A DNA stretch of 64,000 bases. Source: Bifidobacteriaceae bacterium (GTDB lineage Bacteria; Actinomycetota; Actinomycetes; Actinomycetales; WQXJ01). The notes below the pieces were generated by a model, which saw only the letters and a program-made list of their open reading frames with translations, was not told the origin of the DNA and searched no databases. This document shows positions 1 through 64,000 of this stretch, piece after piece. The stretch lies in the NCBI GenBank assembly GCA_031281585.1, contig JAITFE010000060.1:26782-90781 (forward strand). The letters run 5' to 3'. Numbering within the stretch: the first letter of the stretch is position 1; each line of letters starts with the position of its first letter. Both the position numbers and the translations under genes were made by a program.

Positions 1-111
1 CTGTCCGGAACGTCGCCCCTGAAGAAGGCCCTGCGGCAGGTGGCGATCGGCTGGGGGGCCGCCGCCGTCACCTATCTGCTTGGGCTGGCCTTCGGCACCA
101 CGGTCGGCTGA
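1..111 (+). CDS. C-terminal fragment of a membrane protein, possibly VIT1/CCC1 family (5' end outside the window)
   Basis: Frame +1 is open from the window edge to TGA at 109-111. The tail ...ALRQVAIGWGAAAVTYLLGLAFGTTVG is a terminal hydrophobic helix resembling VIT-family C-termini. Only about 36 aa are visible. Confidence 0.35.
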   Translation: MSGTSPLKKALRQVAIGWGAAAVTYLLGLAFGTTVG

Positions 112-245
112 GCCGGCGCCGGCGCTCCGCGAGGAGCCGGAGGCCGAGCGGGATGGCGACCAGAACCGTCTCACGGCTGGTCCCCAGGGCAGAAGCTTGA
201 TCCACGGTCGGCTGAGCCGACGCCGCCTCGACCTGGTCCGTCCCC

Positions 246-890
246 GTGGCGGGGGCCAGATCGCCGATGCCGAATATGATCAATGAGATCGGGGCCAACC
301 CGGCGGATCACTTGCGGAAGGGGCGGGCCGTGGCGCGACGGAGAAACGGCATCGCGATCACTTGCGTCGGCCTCTTGGCCGCCTTTGCGCTAACCGGTTG
401 CGAGCCGAACCCGACCGGGCGCGGAGGCGAACCGTCCGCGACGGCATCGGATCAGACAACCTTGGCCAGCGTCGAGGTGGGCGATGGCACCCCCTTGCCC
501 TGGATCCGCGAAGACCCCGCGGCCGGGGCGCCGCGTGCGCTGGCGGCGCTGGCCGAGGGCCACAACCTGGCGGCGGCCCCGGAAGTGCGCCTCGGATCAC
601 GGATCACGGTCACGTTCGCGGGCGCGCCCCCCGCCGCCGTGGCGTTGACCGACGAGGTGGTGGACGCCGAAGGAACGGCGCGCTACGCCGGGAAGCCGCA
701 GACCATCGAGTTGAGCGCGGCCGATGGCGTGTTCGCCTTCGAACTGCCGGCCAACCCCGCCGCCATGCTGAGTTCGGACTCGGCGGACTATCTGCCCGGA
801 GCGGTCATCAGGGGCTTCACCCTGGCCGTCACCTCGGAGGAGGGCACCGCCACCTACGCCTTCGCGCTGCGCACCGACGCCTATCGGTGA
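246..890 (+). CDS. Hypothetical secreted lipoprotein
   Basis: 214-aa ORF. A basic n-region (RRRNG) is followed by a hydrophobic stretch ending in the lipobox LTGC. The true start is uncertain because there are several in-frame starts. Confidence 0.5.
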   Translation: MAGARSPMPNMINEIGANPADHLRKGRAVARRRNGIAITCVGLLAAFALTGCEPNPTGRGGEPSATASDQTTLASVEVGDGTPLPWIREDPAAGAPRALAALAEGHNLAAAPEVRLGSRITVTFAGAPPAAVALTDEVVDAEGTARYAGKPQTIELSAADGVFAFELPANPAAMLSSDSADYLPGAVIRGFTLAVTSEEGTATYAFALRTDAYR

Positions 891-899
891 TCCGGCCGA

Positions 900-1400
900 A
901 GCGAGGGGGTTTGGGCCCGCTTCGGGGAGAAACGGACAACCGGCGCCGATGCCGTGTGCCGGCCCAGCGGCATCGTCGCAGATCACCGGGCTGGCCGGTT
1001 ACGCGGCCGACCGGGAGCCTGTCCGGAACTCCCCAAAGCAAGCCGAAAACCGCCGCTTCGGGGAGAAACGGACAACCGCCGCCGACGCCGCCAACCCGCC
1101 ACACGGCATCGTCGCAGGTCAGCGGACCGGGCGTGCACGGGGCCGACCGGGAGCCTGTCCGGAACTCCCCAAAGCAAGCCGAAACCCGCCGCTTCGGGGA
1201 GAAACGGACAACCGGCGCCGATGCCGCCAACCGGCCACACGGTATCGTCCCAGGTCAGCGGACCGGGCCTTTACGTGCCCGACCGAGGCCCTGTCCGGAA
1301 CTCCCCGACGCAAGCCGAAACCCGCCGCTTCGGGGAGAAACGGACAGCAGCCGAACGGCCGGGCCTGGCGGTGCGGGGGCCAGGCCCGGCCGTTCGGCGT
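900..1400. repeat. Tandem repeat, about 136-bp unit, about 3.6 copies
   Basis: GACCGGGAGCCTGTCCGGAACTCCCCAAAGCAAGCCGAAA..CCGCCGCTTCGGGGAGAAACGGACAACC recurs at about 1009, 1145 and 1281, with a partial copy from about 900. It lies in the convergent intergenic gap between the lipoprotein gene and the LPXTG gene. Confidence 0.85.
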
Positions 1401-1440
1401 TGCTAGGCGGTCGGCGTTTGGCGCTGTCGGCGATCGAGGC

Positions 1441-4400
1441 TCATTGGGCGGGGCCTTGGCGCGCCAGCTTGCGCCGACGCGAACCCAGGAGCGTGGCGGC
1501 GCCGATCAGAATCAGGCAGGTGGCCACGCCGATGGCGGCCTGGGGCCTGAGGCTGGAGCCCGTCACCGGAAGCGCGGCCTGGCTGGAAGCCGACTGGCCG
1601 GGGGCGGACTGGCCCGGCGTCGGGTCGCCCGAGTCGCTCGGTTCTGGGGTTCCGATCACCACCACCTGGGCCGAAGCCTCGGAGGCGGGGGAGGCCCCAA
1701 CCGCGTTGACCGCGACAACCGTGGCCCGGTAGGTCCCCGGACCGAGGTCGGTGAACACCGCCGAAGTCGCGGACGCGGCCACTTCCCGCGCCAGCGGCTC
1801 CGGGCCGCCCAGCAACTGAACCGTGTAGCCGGTGATCGGCGATCCGCCGTCCGCCGGCGCCTCCCAGGTGACCGTCACGGTGGAGCCGATGGCCACGATG
1901 CCGGGCTTCGCCGGCGCGGCTGGCGCCGAGGCCAGTGCGCGCGTTACGGCCAGCGCGACAGGTGCCGACGGGCCGTAAACGACGGTGCCGTCCTCGCCGA
2001 CAACGGCCACTGAGAATTCGGCCCCGTTAAGATCGGCCGTGGCCGTGAAAGCGTGGGTGGCCGAGGTGGCCCCGGCGACCGGGCTGGCCTCGTCCGCCCC
2101 GGGCGCCTTGACGTACCACTGGTAGCGGTCCAGCACCGTTGAGGGCGCCACCGTCGCGGTGAGCGTGACAGTCTGGCCCTCAACAGCCTGGGGCTCGCCC
2201 GCGATGGACACGACCTGGGGAGCCGCGGCCCCGTGGTCGTCCACCGCCACGGTCACGGGGGCCGAAGTGTGGGTCACCTCGCCGCCCACCAGCCGTTCCG
2301 CTGTGACGATGGCGCCGTCGAGGGCCTGCTCGGCGGTCAAGGTCAGCACCTCGGAGTCCGTCTCCTGGACCACATGCGGCCCGGCCTGGTCGGCTCGTTG
2401 GACCGACCAGCGGAAGGTCGCGGGAGCCGGGTCCTCCGGGGCGAGCACCGCCGTCAAAGTGACCGGTTGGGAGGAGTGGTAGTGGCCGGCCAGGCCCAGG
2501 ATGTGCAGCCCCGGCTCGGTCGGCGCGGGCAATTCGACCCGCATCTCCTGTGGCGTCGACTCGGCGACCCGGTGCCCCTCGGCGTCCAACACCGCCACGC
2601 GCCACAAGAATCCGTCCCAGCCCTGTTGAGCCGTGAAGGTCAGGTCCGCCGTGGTGACGGGGCCTTGGGCGTCGCGGATCGTGTACCAGGACTCCGCGCC
2701 GGTTTGCTTGAGCTCCCAGCTGTAGGTCGCCCCTTCGACCGTAGGCGAGTGGGCCGCCGTCAGCGTGTAGACCTGGCCGGCGACGAACCGCTCCAGGAAG
2801 TTCGTGATCACGACGGTGGTCGGGACGGGCTCGGCGACGGGGGTGAGCACAAAGCCTCGGGCGCCGTCCGCCGTGGCGGCGGTGCCGACAATCTGGCCGG
2901 ACTCGTTGACGTCTGAGGCGGACTGCAGGGTCACGCCCTCCGGCAAAGCCGCGACCCGCGAGTTCAGGTCAACCGCTCCGGTCGCGTCCCAGCCGGTGGC
3001 GGCCCCGCCAAAGGAGGTGTTGCCCGCGAACTTGGAGGTGTAGCCGACAATCACGCCTCCCGAGACCGCCTTGGCCGCCGCGTGCGTGTAATCGGAAACC
3101 TCAGGGAGCGCCAACGTGTACGGAACTCCGTCCGTTCCCCACGCCACCGGCCTTTCGGTTGACCCGGCCGTGGCGCTTCCCACGGCGAGGCCATCCGACC
3201 GCACGCCGGCCACCGCCGGGGAACTCGCGCCCTGCGGCGTTTCGAGCAGGCGAGCGCCTTGCGCGTCCCAGACAACGCCCAGGAGTCGGCTGCCGCTTTG
3301 ACCGGGCAGAGTCAACGACCCCCGGCCGCCAACGACCTGGCCGTCGGCGATGGTGGTCGCGGTCAAGGAGGCGGCCGTGGTCCCCGCCGGGCCCGGGATG
3401 GGCAAAGTGGTGACGGCACCATCGGCGGCCAACCGGACGGCCGCGCCGGAGGCGGAGCCAACGGCCACGCCGTCGTTGTCGATGTCATTCAGGATTCCGG
3501 TGCCTGCCGCGTTCAAGCTCGTCACGTGTTCGGGGGCGGTCGTGCCCTCCCAACGGATCGGGATGGAGGCGCCCTGGGAGTCGAAGGCCTCGCCGACAAT
3601 CTGGCCCTGGTTGTTCACGTCGAAGCCCCGGGAGAACTGGGAACCGTCAAGGTTGGCGAGCTCATGGGCGTGGAAGTGGTCGCCGTGGGCCTCCCAGAGA
3701 ACGGTCCGCTGGGGCTGCGCCGAACTGGTCGGGCGCGTGATCCCCACGACGTCGCCCTGGTCGTTCAGACCCAGCGCGCCGGCCGAGGCCCCGCCATTGG
3801 TCGGTTCGAGGAGCGTCAGGCTGTACTCCTGGGCCAGCCGGCCGAGTCCCAGCGCCGCTCCCGGTTGGGCGACGCTCACCGACACGGGCGCCGAAGGGCC
3901 GTAGGCCACCTCGCCCGTTGGCTTCAGAATGGACACCCGGAAGGACGCCCCGTCCTCGCCCAGCGCGGCCGGCAGCGTCAGCGCGGATGCGCTCTGGCCG
4001 CCGACCGGCGTCCAGTCCCCCGACCCGGCGAGCTTCTTCTCCCACAAGTGGTCGGTCAAGACCGTCGAAACACCCTCGGGCAGTTCCAAGCGCAGCGACA
4101 GCGGCTCGCCGACCAGGTAGGAGGCCTTGCCCCCGATAGCCGGTGCCTGGAGGGCGGCGGCGCCGTGGTCGTCCTCGTGGATGACCCGCGTTTCAGAGAA
4201 GGTGGGTGCCGCCTGCGGGTCGGCGCGGATCAACGCCACCCGCACCTCGACTCCGTTGAGCGCCTGCTCGGCTGCCACAGTCCACGAGTCGGTGGGGTTG
4301 CCGGGGATCGGCGACCATTCCCCGCCGGGCCATTTCCACTGCCATTGGATGGTGTCGCCGGCGGCAGGCGCCGGGTCGATGTTCAAGCTCAGGTGGATCG

Positions 4401-5469
4401 GGCTGCCTTGGTGGTAGTGGCCGTCTAGGGCCCCGAGTTCGACCACTTGGCCGGTCGGCGCGTTTGCCACAACGACGTTCACCGGGGCCGATGCCGACGA
4501 TTTCGCCAGGTTGTCGACCTCCGGCACGAACACCGCGGTCACCTGGTGGTCGCCCAGGCTCAGGTCCTCCGTCAGGAATTCCGCCTCGCCCGCAGCGAGC
4601 CTGACGTGGCCCAGGACGTTTTGGCCGTCCCGGAACTCCACGTACCCCTGCACGCTCGCCGGCTCCACGGTGGCGTGGAGCTCCAGTTCTTCTCCGACAA
4701 CGACGGTCGAGGCCCCGTGCACGTGCAACTGGGTGGTCGTGACGGCCTGCGCCGGCAAGTCCCCCACGACGAAGGTGTAGACGGCGGTGTCGCCGACCGG
4801 CGCGCCGCCGACTTTGGCCTGGGCGGCCACCGTCAGAGCGTAGATGCCGGGCTGGGTGAAAGCCCAGTTGGCGTGCATGTGGACGTTACCGCGCGTGAAA
4901 CTCTTGAAGCCGTCCTCGTCGCTCGACCAGAGGCGTTGTGGGGCACCGAACGTTCCGCTTTGCCACAGTTCCACGTCTCCTGGACCCTCCACCCCGACCA
5001 GAGTCAGCGTGGTGTCGTTGCCGTCCAGAGTGCCGAGCGGGACCGACTCCGTGGAGAAGCCGGGCCAAAGCTCGCCACCCACCTGGGTTTCCGGAGCGAT
5101 CCAAACGGTCGAGCCGGGCGCTGCCACGAACTCAAAACCGGCGGGAAAGCCGGTGAGCCGCAATCCGTTGCTGACGTGGAACCACACCTGGTCCGCCTCG
5201 TAGCGGGTGTGGGCCGTCGGCGTGTCCGCCTTCGCGGCCAGGACAAGTTGCCCCTGATCCCAAAAGGTCGAGATCGCGTCCGCGTGGACGCCTGCGATCA
5301 CGGTCCGGTGGGACGGAGCCGGTGCCGGCCCTGCCGTGCCGACGGGCGGGGCGGCGTAAGCGGTCCCGGTTGCGGCCGCGAACGCCCCGATGGCGAGGCT
5401 CGCGGAGGCCAGGAAAGCGGCGTTCTTCTTGAAAACCCTCATTCGTCTGATTGCCTTTCTGGGGGTCAT
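1441..5469 (-). CDS. LPXTG-anchored cell-surface protein (choice-of-anchor-M-like domain, HAF-like repeats, Ig-like repeats, FN3-like module)
   Basis: 1342-aa ORF.
- Signal peptide MRVFKKNAAFLASASLAIGAFAAATGTAYA, so the true start may be 5439 rather than 5469.
- The C-terminus has LPVTG, a hydrophobic helix and RRRK, which is a sortase sorting signal.
- The N-terminal region (HADAISTFW...WIAPETQ...HMHANWAFTQPGIY) resembles the actinobacterial surface-anchored TIGR03769/choice-of-anchor M domain.
- The middle has NNQGQIVG-type HAF-like repeats.
- An FN3-like module (TVTWEAPADGGSPITGYTV) sits near the C-terminus. Confidence 0.9.
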   Translation of the reverse strand: MTPRKAIRRMRVFKKNAAFLASASLAIGAFAAATGTAYAAPPVGTAGPAPAPSHRTVIAGVHADAISTFWDQGQLVLAAKADTPTAHTRYEADQVWFHVSNGLRLTGFPAGFEFVAAPGSTVWIAPETQVGGELWPGFSTESVPLGTLDGNDTTLTLVGVEGPGDVELWQSGTFGAPQRLWSSDEDGFKSFTRGNVHMHANWAFTQPGIYALTVAAQAKVGGAPVGDTAVYTFVVGDLPAQAVTTTQLHVHGASTVVVGEELELHATVEPASVQGYVEFRDGQNVLGHVRLAAGEAEFLTEDLSLGDHQVTAVFVPEVDNLAKSSASAPVNVVVANAPTGQVVELGALDGHYHQGSPIHLSLNIDPAPAAGDTIQWQWKWPGGEWSPIPGNPTDSWTVAAEQALNGVEVRVALIRADPQAAPTFSETRVIHEDDHGAAALQAPAIGGKASYLVGEPLSLRLELPEGVSTVLTDHLWEKKLAGSGDWTPVGGQSASALTLPAALGEDGASFRVSILKPTGEVAYGPSAPVSVSVAQPGAALGLGRLAQEYSLTLLEPTNGGASAGALGLNDQGDVVGITRPTSSAQPQRTVLWEAHGDHFHAHELANLDGSQFSRGFDVNNQGQIVGEAFDSQGASIPIRWEGTTAPEHVTSLNAAGTGILNDIDNDGVAVGSASGAAVRLAADGAVTTLPIPGPAGTTAASLTATTIADGQVVGGRGSLTLPGQSGSRLLGVVWDAQGARLLETPQGASSPAVAGVRSDGLAVGSATAGSTERPVAWGTDGVPYTLALPEVSDYTHAAAKAVSGGVIVGYTSKFAGNTSFGGAATGWDATGAVDLNSRVAALPEGVTLQSASDVNESGQIVGTAATADGARGFVLTPVAEPVPTTVVITNFLERFVAGQVYTLTAAHSPTVEGATYSWELKQTGAESWYTIRDAQGPVTTADLTFTAQQGWDGFLWRVAVLDAEGHRVAESTPQEMRVELPAPTEPGLHILGLAGHYHSSQPVTLTAVLAPEDPAPATFRWSVQRADQAGPHVVQETDSEVLTLTAEQALDGAIVTAERLVGGEVTHTSAPVTVAVDDHGAAAPQVVSIAGEPQAVEGQTVTLTATVAPSTVLDRYQWYVKAPGADEASPVAGATSATHAFTATADLNGAEFSVAVVGEDGTVVYGPSAPVALAVTRALASAPAAPAKPGIVAIGSTVTVTWEAPADGGSPITGYTVQLLGGPEPLAREVAASATSAVFTDLGPGTYRATVVAVNAVGASPASEASAQVVVIGTPEPSDSGDPTPGQSAPGQSASSQAALPVTGSSLRPQAAIGVATCLILIGAATLLGSRRRKLARQGPAQ

Positions 5470-5639
5470 GCGGCGGTTGGCAACGCCTGGGCCGGAGGCC
5501 AGGCCTGTCCGGGAACAGCTTCAGGGGCGGACCGCGCAAGACCCTTGAGCGCCTGAGCCCGCCGCCGGTTTGGTCGCCGCAACTGCGACGACGTTCGGCG
5601 ATTCGCGGGCTCCCAGCCTCCGCAGGGTTCGTGGTCCAC

Positions 5640-5690
5640 TGAATGATAACCATTCCTATTAAATCCAATACAATAGGCGGTTGCGCCCAA
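5640..5690 (-). promoter_or_regulatory. AT-rich island with the inverted repeat CCTATT-N11-AATAGG; candidate promoter/operator for the 1342-aa surface-protein gene
   Basis: This is the only strongly AT-rich patch in the 600-bp gap between the two LPXTG genes (gaatgataaccattcctattaaatccaatacaatagg). It lies about 180-220 nt upstream of the 5469/5439 start. On the minus strand it contains a TATCAT-like -10 candidate. Confidence 0.3.
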
Positions 5691-5814
5691 ATGCACAAGC
5701 TGGCGACGTCGGCGCCCGCCGACGTCGCCTATCCGCAGGTTGGCGGTCCTGCGCCGTTGGGCGCCGCCTGGGGCGGCCCCCGCCAGTCGCCGCCTGCCAA
5801 GCCACAAGGTGGCT

Positions 5815-5995
5815 ATCACTCGCCAACCAGCGGCGCGTTATCCGCGAACCGGCTGGACGGGGCACCCGTTCCGGGCGTGACGACATCGCTCGCCAAACGG
5901 CACCGCGTTGTCCGCGAACCGGGTGGACCGGGCACCCGTTCCGGGCGTGACGACATCGCGCGCCAAACGGCACCGCGTTATCCGCGAACCGGCGG
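5815..5995. repeat. Tandem repeat, 70-bp unit, about 2.4 copies
   Basis: CGCGTT(A/G)TCCGCGAACCGG..GGCACCCGTTCCGGGCGTGACGACATCGC.CGCCAAACGGCAC recurs at 5834, 5904 and 5974. Confidence 0.8.
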
Positions 5996-6086
5996 CCATG
6001 CGCCATTGGGCACCGCCTGCGGCGGCTCCGCTGGTCGGTGCCCGCCTGCGCCGCCGGCGTCAGCCGTCGCGCCTGCGGCGGCCTCC

Positions 6087-9000
6087 CTACTGGGCGCGGA
6101 GTCTGCGGCGGGCGGCCGCCCCCGCCGCGCCGCCGGCCAGGATCAGGGCGCAGGCGACCAGGCCCAAGCCGATCGCCGCCGGTCCGGTGAATGGCAGGCC
6201 GCCAGGCGGGCGCGCCCCCGGCGGCTGGGCGGGCGGGACGGTGTGGCCAGGACCAGCGGTTGGAGCCTGGGAGGCGGCCCAGCCCGGCGCGGACGAGGCG
6301 CTCGGCGAACCGGGCGAAGTCGGAGACGCCGATGGGCTCGGCGAGACCGGCGGGCCGGGGCAATCAACCTTGTAACCGGCGCTGTGCCGCCCGGACAGCG
6401 GGCCGGTCAGGACCACGGTCTGCTGGCCGTTCGGCGAATCCGCCGGGGTGGTCCACGCCAACTCGACCCGGCCGTCCGCGTCCGCCTTGGCGGTGCCCAA
6501 GAGCGCGCCGTCGCCAGTCGTGGCCGTGACATCCTCGCCGGGCTGGAAGTTGCGGCCGGTCGCCGCTTGCCTGGCCGCGCCGCACAGTGTTCCCAAGCTC
6601 AGGTTGACCTGCGGTTGGCCCACCCGCCACTTGACGCCGGTCGAATTGCCGGCGGCGTCCGTGACCGTGACGGTCACGATGGCGCCCTCGGGTTGTTTGG
6701 GCGTCAGCCCGCAGTCGAAGCGGCCGTCCCGGCCGACCGGGCAATTCGCCAGCGGACGGCCCTGTGAGTCCTCCACGGTGACGCTCAACTCACCCGCGGC
6801 GGCCGCCGCCGAGTCCTCCGCCGCGACCTGCCCCGTCAGGCGCCCGCCGTCGGTTGGATCGGGCCGGGCCGGGCTGGGCGGGGTCGAATCGGTGAACGCG
6901 ATCCGGGCCCGGGCGGTTTCGTCAGGCGCGACAACCCCGTCCGCGATCCCAACCGGCTTGTCGCCCACAACGCCGGTCACGTCGTAGCGGCCCTCCGCCC
7001 CTCGGTACACGGCGGTGGCGACCCCGCCGGACGCCGGCGCCGCAATCTCTCCGCCGGCCCCGTCCCCCGAAGGCGCGGGTCCGTAGTCCACCAGCGACGC
7101 GGCGGCGTGGACCACTGCGGGGCCGGTCACCTGGCCCGAGCCCTCGCCCACCCAGGTGCCTGCCGGCACCGACAGAGCGACCGGACAAGGCAGCTGCCTG
7201 CCTCCGGACCAGCAGGACGCCAGGTTGCCGTTGGCGTCCCGCAGAGTCGCCGTGACGGTCTGACCAGCCGGATCATCGGCTCTGGCCGGCGCGGGCGGGC
7301 TGGTCAGCTCCGACCGCGACGCGTCAGGCGGTCCGCCCACGAACAGCGCGGTGCGCGCGTGGCGGTGGCCGCCGGGTTCGGTCGGGATGGGCGAACCGCC
7401 CAGGTTCGCCCCGACCAGCGCCCAGCCCGCCACCGTCGAGGTCACCTGGATGGCGACCCGGCCGTCATCGCCCGTCGCGTAGGAGCCGACAGGGCAGCTG
7501 CCGCCCGGCTCGGCGGGGCTGACAACGCTCATTCCGGCAGGCAGCTGCGGCGTGACGCACGCCCCCGCGACCGGCGCCGCAGCCGCGCCCGTCTGGCCGT
7601 TCATGACCGTGGCCGTCAACGTGTAGGAGTCGGCGCCGTCAGCCGTCACCACCGCAGCCGTCGAATCGGTCCGCAGCAACGTGAACGATGACGCCGCCGC
7701 CGAACCGGCCTGGTCCCCGGCCGCGAAGGCCACGTCGCCGGGGCTCAGGTCGACTGTCAGCGCGCCGGCGGCGACCGTCGCCGAAACCGGGAAGGTTCCC
7801 GCGAAGGCGGACACAATTGGCGCGTAGGCCAGGCCGGGCGTGTAGACGCCGTCCTTCAGGCAGTTGGCCGGGGCGGCCGACACGTTGGCGGCGTCACCCG
7901 CGCTCCCAGCGGCGGCGGCCACGTCGGTTGGGCTGCTCAAACCTGGGGCCCCGGCGGCCTCGGCCGCAGCCCCCTGGTTTTGCGCCCGGCCGACCGCGCC
8001 CCCACCCTGGGGTTCGGCGCCGCCGGCGGCTTGGGCCGGGCAACTCGCCACGGTCAATTCCTTGGCTTCCGGCGGACGCGAACCGTCCGCGAAGACCGGC
8101 GTCCCCGCAGTCCCCGGCTGGGCGGCGGGCACGGTGAAGGAGACCTTGGCCCCCGGCACGCCATTGCCGAAGCGGTCTTGCACCACCACTCGCGCCCATG
8201 ACTGGTCCGTCAGGTTGGCGGGCACGGCGGGACGGAACGTCTCGAAGCTCGCGGCGGTGCGCGCCGGGTCGACGGGGCCCGCCACAAACTCAGCCCGCTT
8301 CACGCTTTGGCCGTAGTCCGGATCGGCCTGGGGGCCGCCCACCGCCTGGGGCACGCCGTCCACCTCGACAAACGCGCGGACCCAGACCCAGCCGGCTTTG
8401 TCCCCGGGCGCGCCGAACGGCACGCTCGCCTGGCCGTCCGGCCCCGAACGCTGGGCCTCGGAGGTGGTCCAAGGGCCCGCGCCGGGGGCCGTCGCCGAAC
8501 CCCGCGCCCACTGGAACACCACGGGAGCGCCCTCGACCGCGTTGCCGGCGGCGTCCCGCACCGTCACGGTCGCCACATGCTGCTCTTCACCCGCGCGTTT
8601 GGGCTCCGCGCCCGTTGGGATGGCCAACTCGGAGGCCGCCCCTGAGGGGGTGCCCGCTACAAAGGTCAAGGCCACCTTGCCGTCCGTTCCGAGAGTGGTC
8701 GATCCGGCGGCGTCTTTCACGGTCAGCAAAGGCCGCTCCGGCGGCCCCGCCAGGGCGGCGGTGACCACATAGCGGCCAGCTCTGAGCGACGTGAAACGGC
8801 AGGTCGCAGCGCCAGCCACAGCCGTCGCCACGACGGAGCCGGGTCCGGCGACCGCGTCCTGGTCCGTCCCGCACGCCACCGCCAACCCGGCGGGCAGATG
8901 GAAAACCACCTCAGCCCCGGAGACCGGGTTGCCGTTGGCGTCCCGCAGTTCCGCCGCCACCGGGAGTTCGGCCACGCCGTCCGCCACCGCCGCGCCGGCC

Positions 9001-12000
9001 GGCTGCGCCAGCCAAGAGGCGTCCGGATCAGGCGCGGCGGCCCCGAAGCGAACCGTGAACGGCACCCCGACATCCGCCCACCCATCCGCTTCCCAGACTT
9101 GGACGCGCCCGGTGAACGTGCCGGCCACGGACGAATAGAGCCGCCAACTGAAGCGGCCAAAAGCGCTGCTCGAGGGGGCACCGGTGAGGCCCTCGACGGC
9201 ATCGTCGGCGATTTTGACCGAAGTTGGCAACCCGGCCAGGCGCACCCGGGCGCCGGGGACCAACAGGCCAGCGGCCGACCGGGCGGTGACGGTCAGGGTG
9301 TACGAGTCGGCGGGCTGGCCGCTGGCCGGCAGCGACACGTCCGCGCCCGTCGCCGGGTCGGCGGTGTCCGGGTCGATGGCCCAGGCAGAATCGGCGGCAC
9401 TGGCCGGGCCGGCGGTGAAGGAGACGGGCTTGGGCGAGCCGTCGACGGGCGCGCCGCCCGCGGTCGCGCTGACCGGGAAGGTGCCCGGCTCCTCGGAGGT
9501 GAAGTGCGCCATGGCCAGGCCAGCCTGCAAGACGCCGCCGTCGAAGCACCATTCGGGCGCGTTGGCGCCGGACGCCGGGTCGCAGGTCGTCACCGTGACC
9601 GTCCCCGTCTGCTGGCCCTTGACGTTCGGGCCCGGCACACCCGGAGCGCCCGCGCCGATCTGGAAGGTGACGGCGCGGCCGCCCAACGGGTTGCCGAAGC
9701 TGTCGCGGATCACGACCTGGCCGTAATGGCTCGCCTGGCCGTCCGCCAAGACCAGGTTCTGGGAGACCTCGAAATCCGACTTGACCAGGTCCATCGCGCC
9801 TGCGGTGAGCGTTAAGTCGACGGGGCTGCCGCCCACAATCTGGTCGCCGGCGTAGAAGCCGCAGCCATGCCACGGACCCGCCTTGGTCGAGGCGAAAGGA
9901 ACCGTGGCCGTCCCGGCGGCGTCCGTCAACGCGGACGCGAACCGGGTGTCCTGGTCGGGCGCCTGGGTGCAGAACGCCGCCGGGTCGGATGTGTCCCCGG
10001 ATGGGAAGAACCGGTATTGGATCGGCACGTCCGCCTGTTTGACCGGGTTGCCGCGCTGGTCCCGGAGTTGCACGCTGACCTGGTAGGTCGCGCCGCCAAC
10101 GCCCAGTTGGAGCGGGGCCTTGGGCGTGGCGGTGATCAGCGACCCGGATGGGGAGATCGGCCCGGCCACGAATTGGGCCACGGCGGGAGAGCCCTTTTCG
10201 ATGGGCGTCCAGGCGGCAGCCCCCTCCAACTGGCTTTTGGCCGTGACTTGGTAGACCCCGGCCTTTGTGGCCGTGACGGCGACTTCGGCCAGGCCCGTTT
10301 GCGGGTCGGCCTGTACCACCACTTCGGTTGGCGCCACCTCTGCGGCTGAACTGGGACCATCCCCGTCTCCGATGCCGTCCGGGGCCGCAACGGGACCGTC
10401 CCCGTTTTCGAGGGTCGCCGGGTCCGAAAAGGTACCGTCCCCAGTGTTGGAGGAGGCCGCTTCGAGGTCGGCGGGGAGGGCGAAGGCGACGCGGGCCCCC
10501 GGCACCGGGTTGCCCTGGGCGTCCAGGATGTACGCGCGGACCGGGAGTTGGTCGCGGCCGTCCGCGACCGCTGTGACGCCGGGGCCTTCCAAGTAGGAAA
10601 CGTCCGGTGCGATGGGGCCGGCGGCGAACTCGATGGTCTGCCGGTCCGGCGCCACCGCCGCCGCGCCGATCATGGCGCGGACTTGGTATGAGCCGGCCGC
10701 CTTGGCGGTGAAGGTGACGCCGACCCGACCCGACTGGTCGGTCGTGTGCGGCCCGCGCGGCTGGATCGCCACCGCGCCGGGGACCTCGAACTGGACCTCG
10801 GCGCCGCCCACCGCGAGGTTGCCCGCGTCCCGCACGGTCACCACGGCCTGCCACGAGTCCAGGCCGTCCGCGGCCACGGCGGGGTGGTCGGCGCCAAGCG
10901 CGGTGGTCGGGGTCACCGTCCAAGACGACTGGGCGGCGCTGGGCGCGCCCGGACCGAATTCCAGTTCGGCCGAACCGACTTGAACGCCGCCGACTTCGGC
11001 CGTCACCTGGACCGATTCGACGGCGGTGTCGGAGATGTCGATCCGGGCCAAGCCCGCCGCCGAAGAGGCCACCGTGACGGTTTGGCCGTCTCCGGGGGCG
11101 CCGGCGATCCTGGCCGAGCCGCCCACTTTGAAGGTGACCGGCTCTCCCTCGACCGGGTTGCCGCCGGTCACCGCGTCTTGGACCAGCACTTGGGCGAAGT
11201 GGGCGGACGAGCCGTCGTTCGCCACCTTGGTTCCGGCCGAGGAGGTGAAGACCGAACCGGCCGGCACCGCCGGGCCCGGCCCGAAGCGGGCCGCCAGGAC
11301 CTCACCGACCTGGCCGGACGGGATGGTCGCCTGGACCTCGTAAACCCCGGCCACCGCGACCGTCCAATCGGTCCACTGCGCGGTTCCCCCCGTCGATTCG
11401 ACCACCTTGGAGCCGGACCAAACGCCCGCGCCCTGGGGCCGCCAGTTGAAGGTGACGGGCACGGAGGCGGCGGTGTAGGGGTTGCCGGAGGCGTCGAACA
11501 GCCTCACCGTGGGGGTGTGGAACCCCGTGCGGACGGGCATGACCTGGTTGGCGGTGGGGATGGCGAAAAGGGACCGGCCGGCGGAGACGGCGGCGTTGAC
11601 GAAGACGGCCTTGGCCGGGCTGCCCTCGGTGATGGCCATCGCGCCCACGGTGGCGGTGACGTCGTAGACGCCGACCACCTTGGAGGCCAAGACCAGCCGG
11701 GCCTGGCCGGAGGCGTCGGCGTGCACCGCGACCGTGACCGGGCCCGGCGTCTCAAGGCGGGTGGCCTCTTCGACGGCCGTCACATTCGCCGGGATTGCGA
11801 AGGCGACCGAGGCCCCGGCCAGGGGGTTCGACTGGGCGTCCCGCAACTCGGCGGTGATGATCTGCTGTTCCCGGTAGTCCGCCTTGGCCGGGCCGGTTCT
11901 GGGCCCGATCAGACGGGACGTCAAGGCGTCCGGCGGACCCGGATTGAACACGACCTGGGCGGACTTGGCGCTGGCGCCGGCCTGGCCCAGCGACAATTGG

Positions 12001-15000
12001 TCGCCGCCCAGTTCGACCGTGACGTTGAATGAGCCCGCCTGAGTCGACGTCACCTCGTGAACCGCCGTGCCGGACTGGCCGTCAAGACGCCCGGAAGTGA
12101 CCGGGTACTGCAGGACGCGGCCGGTCGCCGGGTCGGTCACCTTGACGATGGCGCGGACCCCGTTCAGCGGGTGCCCGTCCACGCTGCGGAGGTTGACCGT
12201 GACGCGGTAGGAGTCGCGCCCGTCCGCGGTGGCCGGATTCCCGGCGTTGGCCGGGTTGCGGTCCACCGTGAACCAGGACGTGGTCGGCTCCGCGGTGTCG
12301 CTGGTGAAGACCAGGTCCTTGGGGTCGGTCTGGCTGGCGCCGAAGACGCCCACCACCGGGAAGGCGCCCTCGAATTCGGACACCACGTCAGCGGTCAAGT
12401 AGCCGTCTGGACCGGATTCGCCGTCAACCTCCTTGCGGCCGTCCGCCAAAGGGGTGAAGACGGGCCCGTCCCCGGCCCCGGTCAATTTGAAGCCCAGGGC
12501 GACCCCGGACAGGGCGTTGCCCTGCGCGTCCTGGGCCTTCATCCGGACCCACAGCGGATGGGCGCCGGTCGCGGGCGCCACGGAGTCTTGGACCTCGAAC
12601 GAGGCGAGCGTCCGCGCCAGGTCGAGGGGCCCCGCGACAAACCGCGCAGTGGCGGGCGAACCGGTGACCTCCGCGCCCGCCAGGTAGGCCCGCACCTGGA
12701 AAGCGGCCGCCTGGGTGGACGCGAAGTCGACCGCCGCCAGCCCCTCCCGGTCCGCCGCGACCGCCAGTTCGGTCAGGCGGGCCTCGTCGGGGCCGTAGCG
12801 GAAGAACACTTGGGCGCCCGCCACCGGGTTGCCGAAAGCGTCTTCGACCCGCACCTCGGCCCGGTGGGTTTGCCTGCCGTCCGCCACTTTGGTGGCGCCG
12901 CCGGCCGCCGTTGGGACGGTCAGAACCGATTTGTCCGATGCCGCCGGGCCAGCCGTGAAAGCCAGTAGCGCCCGGCCGCTGGTCGCCAGAGTCGCGCTTT
13001 CCCGCGCGTCTTTGACCACCGAGATGTCATCGCCGTCCAGTTTGGCGCTGACCGGGTATTCGCCGGCGGCGGTGGATTTGTACAACACGGTGGCGTAGCC
13101 GCCGCTGATGGGCGCGTCGACCGTGGGCATGGGGCCGCCTGCGGTGTCGGTACCCGCCACGGTGGCGGTCAGCCCCGGAGGCACGGTGAACACGACTCGG
13201 CCGGCGCCGGCGTTGTTGCCGGAGGCGTCCCGGATGTGCGCCTTGACCTGCAGTTGGTCGGCGCCGTTGGCGACGGCCGAGCCGTCCGGTTGCACCAGCC
13301 ACGATTCGACGGCGGCCCCGGCGCCGGCGTTGAAGCGCAACGTCACCGGATCCGGCGCGACGGGCGCCCATTGGTTCCCGGTCGTGTTCACCTGCACGGT
13401 GGCGGTGTACACGCCCGCCGTCGCCGAGTAGAGGTTCCAGGTGTGGGTCCCGTAGTTGGCGGAGGCCGGGGCGCCGGTGGCGCCCCCCGTCCCGCCGGCC
13501 TGGACAATGTGGACTTTGGTGGTGTCCAGGCCCACCAACCGGACCCTGGCGTCCGGCACCAAGATGCCGCTGGCGGACTTGACCTGCACCGTTAGCGTGT
13601 AGGCGTCGTCCGGGTTGCCCGAGGCCTCGATGGACGCCTGCGGCGCGGCGGCCGTGTCCGGGTCGAGGACGTAGGAGGACGCGGCCGCGTCCGGCGAGCC
13701 CGCGACGAAGGACACCGGCTGCGGGGCACCCGCCACGGTCGCGCCGCCCACGGCGGCCGTGACGTTGAAGGACCCCGGTTCCTGCGAGGTGATAGCCACT
13801 TGGGCCTTGCCGGGCTGGTCGCACCAGGTCGGTTGGCCCGGGGCGGTCGGATCGCAGGCTGTGACCACCCCGTCCGGCGGCGCCAGTGTGGGCCCCGGCA
13901 CGCCCGGCGCTCCCGCGGCGACGCCGAAGCTGACCTGGGCGCCGGGGACCGGGTTCCCATTGACGTCTTTGACGATCGCCCAGGCCGCATGGCTGGCCGC
14001 GCCGTCCGCCAGGACGTTGCCGGGCGTGACCTCGAACTGGGAGGCTCCGGCGGCCGCTCCCAACGGGTTGAACCGCAATTGAAGGGGTGAGCCCTGCGCC
14101 ACCGTCGCCGCCCCGACCTGGGCCGTCGCCCGCCAAACGCCCGCGCGGGTGGTCGTGAAGGTGGTGGCGGCCACCCCGGCCGAATCGGTCAGCACGCTCC
14201 TGGTCACCGGCGCCACCCCCGGCGCGGGCATGGTGCCGTCAGGCTGCATCAACTCGAAGGTGAAAGCCACCGGCAGGCCGGCGGTCTCCACCCGGTTGCC
14301 GTATTGGTCCATCAACTCGGCCTTGACGGAAAAGGCGGTGATCCCGTCCGCCGGGAGCGGCCCCTGAGGGACGCTCGAGATGACTGAATGGGCCGGCGAG
14401 ACGGGGCCGGCGACAAAGGTTGCCAGGGCCGGAGAGCCCCCTGTGATGTCTTGGTACGCGTCCTCGCCGCCGCCCCGCACGGCAGCCGTGACCTCATAGG
14501 TCCCGGCCGTGAAGGAGACCAAGGCGAGTTGGGCGCGCCCCTGGCCGTCCACTTCCACCTCCGCGCTGGCCCCTGCAGCCAGGGCGGCGCCGGCGGGCAC
14601 GTCGAAGCGCACCGTCGCGCCGGTCACCGGGTTTCCGTGCGCGTCGGCGACGGTGGCGGTCACAACCTGGGTGGCCTGTCCGTCCGCGACCGCGCTGGAG
14701 GCGGGCCCGGTCAGGAACGTCCGGCCGGGTTCATGGCTGATGGGACCCGCCACAAAGGTGATCTGTTGGTCGGCTTCGGGGATCGGATCGGCGCCAATCA
14801 GCGCGTTGACCGTGTAGGTTCCGGCCACCACGGAGGTGAACTGGACCTCGAGGCGTCCGTCCGAGCCGGTCAGGTGGGGGCCGGCGGGACTGACTGTGAC
14901 GGCCGGCGGCGCGGCGATTCCTACTTCGACCCCTTCCTTGACCTGGCCGTCCACGTTCAACACCAGCACCGTCGCGGTGAAGCTCGCCTGGCCGTCCGCG

Positions 15001-18000
15001 ACCAGGGGCCCAGCCGGGGCGATGGACCACGAGGACCTGGACGGGTCGGCCGCGCTCTTGGCGAAGATGAGATCGGCCTCGCCTATCCGGTCGGCTTGGT
15101 TTATGACCGCCTGCACGTGGGTTGTTGTGTCCTCCCCTGAGGCGATCCTGACGCTGGCCGAACCGGTCGCAGAGGTGGTCACCGCGCAGGTCCGCGCGCC
15201 GCAGCCAGCGCCCGCGAAGTGGGCGGCGGTGTCGCCCGAAAGGCCGAAGGACACCGCCTCGCCCGCGACCGGGTTGCCCAAGGCGTCCCGCACCTGGACT
15301 GTGGCCGAGTGGGTGTCCACGTCGTTGGCCACCACCACGCCCACCGAGGCGCTGAAGGAGGAGTTGGCGGCGCTGGCCGGCCCGGCTTTGAACCGTGCCT
15401 GGCGGGCTGGAACAGCCTCGGCGATTCGCCCCGCCGCCACGTCGGCTCGAACCTCGTAGGCGCCCGCGCGGTCCACCGTGAAGTCCGTCCAGTCGGCAAC
15501 GCCGTCAACGCTTTCGACAATTGGCCCGGCGGACCAAACCGAGGCGCCCGCCAACCTGTAATAGAAGCTGACCAGAACCGCAGGCGTGTACAGGTTGCCG
15601 GAAACGTCCCTGAGCGTCGCCTGGGCGGTGTGGAATTCGACCGCCACGGTCTTGACCTGGCCCGCCGTCGGGATGGTCAACTCCGAGCGGCCGGGGTCAA
15701 GGTCGGCGTTGACAAAGACGGCCAGCGCCGGCGAACCGTCGCCGATCGCCTGAGCCGCCAGGCGGGCCGTGACGGCGTAGGCCCCGGTCTTGGTCGAAAC
15801 GAGGGTCAGCTCAGCGACCCCCAAATCGGCCCCGCCCGCGCCCGAGTCGACCACCACCCGGGCGGGTCCGGGCACCTGGCGCCCGTCGCCGGTCACCGCG
15901 GAAACATCAGCCGGGATGGCGAACTCGACCACCTCGCCGCCCACCGGGTTGCCGTTGGCGTCCGCGATCTCCGCCCTGACCACCTGGGTTTCCCGGCCGT
16001 CAGCCTTGGCCGGGGCCACGGGCGCGACCAGGCGCGAGGCGCCCGGCCCCACAGCTGCGGGGCCCGGCAGGAAGGTCACCGCGACCGACTTGACGCCCGG
16101 ATCGGACTCCGTGCCCAAGCGGTTGTTGCCAATCGCCACCGTCACATCCCAGACCCCCGCTTTGAGCGTCCTCAAGTCCACCGTGGCCTGGCCGCGTCCG
16201 GCGCTGCCCGAACGAACAGGGTAGAAGACCGGCGCCGCGCCGGGGATGTTCCTTGGGGAGAAGCCGACCTGGGCGCCGGCGTTGTTGACGGGCACGTTGT
16301 TCGCGTCCCGCAAACTGACCGTCACCACATAGGCGTCCGACCCGTCCGCGAAGGCGGGCTGGCCCACGTTGGACTGGGACCGCTCGACCCGGAACCGCGA
16401 CTTGTCGGGATCCGCGGACAAGTTGGAGAAGTGGACCTGCCTCACCGCCGACTGGGATGTTTGCCAGACCCCGCGCACGTCGAAATCGCCCGGCCAAACC
16501 GAATAGACGAAGGCTCTGGCCACCCCGTCCGGACCCGACTTGGCGGCCGCCTCCTTGGCCCCGCCCAGGGCGTCGCCAAAGGCGGGCCCCTGATTGCCGT
16601 CATAGACCAGAGCGAATTTGAGATCGGCCCCCTCGACCGGATTGCCGTATTGATCCTGGGCGGTCAATTGGGCGGCCGCGTTCGCCACGCCATCAGCCCG
16701 TTTGACGGTCGAATCGACCGTGAACGAGCCGAGGGTCGCCCAACGGTCCACGGGACCTGGCGAAAAGCGGGCTTGCTTGGGCGACCCGGCGGCATCGGCG
16801 GCGGTGCCCTCGACACGGGCCCAAACCGTCCAAGTGGTCGCCACTGTGGAGCCGAAATCGTAGCTGGCCACGCCCTGGCCGTCTGCGGCGACGGCGGCCG
16901 TGGAGCCGGTCACCAACCGGCCGGCCAGGTCGGTGTGCTCCCACCGGAACACCACCTGGCTGGAACCGTCCACAATGGCGTTGCCCTGCGCGTCCCTGAC
17001 CTGGACTTGGGCGGTGTGCTTCTCGACTCCGCCGACTTCCTTCGCGGCCAAGCCGTCAACCCCGGCGGTCGGAATGGACAGCTCGGACATGGCCGGGTCG
17101 GGCGGGCCCGGCGTGAACGTGACCTCGGCTTGGCCGTCAACGCGCAACGTGGTGTCCTCGGCCGCGTTCTTGACGGTTTCCACCGGCTCACCGGCCACGG
17201 TGGCGCTGACCTTGTGGACGGCAGCCACGGTGGCGGCAAGGTCGATGCGGGCCTGGCCGTCGGCGATCGGGGCGGTGACGGCGCCGGGCCCGGTGACGGT
17301 GACGCCGCCGGAGGCCGGGTTGACGGCGGAGGTCCCCGCGGGGATGGCGAACACCGCCGACCCGCCCGCCGCCGGATTGCCCTGCTCGTCAAACGCGCGG
17401 ACCATGACCGGCCGGGTGGCCACCCCGTCGGCCGGGGCGGAACCGGACGGCTGGACCAGCCATGACTCGGCGGCCACGGGCGGGCCGGCCACCAGGTTGG
17501 CGTAACGGTTGCCGTCCGGTGCCAGCGGCAGGAAGGCGCCGCCGGCCTCCACCACAATCTGCTGCCTGCCTGCCTTCAGCCCTGTGAAGTCGGCCGTGTA
17601 GCGGCCGTTCACCGCCGGATCGGGGGTGAACGCCGAGATCTTGACGCCGGCCCCGACCGGGCCGGAGGCGACCAGGGCCGCCCCGGCCGTGGTGATCGGG
17701 TTGGCGTTGTCCCCGATCAGGGTGGCCGTGATCACCCCCGTGTCGCGGCCGTTGGCCACCACCTCTTCACTCGACACGGTGAAGCTTGACGCGTTCGCGT
17801 CGATCTCGGTGTCCTTCCAAGTCAGAACCTTGGGAGAGCCTTTCACCGGCCGCCATTGGCCGCCCGCCATGATCTCCGCGACAATGACGCACCGGGAATC
17901 GGCGGCGGAGTTGACCTCGGCGGGGGCCTTGCCGTCCCCCGAGGTGCGCAAGATGATCTGGTTGGCCGGGTCGGCCGGGTCGGCCGTGGAATGGACGAAC

Positions 18001-21000
18001 TCGGCCGCGCAAGGCTGGCTGAGGGTGAGCCGCACCTCGGCTCCCGCGACCGGATTGTTCCGGCCGGCGTCCCAAACGCGCACGCCCGGGTGGAACGCGA
18101 CGCCGGTGTCGTGGCTGATCGAATCGCCGCCATCCGGCTCGTCCGCCGGGTCGTTCCAGTTGTCGAACCCCTCGGTCTCCTCCGGATAGAGCGTCGGGTC
18201 GCCCAGGACGAAGACCGACCAGTCCGGGTCGGGGGGCGGGGTGGCGAACACCGCGGTCACATGGTCGTTGCCCGTCCCCTCCTCCGCAATCGTCTGTTTG
18301 GCGCCGTCGGCCCCCGTGTAGGTGACGCTGACCGTCTTCGAGCCCGCGCGTCCGGAATAGACCTCCAATGCGTAGACGCCGTCCGGGCACCGGCCGCCGA
18401 CGGGCGCGGCCGCGCAGCCGAACTGGCCCGCCGAGCCGGCCGGGGCGGCGAAGTAGACCTTCGCGTCCGGGCTGGAAGCGGCCAACCGGCCGATCGCGTC
18501 CTCATAGGGGCGCCCCTCGGCGTCCCGCAGGGTCACCGTGACGGTTTGCCTTCCCCAACTGGCCGGCTGCGAGCCGGGGGCGTCGTGGTTGGCCGGCTGG
18601 TCGGCATCGGCGGTGATGCTCATGCCCGAACCGGACGTGGACGGGCCGGGCGGGGCGAACTCGAACGTCTGGGGCTCCGCCAAGTAGGCGAGGCTCGAAT
18701 CGGCTTGCGCGAAGCTCACCCTCTTGCCGGAATACGCGGCGGCCTGGTCGGACCAGATTCTGACCTGGTAGAGGCCCGCCTGACCGGACGCCGTGTCCTC
18801 GGCGAACTCAACCCGGTTGGGGGGCGGCGCCAGCTCGGCCCAAGCCAGCTTCCCGGCCGCGAGCGCGCCCGTGATCGGGTTGCCGTTGGCGTCCCTCAGC
18901 GTCACAACGCCCTCATGGTAGGTGTTGGCGGCGGCGCCGTTGGCGGCGGAGGCGAACCGGACGCCTGTGGAGGTGACGTCGAAGGTGGAGGTGGCCGGAT
19001 CGATCGAGGCCATCGGCAGGAAAGTGGCAGTGACGTGCCTGCGGTTCGGGTCCTGTCGGCTCGGCAGCGCGCCGTTCACACCGCTGACCCACACGCCCAA
19101 GCTCTTGGGGCCCGACTTGGTCGAATAGACAGCCACCGTGTAGCGGCCCTCGCGGCCGTCGGCCTTGTCCTCGGCCACTGCGCCGAACACCACGCCGACC
19201 TCCGCCGGGCAGGTGGTCCCCGGCGCCGAGTCGGCCCCGGCCGCGCAGGTCTTGGCAAAGTCCGCGTCGGTCAACCCGGTCACCCCGTTGCCCGCCGCGT
19301 CTGCGACCTGGATGCCCAGCACGTAGAAGTCGCCTTGGCCGGCGCCCGCCACGCCGTAGTTGGCCGTCCTGTCGGCGGTGTCCGCAAGATCGATCTGGCC
19401 GGACGCCGCCGCGCCCTCTTTGAACCAGACGTCGACCGGCGAGGTCGCGGTCGGCTCGCCCGTGGCGGCGTTGTCCAGATAGGCCCCGTCCACGTTGGCG
19501 GTCAAGTCGTAGCCGCCCCTGACGCTGGCGATCACGCGGACGGGCGTGTCGCAGGCGCCGTCCTGGCCCACCACGCAGGTGTGGGACTGCCCCGCGTCCT
19601 GCCAGGTGGCGGCGTCGTTCTCCGAATACTGGAACCGCGCGCCGGCTTGGGTGGCGCCGGTGCCGGCGCGTGGGGCGAGGGCGAGGGCGACCTCGGCGCC
19701 GCCGACGGGCACGGTCACCGCGGCGCCGGCCTGGTCTTGGACAACGCCTTTTAGAGCCACAACGACGGCGGCGTTGCCGTCCGGGATGGTCAGGCGGTCG
19801 GCGGACGCCGAATTGCCGCTCGGATCCGCCGTCACCGTCGAGACGGCGAAGTCGACGGCCGGGGCGTAGGTTAGCTGGCAGGTGATGTCGGCGGGGAGGC
19901 GGCCGGCGGCCGGTACGGGGACGGTCACCTTGGCGGCCGCCTGGTCGACGGCGGCGCCCAGGTCAGTTTGAGTCGCCGAGTCGTAGCACCAGGTGTCGAC
20001 CGGCTTGCCCGCCTGGACGCCGGCGCTCAGCCGCCAGCCGTTCATTCCAGCCGCCGATGCCGCGCCCACACCCGTCGTGTCGAGCACCACCGGCGCTGTT
20101 CGGGACGTCAGGGCGTGGCCGGTTCGGGAGACCTCAAAGGTCCCGCTCGCGTTGGTGAGGATGCGGTCCTGGGCCGACGAGGGGCCTGCTCCCGCCACGT
20201 TCGCAAGGGCCAGGTTGGCGTTGGCGGCGTTCCCGCCCAAGGTCCGCGCCTGAACTCTCAGGACCCCTCCGGCCAGCCCCAAGGCGTAGTCCTCGATTTC
20301 CCCTTGGGGCGCCCAGGCGTCTTTGGCGCCGTCCACGGGACCGTGCGAGGTGGCGGTGAAACCCGTGTCGGGGCCGACCCTCAGCCGGGCGAAAAGCGGG
20401 GTGACGCTACCCTTGGGCGCGCCTTGGTCCGCTTGGTAATCGCAGTAGACGTAGCCCTCGGCGTCTGGCGCGTCATCGCAGCCGCCGCCAGCGCCCAACA
20501 AGGGCCGGTCCATGGCGGACGCGGCGACTCCCCCTTCGGTCAGACTGGTGATCCAAGCTTTGACGTGCGCGTTCTTGACCGCGTCCGCTAGACCGGAGGC
20601 TTTGGCCCTGAACCGGTACCTCCCGCCGGACACCATGATCTGGCCCTGGGCAGGCGCCCAGGAGCGGTCGGCGTCGGTTTCCCCCGCCACCACCGGCGCC
20701 ATCTCCAGCCCGTCGTCGGTGGCGTGGGCGTCCGCCAGCGCGCTGGGTTGGCCGTCGGCGTAGGCGCCGGCGGCGGCCCCCAGGTACAGGTAGCGGTCGG
20801 ATCCGAGCCGGGCGTTGGCGTAGGGGCCCTGCTGCGCGTTCGTGGTCTTGTAGGAGGCCGGCGCGTCGCCCCAAGACCCGGTCGTTGTGATCCCGAAGTC
20901 GGCGGTGACCACCGCCAGGTCCGACCTCATGACGACATGCGACACGATCCCGGCCCCGCCGGACGCGGCCAGCGGATCGGCGACGTTTGGGGGGTCCACC

Positions 21001-22682
21001 CCGTCGGCGCGGGCGCCGAAGCAGGGCCCGGACTTCGCTTGGGCCTGATAGTCGCCGTCTTGGGTGAAACAGTAGGGGCGCAAGGCGTTGACGGGGTTGT
21101 CCGCGAAACGGAACTCGCCCGCCGAAGCGTAGGTTTGGGCGGCGTTGACGCCGTTTATCTGCGGCCGCCTGAGCCGCACCAAGAACTCCCCCTCGGCGGC
21201 CGGCAACATGGCCGAATAGCCCCCCGACCCGTCGGTTGTGAGCGTCCCCTTGAGCGCCCATTGGGAGGTGCCCGAGGCACCGGTTTTCTGCCAGATCTCG
21301 ACCGGGATGTTCCCGGCCCCGCCCTCGCCGTTGTCGCGCCTCGAATTCGCGTTCGCGTCGTTGAAGACGGTTCCGTCAATCAGGGGCGCCATCTGGGCGG
21401 AGGCCAAATCTTTCGGATAACCGGGAGGGTCCCCCTTGCCGCCAAGGTTCTCGATCGCCCCGGACAGCGGATCGTAACGCCAGACCGGCGAACTGGCGAT
21501 CGACTCCTGCACATACATCTTCCCGTTCATGAAAGCCATCCCGTAATTCGACGCGTTTGAGGATTTTCCGGTGAAGAACTTGACCACCTGGTAGGTGTAC
21601 TTGCCCATCGGATCCGGCTCGCCCGCAACGGTGGCGGGCACGTTGATCCGCAACAAAACATGACGGTCGTCCGCGTTGCGCGCAAAGACATAGGCGTTGC
21701 CGTTGGCGTCAATGGCCATGTCGGACCCTATGTACCAATATTCGGTGCGAGGAAACGGCGGTTTCCCGAACTGCTTGTCCCAGGCGCCGTAAATGGTGTC
21801 GTTCAGGGCGGTGGTGGTGCCGCCATTGGAGGCGAGGCAGGTCAGCGTCCGCTTGCCGCCGGCGTCCTTGGCGACTCGGAAGATGGACAACCTCAGGCCC
21901 TCCTCGGTCGTGGCGTCGGCGCCGATCAGCTCGTCCACCGCGGTGGTCATGATCGCGTACACGTAGCCGTTCTTTTGGTTGATCTCGCCGCTGTAGGCCA
22001 AGGGCCCGGAGCAGTCCCGGCCTCCCGGTTTGCCGCCGAAGGCTCCCAAGGAGATGGCGTTGACCTGCTTCGTCGCGTTGTCGCGCTCCATCAGGGTGAC
22101 CGGGATGCCGGGGGCGGAATACCAACCGACGGCGTGGAGCGTGTAGTCGCCGGTCTTCGCGTAAACCGGGCCGACTCCCAGCGTCTCCCACAGGTCGGGG
22201 GTGGCCGAGCCGTTGCCGGTCCGGTCCTTGTCCATGATCAGCGCGGCAGTCGGGAGCTCGGTGTCATTCCAGGGCGATGACCATTTGTAGGCCACGGTGA
22301 GGTCGGCAGAGCTCAGAGCGTAAAGATCCGAACGCGAGAACTCCCCCTCCCATCCGCCCAGGTAGGCGGTGGCGGCGCCGGGGCCGGATTGCCACAGGCC
22401 CACACCGGTCAGGGCCGTCAGCGCCGCCAGGTGCCAGGCGACCAGGCGCCCCCACCACGCGCGTCGCGCGGAACGTTGGCGCCCGCGGCCAGTGTGGGAG
22501 CGATGGCGGCCAATCGGTCCGGCGTTGCGTCCGGCTCCGCCGCCGTTGGCGCCGGCCGCGCTGGCGTGGCGGTCGACTCGCTGGCCTGGGGCGCGGCCCC
22601 CGGCCGGGCCGGACCGGTCGTTGGAAGGGACGGTTGCGCTCATCGTTGATCCCCCGATGATGTGGCCTTGCGGGCCGCCCAC
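6087..22682 (-). CDS. Giant (5531 aa) LPXTG-anchored adhesin-like protein built mainly of invasin/intimin-type (Big_1-like) Ig repeats
   Basis: Single uninterrupted 16,596-nt ORF.
- N-terminus: an Arg/Gly-rich tail followed by a hydrophobic helix (LVAWHLAALTALTGVGLW).
- aa about 105-435: a globular region I cannot assign.
- An SdrD-B/Cna-B-like segment (DGTVFNDANANSRRDNGE).
- A GEVED-like domain (WGDAPASY...PQGEIEDYALG).
- Then dozens of roughly 95-100-aa repeats with the recurrent pattern F.AGP...S....ADG....TVTV.DA.GNPV.GA.V.F.
- C-terminus: a Pro/Ser-rich stalk, LPFTG, a TM helix and RRRLR.
- The start is uncertain (22682 or the ATG at 22643). Confidence 0.93.
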   Translation of the reverse strand: MGGPQGHIIGGSTMSATVPSNDRSGPAGGRAPGQRVDRHASAAGANGGGAGRNAGPIGRHRSHTGRGRQRSARRAWWGRLVAWHLAALTALTGVGLWQSGPGAATAYLGGWEGEFSRSDLYALSSADLTVAYKWSSPWNDTELPTAALIMDKDRTGNGSATPDLWETLGVGPVYAKTGDYTLHAVGWYSAPGIPVTLMERDNATKQVNAISLGAFGGKPGGRDCSGPLAYSGEINQKNGYVYAIMTTAVDELIGADATTEEGLRLSIFRVAKDAGGKRTLTCLASNGGTTTALNDTIYGAWDKQFGKPPFPRTEYWYIGSDMAIDANGNAYVFARNADDRHVLLRINVPATVAGEPDPMGKYTYQVVKFFTGKSSNASNYGMAFMNGKMYVQESIASSPVWRYDPLSGAIENLGGKGDPPGYPKDLASAQMAPLIDGTVFNDANANSRRDNGEGGAGNIPVEIWQKTGASGTSQWALKGTLTTDGSGGYSAMLPAAEGEFLVRLRRPQINGVNAAQTYASAGEFRFADNPVNALRPYCFTQDGDYQAQAKSGPCFGARADGVDPPNVADPLAASGGAGIVSHVVMRSDLAVVTADFGITTTGSWGDAPASYKTTNAQQGPYANARLGSDRYLYLGAAAGAYADGQPSALADAHATDDGLEMAPVVAGETDADRSWAPAQGQIMVSGGRYRFRAKASGLADAVKNAHVKAWITSLTEGGVAASAMDRPLLGAGGGCDDAPDAEGYVYCDYQADQGAPKGSVTPLFARLRVGPDTGFTATSHGPVDGAKDAWAPQGEIEDYALGLAGGVLRVQARTLGGNAANANLALANVAGAGPSSAQDRILTNASGTFEVSRTGHALTSRTAPVVLDTTGVGAASAAGMNGWRLSAGVQAGKPVDTWCYDSATQTDLGAAVDQAAAKVTVPVPAAGRLPADITCQLTYAPAVDFAVSTVTADPSGNSASADRLTIPDGNAAVVVALKGVVQDQAGAAVTVPVGGAEVALALAPRAGTGATQAGARFQYSENDAATWQDAGQSHTCVVGQDGACDTPVRVIASVRGGYDLTANVDGAYLDNAATGEPTATSPVDVWFKEGAAASGQIDLADTADRTANYGVAGAGQGDFYVLGIQVADAAGNGVTGLTDADFAKTCAAGADSAPGTTCPAEVGVVFGAVAEDKADGREGRYTVAVYSTKSGPKSLGVWVSGVNGALPSRQDPNRRHVTATFLPMASIDPATSTFDVTSTGVRFASAANGAAANTYHEGVVTLRDANGNPITGALAAGKLAWAELAPPPNRVEFAEDTASGQAGLYQVRIWSDQAAAYSGKRVSFAQADSSLAYLAEPQTFEFAPPGPSTSGSGMSITADADQPANHDAPGSQPASWGRQTVTVTLRDAEGRPYEDAIGRLAASSPDAKVYFAAPAGSAGQFGCAAAPVGGRCPDGVYALEVYSGRAGSKTVSVTYTGADGAKQTIAEEGTGNDHVTAVFATPPPDPDWSVFVLGDPTLYPEETEGFDNWNDPADEPDGGDSISHDTGVAFHPGVRVWDAGRNNPVAGAEVRLTLSQPCAAEFVHSTADPADPANQIILRTSGDGKAPAEVNSAADSRCVIVAEIMAGGQWRPVKGSPKVLTWKDTEIDANASSFTVSSEEVVANGRDTGVITATLIGDNANPITTAGAALVASGPVGAGVKISAFTPDPAVNGRYTADFTGLKAGRQQIVVEAGGAFLPLAPDGNRYANLVAGPPVAAESWLVQPSGSAPADGVATRPVMVRAFDEQGNPAAGGSAVFAIPAGTSAVNPASGGVTVTGPGAVTAPIADGQARIDLAATVAAVHKVSATVAGEPVETVKNAAEDTTLRVDGQAEVTFTPGPPDPAMSELSIPTAGVDGLAAKEVGGVEKHTAQVQVRDAQGNAIVDGSSQVVFRWEHTDLAGRLVTGSTAAVAADGQGVASYDFGSTVATTWTVWARVEGTAADAAGSPKQARFSPGPVDRWATLGSFTVDSTVKRADGVANAAAQLTAQDQYGNPVEGADLKFALVYDGNQGPAFGDALGGAKEAAAKSGPDGVARAFVYSVWPGDFDVRGVWQTSQSAVRQVHFSNLSADPDKSRFRVERSQSNVGQPAFADGSDAYVVTVSLRDANNVPVNNAGAQVGFSPRNIPGAAPVFYPVRSGSAGRGQATVDLRTLKAGVWDVTVAIGNNRLGTESDPGVKSVAVTFLPGPAAVGPGASRLVAPVAPAKADGRETQVVRAEIADANGNPVGGEVVEFAIPADVSAVTGDGRQVPGPARVVVDSGAGGADLGVAELTLVSTKTGAYAVTARLAAQAIGDGSPALAVFVNADLDPGRSELTIPTAGQVKTVAVEFHTAQATLRDVSGNLYTPAVLVSFYYRLAGASVWSAGPIVESVDGVADWTDFTVDRAGAYEVRADVAAGRIAEAVPARQARFKAGPASAANSSFSASVGVVVANDVDTHSATVQVRDALGNPVAGEAVSFGLSGDTAAHFAGAGCGARTCAVTTSATGSASVRIASGEDTTTHVQAVINQADRIGEADLIFAKSAADPSRSSWSIAPAGPLVADGQASFTATVLVLNVDGQVKEGVEVGIAAPPAVTVSPAGPHLTGSDGRLEVQFTSVVAGTYTVNALIGADPIPEADQQITFVAGPISHEPGRTFLTGPASSAVADGQATQVVTATVADAHGNPVTGATVRFDVPAGAALAAGASAEVEVDGQGRAQLALVSFTAGTYEVTAAVRGGGEDAYQDITGGSPALATFVAGPVSPAHSVISSVPQGPLPADGITAFSVKAELMDQYGNRVETAGLPVAFTFELMQPDGTMPAPGVAPVTRSVLTDSAGVAATTFTTTRAGVWRATAQVGAATVAQGSPLQLRFNPLGAAAGASQFEVTPGNVLADGAASHAAWAIVKDVNGNPVPGAQVSFGVAAGAPGVPGPTLAPPDGVVTACDPTAPGQPTWCDQPGKAQVAITSQEPGSFNVTAAVGGATVAGAPQPVSFVAGSPDAAASSYVLDPDTAAAPQASIEASGNPDDAYTLTVQVKSASGILVPDARVRLVGLDTTKVHIVQAGGTGGATGAPASANYGTHTWNLYSATAGVYTATVQVNTTGNQWAPVAPDPVTLRFNAGAGAAVESWLVQPDGSAVANGADQLQVKAHIRDASGNNAGAGRVVFTVPPGLTATVAGTDTAGGPMPTVDAPISGGYATVLYKSTAAGEYPVSAKLDGDDISVVKDARESATLATSGRALLAFTAGPAASDKSVLTVPTAAGGATKVADGRQTHRAEVRVEDAFGNPVAGAQVFFRYGPDEARLTELAVAADREGLAAVDFASTQAAAFQVRAYLAGAEVTGSPATARFVAGPLDLARTLASFEVQDSVAPATGAHPLWVRMKAQDAQGNALSGVALGFKLTGAGDGPVFTPLADGRKEVDGESGPDGYLTADVVSEFEGAFPVVGVFGASQTDPKDLVFTSDTAEPTTSWFTVDRNPANAGNPATADGRDSYRVTVNLRSVDGHPLNGVRAIVKVTDPATGRVLQYPVTSGRLDGQSGTAVHEVTSTQAGSFNVTVELGGDQLSLGQAGASAKSAQVVFNPGPPDALTSRLIGPRTGPAKADYREQQIITAELRDAQSNPLAGASVAFAIPANVTAVEEATRLETPGPVTVAVHADASGQARLVLASKVVGVYDVTATVGAMAITEGSPAKAVFVNAAVSAGRSLFAIPTANQVMPVRTGFHTPTVRLFDASGNPYTAASVPVTFNWRPQGAGVWSGSKVVESTGGTAQWTDWTVAVAGVYEVQATIPSGQVGEVLAARFGPGPAVPAGSVFTSSAGTKVANDGSSAHFAQVLVQDAVTGGNPVEGEPVTFKVGGSARIAGAPGDGQTVTVASSAAGLARIDISDTAVESVQVTAEVGGVQVGSAELEFGPGAPSAAQSSWTVTPTTALGADHPAVAADGLDSWQAVVTVRDAGNLAVGGAEVQFEVPGAVAIQPRGPHTTDQSGRVGVTFTAKAAGSYQVRAMIGAAAVAPDRQTIEFAAGPIAPDVSYLEGPGVTAVADGRDQLPVRAYILDAQGNPVPGARVAFALPADLEAASSNTGDGTFSDPATLENGDGPVAAPDGIGDGDGPSSAAEVAPTEVVVQADPQTGLAEVAVTATKAGVYQVTAKSQLEGAAAWTPIEKGSPAVAQFVAGPISPSGSLITATPKAPLQLGVGGATYQVSVQLRDQRGNPVKQADVPIQYRFFPSGDTSDPAAFCTQAPDQDTRFASALTDAAGTATVPFASTKAGPWHGCGFYAGDQIVGGSPVDLTLTAGAMDLVKSDFEVSQNLVLADGQASHYGQVVIRDSFGNPLGGRAVTFQIGAGAPGVPGPNVKGQQTGTVTVTTCDPASGANAPEWCFDGGVLQAGLAMAHFTSEEPGTFPVSATAGGAPVDGSPKPVSFTAGPASAADSAWAIDPDTADPATGADVSLPASGQPADSYTLTVTARSAAGLLVPGARVRLAGLPTSVKIADDAVEGLTGAPSSSAFGRFSWRLYSSVAGTFTGRVQVWEADGWADVGVPFTVRFGAAAPDPDASWLAQPAGAAVADGVAELPVAAELRDANGNPVSGAEVVFHLPAGLAVACGTDQDAVAGPGSVVATAVAGAATCRFTSLRAGRYVVTAALAGPPERPLLTVKDAAGSTTLGTDGKVALTFVAGTPSGAASELAIPTGAEPKRAGEEQHVATVTVRDAAGNAVEGAPVVFQWARGSATAPGAGPWTTSEAQRSGPDGQASVPFGAPGDKAGWVWVRAFVEVDGVPQAVGGPQADPDYGQSVKRAEFVAGPVDPARTAASFETFRPAVPANLTDQSWARVVVQDRFGNGVPGAKVSFTVPAAQPGTAGTPVFADGSRPPEAKELTVASCPAQAAGGAEPQGGGAVGRAQNQGAAAEAAGAPGLSSPTDVAAAAGSAGDAANVSAAPANCLKDGVYTPGLAYAPIVSAFAGTFPVSATVAAGALTVDLSPGDVAFAAGDQAGSAAASSFTLLRTDSTAAVVTADGADSYTLTATVMNGQTGAAAAPVAGACVTPQLPAGMSVVSPAEPGGSCPVGSYATGDDGRVAIQVTSTVAGWALVGANLGGSPIPTEPGGHRHARTALFVGGPPDASRSELTSPPAPARADDPAGQTVTATLRDANGNLASCWSGGRQLPCPVALSVPAGTWVGEGSGQVTGPAVVHAAASLVDYGPAPSGDGAGGEIAAPASGGVATAVYRGAEGRYDVTGVVGDKPVGIADGVVAPDETARARIAFTDSTPPSPARPDPTDGGRLTGQVAAEDSAAAAAGELSVTVEDSQGRPLANCPVGRDGRFDCGLTPKQPEGAIVTVTVTDAAGNSTGVKWRVGQPQVNLSLGTLCGAARQAATGRNFQPGEDVTATTGDGALLGTAKADADGRVELAWTTPADSPNGQQTVVLTGPLSGRHSAGYKVDCPGPPVSPSPSASPTSPGSPSASSAPGWAASQAPTAGPGHTVPPAQPPGARPPGGLPFTGPAAIGLGLVACALILAGGAAGAAARRRLRAQ

Positions 22683-22949
22683 GGCGCGGTGTCCCGCGTC
22701 CGCGTCGAGCGCCCCGGTGGCTGTTGATGTGGCGCCGCCAGCATAAGCAGCCGGGGCGGGTCGAAGCCCGCTTGAGCGTTCTCAGGCCCACCAGTTGAGA
22801 ACCGCCGATGCCGTCCACGGGCCAGGCGCTGAGCCCGCCGCGCCGTTCACGCCGGGAGGCTCGCCGCCGGAGGTTCGCCGCCGGCCGCCGCTCCGGGGCG
22901 GGGCCGTTTGGGCGGCCACTTTCGTCGCTGGACTCGGCACCGGCCGCCG

Positions 22950-23080
22950 GCCCCTCCGCTCAACCCTCCCGAACGCCCCCTTCGGGCCGCCCGGCCCAAC
23001 CAGCAGACGCGGACCCGCCGCCCCACCGCCGACCCCTCCGCTCAACCCTCCCGAACGCCCCCGTTGGGCCCGCCCGAGCC
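22950..23080. repeat. Direct repeat, about 73-bp unit, 2 copies
   Basis: CCCCTCCGCTCAACCCTCCCGAACGCCCCC..GGGCC.GCCCG occurs at about 22958 and about 23031, between the mshA stop and the giant-gene start. Confidence 0.7.
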
Positions 23081-23082
23081 AG

Positions 23083-24351
23083 TCAGCGCGGAGCGGACGC
23101 GGCGACCGCCGCGTAAGTGGCCGCAAGGGCCGCGGCGACATGGTCCCAGGTCCGCTCGCGTCCCAAGTTGACCCCGCCGGCGCTGAGTTTGCGGGCCAGT
23201 TCCGCGTCTTGCAGCACCCGCCGGATGGCGCCGGCCCAAGCTTCGGGCCGGCGCGAGCGAACCAGCAGGCCGGTCACCGAATCGATCACAGAAGACCGCA
23301 GCCCGGTGGTGTCAGAGCCGATCACGGGCGCCCCGCAGGCCGCAGATTCGATGGCCACCAGGCCAAAAGTCTCGGAATGCGAAGGCATCAGGCTGGCCCG
23401 CGCGCCCCGGAGCAGCTCCGCCAGGCGTTCGGGGCGCTGAGTGCCCATGAAGACCACGTCGCCGGCCAGACCCAGGGCCGCCACCAGGGATTTCAACGAG
23501 GCCGCGTACTCCAGGTGGCCCGGTCCGGGCGCCCCCGTCACCACCAACGCGGGCCGGAGCCCCGGCGGCAATTCGGCCAGCGCCCTGATCGCGAGGTCCT
23601 GTCCTTTCAGCGGCTGAATCCGCCCGATCATCATCAGATAGCCGGCCCGCCGCCGCAACGCCTCCGGCAAGTCGTCCGGGCATGGCCCCGGCCCAGGCCC
23701 GAACACGGAGCCGTCCACACCGGGGCTGATCACCGCGACCCGTTCGCCCGGGACGCCGTAATCCCGCACGATCGCGTCCCTTTCCGCCGCGCTCACCGTC
23801 ACGACCCGCGCCGCCCGCCTCGCCAATCCTTGTTCGCCTGCCAGGCGGGCGGATCCCTCGGGGGCGTCGCCGCTGGCCAGCGCCCGGTTCTTGATGGTCG
23901 CCACAGTGTGCAGCGACTGCACGTGAGGGATGCCCCAGGCCTCCGCGGCCGCTTCGCCAGCCAACCCCGACAACCAGTAGTGCGAGTGGACCACGTCCGG
24001 CTTGGGATAACGCCCCAAGGCGGCCGCGAACTCGCCCGCCAGCGGGGCCAGCTCTGACTTGTCCACCGGGGCGACCGGCCCGGCTCTGAGGTAGTGGGCC
24101 ACCGCTCCGCCAATGGACTGGCTGGGGTGGGCCAAATCGGCCGCCGAGGTGGCGCGCGAGTAAATGTCGACCCGATGCCCGGCCCTCGCCAAGGCGGCCG
24201 CAGCCGCCTTCAGGTAAACGTTCATCCCGCCCGCGTCGCCAACACCGGGCTTGACCAGCGGAGAGGTGTGCAGCGAGATCAGCGCTATCCGCAGGCCCCG
24301 CGGTCCGGCCGGGTGGGCCAGGACCTCGCAGGTCGAGTCGCAGACGGTCAT
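23083..24351 (-). CDS. mshA: D-inositol-3-phosphate glycosyltransferase (mycothiol biosynthesis), GT4 family
   Basis: 422-aa ORF. The N-terminal signature RIALISLHTSPLVKPGVGDAGGMNVYL is typical of MshA, and a GT-B C-terminal half (PSHSETFGLVAIESAACGAPVIG) follows. The start ATG overlaps the stop of the upstream gene (ATGA at 24348-24351). Confidence 0.85.
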   Translation of the reverse strand: MTVCDSTCEVLAHPAGPRGLRIALISLHTSPLVKPGVGDAGGMNVYLKAAAAALARAGHRVDIYSRATSAADLAHPSQSIGGAVAHYLRAGPVAPVDKSELAPLAGEFAAALGRYPKPDVVHSHYWLSGLAGEAAAEAWGIPHVQSLHTVATIKNRALASGDAPEGSARLAGEQGLARRAARVVTVSAAERDAIVRDYGVPGERVAVISPGVDGSVFGPGPGPCPDDLPEALRRRAGYLMMIGRIQPLKGQDLAIRALAELPPGLRPALVVTGAPGPGHLEYAASLKSLVAALGLAGDVVFMGTQRPERLAELLRGARASLMPSHSETFGLVAIESAACGAPVIGSDTTGLRSSVIDSVTGLLVRSRRPEAWAGAIRRVLQDAELARKLSAGGVNLGRERTWDHVAAALAATYAAVAASAPR

Positions 24352-25565
24352 GCGCTGGCCGCCGTCGCCGCGAGGACCTCGACGCCAACCCGGATGGCGC
24401 CTTCGTCCGGGTCAAAATCGGGCTGGTGGAGGTCGGCTGGTTGGGCGCCGGGAATGCGCACGCCGAGTCGCATCAGGGCCCCCGGCACTTCGCGCAGGTA
24501 CCAGGCGAAGTCCTCCCCGCCCATGGACTGTTCCGCCACTAGGACGTTGTTGCCGCCCAGCACCGCTCTGGCGGCGGCGCCCACAAGCCCGGTCACGGCC
24601 GGGTCGTTGACCACCGGGGGCACGCCGGATTGATAGTCCAGTTGGGCCCGGATGCCGTACTGTTCGGCCAGCAGGGGCACCGCCTGCTTGACGATCTCCG
24701 CCGCCCGGTGCCAGGTCCGCATGTCGCCGGCCCGCAATGTGCCCTTGATGACGGCCGAGGAGGGGATGGCGTTGTGGACTTCGCCGGCGTGAACTGCCCC
24801 CCATGTGAGGGACACCACCGAGCGCGGATCGAGCCGCCGGTCCAAGACGGCCGGCAGGCCGATCAAGAGCTGGCCGACCGCGTAGACCAGGTCCTGGGTC
24901 AGTTGCGGGCGGGAAGTGTGGCCGCCTTCGCCGTAGGCGTAGATGGTCACCAGGTCTGCGGCCGAGGTGATCGACCCGGTCTTGATTGCCACGGTCCCAA
25001 CTTGGTAGCGGGGATCGCAGTGCAGGGCCACGATCCGGTTGACCGAGTCGAGGGCGCCTTGGCCGATCAGTTCTTTGGCACCGGACGGCTGGACCTCCTC
25101 CGCCGGCTGGAAGATCAGCCGCACGGGTGAACGCAACAGCCCGGCCCGGTGTAATTCGGTCAAGACCAGCCCGGCGCCCAGGGCGCAGGTGGTGTGCATG
25201 TCGTGGCCGCAGGCGTGGGAGGCCCCATCCTTGACCGAACGCCAGGGGGTGGCGGTGCCGTCCCCGATCGGGAGGGCGTCAATGTCGGCCCGGATCGCGA
25301 GACGCGGCCAGCCCGCCTCCTCGATCGAGGGTCCCAGGTCGCACATGAGGCCGGTGCCGTTGAACCGCCTCGGATCGAGCCCCGCCTCGGCCAGGCGGCG
25401 CAGAATCACCGAAGTGGTCCGCACCTCTTGACGGGCGATCTCCGGATGGCGGTGCAGGTCCCGCCGGATTTCGATGAGTTCGTCAAGCAGGCGACCCGCG
25501 CCGCGTCTGATGGCTTCGCGGGTGGCCGGTGCCAGGGTCGGGGAATCACCGAGCTGACTGGACAC
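24348..25565 (-). CDS. M20-family amidohydrolase (N-acyl-amino-acid amidohydrolase / hippurate hydrolase-like)
   Basis: 405-aa ORF with M20D-like motifs (ACGHDMHT, IFQPAEE, GGEDFAWY). Confidence 0.8.
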   Translation of the reverse strand: MSSQLGDSPTLAPATREAIRRGAGRLLDELIEIRRDLHRHPEIARQEVRTTSVILRRLAEAGLDPRRFNGTGLMCDLGPSIEEAGWPRLAIRADIDALPIGDGTATPWRSVKDGASHACGHDMHTTCALGAGLVLTELHRAGLLRSPVRLIFQPAEEVQPSGAKELIGQGALDSVNRIVALHCDPRYQVGTVAIKTGSITSAADLVTIYAYGEGGHTSRPQLTQDLVYAVGQLLIGLPAVLDRRLDPRSVVSLTWGAVHAGEVHNAIPSSAVIKGTLRAGDMRTWHRAAEIVKQAVPLLAEQYGIRAQLDYQSGVPPVVNDPAVTGLVGAAARAVLGGNNVLVAEQSMGGEDFAWYLREVPGALMRLGVRIPGAQPADLHQPDFDPDEGAIRVGVEVLAATAASA

Positions 25566-25575
25566 GACCTAAACC

Positions 25576-27111
25576 CTACAACCGCTCGCTTTGGCCACGC
25601 CGTTCAAGGCTCTCAACGAGTTGCTTGACCTCCTGGGCCCGCGAAAGGGACGTGACCAGGACGGCATCGGGCGTGTCGACAACCACAACGCCGGGCACTC
25701 CGAGTAAGGCGACCAACCGACCCCCGGCGGCGAGGGCGAGGGCACCGGGCGAGTCCTCGACCACGGGAGCGGGGCTCCCGTTCAGGACCAACTGCCGCGC
25801 GGGCGGCCCGCACACGGGGGCCGCGGCCCTTCCCCCAATCGCCTCGTCCTCCGGGCCGCGCCCGACCCGGCCGACAACCCCGGCCACTTCGCCTTCTCCG
25901 GCCACTTCGCCTTTCCCGGCCGCATCCTCTCCCTCGGCGACCCGGCCGCGCCCGACCCGGCCGACAACCCCGGCCACTTCGCCTTCCCCGGCCACTTCGC
26001 CTTTCCCGGCCGCAGCCTCTTTCCCGGCGACCCCGGCCACCCGGCCGCGCCCGGCCCCGCCGACAACCCCGGCCACGTCACCTTTCCCGGCGGCCCTGGC
26101 CACATCGCCTTCCCCGGCCATCCGGCCGCGCCCGACCGGAGCCGTCCCGGCGTCCGAACTGCCGCCGCTGATTATCTGCGGCGGGACCTCGCCTCGGGCT
26201 CCGGCTAGGCTGCCGGGTCTACCCGCCCCAACCGGTTCGGCCAACTCGGCGAGCGAGCCGAAGTCACCGATGTCGCTCCAGACGAAGTCGCCGGGCACGG
26301 TGGCCAAGCCGCCCTCGGCCGCCACCGGCTCGGCTATGGCATGGTCGAAAGCGATCCGTTGGAGCCTCGGCCAGACCTTGGCGGCGACCTCGTCGCGCGG
26401 TCCTCCGTCCCAGGCGTCCGCCAGTTGCCCAATCCCATCGGCCAGCGCGGGGTGCAATAGTTCTAGCTGGTCAAGCAGCAGGTTCACCTTGAACACGAAC
26501 ATGCCCGCATTCCAGCGGTAGCCGCCTGCCGCCAAATACTCTGCGGCGGTCGCCTTGTCGGGCTTCTCCTTGAAGGCCGCCACCAACGCGACTTCGGGCA
26601 CCTCGACCAGTCCCAGGGAGGGCCCGGATTTGATGTACCCGTAGGCGGTCGACGGCCCTGAGGGCACAATCCCGATGGTGGCGATGAAGCCCTCCTGGGC
26701 GGCCAGGTAGGCGGCCTCGACCGCTGCGGCGAAACCCTTCTGACCGTGGATGATGTGGTCGGCAGCGAAGGAGCCCAGGACCACGTCGCCGTGACGCCGC
26801 TGGGTGACGGCGGCGGCGAGGGCGATCGCGGGCATTGAGTCGCGCGGACCGGGCTCCACGATCAGATTGGCGGGGTTCAGCCGGTCAAGTTGCGTGGTCA
26901 CTGCGGCCGCGTGGGCCGCCCCGGTGACCACTTCGATGTGCCCGGCCCCGGCCAGCGGCTCGAGGCGGTCCCAGGCTTGTTGGATCAGGGTCCGGCCTTC
27001 GCCGGAAAGGTCGAGGAGGAACTTCGGGTGGGCTTGACGCGACAGCGGCCAGAGCCGTTTCCCCGCCCCGCCGGCGGGGATGGCCGCAAAGAATTCCGGC
27101 AACGGGTTCAC
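25576..27111 (-). CDS. manC: Mannose-1-phosphate guanylyltransferase with a repeat-encoded internal insertion
   Basis: It has the NTP-transferase N-terminus FAAIPAGGAGKRLWPLSRQAHPKFLLDL and a conserved C-terminal end ...VVVVDTPDAVLVTSLSRAQEVKQLV. I place the start at the GTG at 27111. That start forms GTGA with the upstream stop, and the ORF-track start at 27216 would overlap the upstream gene by 109 nt. An insertion of roughly 100 aa, rich in Gly, Val, Ala and Glu, is encoded by the repeats at 25853-26140. Confidence 0.8.
   Translation of the reverse strand: MNPLPEFFAAIPAGGAGKRLWPLSRQAHPKFLLDLSGEGRTLIQQAWDRLEPLAGAGHIEVVTGAAHAAAVTTQLDRLNPANLIVEPGPRDSMPAIALAAAVTQRRHGDVVLGSFAADHIIHGQKGFAAAVEAAYLAAQEGFIATIGIVPSGPSTAYGYIKSGPSLGLVEVPEVALVAAFKEKPDKATAAEYLAAGGYRWNAGMFVFKVNLLLDQLELLHPALADGIGQLADAWDGGPRDEVAAKVWPRLQRIAFDHAIAEPVAAEGGLATVPGDFVWSDIGDFGSLAELAEPVGAGRPGSLAGARGEVPPQIISGGSSDAGTAPVGRGRMAGEGDVARAAGKGDVAGVVGGAGRGRVAGVAGKEAAAGKGEVAGEGEVAGVVGRVGRGRVAEGEDAAGKGEVAGEGEVAGVVGRVGRGPEDEAIGGRAAAPVCGPPARQLVLNGSPAPVVEDSPGALALAAGGRLVALLGVPGVVVVDTPDAVLVTSLSRAQEVKQLVESLERRGQSERL
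25853..26140. repeat. In-frame tandem repeat inside manC (units of 90, 99 and 81 bp, about 3.2 copies)
   Basis: GGCCGCGCCCGACCCGGCCGACAACCCCGGCCACTTCGCC... recurs at about 25853, 25943, 26043 and 26123. All periods are multiples of 3. On the coding strand it gives GKGEVAGEGEVAGVVGRVGRGRVAEGEDAA-type repeats. Confidence 0.85.
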
Positions 27112-27695
27112 TTCGACTCCTCGGGACCGGACTCGGCCGACGCCTGCCCGCGGCCGGAGGGGGCCAGGGGGAAGCGGCGGAGGGGCTGCCAAACGGCATC
27201 GGGCTGGAGGAGACACACCTCAAGCGCGTCAACCGCGAATCCCTCGTCGAGGTCGCCGATCGCGTTTTCGGCTTGGTCAAGCACCGCGTCCGTGGCGTCC
27301 TGAGCGACCGTGACGTGGGGCTCGTAGGGGAACCGGCCTTCCGGGTGTCCAATGGCCTCGCGGACTTGGGACTCGAGGGCGGCACAGGCGCCCGCACCTT
27401 CAACCAGTTTGGCGAACACCACCGGTGTGACCGGCCGGAAGGTGCCAGCTCCCCGCAACCGCACGTTGAACGGCCCGCATTGCCCGATTCGGGTTTCGAT
27501 TCGGTCCAACATGGCAGGCAGGGCGGATCGGCTTACTGCGGTCGGGGGAATGACGGTGATGTGGGGCGGGAAGGCTTCCGCTTGCGGGTCGCCGCAGGCG
27601 CGACGGACCTGCAGCAAACGCTCGCGCAGGGGTGAGGGCACCACCAGGGAGGCGCCAACGCAGACTTGGTCCGGACCGAGAAGGGGAAACCTCAT
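27108..27695 (-). CDS. 2H phosphoesterase / 2'-5' RNA ligase (LigT)-like protein
   Basis: 195-aa ORF with the two H-x-T-x motifs of the 2H superfamily (HITVIPP and HVTVAQD). Its stop overlaps the manC start. Confidence 0.7.
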   Translation of the reverse strand: MRFPLLGPDQVCVGASLVVPSPLRERLLQVRRACGDPQAEAFPPHITVIPPTAVSRSALPAMLDRIETRIGQCGPFNVRLRGAGTFRPVTPVVFAKLVEGAGACAALESQVREAIGHPEGRFPYEPHVTVAQDATDAVLDQAENAIGDLDEGFAVDALEVCLLQPDAVWQPLRRFPLAPSGRGQASAESGPEESK

Positions 27696-27877
27696 TCAGG
27701 CGTCCTCGCCTGCGCGGCACCACTGACCGGCCCCACTGCCTGAAGCCACTGACCGGCACCACTCCCTGTTGCGCGCGGCATCCCTCGCCACAGCGCTTTT
27801 CGGGCGCCACCCGCGCCGATGAAGCTGGCGATCCGCCACCAGACCGGCACGGCAACGGCGGCCGCCCCCATCGCAGG

Positions 27878-28906
27878 TCACGGAGCCTCCCCGGCAGGAC
27901 CCAATCCGAAACGCCCAGCCATCCGCTGGTAGACAACCTCGGCAATGGCCTCCGCCCGCCTGGCGCCTTCGGCGAGGACGAGGTCGAGCTGGCCCGGATC
28001 GCTGAGGTAGAGGCCGGTCCGTTCCCGGAAGGGACGCAGCGCCTCCACCACCACTTCGGCGAGATCCACTTTGAGGTGGCCGTAGAGCTTGCCCTCGTAT
28101 TCACGGACGATTTCCTCAACGGCTTTGCCGGTCAAGGCCGAATAGATGCTGAGCAGGTTGGCAACTCCAGGCTTGTTTGCGGGATCCCATGCGACCTCTG
28201 AGCCTGAGTCGGTCACCGCCGACTTGATCCGCTTGGTGATGACCTTCGGGTCGTCAAGGAGCTCAATGATCCCGGCCGGGTGGCCGGTTTTCGACATTTT
28301 CGCGTTGGGCTCTTGGAGGTCGAAAATCTTGGCGGTCGCCTTTACGATCAGCGGTTCTGGGATGACCGCGGTGCCTTCGCCAAACCTGGAGTTGAGGCGG
28401 GCAGCCAGGGTCCGCGAGAGTTCGAGGTGTTGGCGCTGATCCTCGCCGACGGGCACCAGTTCGGCGTCATACAGGAGGATATCCGCGGCCATGAGCACGG
28501 GGTAGTCGAACAGCCCGACGGTGATCGACTTGTCGCCGAGTTTGGCGGACTTGTCCTTGAATTGGGTCATGCGGCCGGCCTCGCCGAATCCAGTCAGGCA
28601 ATTCAGGAGCCAGGTCAGCTGGGCGTGCTGAGCCACCTGGGACTGAACAAACAAGATGGAGCGCTCGGGGTCAACTCCAGCGGCCAGGAACTGGGCGGCG
28701 GTGGCCCGCACCCGCTCGCGAAGGGCGGCCGGGTCGGGCCCGACGGTCAGTGCGTGAAGGTCCACCACCGAATAGATGCAGTCGTAGGAGTCCTGCAATT
28801 CGACCCACTGCTTGAGCGCCCCCAGGTAGTTGCCGAGGTGAAGCGAATCGGCGGTCGGCTGGATACCCGAGAAGGCGCGTGGTCTAGGCGTTGGCACGGT
28901 GAACAT
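27878..28906 (-). CDS. trpS: Tryptophan--tRNA ligase
   Basis: It carries class I signatures ([18 protein letters not shown] and KMSKT). The ATG at 28906 is preceded by a strong AAGGAGG 7 nt upstream. The ORF-track start at 29089 would translate the tandem repeat and I reject it. Confidence 0.92.
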
Positions 28907-28943
28907 TCTGGCATCCTCCTTCTCGGCAGCCCAATCGGGTATT

Positions 28944-29073
28944 CGCCACCCGACCCGAGAACACCGCCGGACCCGAGGCCGCCACCCGACCCGAGAGCAC
29001 CGCCGGACCCGAGGCCACCGCCCGACCCGAGAACCCCGCCGGACCCGAGGCCACCGCCCGACCCGAAGGCACC
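28944..29073. repeat. Tandem repeat, 36-bp unit with 18-bp sub-period, about 3.6 copies, G-rich on the trpS sense strand
   Basis: CGCCACCCGACCCGAGAACACCGCCGGACCCGAGGC occurs about 3.6 times, beginning 38 nt upstream of the trpS ATG and ending 23 nt from the stop of the DUF222/HNH gene. Confidence 0.9.
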
Positions 29074-29095
29074 ATCCGCCCAAGAACAAGCTGCG

Positions 29096-31204
29096 TCACC
29101 GAGCCCCAGCCCCCGCCGTGGCAATCGCAGCCTCCGTTGCGGTCGCGGTCACCGGGGCGGAGTTCTCCCGCGCCCTCGGCCCCTGATCGGGGGTTTCCCG
29201 CAGCCGGGAATTGCGCGCTCCCTTGGCAATTGCCCCCGACGCCTCAAGTCTGATCCGGATCCGGTCGTTCAGCATCGGTTTTCGTTCCGAGTCGACTCTG
29301 TCCGGCGGTATGACCACCGGGTGGTGGTGGACCGGGTCTATCTCCGCCCGCCACCTGGTCGGGTCGTCGCAGCCCGGAAACCATGGGGAACCGTCGGGGA
29401 GCTTGATAGCAGGCTCCAAGATCCGGTGGTGCCGGTGGCAAACCGACACGAGATTAGTCAAACTGGTGTTCCCTCCCAGCACCCATTTTCGGAGGTGGTG
29501 CGCTTCGCACCCTTCCGGACCCATTCCACAGCCGGGGAAAATGCAACCGCCATCCCTTTGGCTCAGCGCGGTCCGGATAGCGGGCGGGATTCCCCTGGTT
29601 GTCCGCCCCACGTCCAGCGGCTCTCCGAATGACCCGACCAGCACCCCGATCCACTCGGCGCCGCACAACAACTGGTTCAAAGCTTCGGGCGCTAATTCCT
29701 CACCGGTCTCCTCCAGCACCCCAGTCGGGGCCGGGGAACCGACCTGATCTTTGGTCATGGTGACAACGACTCTGGCCGGCCTGCCCGCCTTCAGCGGCGC
29801 GCCGCCCTCCGGGTAGGAGTCGGTTACGGCGACCAGTGCGTCCATCAGCGACGCCCCGAACGGCTCCGGCCCCTCCGCGCCCCCGGCTGTTGGGTCCCAC
29901 AACCCGCCTGCGGCGTTGTCCCTGGAACCGCCGTTGCGGGGGTCGGTGCGTTCCCGGCGGGCGGCGAGCGCGGCGCCTTCCAAACGTCTCTTGATCCGGA
30001 TGCCTTCCTCCACAGGGCAGCGGCCGTTGATGACCATGGCCTGCCCGTCCCGCCGGAACGACAAGAACCGTTCTTTGTGAGCCTTCTCTCGGTCCAGGTT
30101 CAGCCGGTCCCGCCGACCGCCACCAACTCCGGCTTGCCGGCGGGCGCTGTCTACCAGTTTGCGGGCCTTCGCGGCCAACGCTCTGGCCCCCAACCTGGCG
30201 GCCTCATCCACCAACTCCGCCTCCGCCTCCCGAAGAGCTCTGTCGCCCAGCACGTCCGTCGGGAAGTCCCTCAGCTCCTTCGCCACCGCCCCGGCCTGGG
30301 CTGGGGCCATCACGCCCGTCTCTGCTGCCCGCCTGACCACGTCGAACGGCCTCCAAGCCCGCCCCTGCTCCAGCAGCCGCTTCGCCTGAGCCGCCGGAAT
30401 GCTGCTGGCCAACTTCAGATGCGACTCCACGTCCAGGCCTTCGGCCTTCGCCGCCGCGCCCTTGCGCTGCGCCTCCTCCGCCACCACCGAAGCCAACGAT
30501 TCCGCTTGGTTCCCGATCCGCGCCAACAAATCCAAGCAACCCAACAACCGGCCCGCGTCCAACCCAGAACGGTTCTTGCCGGCGAAACGGATCAGGCCTG
30601 CCACCGACATGGTCAAATCGGGATCCACCAGACCCGGATCCGTCGCACCGAGGGCGTCGGAAACGGCACCCAACCAGTCCGCCGCTTCAAATCCCGCCAC
30701 CGGGGTAACGCCAGCGGCGACTGCCGCCACCCCGCTCACGGCCGCGGCCGCGCCCGCCGACCCGCCCCAAGCGCCGAATGCCGGAAGCGCCTCGCCCCCG
30801 CCGCCGGCGCCAACGCCACCCGCCACACGAGAGTTCTGGTGGCAAGCCTCGGCGGCACCCCGACCGCCAACCGAGCGACTCCCGGCCACCCCAACCGCAC
30901 CAGCACAATCCGCCGCCTCGAGGCTCTCGCGCAACCCCTCAGCCCCGCCCCTGCCGCCCACTGAGCGACTCCCCACCCCGCCAACCGCGCCAGCACGATC
31001 CGCCGCGCCGAAGCCCTCGGCCCCGCCCCGGCTGCCAACCGGGCAGCTCCCCGACGCGCCAACCCCGCCACCAAAGGCCGCCGCACTGAAACTCTCGCGC
31101 AAGGCCTCGCCGCCAGCCAGTCCCACCGGGCCCGCCAAAGGCAGGGCCGCAGCCGTCACCGCGCCCACGAGAACGCCCCGCAAACGGCCGCCAAGACGCA
31201 GCAC
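29096..31204 (-). CDS. DUF222-type HNH endonuclease ('13E12 repeat'-like family)
   Basis: The C-terminal HNH motif is GGCIFPGCGMGPEGCEAHHLRKWVLGGNTSLTNLVSVCHRHHRILE, and the preceding region is DUF222-like. The N-terminal roughly 200 aa of the ORF are repeat-encoded, so the true start is uncertain (for example the ATG at 30610). Confidence 0.75.
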   Translation of the reverse strand: MLRLGGRLRGVLVGAVTAAALPLAGPVGLAGGEALRESFSAAAFGGGVGASGSCPVGSRGGAEGFGAADRAGAVGGVGSRSVGGRGGAEGLRESLEAADCAGAVGVAGSRSVGGRGAAEACHQNSRVAGGVGAGGGGEALPAFGAWGGSAGAAAAVSGVAAVAAGVTPVAGFEAADWLGAVSDALGATDPGLVDPDLTMSVAGLIRFAGKNRSGLDAGRLLGCLDLLARIGNQAESLASVVAEEAQRKGAAAKAEGLDVESHLKLASSIPAAQAKRLLEQGRAWRPFDVVRRAAETGVMAPAQAGAVAKELRDFPTDVLGDRALREAEAELVDEAARLGARALAAKARKLVDSARRQAGVGGGRRDRLNLDREKAHKERFLSFRRDGQAMVINGRCPVEEGIRIKRRLEGAALAARRERTDPRNGGSRDNAAGGLWDPTAGGAEGPEPFGASLMDALVAVTDSYPEGGAPLKAGRPARVVVTMTKDQVGSPAPTGVLEETGEELAPEALNQLLCGAEWIGVLVGSFGEPLDVGRTTRGIPPAIRTALSQRDGGCIFPGCGMGPEGCEAHHLRKWVLGGNTSLTNLVSVCHRHHRILEPAIKLPDGSPWFPGCDDPTRWRAEIDPVHHHPVVIPPDRVDSERKPMLNDRIRIRLEASGAIAKGARNSRLRETPDQGPRARENSAPVTATATEAAIATAGAGAR
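30780..31110. repeat. Tandem repeat, roughly 80-105-bp units, about 3 copies, in the 5' part of the DUF222/HNH ORF
   Basis: CCAACCGAGCGACTCCC..CC..CCAACCGC.CCAGCAC.ATCCGCCGC... recurs three times. On the minus strand it translates to GGRGGAEGLRESLEAADCAGAVG-type repeats. Confidence 0.7.
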
Positions 31205-31416
31205 TCGGCTTCCTCAAGCCAACCTTGAGACCTGCTAACAAGCCGCATGCTCATACACATATATTACTCCCACGCAGCCTCGGCGTCAATACTCCGAACC
31301 AAGAAACCCGGCCCGAAAAGGAGACCCTTCCGAGCCCTCCCGCAGCACGGCCCGAGGAGGGGCCAAAGGGTGACCAGACGGCATCGGCGGACATGTCAAC
31401 AACCTAAACCAAACCT

Positions 31417-31668
31417 CTGACAACGAAATGACCAGCCAAAACGCCCCACAACGGAAGCGTCGACGCACGCCACGACCAACCGCACGCCCACCCGCCCCAA
31501 GGCCCGCCACACAGTTTGATGCCGACCGGGCGCACAATCCCGACGCGCGGCCTGCCCCACCGCCGCACCAACGAGGAGGCGGCTCCATGAGGGAACCAAA
31601 GCACGCCGACGGCCACGGCAGCCAACCTATTCCCCAGGTCTGACAACGAAATGACCAGCCAAAACGCC
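31417..31668. repeat. Pair of direct repeats (30-bp perfect core, about 45 bp with flanks) 222 bp apart
   Basis: TCTGACAACGAAATGACCAGCCAAAACGCC occurs at about 31417 and about 31639, and the flanks CAACCTA... are partly shared. A (GGCAAGCCC)x3 microsatellite follows at about 31719-31750. Confidence 0.7.
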
Positions 31669-31897
31669 GCGCCACAGGGTCCCGCGAGTCAGGCGGCGAC
31701 GCCTCCAAACAGCCCGGCAAGCCCGGCAAGCCCGGCAAGCCCGGCCAGCGCGGCGCGAACCGGCCCAGGGGGCACAAGGGCACAGGGGCTAGACGGGGCC
31801 AGTTGCCCCGCTCGGCTCCAAAGCCAGGGAGGCTTGTGCAGCCGATGCAGGAGCTAGACGGGCCAGCTGCCCCGCCCAGCGCCTGATCAGAGCCCGT

Positions 31898-32695
31898 TCA
31901 GCGCTCGTCGGCGGTCAGTTCAAGCACCCCGCGAACCAGCATCAGGCCGCAGCCCGCCAGCATCCCGACCATGGTGACCGCCATCGCGGCAAGCCAAGGC
32001 CCCGTCAACGCGATGACCAGCCCCAGCACTCCAGAGCAGACGAGCACAGCCACGCCGGCCCAATACAACCCCGCCCAGTACAGCCCGGATGAATGCCGCC
32101 CCGCCCAACGGAGCCCAGCCGACCCCGCCTGGGCGAACCGCCAGTCGTACCCCCGCCGCCTCAGGAAAGCCCCGCTCCCCAGGGCGCCGCAGACCACCGC
32201 CCAAGCGGCGCCCGCCGCCATCCAGTTCCCCATGGGGACGGAACGCCCCGCGAACTCGCGCAGCAGGCCCACGTGCATGGCGGACAGCAGCGGCGCGAGC
32301 CCGATCAGCGCCCAACTCATTGCGCGCGGCCCACGCGGGCCGCCGGTCAGGAACGACCGCGCGGAGCCCTCCGCGCCGCCGCCCACCGCCACCACCACGC
32401 AGAACACTACGACCAGCGACAAGAGCAGCACCGGCAACACCGAGACCATGACCGCCTTCGGCACAACAGTGGCGCCGTGGCCCGCCGCCGCCGCACGCGT
32501 CACGATCCGGGTCGGCAAGGTCCCCCATTGAACAACCGACTGCCACACCATGAAGCCGAACCCGGCCACCGCCACGACCAGCCCGGGCACCAAGCCCCGC
32601 AAGCGGTCCGCCGCTCCGCTCACCGCGCGCCCCCAAATGGCGCCCCGGCCGTCCGTTCCCGCAGGCGCGAGCCATCGCACACGCAGCCCCTTCAT
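31898..32695 (-). CDS. Hypothetical polytopic membrane protein
   Basis: From MKGLRVRW... onward (start 32695) the product has about 6 hydrophobic helices (for example LVVAVAGFGFMVW, VLPVLLLSLVVVFCVVVAV, WALIGLAPLLSAM, VAVLVCSGVLGLVIAL). The part of the ORF upstream of that start is repeat or low-complexity sequence. Confidence 0.45.
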   Translation of the reverse strand: MKGLRVRWLAPAGTDGRGAIWGRAVSGAADRLRGLVPGLVVAVAGFGFMVWQSVVQWGTLPTRIVTRAAAAGHGATVVPKAVMVSVLPVLLLSLVVVFCVVVAVGGGAEGSARSFLTGGPRGPRAMSWALIGLAPLLSAMHVGLLREFAGRSVPMGNWMAAGAAWAVVCGALGSGAFLRRRGYDWRFAQAGSAGLRWAGRHSSGLYWAGLYWAGVAVLVCSGVLGLVIALTGPWLAAMAVTMVGMLAGCGLMLVRGVLELTADER

Positions 32696-32799
32696 CGAAT
32701 CCCCCGTTTCCGCTAGAGCTGGCACGTCCCCCGACTTGTGGCTTGGAACGTCCCGCCAGTCTACGCAAGCTACCTGCCCACGGCCGCGCGCCGGCCCGC

Positions 32800-33110
32800 T
32801 TTCCCGCCAGCCGACGCGGGCGACGTCGCCGGCCCCAACGCGACAACCACCGCCGATGCCGACCCCCAACACCCGCACCAACTCGCCAACCGGTCGCCGC
32901 CGACCCGCATTTGCAACCCGCCGATACCGACCGGCCCGAACGGTCCAGCCCCCGCGCCCGACCGCCACCCACAACCGGCCTCCCGCCGATGCCGACACCC
33001 CGACACCCGCGCCAACTCGCCAACCAGCCGCCCCCGACCCGCATTTGCCGTCCGCCGATGCCGACCCGCCCGCCCCCGCTTCCCAGGCCACCTCCAGCCG
33101 GGCAGGCCCC
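32800..33110. repeat. Tandem repeat, about 133-bp unit made of two roughly 68-bp half-units, about 2.3 copies
   Basis: CACCGCCGATGCCGACCCCCAACACCCGCACCAACTCGCCAACC...GACCCGCATTTGC recurs, with CGCCGATGCCG or CGCCGATACCG cores at about 32851, 32921, 32984 and 33053. Confidence 0.7.
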
Positions 33111-33242
33111 GGATTGGGCTTCTCGCAAGGCAGTCGGTGCCCTACCCCGTGCCCGGTGGAACCACGCCGCGACGGTATCGGACCACAGGCCGCGCGGTTC
33201 CCCAATGTGCGATTTTGGTGGGTTCTGTGTTATCCTGTGCGA

Positions 33243-34076
33243 GTGAGCGCATTGTTGGCCGCGCAGCGCCAGACTCGCATTCTGGACCGGCTGCGGGCCG
33301 CCGGGGCGGTCAGGGTGGCGGATCTCACCTCCGAACTGGGCGTCAGCGAGATGACGGTCCGGCGGGACATCGACCAACTGGCGGCCTGGGGGCTGTGCCG
33401 CAAGGTCCACGGCGGCGCCTGCCTGAACGCCAGCACCTCGGAGGAGCCGGGCTTCGCGGCCAAATCGGGCGCCAATTTGGAGGCGAAACGGGCGATCGGG
33501 CGCGCGGCGGCGGCGCTTGTGCGCCCGGGCCAGGCGGTCGGCATCGGCGGCGGCACCACCACCTACTGGGTGGCTGTCGAACTGGCCCGGCGGCCGGACA
33601 TAGGCCAGATCACGGTGGTGACCAACTCGCTCCCGGCGGCTGAGGCGCTGGATGACGCCACCCCCGAAGCCCTCCTGGCCACACGCGGCGCCGCCAGGCC
33701 CGAAGCCGGGACCGCCGGCGGCCAGGTCATCCTGACCGGCGGGGTCCGCACACCCTCGCAGGCGCTGGTCGGCCCCATCGCGGACCTCAGCCTCAGCCAG
33801 CTACGCCTCGACTGGCTCTTCCTGGGCGTCCACGGGCTAGACCCCGAGGCGGGCCTGACCACCCCCAACCTGGCCGAGGCCGCGACGGACCGCGCCTTCA
33901 TGAAAGCGGCCCGTGCGACCGTGGTCACAGCGGACGCCTCCAAATGGGACGCCACCGCGCTGGCCCAGATCGCGCCGCTGGCGCGGATCACCCACCTAGT
34001 CACCGACGCCACCCCAGGGCGAGAAGCCGCCACAGCCGTCAAGCGGCACCACATTGACCTGACCATTGCGACTTGA
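33243..34076 (+). CDS. DeoR/GlpR-family transcriptional regulator (likely galactose operon regulator)
   Basis: It has an N-terminal HTH (RQTRILDRLRAAGAVRVADLTSELGVSEMTVRRDIDQL) and a DeoR C-terminal sugar-binding domain. I place the start at the GTG at 33243, with an alternative GTG at 33237. The ORF-track start at 32550 reads through the repeat array. Confidence 0.85.
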   Translation: MSALLAAQRQTRILDRLRAAGAVRVADLTSELGVSEMTVRRDIDQLAAWGLCRKVHGGACLNASTSEEPGFAAKSGANLEAKRAIGRAAAALVRPGQAVGIGGGTTTYWVAVELARRPDIGQITVVTNSLPAAEALDDATPEALLATRGAARPEAGTAGGQVILTGGVRTPSQALVGPIADLSLSQLRLDWLFLGVHGLDPEAGLTTPNLAEAATDRAFMKAARATVVTADASKWDATALAQIAPLARITHLVTDATPGREAATAVKRHHIDLTIAT

Positions 34077-34085
34077 AAGACAACC

Positions 34086-35318
34086 ATGAGCATCCGCATC
34101 ACGCCCACCCACCTGGCCGACGGCCGCGAGTTCTTCTATTTCGACGATTCCCCCGGCTACGCCTCGGGGGACAAGACCAGGCGCTTGGACGACCCGCGCC
34201 CGCTGGCCGACCGCACGCAGCCGTTCACGGACCCGGCGACCGGCCTGACGGTCAACCCAACCGCGCCGGAAATGCGCCTCGACATGCTCACGGGCGAATG
34301 GATCCCAATGGCGTCGAACCGCATGAACCGGACGTTCCAGCCGGCCGCCGACTCGTGCCCGCTCTGCCCCGCGCAGCCCGGCTCGTTCTACCAGGACGGC
34401 GAGATCCCGGACATCGACTATGACGTGGTGGTCTTTGAAAACCGCTTCCCCTCGTACTGGCGGCTGCCCGGCGAAGGCGTCCACGCCGAGCGGCTCCAGG
34501 ACGGCCAAGGGCTCTGGCGCCAGCGCCCGGCGGCGGGCCGGTGCGAGGTGATCTGCTTCTCCCCGTACCACACCGGCCAGGTGGCGACGGTGGGCCCGAC
34601 CCGCATGCGGACCATCATCGAGGCTTGGGCCGTCCGCACCGACGCGTTGCAGAAGATGGACGGCATCTCGCAGGTCTACCCCTTCGAGAACCGCGGCCCG
34701 GAGATCGGCGTCACCCTGCCGCATCCGCACGGGCAGATCTACGGATACCCGAACATCACGCCCAAGACCGAGGCGATGCTCCGCCAAGCCGCCGCCTACG
34801 AACACGCGACCGGCCGCCATCTGCTCGCTGACACGGTAGCGGCGGAGGCGTCCGGGCCTCGCGTGGTGGCGGAAACCGAGCATTGGGTCGCCTACGTGCC
34901 GTACGCCGCCCGCTGGCCGGTGGAAATGCATTTGGCCCCGCGCGCCGACCACCTTGACCTGCCGTCCCTGACCGCGCCGGAACGCGACGACCTGGCGGTC
35001 CTCTACCCCCGCTTGCTGCGCGGACTGGACCGCTTCTTCCTGGACGAGGACGGCAACCCGATCCCCCTCCCGTACATCTCCGGCTGGCACCAGGCGCCAA
35101 CCGACCCGGCCGTCCGCCGCCTGGGCCGTCTGCACCTCCAGTTGTTCTCGATCCGCCGCGCGCCCGGCAAGCTCAAGTACCTGGCCGGGTCCGAATCCGG
35201 CATGGGCGCCTGGATTTCCGACACCACGCCGGAGCGGATCGCCGACCGGTTGCGCGCCGCGTTGGCCGAGTCGGACGCGCTCGCCCAGGCCAGCCGGCCC
35301 GAAGGCCGTCAGCCATGA
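34086..35318 (+). CDS. galT: Galactose-1-phosphate uridylyltransferase
   Basis: 410-aa ORF with the active-site motif LPHPHGQIYGYP. Its end overlaps the galK start by 4 nt. Confidence 0.9.
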   Translation: MSIRITPTHLADGREFFYFDDSPGYASGDKTRRLDDPRPLADRTQPFTDPATGLTVNPTAPEMRLDMLTGEWIPMASNRMNRTFQPAADSCPLCPAQPGSFYQDGEIPDIDYDVVVFENRFPSYWRLPGEGVHAERLQDGQGLWRQRPAAGRCEVICFSPYHTGQVATVGPTRMRTIIEAWAVRTDALQKMDGISQVYPFENRGPEIGVTLPHPHGQIYGYPNITPKTEAMLRQAAAYEHATGRHLLADTVAAEASGPRVVAETEHWVAYVPYAARWPVEMHLAPRADHLDLPSLTAPERDDLAVLYPRLLRGLDRFFLDEDGNPIPLPYISGWHQAPTDPAVRRLGRLHLQLFSIRRAPGKLKYLAGSESGMGAWISDTTPERIADRLRAALAESDALAQASRPEGRQP

Positions 35319-36661
35319 GCGACCCGCGCTTCTTCGAGGCTTGGAGCCCCGCCGAAGGGGCCGCCCGCGCGGATCAGGGGTTCCGCGCCCGGTTCGGCTC
35401 CGCGCCCGCCGGCGTTTGGGCCGCCCCCGGCCGCGTCAACCTGATCGGCGAGCACACCGACTACAACGGCGGCCTCTCGCTGCCCATCGCGCTCCCCCAC
35501 CGCACCTACTTCGCGGCCTCCCCCTCCGGCTCCGACAACGCCCGGCTCACCTCCGCCCAAGCCGCCGATGCCGTCTTCGAGATTCCCATGGCCCGTGTTG
35601 CCCCCGGCGCCGTCAAGGGTTGGGGCGCCTACGCCGTGGGCGTCCTGTGGGCGCTCCGCCTCCGCGACCTGCCAGCCCCCGCCCTGACCGGCCACGTCGA
35701 TTCGTGCGTGCCGCTGGGTGCGGGGCTGTCGTCATCGGCGGCGTTGGAGGCGGCCGTCGCCTTGGCGGCGACCGACTTGGGCGGCGGGTCCGGCGCCGGG
35801 TCGGTGGTTGACGGCGTTGTGTCTTCCGCCGGTTTTGGAGGCTTGCCCGATGCCGTGGGGGCGGTTGACGGCATCGGCGGCGTTGGGGTCTTCGCCGCCC
35901 GGAGCCTTGGCGGTGCGGGCGGGCCTGCTGGCGGCGAACGCGCGCGGCGGGCAATTCTGGCCGCGGCCTGCGTGGATGCCGAGAACCGGATCGCGGGCGC
36001 GCCGACCGGCGGGATGGACCAGGCGGCGGCGCTGCTTGCGGCGGAGGGCCACGCGCTGCTGGTCGACTCGACCAGCGGGGCGAGTGAACTGGTCCCGTTC
36101 GACCTGGCGGCGGCCGGGCTGGAACTGCTGGTGATCGACACCCGCGCCAAGCACGCGCTGGTGGACGGCCAGTACGGCGAGCGCCGGGCGACCTGCGAGC
36201 GGGCGGCCGCGGTCTTGGGCGTGGAGAATCTGGGCCAACTGCCGGTGGCGGAACTCCCCGAGGCGATAGCGCGCTTGGGCGGAGCGGACGCGGTGGCGGC
36301 GCGGCGGGTCAGGCATGTTGTCACGGAAATCGACCGGACCAGGCAATTCGTGGGGGCGCTGCGGGCCGGTGAACTGGCGTTGACGGGCCCGCTGATGGAC
36401 GGGTCGCACGCTTCCCTGCGGGACGATTACGAGGTGTCCGCCCCGGAGTTGGACTTGGCGGTGGCGGCCGCCCGCCAGGCGGGCGCGCTGGGCGCGCGAA
36501 TGACGGGCGGGGGATTCGGGGGCTCGGCCATAGCACTGGTCCGGCGGAGCGAATCTGCGACTGTGGCCGCCGCCGTGGCGGCGTCCTTCGCGCGGGCGGG
36601 CTGGAAAACGCCGGTGTTCCTGCTGGCCGACCCGGCTGGCCCGGCCGAGCGTTTGCTGTAA
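35315..36661 (+). CDS. galK: Galactokinase (with a Gly-rich insertion of about 50 aa)
   Basis: It carries GHMP kinase signatures (GRVNLIGEHTDYNGG, GAGLSSSAALEAA, GARMTGGGFGGS). Confidence 0.9.
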   Translation: MSDPRFFEAWSPAEGAARADQGFRARFGSAPAGVWAAPGRVNLIGEHTDYNGGLSLPIALPHRTYFAASPSGSDNARLTSAQAADAVFEIPMARVAPGAVKGWGAYAVGVLWALRLRDLPAPALTGHVDSCVPLGAGLSSSAALEAAVALAATDLGGGSGAGSVVDGVVSSAGFGGLPDAVGAVDGIGGVGVFAARSLGGAGGPAGGERARRAILAAACVDAENRIAGAPTGGMDQAAALLAAEGHALLVDSTSGASELVPFDLAAAGLELLVIDTRAKHALVDGQYGERRATCERAAAVLGVENLGQLPVAELPEAIARLGGADAVAARRVRHVVTEIDRTRQFVGALRAGELALTGPLMDGSHASLRDDYEVSAPELDLAVAAARQAGALGARMTGGGFGGSAIALVRRSESATVAAAVAASFARAGWKTPVFLLADPAGPAERLL

Positions 36662-36729
36662 CCGGCCCGTTTTCGAATCGCCGCCCTCGCATCCGTGCGG
36701 GCGTAGCCGCTCCCCGCTCCCGCGCCGCC

Positions 36730-37100
36730 GAGAGGCGGAATCTGTGCCGCCGGTTCGTCGACTGGTGGGTTTCGTGCCACTCCGACGCCCAGTGGCGGAT
36801 TTTGTTACACCCCTTTCGCCCAGTGGCGGATTGTGTCCGGGCCGGTTGACGTTTGCGCTGGTCAGAAGGGCGGGCCGAACCGAAAGGGGGACATTATCCG
36901 CCACTCGACGCGCCGGAAGGCCCCGGACGGCACAGGAAACGCCATTCGACGTGTTCTGCGGCACAAAATCCACCAGTCGCCGTCCAGTGGCGGATCCTGT
37001 CACACCCCTTTCGCCCAGTGGCGGATTCTGTGCCGCTGGCCCCAAGACTGGCGGATGCTGTGCCGCGCAGCCCGCCGAGTGGACGATTCTGTACGGGCTT
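36730..37100. repeat. Array of at least 10 copies of a roughly 16-20-nt motif (consensus about CAGTGGCGGATnnTGT) in both orientations, about 31-nt phasing
   Basis: Forward copies lie at about 36733, 36761, 36790, 36821, 36985, 37016, 37047 and 37077. Inverted copies lie at about 36891 (ACATTATCCGCCACTC) and about 36955 (CACAAAATCCACCAGTC). The 31-nt unit CAGTGGCGGATTTTGTTACACCCCTTTCGCC is directly repeated. Confidence 0.8.
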
Positions 37101-37244
37101 CCCGATCACCCAGGCCAGCCCGCGCAAGGCACCGCCAGACTTGAAGCGGATTCCTTCGAGGAATGAGCAAGGGCACGGTGTTCTTGCGGGAAGACGCGGC
37201 CGGTTCGGGCGAGCGTTTGCTGTGGCCGCATTAAGATTGATGGC

Positions 37245-37643
37245 ATGGAGGCAACGGAGCTGGAAGTCCTGCCGGGACGTTTTTCGATCGTCAAATTGCC
37301 GAGTGTGGCCCATGCCGCCATTTTGATTGGGCAGCCTGCGTCCCACCCCGCGTTCCTCGCCATCACGGACAAGGAAATCTCACTGGTCTGCCCCTCGGCG
37401 GCGGTGCCGCGCACCGCCGTGGCCCGCGACGACGGCTGGTCTTTGATGCGCCTGCCCGGCGAGTGGGATTTCCGAGTGGTCGGCGTCCTGTCAGCGCTCA
37501 CCACCATCCTGGCCGAGGCGAAAGTCCCTGTCTTCACCGTCTCCACCTTTGACACCGACTACCTGCTGGTGAAATCCGTCAACTTGGAGCGCGCCGCCCG
37601 GGCGCTGAATCAAAGCGGCGTGTCGGTCCACCTCCCAGCCTGA
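37245..37643 (+). CDS. Small ACT-domain protein (ACT_7-like)
   Basis: 132-aa ORF. GRFSIVKLP... and ...VPVFTVSTFDTDYLLVK resemble small ACT_7-type proteins, from memory. Confidence 0.6.
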   Translation: MEATELEVLPGRFSIVKLPSVAHAAILIGQPASHPAFLAITDKEISLVCPSAAVPRTAVARDDGWSLMRLPGEWDFRVVGVLSALTTILAEAKVPVFTVSTFDTDYLLVKSVNLERAARALNQSGVSVHLPA

Positions 37644-37708
37644 TCCGGAACTGTCGCCAACCCAAGGTTGCAGCCGCCTCACGATGCGTGATGCGTTATG
37701 CTTGATGC

Positions 37709-37957
37709 GTGAGAACAACGCTCACGATCGATGACGATGTGCTTGCGGCCGCGAAGGAAATCGCCCACGCCGAGCGCCGAGCCACCGGGGCAGTCCTGTC
37801 AGACCTCGCCAGGGGTCAACTCTTGGCACGCAATTCCGGGGGCAACACCGGGCTTGCCCTGCAACCCGGTCCTTTGGGCTTCCCTGTCCTGCCCTCGCGT
37901 GGCGGGATTGTGACGAATCAGGACGTGGCCAAACTGCGTGATGAACTGGGCATTTGA
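37709..37957 (+). CDS. vapB: Type II antitoxin, VapB family
   Basis: 82-aa ORF with a GTG start. MRTTLTIDDDVLAAAKEIA... is a typical VapB N-terminus. It overlaps the downstream PIN gene by 4 nt. Confidence 0.75.
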   Translation: MRTTLTIDDDVLAAAKEIAHAERRATGAVLSDLARGQLLARNSGGNTGLALQPGPLGFPVLPSRGGIVTNQDVAKLRDELGI

Positions 37958-38388
37958 TGGCGGTCCTCTTGGATGTCAGCGCGCTCATCGCGTTGCTTGA
38001 CCCCGATCACGCCTCCCACCAGACCGTCAACGACTGGATGGCGATCAACTCCCTCGAACGCTGGGCCAGTTGCCCAATCACCGAAAACGGATATGTCCGG
38101 ATCGTTTCCCAGCCCAGCTACCCGCATCCCCTCACAATCGGTCTCGCCTTGGCGGCCCTGACCGCCGCGCGCAATTCGCCTCGCCACGAGTTCTGGCCTT
38201 GCGACATATCCGTGGCCGACGCGCAAAGAGTTGACACGTCTTTGGTGCTCGGCCCGGCCCAGGTCACAGACACGTACCTCCTGGCGCTCGCGGTCGCGAG
38301 ACGCGGACGCTTCGTGACTCTGGACAGACGTGCGTCGTTGGCCGCCGTTCCCGGCGCCACGCGGACCAGTGTCGTGCTCCTTGCCTGA
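37954..38388 (+). CDS. vapC: Type II toxin, VapC (PIN-domain ribonuclease)
   Basis: 144-aa ORF with PIN signatures (LLDVSALIALLDPDH..., TENGYVRI, TDTYLLALAVARRGRFVTLDRR). Confidence 0.8.
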   Translation: MMAVLLDVSALIALLDPDHASHQTVNDWMAINSLERWASCPITENGYVRIVSQPSYPHPLTIGLALAALTAARNSPRHEFWPCDISVADAQRVDTSLVLGPAQVTDTYLLALAVARRGRFVTLDRRASLAAVPGATRTSVVLLA

Positions 38389-38723
38389 CAGGCCGCAAGG
38401 CGTGGCTCTAACTGACCCTCGCGGCCACAGTCTTCTTCCTGGTCCTAACTCCTGCCACTGGCCTTAGTACGTACTTTGGCGGTCGCGTTGGCGGTCGCGT
38501 CGAGGATCCCTTGCGCTTCTCTAATGGTGGGTGGCTGGCCTGAGGCTGGCTGGCCGGGACGCGGCAGACGTGTTCGGGGACGTCGAGTGTGGCACGACAG
38601 GTGATCAATGTGGGCCCCTTCGGGGGAAGACGGACGGTAACAAGACCAGCTTCCCGATGGGGGGCCCGCATCCGGTCACGCCACGCCGCGAACCAGCAGG
38701 TCAACCCTCCCGATCAAACACGG

Positions 38724-39956
38724 TCAAAGGGCGCGAAGCGCGGCTGCACCGGCAGTGAAAACAGCCGCGAACCGGTCGCGGCTCTCTGAATCCAGACCGT
38801 GCATGGTCGCTGCGGCAACCCATCGGGCAGACGCGGCGGCGACCTCCCGCGCCGTGACGCGGGCCTGTTCAGCGGTTAGGCCGAAGGCCTGGGCGTGCTC
38901 CAAGAGCGCGGCGGCGCTGCCCGAAGTGTCGAGGGCACCGCCTATCGGCGTGACCCGCGGCTGGCGCGAATCCGGGGTGGGGTTGATGTCGAACGCCGGC
39001 GCCAGCCTCCACCCGGTCCCAGCCCGGAGCAGACCCATGTTCCTGAGGTGGTCATCCGTGTTGTGGACGGCGACCGTGAAGGCGATGCGCCGCCACAGCT
39101 CCGCCAAGTCCCGCGACGGGTCCGCGCTGAGGCGGCCCAACGCCTCGGCGACGTCCAGGTAGTCGGCCTGGGCGGCATCGTCCACCGGCACCGCCGTCAA
39201 CGCGCTGATGTACGGAACGCGGCGGCTGCCCTCCCGGTCGAAGCGGCGGGACAGGAGGACCGAGCGGTCCGCCACGCGCGCTAGGCGTGTCTCGGGGACC
39301 TCTATTCCGGCCTCGGCGGCCAGCGCCAGTCCCACCGCTTCCCACGCCATCACGTCCCAGCGGTCGTGCGAATGGGGGAACTTGGCGATCAGCAGATCCC
39401 GCCCGTCGCTCACCGCGGCTTTGGGCCGGGCCCCGCCCAGGGAAGCGCTGCCAGCGCTTAGCAGCGCTTTCACCGCATCCTCGGCATCTTCTCCCGTCTG
39501 GGTCGCTTGGTCTGCGGCGCGCAACAGCTTGGGCAGTTCGACCAGTTTCGGCACCTGCCGGGCCGGGTGCTGAAACGCGCCGCCCAGGGTGAGCGCGAAG
39601 CGGAGGGCCCCCTGGCGGGTAGCGTCCGAGACGCCCAGCAGATAGTCCTGGTCGGTCAAGCGCCGGGTGGCGCGGCCCCCCTTGCGCGCGACGGCGGCCT
39701 CCCGCTTATCGATGAGCATCCTGCCCCAGCGGTCCGGCGCCGCGTCGAGCAGCGCGCGGGGCAGCGGCCCGGCGGAAGGCCAAGAGCCAGCCATGAGCGG
39801 GATCGCAGGGTCGATCGAGTAAGCGTCAGAGCGTGCCAGGTACGCGGGCTCGTAGCCCAAGACACTGGTCAACCGCCCGCGGCGAACCGAGGTGTAAACA
39901 GTGGCTGCCTTCACGTCGCCGCCGCTCGCCGCCAGATAGACGTGTACCTCGGTCAT
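38724..39956 (-). CDS. hipA: Type II toxin, HipA-family serine/threonine kinase
   Basis: From MTEVHVYL... (start 39956) the product is 410 aa. It has a HipA N-terminal domain (LDAAPDRWGRMLI) and the C-terminal catalytic motif VAVHNTDDHLRNMGLL. The ATG overlaps the hipB stop (ATGA). The part of the ORF upstream of 39956 is rejected. Confidence 0.85.
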   Translation of the reverse strand: MTEVHVYLAASGGDVKAATVYTSVRRGRLTSVLGYEPAYLARSDAYSIDPAIPLMAGSWPSAGPLPRALLDAAPDRWGRMLIDKREAAVARKGGRATRRLTDQDYLLGVSDATRQGALRFALTLGGAFQHPARQVPKLVELPKLLRAADQATQTGEDAEDAVKALLSAGSASLGGARPKAAVSDGRDLLIAKFPHSHDRWDVMAWEAVGLALAAEAGIEVPETRLARVADRSVLLSRRFDREGSRRVPYISALTAVPVDDAAQADYLDVAEALGRLSADPSRDLAELWRRIAFTVAVHNTDDHLRNMGLLRAGTGWRLAPAFDINPTPDSRQPRVTPIGGALDTSGSAAALLEHAQAFGLTAEQARVTAREVAAASARWVAAATMHGLDSESRDRFAAVFTAGAAALRAL

Positions 39957-40255
39957 CGGCGCACCCGCTTCGGAAGCGACTGGTCTGCGCGGGCGCGGCC
40001 CAGGTCCGTCTCGTACGGGTCCGTCGCAAGCACGATGCCGTCCAGCACTCCCAGCCCCGAGGCCACCGAGAGCACCGCGCCCAGGCTCACCCCCAGGTCG
40101 CCGCGCTCCAAACGCCCGAGCGTGCCGCGCGCTATGCCGGCTCTGTCCGCCACCTGCTCGGCGGTCAGGCCGAGCAGCTTCCGCCAGGTGGCGAGTTGCT
40201 GCCCAATGTCGCCGGCGGCCTCTCTGACCATGCGGGTGGGCGGGCGCGAGCTCAT
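39953..40255 (-). CDS. hipB: XRE-family HTH antitoxin (HipB-like)
   Basis: 100-aa ORF with an HTH (LGLTAEQVADRAGIARGTLGRLERG), located immediately upstream of hipA and overlapping it. Confidence 0.8.
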   Translation of the reverse strand: MSSRPPTRMVREAAGDIGQQLATWRKLLGLTAEQVADRAGIARGTLGRLERGDLGVSLGAVLSVASGLGVLDGIVLATDPYETDLGRARADQSLPKRVRR

Positions 40256-40612
40256 GGCTGGCTCCTGTCTTAGAGTGCGAATTTACGACCACAGTACCGC
40301 TTTAGGAGCGAAATATCGACCCTTGGCGCGGATGGGCGGGGCCTGCGGTCAGAACGCGCGGAGCCCCTCCAGTGCGCGAGGCGGCGCCCCGTCTTGGGTC
40401 AGCTTCTCGGGCTCGGGCTCGGGCTTGGGCGGGGCTGTGGCCTGCGGGTTTGCGTTGTTCTGGGGTGTTTTGGGGGCATTAATCTTGGGGTGTGAGACCG
40501 CATATTCGGACGGTGAGGACCGCGTCGAGCGCTCGTGCGGTGCAGATCGTGTGGTCCAAGCCGCGGCGCGGCAGGGGCGTATTCGGGCGGAGGAGCCCGC
40601 AGAACGCGGGAA

Positions 40613-41098
40613 TCAGTCCAAGCCCAGCGTGCGACGCAGGTCCGGCAGCGTGGCCACGCAGGTGAACCGCCCGCCCATGGCGAACTGGAAACCCAGGCGC
40701 TCGCAGAGCGCCGCCGCGCGGTCATTCCTCGCGTGGATCAGCACCGCCCTGACTCCGATCTGGCTGCCCGCCGCCACGGCCCGCCGGACGGCATCGCGAA
40801 CCAACGACGAGCCGACCCCGATCCCCTGGTAATTCGCGTCAACGGCCAACCGAGCCAGCACGACCACGGGGACCCTGCCCGGCATGTCGCCGGGCTCGAC
40901 GGACCCGGCCGCCAGAGCGTAGTAACCCGCCAGTTCGCCGGTCCGGGCCGCGGTGGAGACAAAAGTGCGGCTCGCGCCACGCGCGTCGTTGGCCAGGGCC
41001 CGCTCGCGCAGCCACGCGTCAAGCTCCGGATCCCCGCAGCTGAAGCCAGCCGTAACATCCGATGGCCGAATTGGCCGGGGTGCCGCGAACGCCGTCAT
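40613..41098 (-). CDS. GNAT-family acetyltransferase toxin (TacT/KacT-like)
   Basis: From MTAFAAPRPIRPSDV... the product is 161 aa. It has a GNAT core (LARLAVDANYQGIGVGSSLVRDAV) and the FSCGDPELDAWL motif typical of DUF1778-partnered toxins. Its ATG overlaps the antitoxin stop (TGATG). Confidence 0.8.
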   Translation of the reverse strand: MTAFAAPRPIRPSDVTAGFSCGDPELDAWLRERALANDARGASRTFVSTAARTGELAGYYALAAGSVEPGDMPGRVPVVVLARLAVDANYQGIGVGSSLVRDAVRRAVAAGSQIGVRAVLIHARNDRAAALCERLGFQFAMGGRFTCVATLPDLRRTLGLD

Positions 41099-41370
41099 CA
41101 AGACACCGATGGCTGTTCCATGAACTCGCGCAGACCTGGCAAGACACGGGCCGGATGGTCGATCGCCTCGTTGAACGCCGCCCATTCATCGGGACTGAGC
41201 ACTATCCTCTGCCTGTCCGCGAGGACCTGTTCGGCCCGGTCGACCAGGGCAGACACGGAGAACTCAGTCAGCGTTTGGTCGCCCGTCTGGGCAGCGCGTT
41301 CGATCAATTGCTTCTGGCGTTTGGTCAGACGCACCGCCAGACGCTCGTCTTTAAGGGCCGCGGTCGACAT
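41098..41370 (-). CDS. DUF1778-family antitoxin (TacA/KacA-like, RHH)
   Basis: From MSTAALKDERLAVRLTKRQKQLIERAA... the product is 90 aa, a typical DUF1778 sequence. The ORF-track start at 41406 is an alternative. Confidence 0.8.
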   Translation of the reverse strand: MSTAALKDERLAVRLTKRQKQLIERAAQTGDQTLTEFSVSALVDRAEQVLADRQRIVLSPDEWAAFNEAIDHPARVLPGLREFMEQPSVS

Positions 41371-41471
41371 GGCGCTAGTGTACGCCTGAGCGAACCACAC
41401 TTCCATTGCGCCAAGTTGCGGCCGGCGCCGCCGATAGTTGATCTGCGAGCCGCGTCCGTTCGCGAGGCCCC

Positions 41472-42668
41472 TCAGGAGTGTTCAGCCAAGAATCGTTGCA
41501 TGCTCTCCTCCATCCGGTCGAGTTCCGCCTGGTGCTCAGATATGAACTCGGTCTGGCGGTCTTTCAACGCGGCCGCGTAGCGTTCCACGTAACCAGTCTC
41601 TTGACGGCAAACAAAATCGGCTGCCGCGATATCCCGTTCGGCTTGCGACCCGACCAAAGACTGCTGGACCTCGGGGATGTCTTCGCCGTAGTAGGTCCGC
41701 CCCACCTCCATTATGAACAATTCACCGTCCGGGCCTGTCGACACCGCGACCTCGAACGCGGTCCGCGGAACGGCATATTTCACATCGACTAAGTATTTAG
41801 AAAAGACCTCGCCCATCTCACCGTTGATCAGGCAGTCTTTGAATTCGCGTTTCAGCTCCACGATTTCCGGAAGGTCGTCAACTGACTTCACATCCTCTGC
41901 TTCAGACACCACGGAGGAGTCCTCCGATCCACCAAAGCCAACATCCGACGCGCCGGTTGTCCGGCCCATCGCAATCAGCGGCTCCAGGAAGCTCACGTCC
42001 ACCGAGGCCGCATCAGGGACTTGGGCATAGGCGCGCTCGTAGCAATTCCCCGCGATTGGCGTCGCGCCGGCTTCGTCCTCTTCGGTCAACCCGACAAGCG
42101 CCAAATCGTAGGCCTGTCTTGCGGAATCCGACAAAGACTCGTAATACTCACTGTTCTCGGCCTCTCCTTCGAGCGGACCGGGCTCGAACGCCCCGGTGTA
42201 CTCGCCCATACTCAGAACCCCGTAGCCGACCTTTAGCGTCTCATCCAAAGTGTTGGGAAGCACAGGCACATCCCCAAGCGTGTCACCCGTCAGCGCGTAG
42301 GGGCCATACACATCTTCCGACGCCTCCGCAGGCGGAGTCGGCTCCAGCGGAAAGTAGGTGAATCCGGATTCCTTCATGCACTTGGCGATGATTTGCTGTT
42401 GAGCCCGATAAACATCGTCCCAAGCAGCCTGTTCCACATCCCGCGCTACCGCGACCACGCGTCGAGCGGCCTCATAATACGGCGCGAACGGCAACTCAAC
42501 CGGTGACGGCGAATCCGTCCGAGCGATCGGCAACTCAACCGTTCCGAGCACGACCGCCGAACCGCCGGTGTCCGTGGATACCGGAGCATCCACGGACACC
42601 GGACCTGTACAGGCCGTCACCAAGACCAGCAAGGCGACAGCCAAGACGACGGCCCGGCCAGAATTCAT
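41472..42668 (-). CDS. Hypothetical secreted lipoprotein (no family recognised)
   Basis: 398-aa ORF with signal peptide and lipobox MNSGRAVVLAVALLVLVTAC. The mature protein is acidic. GC content is visibly lower than in the neighbouring genes. Confidence 0.6.
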   Translation of the reverse strand: MNSGRAVVLAVALLVLVTACTGPVSVDAPVSTDTGGSAVVLGTVELPIARTDSPSPVELPFAPYYEAARRVVAVARDVEQAAWDDVYRAQQQIIAKCMKESGFTYFPLEPTPPAEASEDVYGPYALTGDTLGDVPVLPNTLDETLKVGYGVLSMGEYTGAFEPGPLEGEAENSEYYESLSDSARQAYDLALVGLTEEDEAGATPIAGNCYERAYAQVPDAASVDVSFLEPLIAMGRTTGASDVGFGGSEDSSVVSEAEDVKSVDDLPEIVELKREFKDCLINGEMGEVFSKYLVDVKYAVPRTAFEVAVSTGPDGELFIMEVGRTYYGEDIPEVQQSLVGSQAERDIAAADFVCRQETGYVERYAAALKDRQTEFISEHQAELDRMEESMQRFLAEHS

Positions 42669-42856
42669 CGAACCGTCCCAGTATCAGCAATAGTCGGCGC
42701 TCCGACCGGGCTTGGGCTCAGACGCCGCATTGTCGCCGCAAGTGGCGCGCGCATCTTCCCTCGCCCCGCACCCGGCACTTGTGCTTGGCCTGAGTCGTGC
42801 TCGGCCAATACGGCGATGATGATGATGGCGCTCAGGGCCAGCACTGCGAGGAGCAT
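42665..42856 (-). CDS. Possible small single-pass membrane protein
   Basis: 63-aa ORF with one N-terminal hydrophobic helix (MLLAVLALSAIIIIAVLA). It overlaps the lipoprotein gene start by 4 nt. It has no convincing RBS. Confidence 0.25.
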   Translation of the reverse strand: MLLAVLALSAIIIIAVLAEHDSGQAQVPGAGRGKMRAPLAATMRRLSPSPVGAPTIADTGTVR

Positions 42857-43199
42857 GGTAGAAAGCCTTTTGAATCTTTTCGTCTAGTGTGATCCGCTCT
42901 CGAGAGGACGGGAGCTTCATCGGGTTCTGGCCGGAACCGGTCAAAGCCCGGTCGGCCCAGAGGGACGGAACCAACCAGTCGAAGATTACCGGAAAGGCTG
43001 GGGGGTCAACGGGCCGACTAGCGGGGTCGTCTGGCCGGCTTTGGCATAGGTCTCTGCGGGACCTTGCCGCCGTCGCCTTGCACGGGCCAGAAAGGCTTCG
43101 TGAAGGAGGCGATGAGAGACTCCACGCCGGGTTCAGACTGTCAGACCGGCGCCATATGGTTGACCCGACTCAGACAAGCGCTCCCCAGGCAGGTGTCCA

Positions 43200-45023
43200 A
43201 TGTGGTTCGAAGTCGCCAGCGTTGAGGCGTTGGCCCCCGACCAGGCTTCGCTGAAAGCGGGCCGGGGCCTCGCCTCCGCGTCGCGCTGGCCCGAACTCGG
43301 CCACGAGGATTTCGTCATCTGGGGCGAATGCCAGGGGTCCGGCGCGAACCCCTACCAGACCGCCGTCGACACGCGCGACATGGGCTACCGCTGCTCCTGC
43401 CCGTCGCGCAAGTTCCCCTGCAAGCACGCGCTGGCGCTGATGCTGATCGCGGCCGGCCAGCCCGAAGCCGTCCCCCAAGGCGCCACGCCCGAGTGGGTTG
43501 GGCAGTGGCTCGCCCGCCGCCGCAGCCGCAAGGGCGCCAACGCCACCACCCCGCCCATGCCTTCCGGACCGTCCCAGCCGCCAACCCCCGAGCGCGCGCC
43601 AGGCACCCCACCACCGCCGATGCCGTCCGGACCGTCCCAGCCGCCAACCCCCGACCAGCCCGCGCCCGGTACCCCGCCAAATGGCCAGCCAGGCACCCCA
43701 CCGCCGATGCCGTCCGGATCGTCCCAGCCGCCAACCGCCGATCAGCCCGCGCCCGGGACACCGCCGCACGGCCGGTCGGGCGTTCCTCAGTCGCCTGCGG
43801 GGCCGGGTTCGCCCAGTTCGGGTCCGCGCGCGGCCAGCGGCGGCGACGCCAGGGCGGGCGCGGCGGACGCCAAGAGCGCGGCCAAACGGGCGGCGGCCCA
43901 GGCCGTCATCGCCGAAGGCCTGGAAGAATTGGACGATTGGGTCGCCGACCAGTTGCGTTTGGGTTTGACCCGGCTGATGGCGGAGGCGCCTGAACGGTGC
44001 CGGAGAATCGCCGCCCGGTTGGTAGATCACAAGGCGACGGCGTTGGCTTCGCGGCTTGACGAACTGCCCGCCCGCCTCCTCGCCCTGCCCGCACCCGAAC
44101 GGGCGCATCAGCTTGTCCGCGAATTGGGCACGGTGGTCCTGTTGGTCCGCGCTTGGCGGCTCGACCCAGACGCGCCCCACATCGCCAGAGCGGTCGGCGC
44201 GGCGGAGACACGGGCGTCCGTGCTGGCCAACCCCGATTGCCTGAGAGTCATGAGCGTCTGGGAAGTCCTCGGCAGCCGCGTCTTCACGCGCCGCGACCGC
44301 CTGGTCTCGCACGCCACCTGGCTGCTCAACCTGGGCGAAGGGCCGCCGTGGGCGTTGCTGCAGGACTACTACCCGGTGTCGGCGGGGACTCATCCGGGGA
44401 CCATGCCCGCCGGACGCCAGGTCGCCGCCGAATTGGTCTACTACCCCGGCGGGGTCCCCACCCGCGCGGTGGTCGCCGTCCAAGAACCCATTTCAGAACG
44501 TCTGCCGTGGCCGGTCACGGGCCCACCCTTGGCGGCGCCGGAAGCGGCCAATCCAAGCCGGTTGCTTACGGCGCCCGCTCAAAGCGTGATCGCCGCGGAT
44601 CCGGTGTCGGGGCCTGCCTCCGCCACCGGCCAAGCCGCCCAGGCTCCGGGCGGAGGGGATCCGCTGGCCGATTGCCTCGCGCTTTGGGACGCGGAGCCTT
44701 GGGAATTGGAAACGCCGGTCCTGTTGGGGCCCGGCTGGCCTAGGGGCCGGGCGATCGGCGAAGGCGGGCCGGCACCAGCTTCCCCCGGTCGAGCCCAACC
44801 CAAGCCGGGCGGCGCCGGCCCGGCCGGGTCTTCTTTTGCGCGGGTGGTTGAAGGCGGGCCCAGCGGGCAGCTTTGGTGGGACGGCGGCCAGGTCGCCTTG
44901 CCGCTGGCGCGGGCCCTGCCCTCGCCCCTGGTCGGGTCACCTCTGAACGCTTTCGGCGTCTGGGACGGCGCGCGCCTGGACCTGTTGGCGGCACAGAGCC
45001 CGTTTGGGCCGGTGAGGCCGTGA
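43200..45023 (+). CDS. SWIM zinc-finger domain protein (gene 1 of a five-gene operon)
   Basis: 607-aa ORF with the SWIM CxCx(n)CxH motif (YRCSCPSRKFPCKHALALML) near the N-terminus. A Pro-rich repeat insertion follows at aa about 115-195. Confidence 0.85.
   Translation: MWFEVASVEALAPDQASLKAGRGLASASRWPELGHEDFVIWGECQGSGANPYQTAVDTRDMGYRCSCPSRKFPCKHALALMLIAAGQPEAVPQGATPEWVGQWLARRRSRKGANATTPPMPSGPSQPPTPERAPGTPPPPMPSGPSQPPTPDQPAPGTPPNGQPGTPPPMPSGSSQPPTADQPAPGTPPHGRSGVPQSPAGPGSPSSGPRAASGGDARAGAADAKSAAKRAAAQAVIAEGLEELDDWVADQLRLGLTRLMAEAPERCRRIAARLVDHKATALASRLDELPARLLALPAPERAHQLVRELGTVVLLVRAWRLDPDAPHIARAVGAAETRASVLANPDCLRVMSVWEVLGSRVFTRRDRLVSHATWLLNLGEGPPWALLQDYYPVSAGTHPGTMPAGRQVAAELVYYPGGVPTRAVVAVQEPISERLPWPVTGPPLAAPEAANPSRLLTAPAQSVIAADPVSGPASATGQAAQAPGGGDPLADCLALWDAEPWELETPVLLGPGWPRGRAIGEGGPAPASPGRAQPKPGGAGPAGSSFARVVEGGPSGQLWWDGGQVALPLARALPSPLVGSPLNAFGVWDGARLDLLAAQSPFGPVRP
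43540..43790. repeat. In-frame tandem repeat inside the SWIM gene (units of 63 and 87 bp, about 3 copies)
   Basis: CGCC(C/G)ATGCC(T/G)TCCGGA.CGTCCCAGCCGCCAACC recurs at about 43551, 43614 and 43701. It encodes PPMPSGPSQPPTP.. three times. Confidence 0.85.
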
Positions 45024-46585
45024 ACGCCAACGCCAACCGGCCGCCAGCCGACCTGGGCGGCATGAGCACCAGGTCGGAGAAAGCGACCGCCGCGACCGAA
45101 TTGGCCAACGCCTATGCCGCCATGGTCGAGTGCTGGGTGGTTGGCGGCGAGGCCCGGCCTCTGGCCCCGCCGGAATGGGTCCGACTCGCAGCCGACCGGG
45201 AGCCGGCCGCCGTCGAACGCGGCCTGTTGGCCCTGGCCGCGCAGTTCGCCGCCGTGGCCCTGCGGCCGTCCCTGCCGGCCGGGGCCGCGCTCCGGACTCC
45301 GCTGCCCCTGCTGGCGGCCCCCGCGCTGCCGGAGCGCCTCCGGCCCCTGCTCCGATCCGCGCTCGCGGCGTGCCCCAGCCCGCAGGCGGTCATCCGCCTG
45401 ACGGCCCGGCGCGGGTTCGCGGTCAACCCCGCCGACTGGTTCCCGCCCACTGACGCCGACGGCGTCCCCGGTTTGTACTTGCCCTGGATCGCCTGGGCGC
45501 AGGACCAGCGCCAAACGGCAGACGCGGCCCAGAGCGACCAAGCCGAGGCGCCGGCCGGCGCCCGCGACTGGCGCCTCATGGCGCCCGCCGAACTCGAAGC
45601 GGCCCTGCGGGAGCTGCGCCGGACAAACCCCGCGGAATCGCGCGCCGTTCTCCGGGATCAGTTCAAGCTTCTGAGCGCGCCGCGCCGGGCCGCCCTCATG
45701 AAAGTGCTGGAGGTCAACTTGGCCGCAGAGGACGAAGAGTTGCTCGCAGAGTTGAGCCAGGACCGCTCGGCGGCCGTCCGGAGCCAGGCGGAGTTGTGCC
45801 TGGCCCGTTTGGGCAAGGCGGACAATTCGACAACCGCCAACGGTTTGGCGGCCTTCTTCAGGATCACGAGCGCCGGGCTAGCCCGCAAACGGCCGGTCGT
45901 CACCGCTTTGCCGCTCAAGATAATCCAGTCTGCCGAACTGCGCGCCGAAATGTTCCAGAAGGTCACGCTGCCTCAGTTGGCCGGGGCCCTTGGGTTCGGG
46001 CCGGACGAACTGGTCCGGGCCTGGGACCCGACCCCAGACAAGGGCGAGCCCACGCCCGCAAATGAGGCGGCGAACCGGGACTTCGTGGCGCTGGTGGCCC
46101 GGACCGGATCGGACGCGCAGGCCGAGGCTTTGGCGCTGAAGCTGATCCGGCAGAAACCGACCAGCGTCCTGGCCGTGGGACTGCTGGAACGCCTCGACCC
46201 GGCCGCGGCCGCCAAGACCGCGCTGGCCAATCTGCGAGCCGCAACCGATGTGGTGGTGACGCTGGCGAGCGCTAACGACCAAGACGTCATCGTGCACGGC
46301 GAGGTGGCCAAACTGGTGCCTGGCAAGGACTACCTTGACGGCCTGGCCGGCGTGTGGGAAAGCCGAGACCTGGACAAAACGCGCCGTCTGGCCGCCCTGG
46401 GCACCATGATGACGGCCTCGGCCGCCGAACACGCGCTCGAAGACCTGACCGCGCGTGGAGCCCACCGGGCCATGCCCGCGCTGGCCACGCTGGTCCTGAA
46501 CGCAGCCCTCGCGGGCCAGGCCCAACGAGGCGGCCCCGCCCCGCTTCCGCCCGCCGATCCCTCCAACCAAGGAGCCAATCCATGA
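45020..46585 (+). CDS. Conserved hypothetical protein (DUF5691-like; gene 2 of the operon)
   Basis: I place the start at the GTG at 45020, which forms GTGA with the SWIM gene stop. The product is 521 aa, Ala/Leu-rich and helical. The DUF5691 label is inferred from its position in this conserved gene set and has not been verified. Confidence 0.65.
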   Translation: MNANANRPPADLGGMSTRSEKATAATELANAYAAMVECWVVGGEARPLAPPEWVRLAADREPAAVERGLLALAAQFAAVALRPSLPAGAALRTPLPLLAAPALPERLRPLLRSALAACPSPQAVIRLTARRGFAVNPADWFPPTDADGVPGLYLPWIAWAQDQRQTADAAQSDQAEAPAGARDWRLMAPAELEAALRELRRTNPAESRAVLRDQFKLLSAPRRAALMKVLEVNLAAEDEELLAELSQDRSAAVRSQAELCLARLGKADNSTTANGLAAFFRITSAGLARKRPVVTALPLKIIQSAELRAEMFQKVTLPQLAGALGFGPDELVRAWDPTPDKGEPTPANEAANRDFVALVARTGSDAQAEALALKLIRQKPTSVLAVGLLERLDPAAAAKTALANLRAATDVVVTLASANDQDVIVHGEVAKLVPGKDYLDGLAGVWESRDLDKTRRLAALGTMMTASAAEHALEDLTARGAHRAMPALATLVLNAALAGQAQRGGPAPLPPADPSNQGANP

Positions 46586-47661
46586 CCGACATCATCCGTG
46601 AAACCCCGGAACAGGCCTACGCCGCCGAACTGGCGTTGCTCCACGCCGCCGACCAGGGCGAACGGCCCACCGGCTGGAAACTGACCCCCAGGGCGGTGCT
46701 GACGTACCTGCTGGGTGGCGCCGCGCCGGACGGGACCGCCATCACGCCGAAGTACGTCGGCAGCCGTCGGCTGATGGAGACCGCGGTCGCCACGCTGGCG
46801 ACGGACCGCGCGCTGTTGCTGATGGGGGTGCCGGGCACGGCCAAGTCGTGGGTGTCGGAGCATCTGGCGGCGGCGATCTCCGGCGACTCGACGCTGCTGA
46901 TCCAATGCACCGCCGGCACCGACGAATCCCAGATCCGTTACGGCTGGAACTACGCCCAACTGCTGGCCCACGGGCCCAGCGAGGACGCCCTGGTGGCGAC
47001 ACCGCTGATGAGGGCCATGCGGGAGGGCGCCATCTGCCGGTTGGAGGAGTTCACGCGGCTCGGCTCGGACGTGCAGGACACGCTGATCACGGTGTTGAGC
47101 GAAAAGGTGCTGCCCATCCCGGAGCTCGGCACGTCCCTGCCGGCGCGGCGCGGCTTCAACGTGATCGCCACCGCGAACAACCGCGACAAGGGGGTCAACG
47201 AGCTTTCGTCGGCGCTGAAACGGCGGTTCAACGTGGTGGTGTTGCCCCTGCCGGACTCGTTGGAGGAGGAGGTGTCGATTGTGTCGCGGCGGGTCAAGGA
47301 ACTCGCCCAAGACCTGGCCTTGCCGGTGCCGCGCGGCGTCGAAGAGCAGATCAAGGCGGTCTTGACCATTTTCCGCGAACTCAGGTCCGGGGCCACGGCG
47401 GACAACAAAATCACGATCAAGACCCCGTCCGGCACGCTCTCCACCGCCGAGGCGATCGGAACCCTGGTCGGAGGCCTCTCCCAGGCCGCGTGGTTCGCGG
47501 ACGGGAAGCTGGGCGCCCGCGAGTTGGCCGCGCCCATGGTCGGGGCGATCGTCAAAGACCCCGTGCAAGACAAAGCCGTGCTGGAGGAGTACCTGGAGAC
47601 GGTCCTGAAGAAGCGCCGCGCCTACGCGCAGTACTACAGCGAACTGGGCGAGGCCCTTTAG
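46582..47661 (+). CDS. AAA+ ATPase, MoxR/CbbQ-NorQ (AAA_5) type (gene 3 of the operon)
   Basis: The ATG at 46582 is preceded by AAGGAG and overlaps the upstream stop (ATGA). It has Walker A (LLMGVPGTAKS), Walker B (ICRLEEF) and ...FNVIATANNRDKGVNELSSALKRRF, which is typical of CbbQ/NorQ-like ATPases. Confidence 0.85.
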   Translation: MTDIIRETPEQAYAAELALLHAADQGERPTGWKLTPRAVLTYLLGGAAPDGTAITPKYVGSRRLMETAVATLATDRALLLMGVPGTAKSWVSEHLAAAISGDSTLLIQCTAGTDESQIRYGWNYAQLLAHGPSEDALVATPLMRAMREGAICRLEEFTRLGSDVQDTLITVLSEKVLPIPELGTSLPARRGFNVIATANNRDKGVNELSSALKRRFNVVVLPLPDSLEEEVSIVSRRVKELAQDLALPVPRGVEEQIKAVLTIFRELRSGATADNKITIKTPSGTLSTAEAIGTLVGGLSQAAWFADGKLGARELAAPMVGAIVKDPVQDKAVLEEYLETVLKKRRAYAQYYSELGEAL

Positions 47662-47664
47662 CCC

Positions 47665-50223
47665 ATGACGGTCCACTTCTTCCCGATTCGCCACCACGGC
47701 CCCGGATCAGCGGCCAGCCTGGTCAGCGCCCTGGACCAGCTGAACCCGGCAGCGGTGTTGATTGAGGGGCCGTCCGACGCGAGCGACCTGCTGCCGCTGT
47801 TGGCCGCCCCGGAGACGGAGCCGCCCGTGGCGCTGCTCGCCTACCCCAAGGGCGAGCCGTCCCAGGCCGTGTTTTGGCCGTTCGCGGAGTTCTCCCCCGA
47901 GTACCAGGCCGCGCTGTGGGCGCTCCGGCACGGGGCGGCGGTCCAGTTCATCGACCTCCCGGCGTCTGCGGGTCGCGGCCCCGCCCCGTGCGAGGACAGC
48001 GCCCCGGCGCACCATGCCGACCAGCCGCCCTTCCCAAACCAGCCCGGCCCCGCACCGGCGCACGATGCCGACCGGTCGCCTACCCGGAATCAGCCCGGTT
48101 CCGCAGTGGGCCACGACAGGGCCCCGTCCCACCATGCCGACCAGCCACCGCTCGCACGCGAGCCCGGCCCCGAACCGGCGCACGATGCCGACCGGTCGCC
48201 TTCCCGCGATCAGCCCGGTTCCGCAGTGGGCCACGACAGGGCTCCGTCGCACCACGGCGGCCAGCCGCCATCCCCAGGCCCGCCCGGTTCCGCACAGGGT
48301 GGGGACGTCGGCCAAGCGCTCCCGGAAGGGGAGGCTGGGGGCGGGGAGGACGGCATCGGCCAACGGGGCCGGGCGCTGAGGCGCGACCCGATCGCGCGGC
48401 TTGCGGCGGCGGCCGGATATGAGGACGCCGAATCGTGGTGGTGCGACCTGGTGGAGCAAAACCCGGTGCCGGGGCCCGTGTTCGCGGCGGTGGCCAGGGC
48501 GATGGGCGAACTGCGGGTTGGCCAAGAGCCGGACGAATGGGAGGCCAAGCGCGAGGCGCACATGCGGCTGCGGATCGCGGAGACGGCCCGGGCGGCGGAC
48601 GGCCCTGTCGCGGTGGTGTGCGGGGCGTGGCATGTGCCAGCGCTTGAAGCCAAGGCGCCGGCAGCGGCGGACCGGCGGCTTCTGACCGGCCTGCCGCGAG
48701 CGAAGTGCGTGTTGACGTGGGCTCCGTGGAGCCAGGAACGTCTCGCGTTCGGATCTGGCTACGCCGCCGGGGTGGCCGCGCCGGGCTGGAACCTGCACGT
48801 TTGGCGGACTTGGGGGCGGGAAGACTCCAGCGCGGTCTGGCTGACGCGGATCGCGCGGCTGCTGCGCGAAAGCGGGCACCTCGTTTCGACGGCATCGTTG
48901 ATCGATGCCGAGCGTTTGGCCCTGGCGCTGGCGGCACTGCGCGGCCGGCCCCGGGCCGGCTTTGAGGAGTTGCGAGAAGCGGCCGTGGCCTGCCTGTTTG
49001 GCGGCGACGACCTGCTCTGGCGCACCATCGAGGAGGAACTGCTGCTGGGCGGAGAGGTGGGCCGGGCGCCGTCCGGCGTCCCGCTGGCGCCGTTGATCGG
49101 GGACGTGGTCAAAGCGCAGCGGGCGGCCCGCCTCAAACCCGAGGCACTGGAGCGGGAGTTGCCTCTTGACCTGCGCAGCGACGCGGGCCAGCGCCGGTCC
49201 TTGTTGCTGCACAGGTTGAACGTGTTGGAGGTGCCATGGGGCGTGATCGAATCCGCCGGCGGGTCGCGGGGCACGTTCCGCGAGCGTTGGCGCCTGCGCT
49301 GGCGGCCCGAGTTCGCCGTGACCCTGGTCGAGCGGGTCGTCTACGGATCCGACTTGGTTGGCGCCGCTTCTGCCTATCTCACCGAGGGGATGGGGAAGGC
49401 TCGCGACCTGGGCGAGTTGGCCGCGCTGGTCGGGCTGGCCGTCACCGCGGGGCTGCCCGCCGCCTGGGCCACCGGCCTTGGACGGCTCGCGGAAAAAGCC
49501 GCTCTGACCAGCGACGTGGGGCAGCTGCTCGGGTCGGTGGCGCCCCTGGCGGAGACCGCCCGGTACGGCCAAGCCCGCCGGGTGGACACGGCCCCGTTGG
49601 CGGCATTGGCGGAACGACTGGCGGTCCAGGCCGCCTTGGGGCTGCGCCACGCGGCGCGCGGCTTGGACGATTCGGCGGCGGCCGGGCTGGTGGGTTCGTT
49701 GCGCTCGGCGCACGGGGGGCTGCGGCTGCTCGAATGCGACCCGGACACGGAACGGGTTTGGTTCGACGCGCTCGAGGCGTTGGCGGCGGACCAGTCTGCG
49801 GCCGCCTTCGTGGCCGGCTCCGCCGGCCAGATGCTGTACGCGGCGGAAAGGCTGACCCCCGCCCAAGCTGTGGCGTTGCTGGAGCGTCGGCTCAGCCCCG
49901 GCACGCCCATCCCCTGGGCGGCGCGTTTCATTGAGGGGTTCTTGACCGCCGCCACCGCCCGCCTGATCTACGACGCGCCCTTGCGTCACGCCGTTGACCA
50001 GTGGATTCGCCGCCTCGACGAGGATGATTTCCTGGCCCATCTGCCCTTGTTGCGGCGCGTGTTCGCGGACCTCGACGCGATGGAACGGGGCCGCCTGCTG
50101 CGGGCGATCTTCCGCCCCGCCGGCCAGGACCGCCTGCCCGGAATGATCCCGCTGCCGTTGACCGTGTGGGAATCACACCTGCGGGCGCTGGAGCCGCTGC
50201 TGACGGGAGTCCGCGATGCTTGA
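47665..50223 (+). CDS. Large conserved hypothetical protein (DUF5682-like; gene 4 of the operon) with a repeat insertion
   Basis: 852-aa ORF starting 3 nt after the AAA+ stop. The N-terminus is MTVHFFPIRHHGPGSAASL...LIEGPSD. The DUF5682 label comes from memory of this gene set and has not been verified. Confidence 0.7.
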   Translation: MTVHFFPIRHHGPGSAASLVSALDQLNPAAVLIEGPSDASDLLPLLAAPETEPPVALLAYPKGEPSQAVFWPFAEFSPEYQAALWALRHGAAVQFIDLPASAGRGPAPCEDSAPAHHADQPPFPNQPGPAPAHDADRSPTRNQPGSAVGHDRAPSHHADQPPLAREPGPEPAHDADRSPSRDQPGSAVGHDRAPSHHGGQPPSPGPPGSAQGGDVGQALPEGEAGGGEDGIGQRGRALRRDPIARLAAAAGYEDAESWWCDLVEQNPVPGPVFAAVARAMGELRVGQEPDEWEAKREAHMRLRIAETARAADGPVAVVCGAWHVPALEAKAPAAADRRLLTGLPRAKCVLTWAPWSQERLAFGSGYAAGVAAPGWNLHVWRTWGREDSSAVWLTRIARLLRESGHLVSTASLIDAERLALALAALRGRPRAGFEELREAAVACLFGGDDLLWRTIEEELLLGGEVGRAPSGVPLAPLIGDVVKAQRAARLKPEALERELPLDLRSDAGQRRSLLLHRLNVLEVPWGVIESAGGSRGTFRERWRLRWRPEFAVTLVERVVYGSDLVGAASAYLTEGMGKARDLGELAALVGLAVTAGLPAAWATGLGRLAEKAALTSDVGQLLGSVAPLAETARYGQARRVDTAPLAALAERLAVQAALGLRHAARGLDDSAAAGLVGSLRSAHGGLRLLECDPDTERVWFDALEALAADQSAAAFVAGSAGQMLYAAERLTPAQAVALLERRLSPGTPIPWAARFIEGFLTAATARLIYDAPLRHAVDQWIRRLDEDDFLAHLPLLRRVFADLDAMERGRLLRAIFRPAGQDRLPGMIPLPLTVWESHLRALEPLLTGVRDA
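47995..48300. repeat. In-frame tandem repeat, exact 120-bp period, about 2.5 copies, inside the DUF5682-like gene
   Basis: The segments 48001-48120 and 48121-48240 are near-identical, and a partial third copy runs to about 48300. They encode APSHHADQPP..EPGPEPAHDADRSPSRDQPGSAVGHDR 40-aa units. Confidence 0.9.
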
Positions 50224-51592
50224 GCCTGAATCGCTCGATCCGGTGGATTCGACCCCTGGGGATTCGGAGGCGGCCGCGCCGGAGGCCTGCCCGCCTGCGG
50301 CTGCTGGGCCCGGTCCCGAGCGCCCCGAACTGACCACACCCGAGGATCGGCTGGCCGCAGAAGCGATGGTCGAGGCGGCGGCTTTCTTGGACGATTCGAC
50401 GGACGCCCGCGACCACGCGGAAAGACGCTGGAGCTTGGTGCTGGGTTTGGGCGACGGCCTGACCGGCGAAGACGCGCGCCTGTGCGCGGCGCTCAACGCG
50501 GTTTACGGCGGTCCCGGCGGCGCTTCGGGAGGCGGGCCGGGCGGGTCTGGCGGCCCCCGGTCCAAGCGCGGCGGCCTGGGCCGCTCCTCGCCCAAGGCCC
50601 TGGCGGCCTGGCTGGATGACCTGCGCGGATTCTTTCCACGCGGAGTTGTCCAGGTGGTGCAACGGGACGCTCTGCAACGGCTGGGGTTGACGCAACTGCT
50701 GATGGAGCCGGAGGTGCTCGAATCGGTCGAACATGACGTCAACCTGGTGGCCGATCTGATCGCGCTGGGCCAGGTCATGCCGGAGAAGACCAAGGCCGCC
50801 GCCAGGGTGGTCATCGGCGAAGTGGTGGCGGAATTGATGGCCCGGCTGGAGCTCCGGATGGCGGAAGCGGTGCGCGGCGCCGTCGACCGGTCGCGGCGGA
50901 CCAGCCGGCCCCGCCCGGCGGACATCCACTGGCCCCGCACCATCACCGCCAACCTGCGGCACTACCAGCCGGAGTATCGAACCGTCATCCCGGAACGGCT
51001 GGTCGGCTTCATGCGGCACCAGCGCCGCCTGGTCGACTTGGACCAGGTTGTGATGTGCGTGGACCAGTCGGGGTCCATGGCGTCATCGGTCATCTACGCC
51101 TCGATCTTTTCCGCGGTCATGGCCTCCCTGCCCGCCGTCTCCACGAAGCTGGTCTGCTTCGACACGTCAGTGGTGGACCTGACCGACCAGTTGGCGGACC
51201 CGGTGGACGTGCTCTTCGGCGTGCAATTGGGCGGCGGGACCGACATCAACCAGGCGGTCGCCTACTGCGCTGATCTCATGGACCGGCCCAGCAGGTCGCA
51301 CTTGATCCTGCTGACCGACCTATATGAGGGCGGCGACGAGGAACAACTGCTGCGCCGCCTGGCTTCCCTCACCCGCTTGGGCGTCAACGTGATTGTGCTC
51401 CTGGCGTTGACCGACCAGGGCGACCCCGGCTATTCCGCCGAGACGGCGGAACTGGTCGCGGCCCTCGGCATTCCGGTGTTCGGCTGCACCCCCGACCAAT
51501 TCCCGGACCTGATGGCCACGGCGCTGCGCCGCGAGGACATCGCCGCCTGGGCGGCCAAACAAGACATCCGCCTAATCCGCCCCGCCGCCTGA
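50216..51592 (+). CDS. von Willebrand factor A (vWA) domain protein (gene 5 of the operon)
   Basis: 458-aa ORF overlapping gene 4 by 8 nt. The C-terminal vWA domain has the MIDAS motif VMCVDQSGSMASS ... GGGTDIN ... LILLTDLYEGG. Confidence 0.85.
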   Translation: MLEPESLDPVDSTPGDSEAAAPEACPPAAAGPGPERPELTTPEDRLAAEAMVEAAAFLDDSTDARDHAERRWSLVLGLGDGLTGEDARLCAALNAVYGGPGGASGGGPGGSGGPRSKRGGLGRSSPKALAAWLDDLRGFFPRGVVQVVQRDALQRLGLTQLLMEPEVLESVEHDVNLVADLIALGQVMPEKTKAAARVVIGEVVAELMARLELRMAEAVRGAVDRSRRTSRPRPADIHWPRTITANLRHYQPEYRTVIPERLVGFMRHQRRLVDLDQVVMCVDQSGSMASSVIYASIFSAVMASLPAVSTKLVCFDTSVVDLTDQLADPVDVLFGVQLGGGTDINQAVAYCADLMDRPSRSHLILLTDLYEGGDEEQLLRRLASLTRLGVNVIVLLALTDQGDPGYSAETAELVAALGIPVFGCTPDQFPDLMATALRREDIAAWAAKQDIRLIRPAA

Positions 51593-51607
51593 ACCACCCC
51601 GGCGCCA

Positions 51608-51624
51608 CCAGCGCCAGGCGCTGG
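51608..51624. terminator. Short GC hairpin between the convergent vWA and xth genes (weak terminator candidate)
   Basis: CCAGCGCCAGGCGCTGG is a near-perfect palindrome 16 nt after the vWA stop. It has no U-tract. Confidence 0.2.
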
Positions 51625-51815
51625 CCCGCCCGCGACCGGCGGCGACCAATCGACCACGGGGCGCCAATCCGCCGCCAAGTCGCGCCCAAACCCCTCCTCA
51701 ATCCCGTTTGAGCGCAATCCGGCCAAGAACAAGTGGGCCTCATTGACCTCAAACGGGTCCCGCAAGCCGTTCCAGGTCAAGCCGGCCGCATTCCCCGAAG
51801 CGGCGGCCGCGCCGC

Positions 51816-52634
51816 CTACCGGGGCTGGTAGCCCGGCAGGTCGTAGGTGACGGTGAAGGGGGCGTGGTCGGTCCAGCGGGTGTCATAGCGTTCGGCCTTG
51901 TCGATCCGGAAGTCGACGGCCTTCCCCGCCAGGTTCGGGGTGGCGATCTGGTAGTCGATGCGCCAGCCGGTGTCATTGTCGAAGGCCTTGCCGCGCCAGG
52001 ACCACCAGGTGTATGGCCCCTCGCGGTCACCGGCCAGCGCGCGGCCCACATCGACCCAGCCCAAGTCGGCGAACCAGCTGGTCAGTACCGCCCGCTCCTC
52101 CGGCAGGAAGCCCGAGTTCTTCAGGTTGCCTTTCCAGTTCCTCAGGTCCGCTTCCCTGTGGGCCACGTTGAAGTCCCCGCTCACCACGGCCTGCCGGCCA
52201 TCCGCCGCCAGCGCCCGCAAGCGCTCGGTCATCGCGTTCAGGAAGTCAAGCTTGTGCTGCTGGCGAACGGTGCCGACTTCACCGGAATGCACGTAAGCGC
52301 TGACCACGGTCAGGTCTTGGCCGTCCGGCAGCACCAGGTCGGTTTCCATCCAGCGCCCGGTGTGGGTGTCCAAAGGTTCGAGCCCGGGCAGTCCCTCGCG
52401 GCTGGCGGTCACGGGCAGCAAAGACGACACGGCCACCCCGGAACGGCCTTTGATTCGCGACACGGACTGATGCGTCTCGCGCCCCGGCAAGAACGGCTCC
52501 AGCACGTCCGCCGGTGCCCGAACCTCCTGCAAGCACAGCACGTCCGGAGACGCGCCCCGCAGCCAACCGTCCATGCCCTTGCGCATCGCGGACCGGACGC
52601 CGCCGGTGTTGAGGGTCGTTATGTCCAAAGTCAC
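51816..52634 (-). CDS. xth: Exodeoxyribonuclease III (EEP family)
   Basis: It has LDITTLNTGGVRSA...DVLCLQEVRA...SGDFNVAHREADL...TWWSWRGKAFDNDTGWRIDY...DHAP. The likely start is the GTG at 52634; the ORF-track start is 52682. Confidence 0.8.
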   Translation of the reverse strand: MTLDITTLNTGGVRSAMRKGMDGWLRGASPDVLCLQEVRAPADVLEPFLPGRETHQSVSRIKGRSGVAVSSLLPVTASREGLPGLEPLDTHTGRWMETDLVLPDGQDLTVVSAYVHSGEVGTVRQQHKLDFLNAMTERLRALAADGRQAVVSGDFNVAHREADLRNWKGNLKNSGFLPEERAVLTSWFADLGWVDVGRALAGDREGPYTWWSWRGKAFDNDTGWRIDYQIATPNLAGKAVDFRIDKAERYDTRWTDHAPFTVTYDLPGYQPR

Positions 52635-52688
52635 TGCCCAAGGGTATCCCGCCCGGAAGCCGGGCCCGCCGCCCGCCGGCAAGCGACC

Positions 52689-53828
52689 CTACGCCGCCCG
52701 GCTGAAAGCCTCTTTGAGTTTGGCTCGCGCGCCGGTCCGCAGGATCGAGTTGGAGTACAGCCGCCCGCCCACCCAGATCGCGAGGACCGTGGTCAGGGCG
52801 AGGATCACCAGCGCGGCCAGCGGCTCCCACCAGGCGACTCCCTCCACCAGGATGCGCAACGGCATGGCGATGGGCGAGGAGAATGGCACATACGACAGCC
52901 AAGCCACCACGGTCGAGTTGTCCTGGAACGAGATCACCAGAATGTAGGGGATCATCAGCAGCATCATGGTGGGCATCAGCACGGAGCCGACGTCCTCCAT
53001 CCGGGAGACCATCGCGGCGCTGCCCGCCATCAGTGCGGAGAACATCACAAACGCCACAACGAAGAAGACCAGGAACCAGACCAGCGGGCCGCCCAACAGG
53101 TCCATCAGACTGCCGCCCACCCCGGCGGCGGCCGCGAATTCGTCGCCGTACCGGGTCACGTCGCGCAGGCCCCCGCCTACTGCGAAACCGCTGATCAGCG
53201 CCACGCCCAGCAGCGCCACCGTTCCCACGGCCAGCACGGCGTTGCCCAGAACCTTGCCGGCCAGCAACACCCTTGCGGGCACCGCCGCCAACAGGATCTC
53301 GATCACCCGCGTCTGCTTCTCAATCACGGTGTTGGTGGCCGCCGTCTGCCCGAACATCATCACGATCATGAAGAACACCACCGCGAACCCCACCCCCGCC
53401 AGGTACCGCAGCAGACCCGCCACCCGGGGCGGCTCCAGCAACTCCACCGGCGGCGCCACGGTCAGCGCGCCCAGCAGCCCGGACGGCGCTTCGTCCAGGG
53501 CGATCAGCGTCACGCCCAGCGGCGGAGCCTCCTGGTCCGGCACCAACGCCGCCTCCACGGAACCTTCCTTGACCGCCTGACGGGCGGCGGCGGCATCGGG
53601 CAATTCTTGGACTTCGAAACCCTTCAAAGCGGGCGCCAACTGGGCCGCGTCGCCCACCACGGCGACTTTGCCGTCAGGCTCGTCGTCTCCGCCCAGGCCG
53701 GACAGCACGCCGGGCAGCGCCACCCCCAGGAACACAATCAGCGCCATCACCGCGGTCCCGATCAGGAACGACTTGCTCCGCGCCTGCGTCACCACCTCGC
53801 GTCTCGTCACCAGCCACACGCGGTTCAC
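52689..53828 (-). CDS. ABC-2-type transporter permease (NatB-like)
   Basis: 379-aa ORF. It has an N-terminal TM helix, a large extracytoplasmic loop and then about 5 C-terminal TM helices. It overlaps the ATPase gene by 4 nt. Confidence 0.75.
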   Translation of the reverse strand: MNRVWLVTRREVVTQARSKSFLIGTAVMALIVFLGVALPGVLSGLGGDDEPDGKVAVVGDAAQLAPALKGFEVQELPDAAAARQAVKEGSVEAALVPDQEAPPLGVTLIALDEAPSGLLGALTVAPPVELLEPPRVAGLLRYLAGVGFAVVFFMIVMMFGQTAATNTVIEKQTRVIEILLAAVPARVLLAGKVLGNAVLAVGTVALLGVALISGFAVGGGLRDVTRYGDEFAAAAGVGGSLMDLLGGPLVWFLVFFVVAFVMFSALMAGSAAMVSRMEDVGSVLMPTMMLLMIPYILVISFQDNSTVVAWLSYVPFSSPIAMPLRILVEGVAWWEPLAALVILALTTVLAIWVGGRLYSNSILRTGARAKLKEAFSRAA

Positions 53829-54754
53829 GCGACCACCTCCTTGAACACCTCGCTGAGCGGCGGCACCACCCGGCCGAACCCTTCCACCGGCCCCACGGCC
53901 ACGGTTTCCGCGAGCGCCTGTTGCGCCACCCCCGGCTCGGCGTCGAAACAGATTTCAGTGCCCGATGCCGTCCCCGTGCCCCCAGCCCCGTCCCCCGTAA
54001 CGTTGACCGCGCCGACGCCCGGGATGGCGGCGATCCGCGCCTCGGCGGCGGCGCCCAGGGCGGACGGCACGGTCAGGCGGTAGCGGGAGCCCGCGTACCG
54101 TTCTCTGAGCGCGGCGGTGGCGCCTTGCGCCTTGACCTGGCCGGCCGCGATGATCACCAAGTCGTCGGTGATGCGTTCCACCACGTCAAGCTGGTGGGAG
54201 GAGAACAAGATGGGCGCTCCCCGGCTGGCGAAGTCGCGGAGCACGCCCATGACCACGTCGACGGCCATGGGATCCAGGCCGGAGAAGGGCTCGTCCAGGA
54301 TCAGGGCGGCCGGGTCGTGGACCAGCGCGGCGGCGATCTGCGCCCGCTGCTGGTTGCCCAGCGACAGTTTCTCCACCTTGTCCGCCGCCCGCGCCGTCAA
54401 GCCCAAGCGTTCAAGCAGGCCATCGGTGTTCTGCCGCGCCTTCGCGGAGTCCAGGCCGTGGAGTTCCGCGAAGAAGACCAGTTGTTCGCGCACGCCCATT
54501 TTCGGGTAGAGGCCGCGTTCCTCCGGCATGTAGCCGAACCCGGACGCGACTTGCGGGCTGGTCGGCCGGCCCTCGAACTCCACCTCCCCCGAATCGGAGG
54601 AGAGCACCCCCATGATGATCCGCATCGCGGTGGTCTTGCCGGCGCCGTTGGCGCCCACGAACCCCGTCAATCGGCCCGGCCGGACCTGGAAACTGACCTT
54701 GTCCAAGGCTTGCAGCGAGCCGAACGCGCGGCTCACTTCCCGCATTTCAAGCAC
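53825..54754 (-). CDS. ABC transporter ATP-binding protein (NatA-like, with a DUF4162-like C-terminal domain)
   Basis: It has Walker A (GANGAGKTT), the signature motif (LSLGNQQR) and Walker B (LILDEPFSGLD). Confidence 0.85.
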   Translation of the reverse strand: MLEMREVSRAFGSLQALDKVSFQVRPGRLTGFVGANGAGKTTAMRIIMGVLSSDSGEVEFEGRPTSPQVASGFGYMPEERGLYPKMGVREQLVFFAELHGLDSAKARQNTDGLLERLGLTARAADKVEKLSLGNQQRAQIAAALVHDPAALILDEPFSGLDPMAVDVVMGVLRDFASRGAPILFSSHQLDVVERITDDLVIIAAGQVKAQGATAALRERYAGSRYRLTVPSALGAAAEARIAAIPGVGAVNVTGDGAGGTGTASGTEICFDAEPGVAQQALAETVAVGPVEGFGRVVPPLSEVFKEVVA

Positions 54755-54789
54755 CGTTGCCTCCAGTGTCGGTTATCTGCTTGTGTTCT

Positions 54790-55677
54790 TTATCGGCTTG
54801 CGGCGGCGGCGCGTTCGGCCGCCTCGACCACGTTGGTCAGGAGCATGGCTCGGGTCATGGGTCCGACCCCGCCCGGGTTGGGCGAGAGCCAGCCCGCCAC
54901 CTGGGCGACCTCCGGGGCGACGTCCCCGGCTATGGCGAGCTTGCCGTCCGCGCCGGCCACCCGGCTCACCCCCACGTCCAGGACCACCGCGCCCGGTTTG
55001 ACGTCTTCGGCGCGCACCAGGCCGGGGAACCCGGCGGCGGCCACGATCACGTCCGCCTGGCGCAGCAGGTCCGGCAGGTTCTTGGTGCCCGTGTGGGTCA
55101 GCGTGACGGTGGCGTTGATCTCGCGGCGGGTGAACAGCAGGCCGATCGACCGTCCCACGGTGATGCCCCTGCCCAGCACAACCACATGGGCTCCGCGCAG
55201 GTCCAGGCCGTTCCGGGCGATCAGGTCGATAATCCCGCGCGGCGTGCACGGCAGCGGCGTGGCGACAGGCGCGTTGACGTTCAGCACCAACGCCCCCAGG
55301 TTGGCGGGGTGCAGGCCGTCCGCGTCTTTGGCCGGATCGATGGCTTTGATGATCGCGTCGGCATCCAGCGCGGGCGGCAACGGCAGTTGGACAATGTAGC
55401 CGGTGCAGGCGGGGTCCGCGTTCAGCCGCGCCAGCGTGGCCATGACCTGGTCTTGGCTGGCGTCGCCCGGCAGGTCGGCTCGGATCGAGGCGATCCCGAC
55501 CTCCGCGCAGTCGCGGTGCTTGCCGTTGACGTAGATGACCGATCCGGGGTCTTCCCCCACCAGCACCGTGCCCAATCCGGGCTGGACCCCTTGGGCGCGG
55601 AGCGCCGCGACCCTCGCTTTCAGGTCTTCCTTGATTTGGGCGGCGGCGCGGCGGCCGTCCAACACCCGCGCCGTCAT
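54790..55677 (-). CDS. folD: Bifunctional methylenetetrahydrofolate dehydrogenase/cyclohydrolase
   Basis: 295-aa ORF with ...[42 protein letters not shown] and ...[13 protein letters not shown]. It overlaps the glyA stop by 4 nt. Confidence 0.9.
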
Positions 55678-56966
55678 TGGGCTAGGCCCGTGTACAGCGG
55701 GAAATCGTCGGCCAGCCGGGCGGTGCGGGAGCGCAGGGCGGCCACGTCCGCGCCGTCCCCCTCCCTGAGCGCGGTGGCGATCACGTCGGCCACCTCCGTG
55801 AACTCGGCGGGCCCGAATCCCCTGGTGGCCAGGGCGGGCGTGCCAATTCTGAGGCCGGACGTGATCATGGGGGGGCGCGGGTCGTACGGCACGGCGTTCC
55901 GGTTGACGGTGATGCCGACCTCTTCCAACAGGTCCTCGGCCTGGCGGCCGTCGAGCGGCGATTCGCGCAAGTCCACCAAGACCAGGTGCACGTCGGTGCC
56001 GCCGGTCAAGACCGACACCCCGGCCGCTTTGACGTCTCCGGCGGACAGGCGCTCCGACAGAATCTGGGCGCCCTCAAGCGTGCGGACCTGCCGGTCGCGG
56101 AAGCCGTCCGTCATGGCGATCTTGAACGCCACGGCCTTGGCCGCGATCACGTGCATCAGCGGGCCGCCCTGCTGGCCGGGGAACACCGCCGAGTTCAGCT
56201 TCTTGCCCCATTCCTCCTGGCTGCGGGACAAAATGAACCCGGAGCGCGGCCCGCCCAGGGTCTTGTGCACGGTGGAGGTGGTGACGTCCGCGAAGGGCAC
56301 GGGGTTCGGATGCAGCCCGGCCGCCACCAGCCCGGCGAAGTGCGCCATGTCGACCCACAGCCGCGCGCCGACCTCGTCCGCGATCTCGCGGAACGCCGCG
56401 AAGTCCAGGTGCCGGGGGTAGGCCGACCAGCCGGCGATGATCACCTGCGGCCGGTGCTCCAGCGCCGCCGCCCGCACGGCCTCCGGCTCGATCCGGTTGG
56501 TCACGCGGTCAACCTGGTACGCCGCGACCTGGTACAGCTTGCCGGAGAAGTTCAGCTTCATGCCGTGGGTCAGATGCCCGCCGTGGGCCAGTTCCAGGCC
56601 CAGCAGCTTCTCCCCCGGCTCCATCATGGCCGCCAAGGCGGCCGCGTTGGCCTGCGCCCCGGAGTGCGGCTGGACGTTGGCGTAATCCGCCCCGAAGAGC
56701 TCCTTGGCTCGAGCGATCGCCAGTTCCTCGGCGATGTCCACGACCTCGCAACCGCCGTAATAGCGCCTTCCCGGATAGCCTTCGGCGTACTTGTTGGTCA
56801 GCACCGACCCTTGGGCTTCAAGCACTCCGCGCGGCACGAAGTTCTCCGAGGCGATCATCTCAAGGGTGCGCCGCTGGCGGGCCAGTTCCCCGTCCAGCAC
56901 GGCGGCGATTTCCGGGTCGACTTCCTCCAGAGGCACGGCGGTCAAATCGGTCGCATCAGTGGTCAC
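55674..56966 (-). CDS. glyA: Serine hydroxymethyltransferase
   Basis: 430-aa ORF with a GTG start preceded by GAGGAG. SHMT signatures are LEMIASENF and [14 protein letters not shown] (the PLP lysine). Confidence 0.92.
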
Positions 56967-57201
56967 GTCTAGGTCTCCTCATCGGTCTGCGCTGTGGGCC
57001 CCGGCGGGGCTCCAACGCCAAACGCCGTCCGCCCATCCGTCGACCTAGGCTTTCGCCCAGACCGCCGGGTTCAACGCCCGTTTGGCCGTAGACAATCCTA
57101 TGACCGCCACCGCCCGATCCCGTCCGGCAACGGGCTATCCGGCCAACCGAGCCGTGTTTCGGGTCCGTCCGGCCCTTGCGGCCCCAAGCCCAACCTGAAT
57201 T

Positions 57202-57218
57202 GTCTGCTCGGAGCAGAC
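57202..57218. promoter_or_regulatory. Perfect 8+8 inverted repeat GTCTGCTC-G-GAGCAGAC in the divergent glyA / lipoprotein intergenic region (candidate operator or hairpin)
   Basis: The palindrome is read directly from the sequence. It lies about 240 nt upstream of glyA and about 85 nt upstream of the 57303 ORF. Confidence 0.3.
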
Positions 57219-57302
57219 CGCCTGTACCGTCTGGCGGATTAGCGTGGTTTCAATTCGGCTAGATGCCGCGCAAGCGCGGGAATATGACAAAGGAGGGTAC
57301 TG

Positions 57303-57740
57303 ATGGAGAAACTACGGAATTGGCTGCTGGCGGGAGCTGCGGCAGTGGTCATGGTTGGGGCGGCCGGATGCGGCGAGGAAGTTCCTGGCGAGCCGATGGC
57401 GCTCGAACACGGAACCGCCGTTGTGACCAAAGTCAACGACAACCCCAACACCCGACCACCGGGCCTCAGCTTCGACGATGCCGTGGTCAACGTGCATGTC
57501 GCCTACACCGTCAACGACGGTTCGTCCGCCAGTTCCGAAGAACTCTCCGACGAATTGGTGCGCACCAGCGTAGTCGAAGATGCCGACGGCACCGAGATCA
57601 ACGGTTCTTCAGGGTTCTCTCTCATAAGTGGCGAGGTGGTCGAGGTTATCCTGGCGTTTCCGCTGCCGGACGGTGCCAGCGCCCGCGACCTGACCTTCCG
57701 GAACGGCGAATATCAGGTCAAACTCTCCGCGGTGCTCTAG
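57303..57740 (+). CDS. Small hypothetical lipoprotein
   Basis: 145-aa ORF with AAGGAGGG 8 nt upstream of the ATG. Signal peptide and lipobox: MEKLRNWLLAGAAAVVMVGAAGC. Confidence 0.6.
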   Translation: MEKLRNWLLAGAAAVVMVGAAGCGEEVPGEPMALEHGTAVVTKVNDNPNTRPPGLSFDDAVVNVHVAYTVNDGSSASSEELSDELVRTSVVEDADGTEINGSSGFSLISGEVVEVILAFPLPDGASARDLTFRNGEYQVKLSAVL

Positions 57741-58226
57741 CGGGAGTTTCCCTCTTGTTGTAGGGACGGCCACCCGGCGAGGTTTCCGCTGGTGCGGTTC
57801 TTTTCCGCGTGGCCTCCTACGAAAGCTATACCGGCCACCCCCGTGTCCCTCGTGTGGACGACATCCATGACCCGCCTCTCAGCTCCATCTACGATCTGAT
57901 TCCTGACACAAGCCGGAACGCCCGCGGGAGGCGGCCACGGAACAGAATCGGATTTCCACGCGTGCTCAAACACGGGGCCCTGACCCCCGGCCCGCCGCGG
58001 CCACCAGCGAACCTCGTATCGCTTGAGGCTTGTCTGCGCCCAGGATGGCGGGCTGGCGAAGGTCGGGGCGGGGCCCGCCGCGAACTCCGCCGTCCCGGCC
58101 ACCGCATCCAGCGACCGGACGGCATCGGGCAACACCGCTGGTCAGGGCGCTGGTAGCGGTTCCACAGCGCCGGGGCTAGGATTAAACACGACCTATTCTT
58201 CGCCCAAAGACCCCCAGGAGTCGCAC

Positions 58227-59261
58227 ATGCTTTACACCCATCTTGGCCGCATCGGCCTTAAAGTCTCCCGACTGTGCCTCGGCACCATGAACTTCGGGCC
58301 GCAAGCCGACGAGCCGACCGCCTATCGCATCATGGACGCCGCGCTTGACGCGGGGCTGACGTTCTTCGACACCGCCAACGTCTACGGCGGCTGGGGCGGC
58401 AAGCCGGAGGCCCACTCGGGCTGGACGGAGGAGATCATTGGGCGCTGGTTCGCCCTTGGCGACGGCCGCCGCGAGAAGGTGGTGCTCGCCACCAAGCTTC
58501 ACGGCGCCATGAATAATCCGCTGGACGGCCCCAACGACCAGCGCGGCTACTCCGCCTACAAGATCAAGCGGTCCGTCGAAGCCTCGCTGAGCCGCCTCCA
58601 AACCGACCACATCGAGCTCTACCAGATGCACCACATCTACCCCCACGCTCCGTGGGACGAGGTCTGGGGCGCCTTCGAGGACCTGGTCGCGGCGGGCAAG
58701 GTGGTCTACGTCGGCTCATCCAACTTCGGCGCCCGGCATCTCTGCTGGGCTCAGCAGGCCGCGCAGTCCAGGCACTTCGTCGGCCTGGTGTCGGAGCAGC
58801 ACAAGTACTCGCTCCTCACCCGCCAGCCGGAACTCGAGGTGCTCCCGGCCGCGCTCGAACTGGGGCTCGGCGTGATCCCGTGGTCGCCGCTCGGCGGGGG
58901 GCTCCTGGGCGGCCACGCGCTTGACGGCCAAGGCGGCGAACGTTCGTCCAACGCCGCGGCACAGTTGGACGATGCCGTGCGCGCGCGTTTGGCCCGCTTC
59001 CACGAGTTGGCCGCCTCCGCCGGCGTCAGCCCCGCGAATCTGGCCCTGGCCTGGACCTTGGCCAATCCGGCCGTGACCGCGCCGATCATTGGGCCAAGGA
59101 CCACGGAACAACTGGCGGAGACCCTGGCGGTGCCGGAGATCAAGCTCGACACGGACCTGCTGGCGGCCCTGGACGAGGTCTTCCCCGGACCGGGAGACCC
59201 TGGCACGGGCGCCGATCCGGGCGCCCAGCGCGCCACCGCGCCTTGGGCTTACGCCTGGTAG
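58227..59261 (+). CDS. Aldo/keto reductase family oxidoreductase
   Basis: From MLYTHLGRIGLKVSRLCLGTMNFG... (ATG 58227, CAGGAG upstream) the product is 344 aa with AKR motifs (FFDTANVYG, IELYQMHH, GSSNF). The part of the ORF upstream of that start is rejected. Confidence 0.85.
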   Translation: MLYTHLGRIGLKVSRLCLGTMNFGPQADEPTAYRIMDAALDAGLTFFDTANVYGGWGGKPEAHSGWTEEIIGRWFALGDGRREKVVLATKLHGAMNNPLDGPNDQRGYSAYKIKRSVEASLSRLQTDHIELYQMHHIYPHAPWDEVWGAFEDLVAAGKVVYVGSSNFGARHLCWAQQAAQSRHFVGLVSEQHKYSLLTRQPELEVLPAALELGLGVIPWSPLGGGLLGGHALDGQGGERSSNAAAQLDDAVRARLARFHELAASAGVSPANLALAWTLANPAVTAPIIGPRTTEQLAETLAVPEIKLDTDLLAALDEVFPGPGDPGTGADPGAQRATAPWAYAW

Positions 59262-59319
59262 GCCGCTTGACAAAACCGACGCCCCCGTGCCATCCGGCAC
59301 GGGGGCGTCGGCGCGTCTG

Positions 59320-60717
59320 TCACGTGTCGCCGGGCGGCGCCTGGCCCTCGAAGGTGACGCCCTCGACATAGAGGCCTGACGTCCACGTGTTCCCGGACCC
59401 ACCGGAGGCGGAGGGAACCACCGCCACACGGGAGATCGTGCGGGCTGTGAAGGTCAAGTCGGAATCCTGCCACTCCCCGCCGGTCATGGTGAAACTGCCG
59501 ATCTTCTCCCAGCCGCCGGAGGTGCCGGACACGTACACGTCGAAGCTGCCGTTTCTGAGCTCGTTGAGGAAGGCGCTGGTGGACGCGGTGCCCACTCCGT
59601 AGGAGATGCTCAGGCCGGCGACATTCGGCACCGCCGTGTCGAAGACCAGGGGCGTCACCTGGTAGGTCGTGCCGGGCATCTCCACCGGGCCGTCTGCGGC
59701 TTCCGCCCGGTACGGGTTGGAGACGTGAACCTTCAGCACCGACTCCGGGCCGTCCTTGGAGGTGATCGTGATGTCCACGGAATAGTTGGAGTAGTCGTCC
59801 CAGACCGCGGTGACCAGGCCGGTTGAGTTCACCAACGCCGAGGTCGGGTCGTCGGTCTTGTAGGTCAAGTCCTGGTAGGTGGCGTCGCTCGGCTCAATCG
59901 CGGCGTCGATCTGGTAGGTCTCGCCTGGTTTCAAGTCGACGCTGTCCGTCGGCAGGTTGACGGACTGGACCAGCCGGTGGGCGTCGATCTCGATCTCCTG
60001 CGCGATGTCGCCGCTGACCACCTTGATGGTCGCGGCGCCTGTCTCATGGGCGGTTATGGCGCCGTCGGCGCTGACTGAGACGATCGCCTCGTCGCTGGAC
60101 TCGAAACCTATCGGATAGGTCGATTCGGCCGGTTCCAGGACGGGCTCCAGTTCGTAAACCTCGTCAATGTCAAGGATCAAGTCGTCCGGCAGCCCGGTGA
60201 TCGCGGTGGGCGGCTCCGACACGATGAACGAATAGGTCTTCTTGACGTGGCGCTGCGAAGATTCGACGGTCAGTTTCGCCTCCCCGGCCTTGACGCCCTC
60301 GATGGTCGTCTTGCCGTCTTTCTCGCTCACCCGCAGCACGCTCGGCCGGTTCGAGGTCAAGCTCAGCTTGTCCAAGAGCAGGGTCTTCGGATCGCTGAGC
60401 AAGCTCACACCGGCCTTTTGGCCGGGCGCGATCGCGAGCAGGTCGCCAACCGACGCGAGTTTGCCGAAATCAGCGCCGACCGACTTCGCGGTCATGGCGT
60501 TCAGGCCGAATCCGGCGCCGGCGCCAAGGACCAAGGCGATCGCCGCCGCCAGGATGATGGTCAGCGTCTTGGGCCGGTATCCCTTCTTACTGGGTCGGGC
60601 GAGTTCCTGGGTGGCCCCAAGCGCACCGCCGGCCGTCGCCCCAGCGACCGTCTCTCCGCACACGCCGCATTGAGCGGCGCCGGGCACCAATTGCGAACCA
60701 CACTTATCACAGAACAT
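59320..60717 (-). CDS. Zinc-ribbon / single-pass membrane protein with extracellular Big_2-type Ig domains
   Basis: From MFCDKCGSQLVPGAAQCGVCG (zinc ribbon, start 60717) there is a TM helix (TLTIILAAAIALVLGAGAGFG) and then at least 3 Big_2-like repeats (for example GVKAGEAKLTV and HETGAATIKVV). The C-terminal beta-rich domain is unassigned. Confidence 0.75.
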   Translation of the reverse strand: MFCDKCGSQLVPGAAQCGVCGETVAGATAGGALGATQELARPSKKGYRPKTLTIILAAAIALVLGAGAGFGLNAMTAKSVGADFGKLASVGDLLAIAPGQKAGVSLLSDPKTLLLDKLSLTSNRPSVLRVSEKDGKTTIEGVKAGEAKLTVESSQRHVKKTYSFIVSEPPTAITGLPDDLILDIDEVYELEPVLEPAESTYPIGFESSDEAIVSVSADGAITAHETGAATIKVVSGDIAQEIEIDAHRLVQSVNLPTDSVDLKPGETYQIDAAIEPSDATYQDLTYKTDDPTSALVNSTGLVTAVWDDYSNYSVDITITSKDGPESVLKVHVSNPYRAEAADGPVEMPGTTYQVTPLVFDTAVPNVAGLSISYGVGTASTSAFLNELRNGSFDVYVSGTSGGWEKIGSFTMTGGEWQDSDLTFTARTISRVAVVPSASGGSGNTWTSGLYVEGVTFEGQAPPGDT

Positions 60718-60969
60718 GACCGCTGCTCCCCTTCCGTACAACGCTGTTGGCCAGCTGCGTTGCCAGCCTATTGGCCTGGACTGACCAGACGGTCTGCTCC
60801 GCGCAGACAATTCGACCCGATCCGCCGACGGCTGATTTCCGTCCCCCGGCTTCCGCCAGCCCCGCTCCAACCTTTCGCGAAGTCTCGCCCGCGGCCGCCG
60901 GTGTCCATGCCTCCCCCAACATAGGACCCCGGCCGCCCTTGGTGCAACGGGCCGTTAATCGTCCGCACT

Positions 60970-61185
60970 GGTCCCCTGCCCATTCCCGTGGGAAAAGGCA
61001 CCGTCCGCCATTTCCGGCGGCCCTGGGGCCAACCGCCCAATACGCGCACGGGGAGTCCCCGCCCGTTCCCGTGGAAATAAGTACCGTCCCCATTTCCGGC
61101 AGCCCTGGGGCCGACGGGCCGGTACGCGCCCGCGCGGGTCCGCCGCCCGTGCCCGGGGACCTAGGTACCGTCCCCATTTCGGAGC
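60970..61185. repeat. Tandem repeat, about 82-84-bp unit, about 2.7 copies
   Basis: C.TTCCCGTGG.AA.A.G.ACCGTCC.CCATTTCCGGC.GCCCTGGGGCC recurs at about 60981, 61063 and 61147. The last copy overlaps the 3' end and stop codon of trmH. Confidence 0.8.
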
Positions 61186-62087
61186 GCTTCGGCGGACGCG
61201 TACAGGCACAAGGTCGCGGCCATGGCGACGTTCAGCGACTCGGCCCGCCCGTAAATCTCGATCCGAACCGATTGGTCTGCGGCCGCCCGCGCCGCCGCGC
61301 TCAAGCCCCGCGCCTCGTTTCCAAAGAGCCAGGCGGTGGGCTGGCCCAACGCCGCCCGGTCCAATGCCTCCTCGCCCGCGCCGTCCGCCGCCAGAATCGC
61401 CAACCCGGCTGGCCTCAACTGCTGAACCGCCTCTTCGACGGAGGCGGCCTGCGCCACCGGCACATGAAAATAGGAGCCCGCCGAGGCCCGGATCACTTTG
61501 GGGGCCGCCGGATCAACCGACTGGTCGGCGAAGACCACCAGGTCCGCCCCGGCCGCGTCGGCCGCGCGGATCACGGTGCCCGCGTTCCCCGGGTCCCTGA
61601 GCTGCTCAAGCACCGCCACCAGTTGCGGCGCCGACTGCCCGCCCGGCGGATCCGGGTCCACTGCGCCGCCAAGGCCCGGCTCGGGCAACCCGCAGCCAGC
61701 CGGATTCAGGCCCCGCCGACCCGCACCGCCCAGACCGGCGTCTGACTCTGGCGCCTCCCGGCCTGCCACGGCGCTGGACACCGTCCAGCCCGCCCAAGGG
61801 TCGCGGGCGCGAGCCGCCACCCCTTGCGCGTCGGGTGAGATCGCCCGCACGTATTCGGCGGACGCCTCATGCGGGTGCCCGCCCGAGGCGAGCGTGGCGG
61901 CGATGATCTCGGGATGCCGCCCGGCGGCATCGGCGGTCAGGTAAACGTCCAAGACCAAGCCGGCCAAGGCGGCCTCGCGGCACGCCTGCGGACCTTCGAC
62001 CAGCAACTCGCCGGTCTCCAGACGCGCCGAACGCCTGGCCAGACGGCGGACCCGCTTGACCCTCTCAGAGGCCACGTTGGTCAGCAC
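61161..62087 (-). CDS. TrmH/SpoU-family RNA 2'-O-methyltransferase (with an insertion of about 55 aa)
   Basis: 308-aa ORF with a GTG start. SpoU motifs are LRDPGNAGTVIR, FGNEARGLS and ESLNVAMAATLCLY. It occupies the usual position downstream of rplT. Confidence 0.8.
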   Translation of the reverse strand: MLTNVASERVKRVRRLARRSARLETGELLVEGPQACREAALAGLVLDVYLTADAAGRHPEIIAATLASGGHPHEASAEYVRAISPDAQGVAARARDPWAGWTVSSAVAGREAPESDAGLGGAGRRGLNPAGCGLPEPGLGGAVDPDPPGGQSAPQLVAVLEQLRDPGNAGTVIRAADAAGADLVVFADQSVDPAAPKVIRASAGSYFHVPVAQAASVEEAVQQLRPAGLAILAADGAGEEALDRAALGQPTAWLFGNEARGLSAAARAAADQSVRIEIYGRAESLNVAMAATLCLYASAEALRNGDGT

Positions 62088-62123
62088 GTCAGCGCCAGGC
62101 GTTCGGGACTGGCGAATTCGCGG

Positions 62124-62507
62124 TCAGGCCGCGGCCGGCGCGTTCACGTCCGCCGGCAACGCCTCCTTGGCCTGCGCCACCAACTGGGCGAAGGTGTCCG
62201 GGTCGGTGACCGCGATCTCCGCCAGCATGCGGCGGTCCACTTCGATCTGCGCCAAGTGCAGACCCTGAATGAAGCGGTTGTAGGTCATGCCATTTGCCCT
62301 GGCGGCGGCGTTGATCCGCTGAATCCACAGGCGCCGGAAGTCGCCCTTGCGGGCCTTGCGGTCCCGGTAGGCGTAGTTGCCGGAATGCTGAACCTGCTCT
62401 TTGGCCTTGCGGTATAGCCGCGAGCGCTGCCCGCGGTAACCAGACGCCTTCTCGAGGACGGACCGGCGCTTCTTGCGCGCGTTGACGGACCTCTTTACAC
62501 GTGCCAT
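62124..62507 (-). CDS. rplT: 50S ribosomal protein L20
   Basis: [39 protein letters not shown]... 127 aa, with a GGAG RBS upstream. Confidence 0.97.
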
Positions 62508-62534
62508 TTCCTTAGCTCCTCTACCCTCTAGCCC

Positions 62535-62729
62535 TCAGCGGCCCAGCAGTCGTCTGACGTTCTTGCGGTCGGCCTTCGCCAGGACCTTGTCCTCGGACAG
62601 GCGGCGCGTGCGGCGCGACGACTTCGATTCGAAGTTGTGCCGCATGCCCGGCTGTTCGTGCATGATCTTGCCGGTTCCGGTGATCCGGAAGCGCTTCTTC
62701 GCACCTGAGTGCGTCTTGTTCTTCGGCAT
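62535..62729 (-). CDS. rpmI: 50S ribosomal protein L35
   Basis: MPKNKTHSGAKKRFRITGTGKIMHEQPGMRHNFESKSSRRTRRL... 64 aa, with the ATG at 62729. The longer ORF-track frame upstream is rejected. Confidence 0.95.
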   Translation of the reverse strand: MPKNKTHSGAKKRFRITGTGKIMHEQPGMRHNFESKSSRRTRRLSEDKVLAKADRKNVRRLLGR

Positions 62730-62733
62730 GGCC

Positions 62734-64000
62734 TTAGCTTTCCTTGGTCGTTTCTTCTGCTGATCGCGTCCGTCCCGAGTGGGTCGAACGTTGTCTTGAC
62801 GGTCGCGCCTTGGCCGATCCGGGACCTGGCCGCGCGGCGGCCGCTTTGACGCTGTTGGCGGCCGCTTCGGCCGTTGGGTTGGCGGCGCCCGGCTGCGGGC
62901 GGGGCGTGGGCTTCGCGCCGGGCCTGGGGGCCGGCGCTGGTCTGGGCACGGGACTCGGGCTCGGCCCCGCCGGTTTCGGAGCCGCTTTGGGCGCTGGTTC
63001 GGCCGGCCTCGGGGGTGCTTGGCCAGCCTGTTCGGCCGGTTTCGGCGCCGCACTGGGAGGCGTTTCGGCCCGCGCCGCCGGCGCTCCGGAGGCGGCTGGC
63101 GGCGCTGCGGGAGAAGGGCTCGGGCGGGAGGAGGCCGTGCTGGTGCGGGCGGAGGCCGTGCTCGGGCGGGCCGGGGCCTCGGCGTCCGCGCCGCCCACGG
63201 CTGCGGCGTCACGACCCTTGTCGGTTTCTGGCGCGTCCGCTTCCGCAGTTGGCGCGCCGCCGGCGGCGGCGCGCACGGCATTGTCTTCGTCTTCGGCCTG
63301 CTCCGGCGCGGCCGCGCCCGTGACGCTGGCCGCCGAGGCGGCCGGCTGGGCGGATGTGGCCGGAGCCGGAGCGGCGGCGGCAGCAGTGCCGGTGGTGTCG
63401 GCAGTGCCGACGACGTCAGAGGCTGAGGTGCTGACACTGGCGGCGGGCGCGGGGGCGCTCGGCGCGCTCTGAGCGGGCTCCGGAGCCGATTCGACTTCCT
63501 CGTCTTGGCCGGGCGCGGCGGTTGACGGCTGGGCCGAAGCCTCCGGACCGCCGTCGCGGGTCCGCTTGCGGGTCTGCGCGCGGGCGGCCTTCTTTTTGAC
63601 CGGCGCGAGCACCATGACCATGTTGCGGCCGTCTTGACGGGGAGCCGACTCGACGGTCGCCAGTTCGGAAACCTCTTCGGCCAGCCGTTGCAGCAACCGC
63701 ATGCCCAATTCCGGGCGCGATTGCTCGCGGCCGCGGAACATGATCATCACCTTGACCTTGTCGCCCTGGTTGAGGAAGCGCTCGACGTGCCCCTTCTTGG
63801 TCCCATAGTCATGCGGATCGATCTTGAGGCGGAAGCGAATCTCTTTCAACACCGTGTTGGCTTGATTGCGCCGCGCGTCGCGGGCCTTCTGAGCCGACTC
63901 GTACTTGAACTTGCCGTAATCCATGAGCTTGGCGACGGGCGGCCGCGCGTCCGGGGCGACTTCGACCAGGTCGAGGTCGGCCTCAGCCGCGAGGCGCAAG
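62734..64000 (-). CDS. infC: Translation initiation factor IF-3 (N-terminus outside the window) with a C-terminal Ala/Pro-rich extension of about 280 aa
   Basis: The IF-3 core is ...[39 protein letters not shown]...[40 protein letters not shown]...NMVMVLAP. A low-complexity tail then continues in the same frame to the stop at 62734. Confidence 0.9.

Follow-up and report, generated by a model that had tools for sequence, protein, structure and literature searches.

A phased, bidirectional repeat array at a galK/ACT gene junction belongs to a small family of structured repeat elements of an uncultured actinobacterium with high GC content

The window, by which we mean the whole 64,000-nucleotide stretch of DNA analysed here, carries a galR-galT-galK operon followed by a gene for an ACT-domain protein. 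The promoter of the DeoR-family gene galR (33206-33245, plus strand) consists of four tandem 10-bp boxes (TGTGCGATTT TGGTGGGTTC TGTGTTATCC TGTGCGAGTG), its -10-like element is TATCCT (33231-33236), and the GTG at 33243 is probably a leaderless start. The operon ends with galK, which occupies 35315-36661 on the plus strand and matches the Pfam GalKase_gal_bdg and GHMP kinase domains. Downstream, also on the plus strand, lies the ACT_7-domain gene (Pfam; 37245-37643), whose product has Atu0741 and the ACT domains of CASTOR as its closest solved structures. With that resemblance, and with no matched chain named as DNA-binding, the ACT protein was set aside as a candidate DNA binder. As the initial annotation had stated, the DNA between galK and the ACT gene is non-coding and contains a repeat array, which we place at 36726-37097.

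Comparison with two related metagenome-assembled genomes (L003 and L006) showed that the array sits within a 564-bp insertion. In these relatives the galK stop codon lies 9-10 bp before the ACT gene, an empty junction. In the window the insertion has split this ancestral galK/ACT junction, and the old end of galK survives as a remnant at 37176-37234 (plus strand; TVFLREDAAGSGERLLWPH, with the old stop codon at 37232-37234), at the position of the galK end in L003 and L006. The remnant corresponds, in decayed form, to the final 53 bp of galK; it is separated from the ACT ATG by 10 bp and constitutes copy 2 of an imperfect direct repeat. Copy 1 (36612-36664, plus strand; 42/53 positions identical) is the functional galK 3' end, terminating in PVFLLADPAGPAERLL and a stop, so that the insertion brings a replacement for the last 17 codons of galK. 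Overlapping the old stop is a -10-like TAAGAT, 7 nt upstream of the ACT ATG at 37245 (feature 37232-37247, plus strand). Together with the ATG it looks like a leaderless promoter of the ACT gene; this putative function is read from sequence, TANNNT followed by TG being found 6-8 nt before the ACT ATG in 7/7 loci. We infer that the galK remnant was kept because it carries this -10 element. On either side of the array the insertion contains non-repeat DNA without strand assignment: the left part (36665-36725) has no similarity to the relatives or to L216, a homologous locus described below, and the right part (37098-37175) contains no further units by the objective matrix threshold. None of the relatives carries the array motif; the closest galK in the collections is only 72% identical, and close strains are absent from them. 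Att-like duplications were also sought, and not found, at a second accessory insertion (from ACT to Exo_endo_phos) and in the inserts of relatives.

Using a position weight matrix together with inspection, we defined 11 copies of a 25-nt unit, CGYCSAGTGGCGGATTNTGTGCCGC, of which eight are forward and three inverted. A left block of four forward units on the plus strand (36726-36841; F1 36726-36750, F2 36756-36780, F3 36786-36810, F4 36817-36841) aligns with positions 4152-4278 of L216 and is followed by a unique, unstranded core (36842-36885). The core contains GCGCTGGTCAGA (36855-36866) and is conserved in the three known loci. Beyond it stand an inverted block of three units on the minus strand (36886-36982; R5 36886-36910, R6 36927-36951 with the variant GGCGTTTCCTGTGCC, R7 36958-36982) and a right block of four forward units on the plus strand (36981-37097; F8 36981-37005, F9 37012-37036, F10 37042-37066, F11 37073-37097), with R7 and F8 meeting head to head in a 2-nt overlap. 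The start-to-start steps within the blocks are 30, 30 and 31 nt, then 41 (R5 to R6) and 31 nt, then 31, 30 and 31 nt, which sets units about three helical turns (30/31 nt) apart. A phased, bidirectional array of at least 10 short non-coding repeats had been proposed for this site and is borne out by these counts; the eight forward copies agree, while the inverted copies number three rather than two. Four additional degenerate units picked out by eye (R0, R4', F12 and F13) all fell below the objective matrix threshold and were dropped. One short-read contig ends within the array, at 37002.

The repeats are concentrated at this one place. Allowing up to three mismatches, the pattern CAGTGGCGGATTNTGT has 9 matches in 64 kb, every one within 36730-37092, compared with a mean of 1.03 in shuffled versions of the window (0/100 shuffles reached 9). 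The exact core TGGCGGAT occurs 9 times in the window (2.36 expected), six of them in the array; the three single copies, at 27831 (minus strand), 33316 (plus) and 57232 (plus), are at chance level because none has extended similarity to the unit. The initial annotation had noted the first of these and, at about 57231, the last, and had missed the one at 33316; the possibility it had raised that the motif is simply scattered at the frequency expected from composition describes only the DNA outside the array. Pairs of GGCGGATT at 51574 and 51666 also lacked extended similarity to the unit. Within the array the longest exact repeat is a 26-nt sequence, ACACCCCTTTCGCCCAGTGGCGGATT, present twice 195 nt apart. 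Neighbouring units differ in their spacers, and the exact 31-nt periodicity reported earlier is therefore limited to a 16-nt core. Conservation is concentrated in the 25-nt unit, with the 5-6-nt spacers at background (chi-square 77.8, 29 df, p = 2e-6), an unevenness that fits binding-type sites. Two ideas about the origin of the units were rejected: that they derive from the galK 3' end, local-alignment scores being not above background, and that three 4-unit blocks are homologous as blocks, the best unit-to-unit similarities being out of register.

The unit itself is asymmetric. It begins with a 5' tag, CGYC, continues with SAS, and next comes a short, imperfect stem (UGGCG / UGCCG) around a 7-nt loop. 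The head reads CGTC in 4/11 units and CGCC in 5/11, giving the CGYC tag in nine of the 11. When 20 single units were folded, a recurrent 5-6-bp stem appeared in about half of them; these are weak hairpins, with z-scores from +0.55 to -3.0 and a mean of about -0.75. The whole array folds better than its shuffles on both strands, with z-scores of about -5.0 (-4.97, plus strand) and -3.2.

Homologous arrays were detected at two other loci through spurious open reading frames (ORFs). An ORF running across the array gave phmmer matches to P0241 (E 1e-8) and P0242 (E 3e-4) among 1.84 billion proteins, and both of these are themselves ORFs called across homologous arrays, carrying the three-frame peptide signatures of the unit and the same central block. 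The core is conserved in the three loci, as GCGCTGGTCAGA at the DNA level in the window and L216 and as the peptide signature LRWSE in the window, P0241 and P0242. The sequencing run that gave the window (SRR14710905) also gave L216, which has 71% GC and carries its array between a PadR operon and an SBP_bac_3 gene, that is, between divergent genes at a locus unrelated to gal. Its layout is forward units, core, three inverted units and further forward units. The two arrays align colinearly, unique core included (67% over 313 nt, E 1e-35), and share the order of unit subtypes and the 41-nt step. While the number of forward units varies between elements, the block order is common to all three loci. 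The array thus belongs to a small family of structured repeat elements that had not been described before, found here in an uncultured actinobacterium of high GC content; the family is known from three loci, two of them compared as DNA, and has one copy in the 64-kb window. A blastn search of plasmid and phage collections with the intergenic region gave no match. In GTDB representative genomes and JGI metagenomes, two-copy exact patterns hit nothing but coding or satellite tandem repeats unrelated to the family, as did one- and two-copy exact patterns in IMG/VR, and blastn of both elements together with a 21-unit matrix against the collected loci brought up no further members. A metagenome match, L097, has 17 nt in common with unit F4 and lies in a eukaryote-like transposon satellite of 41% GC; we take it as coincidence.

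We tentatively favour the explanation that the array is a lineage-specific modular intergenic repeat element, comparable to the BOX, BIME and NIME families, whose CGYC-tagged units are weak palindromes resembling binding sites of proteins; it is our leading account, and may well be right, although we stop short of calling it probable. Under this explanation a protein acting in trans would recognize the units and assemble on them, either along a single face of the DNA or on hairpins of single-stranded DNA or RNA. The element would spread or persist as a non-autonomous, selfish or domesticated intergenic repeat, as BOX, BIME/REP or NIME elements do, and might incidentally affect how the galK 3' end is processed and how the ACT promoter works. 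Of the options raised in the initial annotation, a REP- or MITE-like element gains most, given the homologous arrays with the same block order at two other loci and the weak CGYC-tagged stem-loops. We consider it rather unlikely that the element is a gene-less mobile site, a "naked" recombination module of about 0.3-0.5 kb in which phased sites for a trans-encoded recombinase surround a conserved crossover core and which inserts at gene 3' ends or junctions with a replacement gene end; this would make it the first REP/BOX-like mobile repeat family described in Bifidobacteriaceae-related actinobacteria. Several observations count against the favoured explanation: only three loci are known, the 67% identity between two copies is old for an active mobile element, exact-pattern scans brought up no further members, most units stand head to tail, single-unit hairpins are weak and the L216 copy lies between divergent genes. 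The layout expected of transposon ends, direct within an end and inverted between ends, is present in that the forward block faces the inverted block across the core, but the third, forward block is conserved too, which a transposon-end model does not predict. The conserved head of the outermost units continues, by eye, into what would be flanking DNA. Neither the window ORFs scanned nor those listed in L216 include a transposase or recombinase, which also counts against the favoured explanation. The transposon-end reading (a MITE, or ends with several transposase sites as in Tn7, Mu or IS21) was rejected, since inspection of the insertion by eye revealed no terminal inverted repeats or 5'-TG...CA-3' tips and repeat searches no short target-site duplication, the sole flanking repeat being that of 53 bp. 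To our knowledge a flanking repeat of this kind has no precedent among REP, BOX or MITE insertions; it looks more like an attL/attR pair or an illegitimate-recombination junction.

This likeness leads to another reading, also rather unlikely in our judgement, in which the insertion is the relic of an AICE- or prophage-like integrative element or an integrated plasmid, the 53-bp repeats are decayed attL and attR sites with the galK 3' end rebuilt, and the units are arm-type, excisionase or Rep (iteron) binding sites left after deletion of the interior. Direct repeats that flank the insertion, overlap the 3' end of a gene and leave it reconstituted would be expected of such a relic, as would the empty site in L003 and L006, and repeats in both orientations around a unique core resemble an attP layout whose interior could be deleted by recombination between repeated units. 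In actinomycete integrative elements the att identity segments overlap the 3' end of the target gene, which stays functional, and the likeness extends to a direct repeat of about 50 bp, an intact gene and a displaced end left as a remnant (PMC2440964). The case here differs in that there is no integrase gene, the whole insert measures 564 bp and contains no credible ORF, the repeats are 79% identical rather than identical, and the target is a protein-coding rather than a tRNA gene. Neither the insertion, the neighbouring ORFs scanned nor L216 yielded an integrase, excisionase or rep gene or pseudogene, blastn against plasmid and phage collections returned nothing, and the array has no AT-rich region or DnaA box. 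Arm-type sites measure about 10-17 nt, and typical iterons measure 17-22 nt and stand two turns apart, unlike 25-nt units at three-turn spacing. The same gene-less block order at three loci argues for a gene-less element and not for three independent relics. A further alternative, unlikely but the least so of those we weighed against the favoured one, is that a transcription factor, with GalR as the best candidate, uses the array as operators or decoys, the units being auxiliary operators that allow looping or titration on the model of the multi-operator DeoR system of Escherichia coli. Bifidobacterium galT and galK are controlled by the DeoR-family GalR (PMC4746261), and E. coli DeoR forms loops between operators some 600 bp apart and remains active at 5 kb (PMC8053113). 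The 14-nt unit core TGGYGGRTTNTGTG has one match outside the array, at 33216-33229 in boxes 2-3 between the -35 and -10 of galR; in the window this site has a matrix score of 19.0, against 15.0-23.7 for array members and 12.4 for the next non-array match. An invariant skeleton, TGNNNGNTTNTG, lies in the 10-bp tandem boxes and is common to five orthologous galR promoters. It occurs 10 times in the window (two in the promoter, five in the array, three elsewhere; 3.97 expected), and 7/9 of its matches in 69 kb of relatives fall in galR promoters. On this reading, a DeoR-family regulator with tandem boxes at its own promoter would have a distal cluster with a similar core 3.5 kb away at the operon end. 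However, the likeness is limited to 14 nt and the comparison was post hoc; matrices of 16, 18 or 27 nt do not recover it, nor does plain local alignment, which puts the promoter at rank 256 of 3165. The reciprocal test is weak, since a matrix derived from the boxes of the relatives' promoters passes only 2/11 units and gives no score to the second half-sites. A chance match in a trpS gene scores 17.9. The conserved unit head CGYCSAS is absent from the galR promoter, the homologous array of L216 is at a non-gal locus, and no relative has such an array after galK. We know of no DeoR-family looping system with as many as eleven distal sites. We treat the 14-nt match in the galR promoter, a likeness between sequences, as a lead only.

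The remaining readings turn on structure, replication and coding. That the array works as RNA, as a structured leader, 3' UTR or small RNA in which the inverted block pairs alternatively with the left or the right forward block to give a switch or a protective structure, strikes us as improbable. A plus-strand fold better than that of shuffles, a forward-reverse-forward layout that permits two mutually exclusive long hairpins, the shared orientation of the window and L216 arrays 145-250 bp upstream of a plus-strand gene (ACT; an SBP_bac_3-family substrate-binding protein) and the 6/77 predicted pairs that still pair despite changes on both sides in the two sequences all suit an RNA. Against this, any inverted repeat yields such fold z-scores, two sequences have no statistical power for covariation, the array matches no Rfam family, no promoter-like or plus-strand terminator-like site was found within it, and downstream of the array the ACT gene seems to possess a leaderless promoter of its own. 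It is very improbable that the array is a neutral local minisatellite that arose in the same way as other intergenic tandem repeats of this genome and its relatives. Such arrays do exist in the window (917-1353, 5815-6024, 22944-23070 and 60960-61180), and the galK/ACT junction holds four copies of a repeat of about 58 bp in L144 and two 137-bp copies in L145. Nevertheless, Tandem Repeats Finder did not report our array, which has an inverted block, a unique core, strongly uneven conservation across the unit (p = 2e-6) and an architecture that recurs at other loci; the homologous arrays elsewhere already largely refute this reading. Least credible of all is a DnaA-box cluster, whether origin or titration site, or a degraded coding sequence. 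The former began from a resemblance of AATCCGCCAC to TTATCCACA, put forward in the initial annotation, but TTWTCCACA with at most one mismatch has no match in the array and 5 in the window against 5.8 expected. For the latter speaks the fact that long ORFs cross the array region in DNA of 71% GC. However, of the periods of 30, 31 and 41 nt only the first is divisible by three, the array ORFs have no Pfam or PHROG matches, one has no homologue among 5.8 billion proteins, and another matches only ORFs that cross related arrays in shifting frames. With neither family matches nor true protein homologues, the concern that the array might be decayed coding sequence falls away, and the DnaA-box and coding readings are both refuted as far as the tools used allow. 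The earlier suggestion of sites for a cooperatively binding protein keeps its support from the uneven conservation, but not in the form of iterons or partition sites: no rep or par gene was found in the flanking ORFs scanned with Pfam, NCBIfam and PHROGs or in L216, the array has no DnaA box, and GC is 0.64-0.71 across the array region, leaving no AT-rich stretch for unwinding. A 398-aa ORF at 41472-42668, considered as a possible Rep, opens with a signal sequence of the lipoprotein type and matches no family. Similarly, spacers of 5-6 nt, mixed orientation and the lack of a cas gene among the ORFs scanned disposed of a CRISPR array.

The favoured explanation, a modular intergenic repeat element, can be set beside several known families. 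BOX elements of Streptococcus pneumoniae are built as boxA-(boxB)n-boxC. Like them, the array is an intergenic, non-coding element made of modules that keep a fixed order while an internal subunit varies in number; it can form extended secondary structure and is multi-copy without a gene of its own. It differs in that the 25-nt subunit occurs in both flanking blocks and, inverted, in the middle, and in having three known loci, no sequence similarity to BOX and a high-GC actinobacterial host. The BOX family is among the subjects of PMC3049150.

REP sequences are mostly found downstream of genes, and the array does follow the 3' end of galK; the L216 copy, unlike most REPs, lies between divergent genes. 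Like REP and BIME elements, the array consists of short, GC-rich sequences that are imperfectly palindromic and bear an unpaired four-nucleotide tag at the 5' end (CGTC or a variant; GTAG is the other REP tag), set at regular spacing in intergenic DNA. However, the stems here are about 5-6 bp with a 7-nt loop and weak in half of the units, compared with 8-9 bp and 4-5 nt in REPs, whose units of 20-40 nt form stable stem-loops; blocks of 4, 3 and 4 head-to-tail units with two orientation switches replace the alternation of REPs; and high copy number is typical of those families, while here we have one locus in the 64-kb window and two reached via spurious ORFs. REP/BIME elements are treated, at least in part, in PMC2817692. 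CGTC-tagged REPs, with tag variants accepted, are described in PMC3733652, where REP families favour head-to-head or tail-to-tail dimers and where the account of CGTC REPs does not mention Actinobacteria. As with CGTC REPs, no dedicated transposase is known for our element.

Two further systems offer partial parallels. In Neisseria intergenic mosaic elements (NIMEs), dRS3 repeats are interleaved with other repeats, and dRS3 is also an integration target. There too, a short tagged repeat is arrayed into large intergenic mosaics, but our element has no interleaved second repeat families, and its orientation pattern and unique core differ. Plasmid iteron and incompatibility arrays, such as incC/incA of P1 and those of F and RK2, resemble it in having many copies of an asymmetric site of about 20 nt that are in phase with the helix and, in some arrays, point both ways, with a single protein binding them cooperatively. 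They are set apart by a rep gene, DnaA box and AT-rich unwinding region, all missing here, and by two-turn rather than three-turn spacing; our element is chromosomal, gene-less and multi-locus.

Looking forward, intergenic repeats of the REP/BIME, BOX, NIME and Correia types act on transcript stability and termination, on promoter activity and on the rearrangement of genomes, and for several such repeat families the mode of spread is still unsolved. If our explanation is right, this uncultured lineage of high-GC actinobacteria would contribute a distinct type of modular family, with a fixed forward/core/inverted/forward order and phasing over three turns. Should the family instead amount to a few old copies without a binder, its interest would be local only. 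At the galK/ACT locus the states before and after an insertion can be compared with unusual clarity, the displaced gene end being still visible, which could help to explain how such elements insert, and the 14-nt match to the galR operator region supplies a cheap and testable candidate for the binding protein.

Eleven copies of a 25-nt unit (consensus CGYCSAGTGGCGGATTNTGTGCCGC) occupy 36726-37097, in the non-coding DNA between galK (35315-36661) and the ACT_7-domain gene (37245-37643). Four forward units (F1-F4) start at 36726, 36756, 36786 and 36817, three reverse units (R5-R7) lie at 36886-36910, 36927-36951 and 36958-36982, and four further forward units (F8-F11) start at 36981, 37012, 37042 and 37073. 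Unit-to-unit steps within these blocks are 30, 30 and 31 nt, 41 and 31 nt, and 31, 30 and 31 nt. At 14 positions at least nine of the 11 units are identical, and the 5-6-nt spacers are at background; conservation is uneven (chi-square 77.8, 29 df, p 2e-6, a crude column test that ignores the relatedness of the units). The array is real and statistically solid. Scanned over the 64 kb with a unit matrix, its members scored 24-37 bits against 13.8 bits for the next best site, and extra degenerate copies suspected by eye fell below the objective matrix threshold. The motif reported in the initial annotation, allowing up to three mismatches, matched nine times, always inside the array (1.03 expected). 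Enrichment of its 8-mer core TGGCGGAT was also borne out (nine matches versus 2.36 expected), but similarity to the unit did not extend at any of the three single sites (27831 on the minus strand, 33316 and 57232 on the plus strand).

The window comes from an uncultured actinobacterium with 71% GC. Closest to it are MAGs labelled Bifidobacteriaceae bacterium, with DNA ∼75-82% identical over shared genes; the best match to galK is 72% identical. In two relatives (L003 and L006) the galK stop lies only 9-10 bp ahead of the ACT gene. In the window the 53-bp galK 3' end (36612-36664) is repeated at 37176-37228 (42 of 53 positions identical), and the second copy, reading TVFLREDAAGSGERLLWPH*, stops 10 bp short of the ACT ATG, where galK ended ancestrally. 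Therefore a 564-bp segment was inserted, and the array sits within this insertion, which supplied galK with a new end. In each of the seven loci compared (window 37232-37247, L002, L003, L005, L006, L144 and L145) TANNNT and then TG precede the ACT ATG by 6-8 nt, and in L003 and L006 this element overlaps the galK stop codon. We infer that the ACT gene has a leaderless promoter at TANNNT-TG, which would account for the survival of the old galK end; in L003 and L006 the galK end would double as this promoter. Relatives with a variable junction do not carry the array motif: L144 has four copies of a ∼58-bp repeat, L145 two copies of a 137-bp repeat, and L005 an inserted SLFN_AlbA_2/HATPase_c_4 gene. 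Ahead of the latter (L005 9820-9935) a 36-nt element with the palindrome CAGAGTGCGAATTTCGCACTCTG occurs twice and looks like an operator.

The array is more than a one-off and belongs to a family with conserved architecture. When the spurious ORF at 36853-37326 was compared by phmmer with 1.84 billion representatives, it matched P0241 (E 1e-8) and P0242 (E 3e-4). In both proteins the unit is present as translations of its three frames (WRIL, ADSV, SGGFC), and both share with the array ORF a central block, RWSE..HYPPLD..RHxKRH. P0241 derives from L216, a 5959-bp contig (71% GC) from the window's own run, SRR14710905, where the array is flanked by a PadR-family operon and an SBP_bac_3 gene. There the matrix detected forward units over 4081-4254, three reverse units (4323, 4364 and 4395) and a second run of forward units beginning at 4418. 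Window 36725-37026 and L216 4152-4464 are colinear (67% over 313 nt, E 1e-35), with the unique core GCGCTGGTCAGA (window 36855-36866) inside the alignment and the inverted-block unit subtypes in identical order; the 41-nt step is common to both arrays. In P0242, from a different metagenome, about six forward units precede the core, which is followed by three inverted units and then by another three or four in forward orientation. The other compared loci yielded no further members, nor did scans of public collections for exact copies, in which the window's own contig is absent. A Logan contig of SRR14710905 carrying the ACT gene (L001) starts at window 37002, within the array, a hint that short-read assemblies break at the repeats and that public data would then conceal other members of the family. 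A satellite of more than 20 copies of 33 bp, in a eukaryote-like transposon of 41% GC with (AT)n on its flanks (Ga0268261_10201359, 680-1400), shares 17 identical bases with unit F4 at 36817-36841 (CAGTGGCGGATTGTGTC) and was taken to be a pattern-search coincidence.

A possible lead to function is that the only other match to the 14-nt unit core in the window (33216-33229) lies between the -35 and -10 of the predicted leaderless galR promoter; galR opens the operon whose end meets the array. Four tandem 10-bp boxes (TGKKNGNTTY), all built on the invariant skeleton TGNNNGNTTNTG, recur in five orthologous galR promoters, at window 33206-33245, L144 786-830, L003 6681-6720, L002 387-426 and L005 ∼4800-4845. 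The boxes overlap the -35/-10 spacer, and the start codon follows a TATCCT-type -10 by 6-7 nt; judged from sequence, the promoter looks leaderless and autoregulated, with a direct-repeat operator. That the array is likewise a regulatory operator array would fit the skeleton counts in the window (promoter two, array five, elsewhere three; 3.97 expected) and in relatives, where seven of nine matches fall in galR promoters. However, the comparison was post hoc, the likeness vanishes under longer matrices or plain alignment, the reciprocal test of boxes against units was weak, a chance match of similar score exists, and the L216 copy sits at a locus unconnected with gal. We keep this role as a lead, though a rather unlikely one.

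The 53-bp flanking repeat resembles the attL/attR of integrative elements (PMC2440964) or a junction of homology-facilitated illegitimate recombination. Nevertheless, the array is unlikely to be what remains of an integrative element or plasmid: the scanned neighbours (upstream a DeoR-family regulator, galT and galK; downstream the ACT_7 gene, VapBC, HipA, GNAT, lipoprotein and a SWIM/MoxR-like AAA_5/DUF5682 cluster) include no integrase or transposase gene, and no rep or par genes that would sustain the initial idea of iterons or partition sites. A structured RNA is improbable. Taken as a whole, the array is more stably folded than shuffled sequence (z -5.0 and -3.2), as expected of any inverted-repeat set; no known RNA family matched at gathering or permissive thresholds, and no tRNA gene was found in the region. 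A neutral minisatellite is very improbable, and Tandem Repeats Finder did not report the array among its repeats. We give almost no weight to a DnaA cluster or a coding remnant, and a share of the probability stays unassigned to any of these readings. The supposed resemblance to DnaA boxes failed, with none in the array at up to one mismatch. The non-coding assignment held: the periods are not consistently divisible by three, and the crossing ORFs lack Pfam/PHROG matches; one such ORF had no homologues among 5.8 billion proteins.

The anatomy of the array is established, and so are the insertion at the galK/ACT junction and the family with its architecture. Our preferred reading, held tentatively and at somewhat short of an even chance, is a modular intergenic repeat element that has no gene of its own and is specific to this lineage; it leaves the 53-bp repeat, the low inter-copy identity and the head-to-tail blocks unaccounted for. 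Its units would be recognition sites for a trans-acting protein, and the element may spread or persist as a non-autonomous repeat. The nearest analogues are BOX, with fixed modules and variable subunit number, together with BIME/REP and NIME. A unit opens with the 5' tag CGYC, followed by SAS and a short, imperfect UGGCG/UGCCG stem around a 7-nt loop; about half of 20 units fold in this way (z +0.55 to -3.0, mean near -0.75). In this tag and in its clustering at regular intervals the array is reminiscent of CGTC-tagged REPs, but these have stems of 8-9 bp and mostly form head-to-head dimers, in a survey that leaves Actinobacteria unmentioned (PMC3733652).

The best unit-like site outside the array (TCTTCGACTGGTTGGTTCCGTCCCTCT, 42959-42985, minus strand, 13.8 bits, ∼81% identical to unit F2 at 36756-36780) lies in low-GC intergenic DNA between the lipoprotein and SWIM genes, and may be either a lone degenerate unit or a chance match. 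It falls within ∼14 kb (37644-51815) separating the ACT and Exo_endo_phos genes, which are neighbours in relatives; this interval contains VapBC, HipA, GNAT, lipoprotein and a SWIM/DUF5691/AAA_5 (MoxR-like)/DUF5682 cluster, and no flanking duplication was found around it. L145 has a HipBA pair at the matching spot. Directly upstream of vapB, four tandem GATGCGT heptamers (37683-37712) are probably the operator of the VapB antitoxin. Intergenic tandem repeats are unusually dense in the window (917-1353, 5815-6024, 22944-23070, 31400-31675 and 60960-61180), with units of 70-223 bp, 63-93% identity and a different sequence at each. Relatives share this tendency, as in the ∼58-bp (x4, with two hairpins and a T-run) and 137-bp (x2) units of L144 and L145, respectively. 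A single 5531-aa ORF (6087-22682, minus strand) with many internal ∼55-71-nt repeats of the GTTGCCGTTGGCGTCCCGCA type probably encodes a giant repetitive surface protein.
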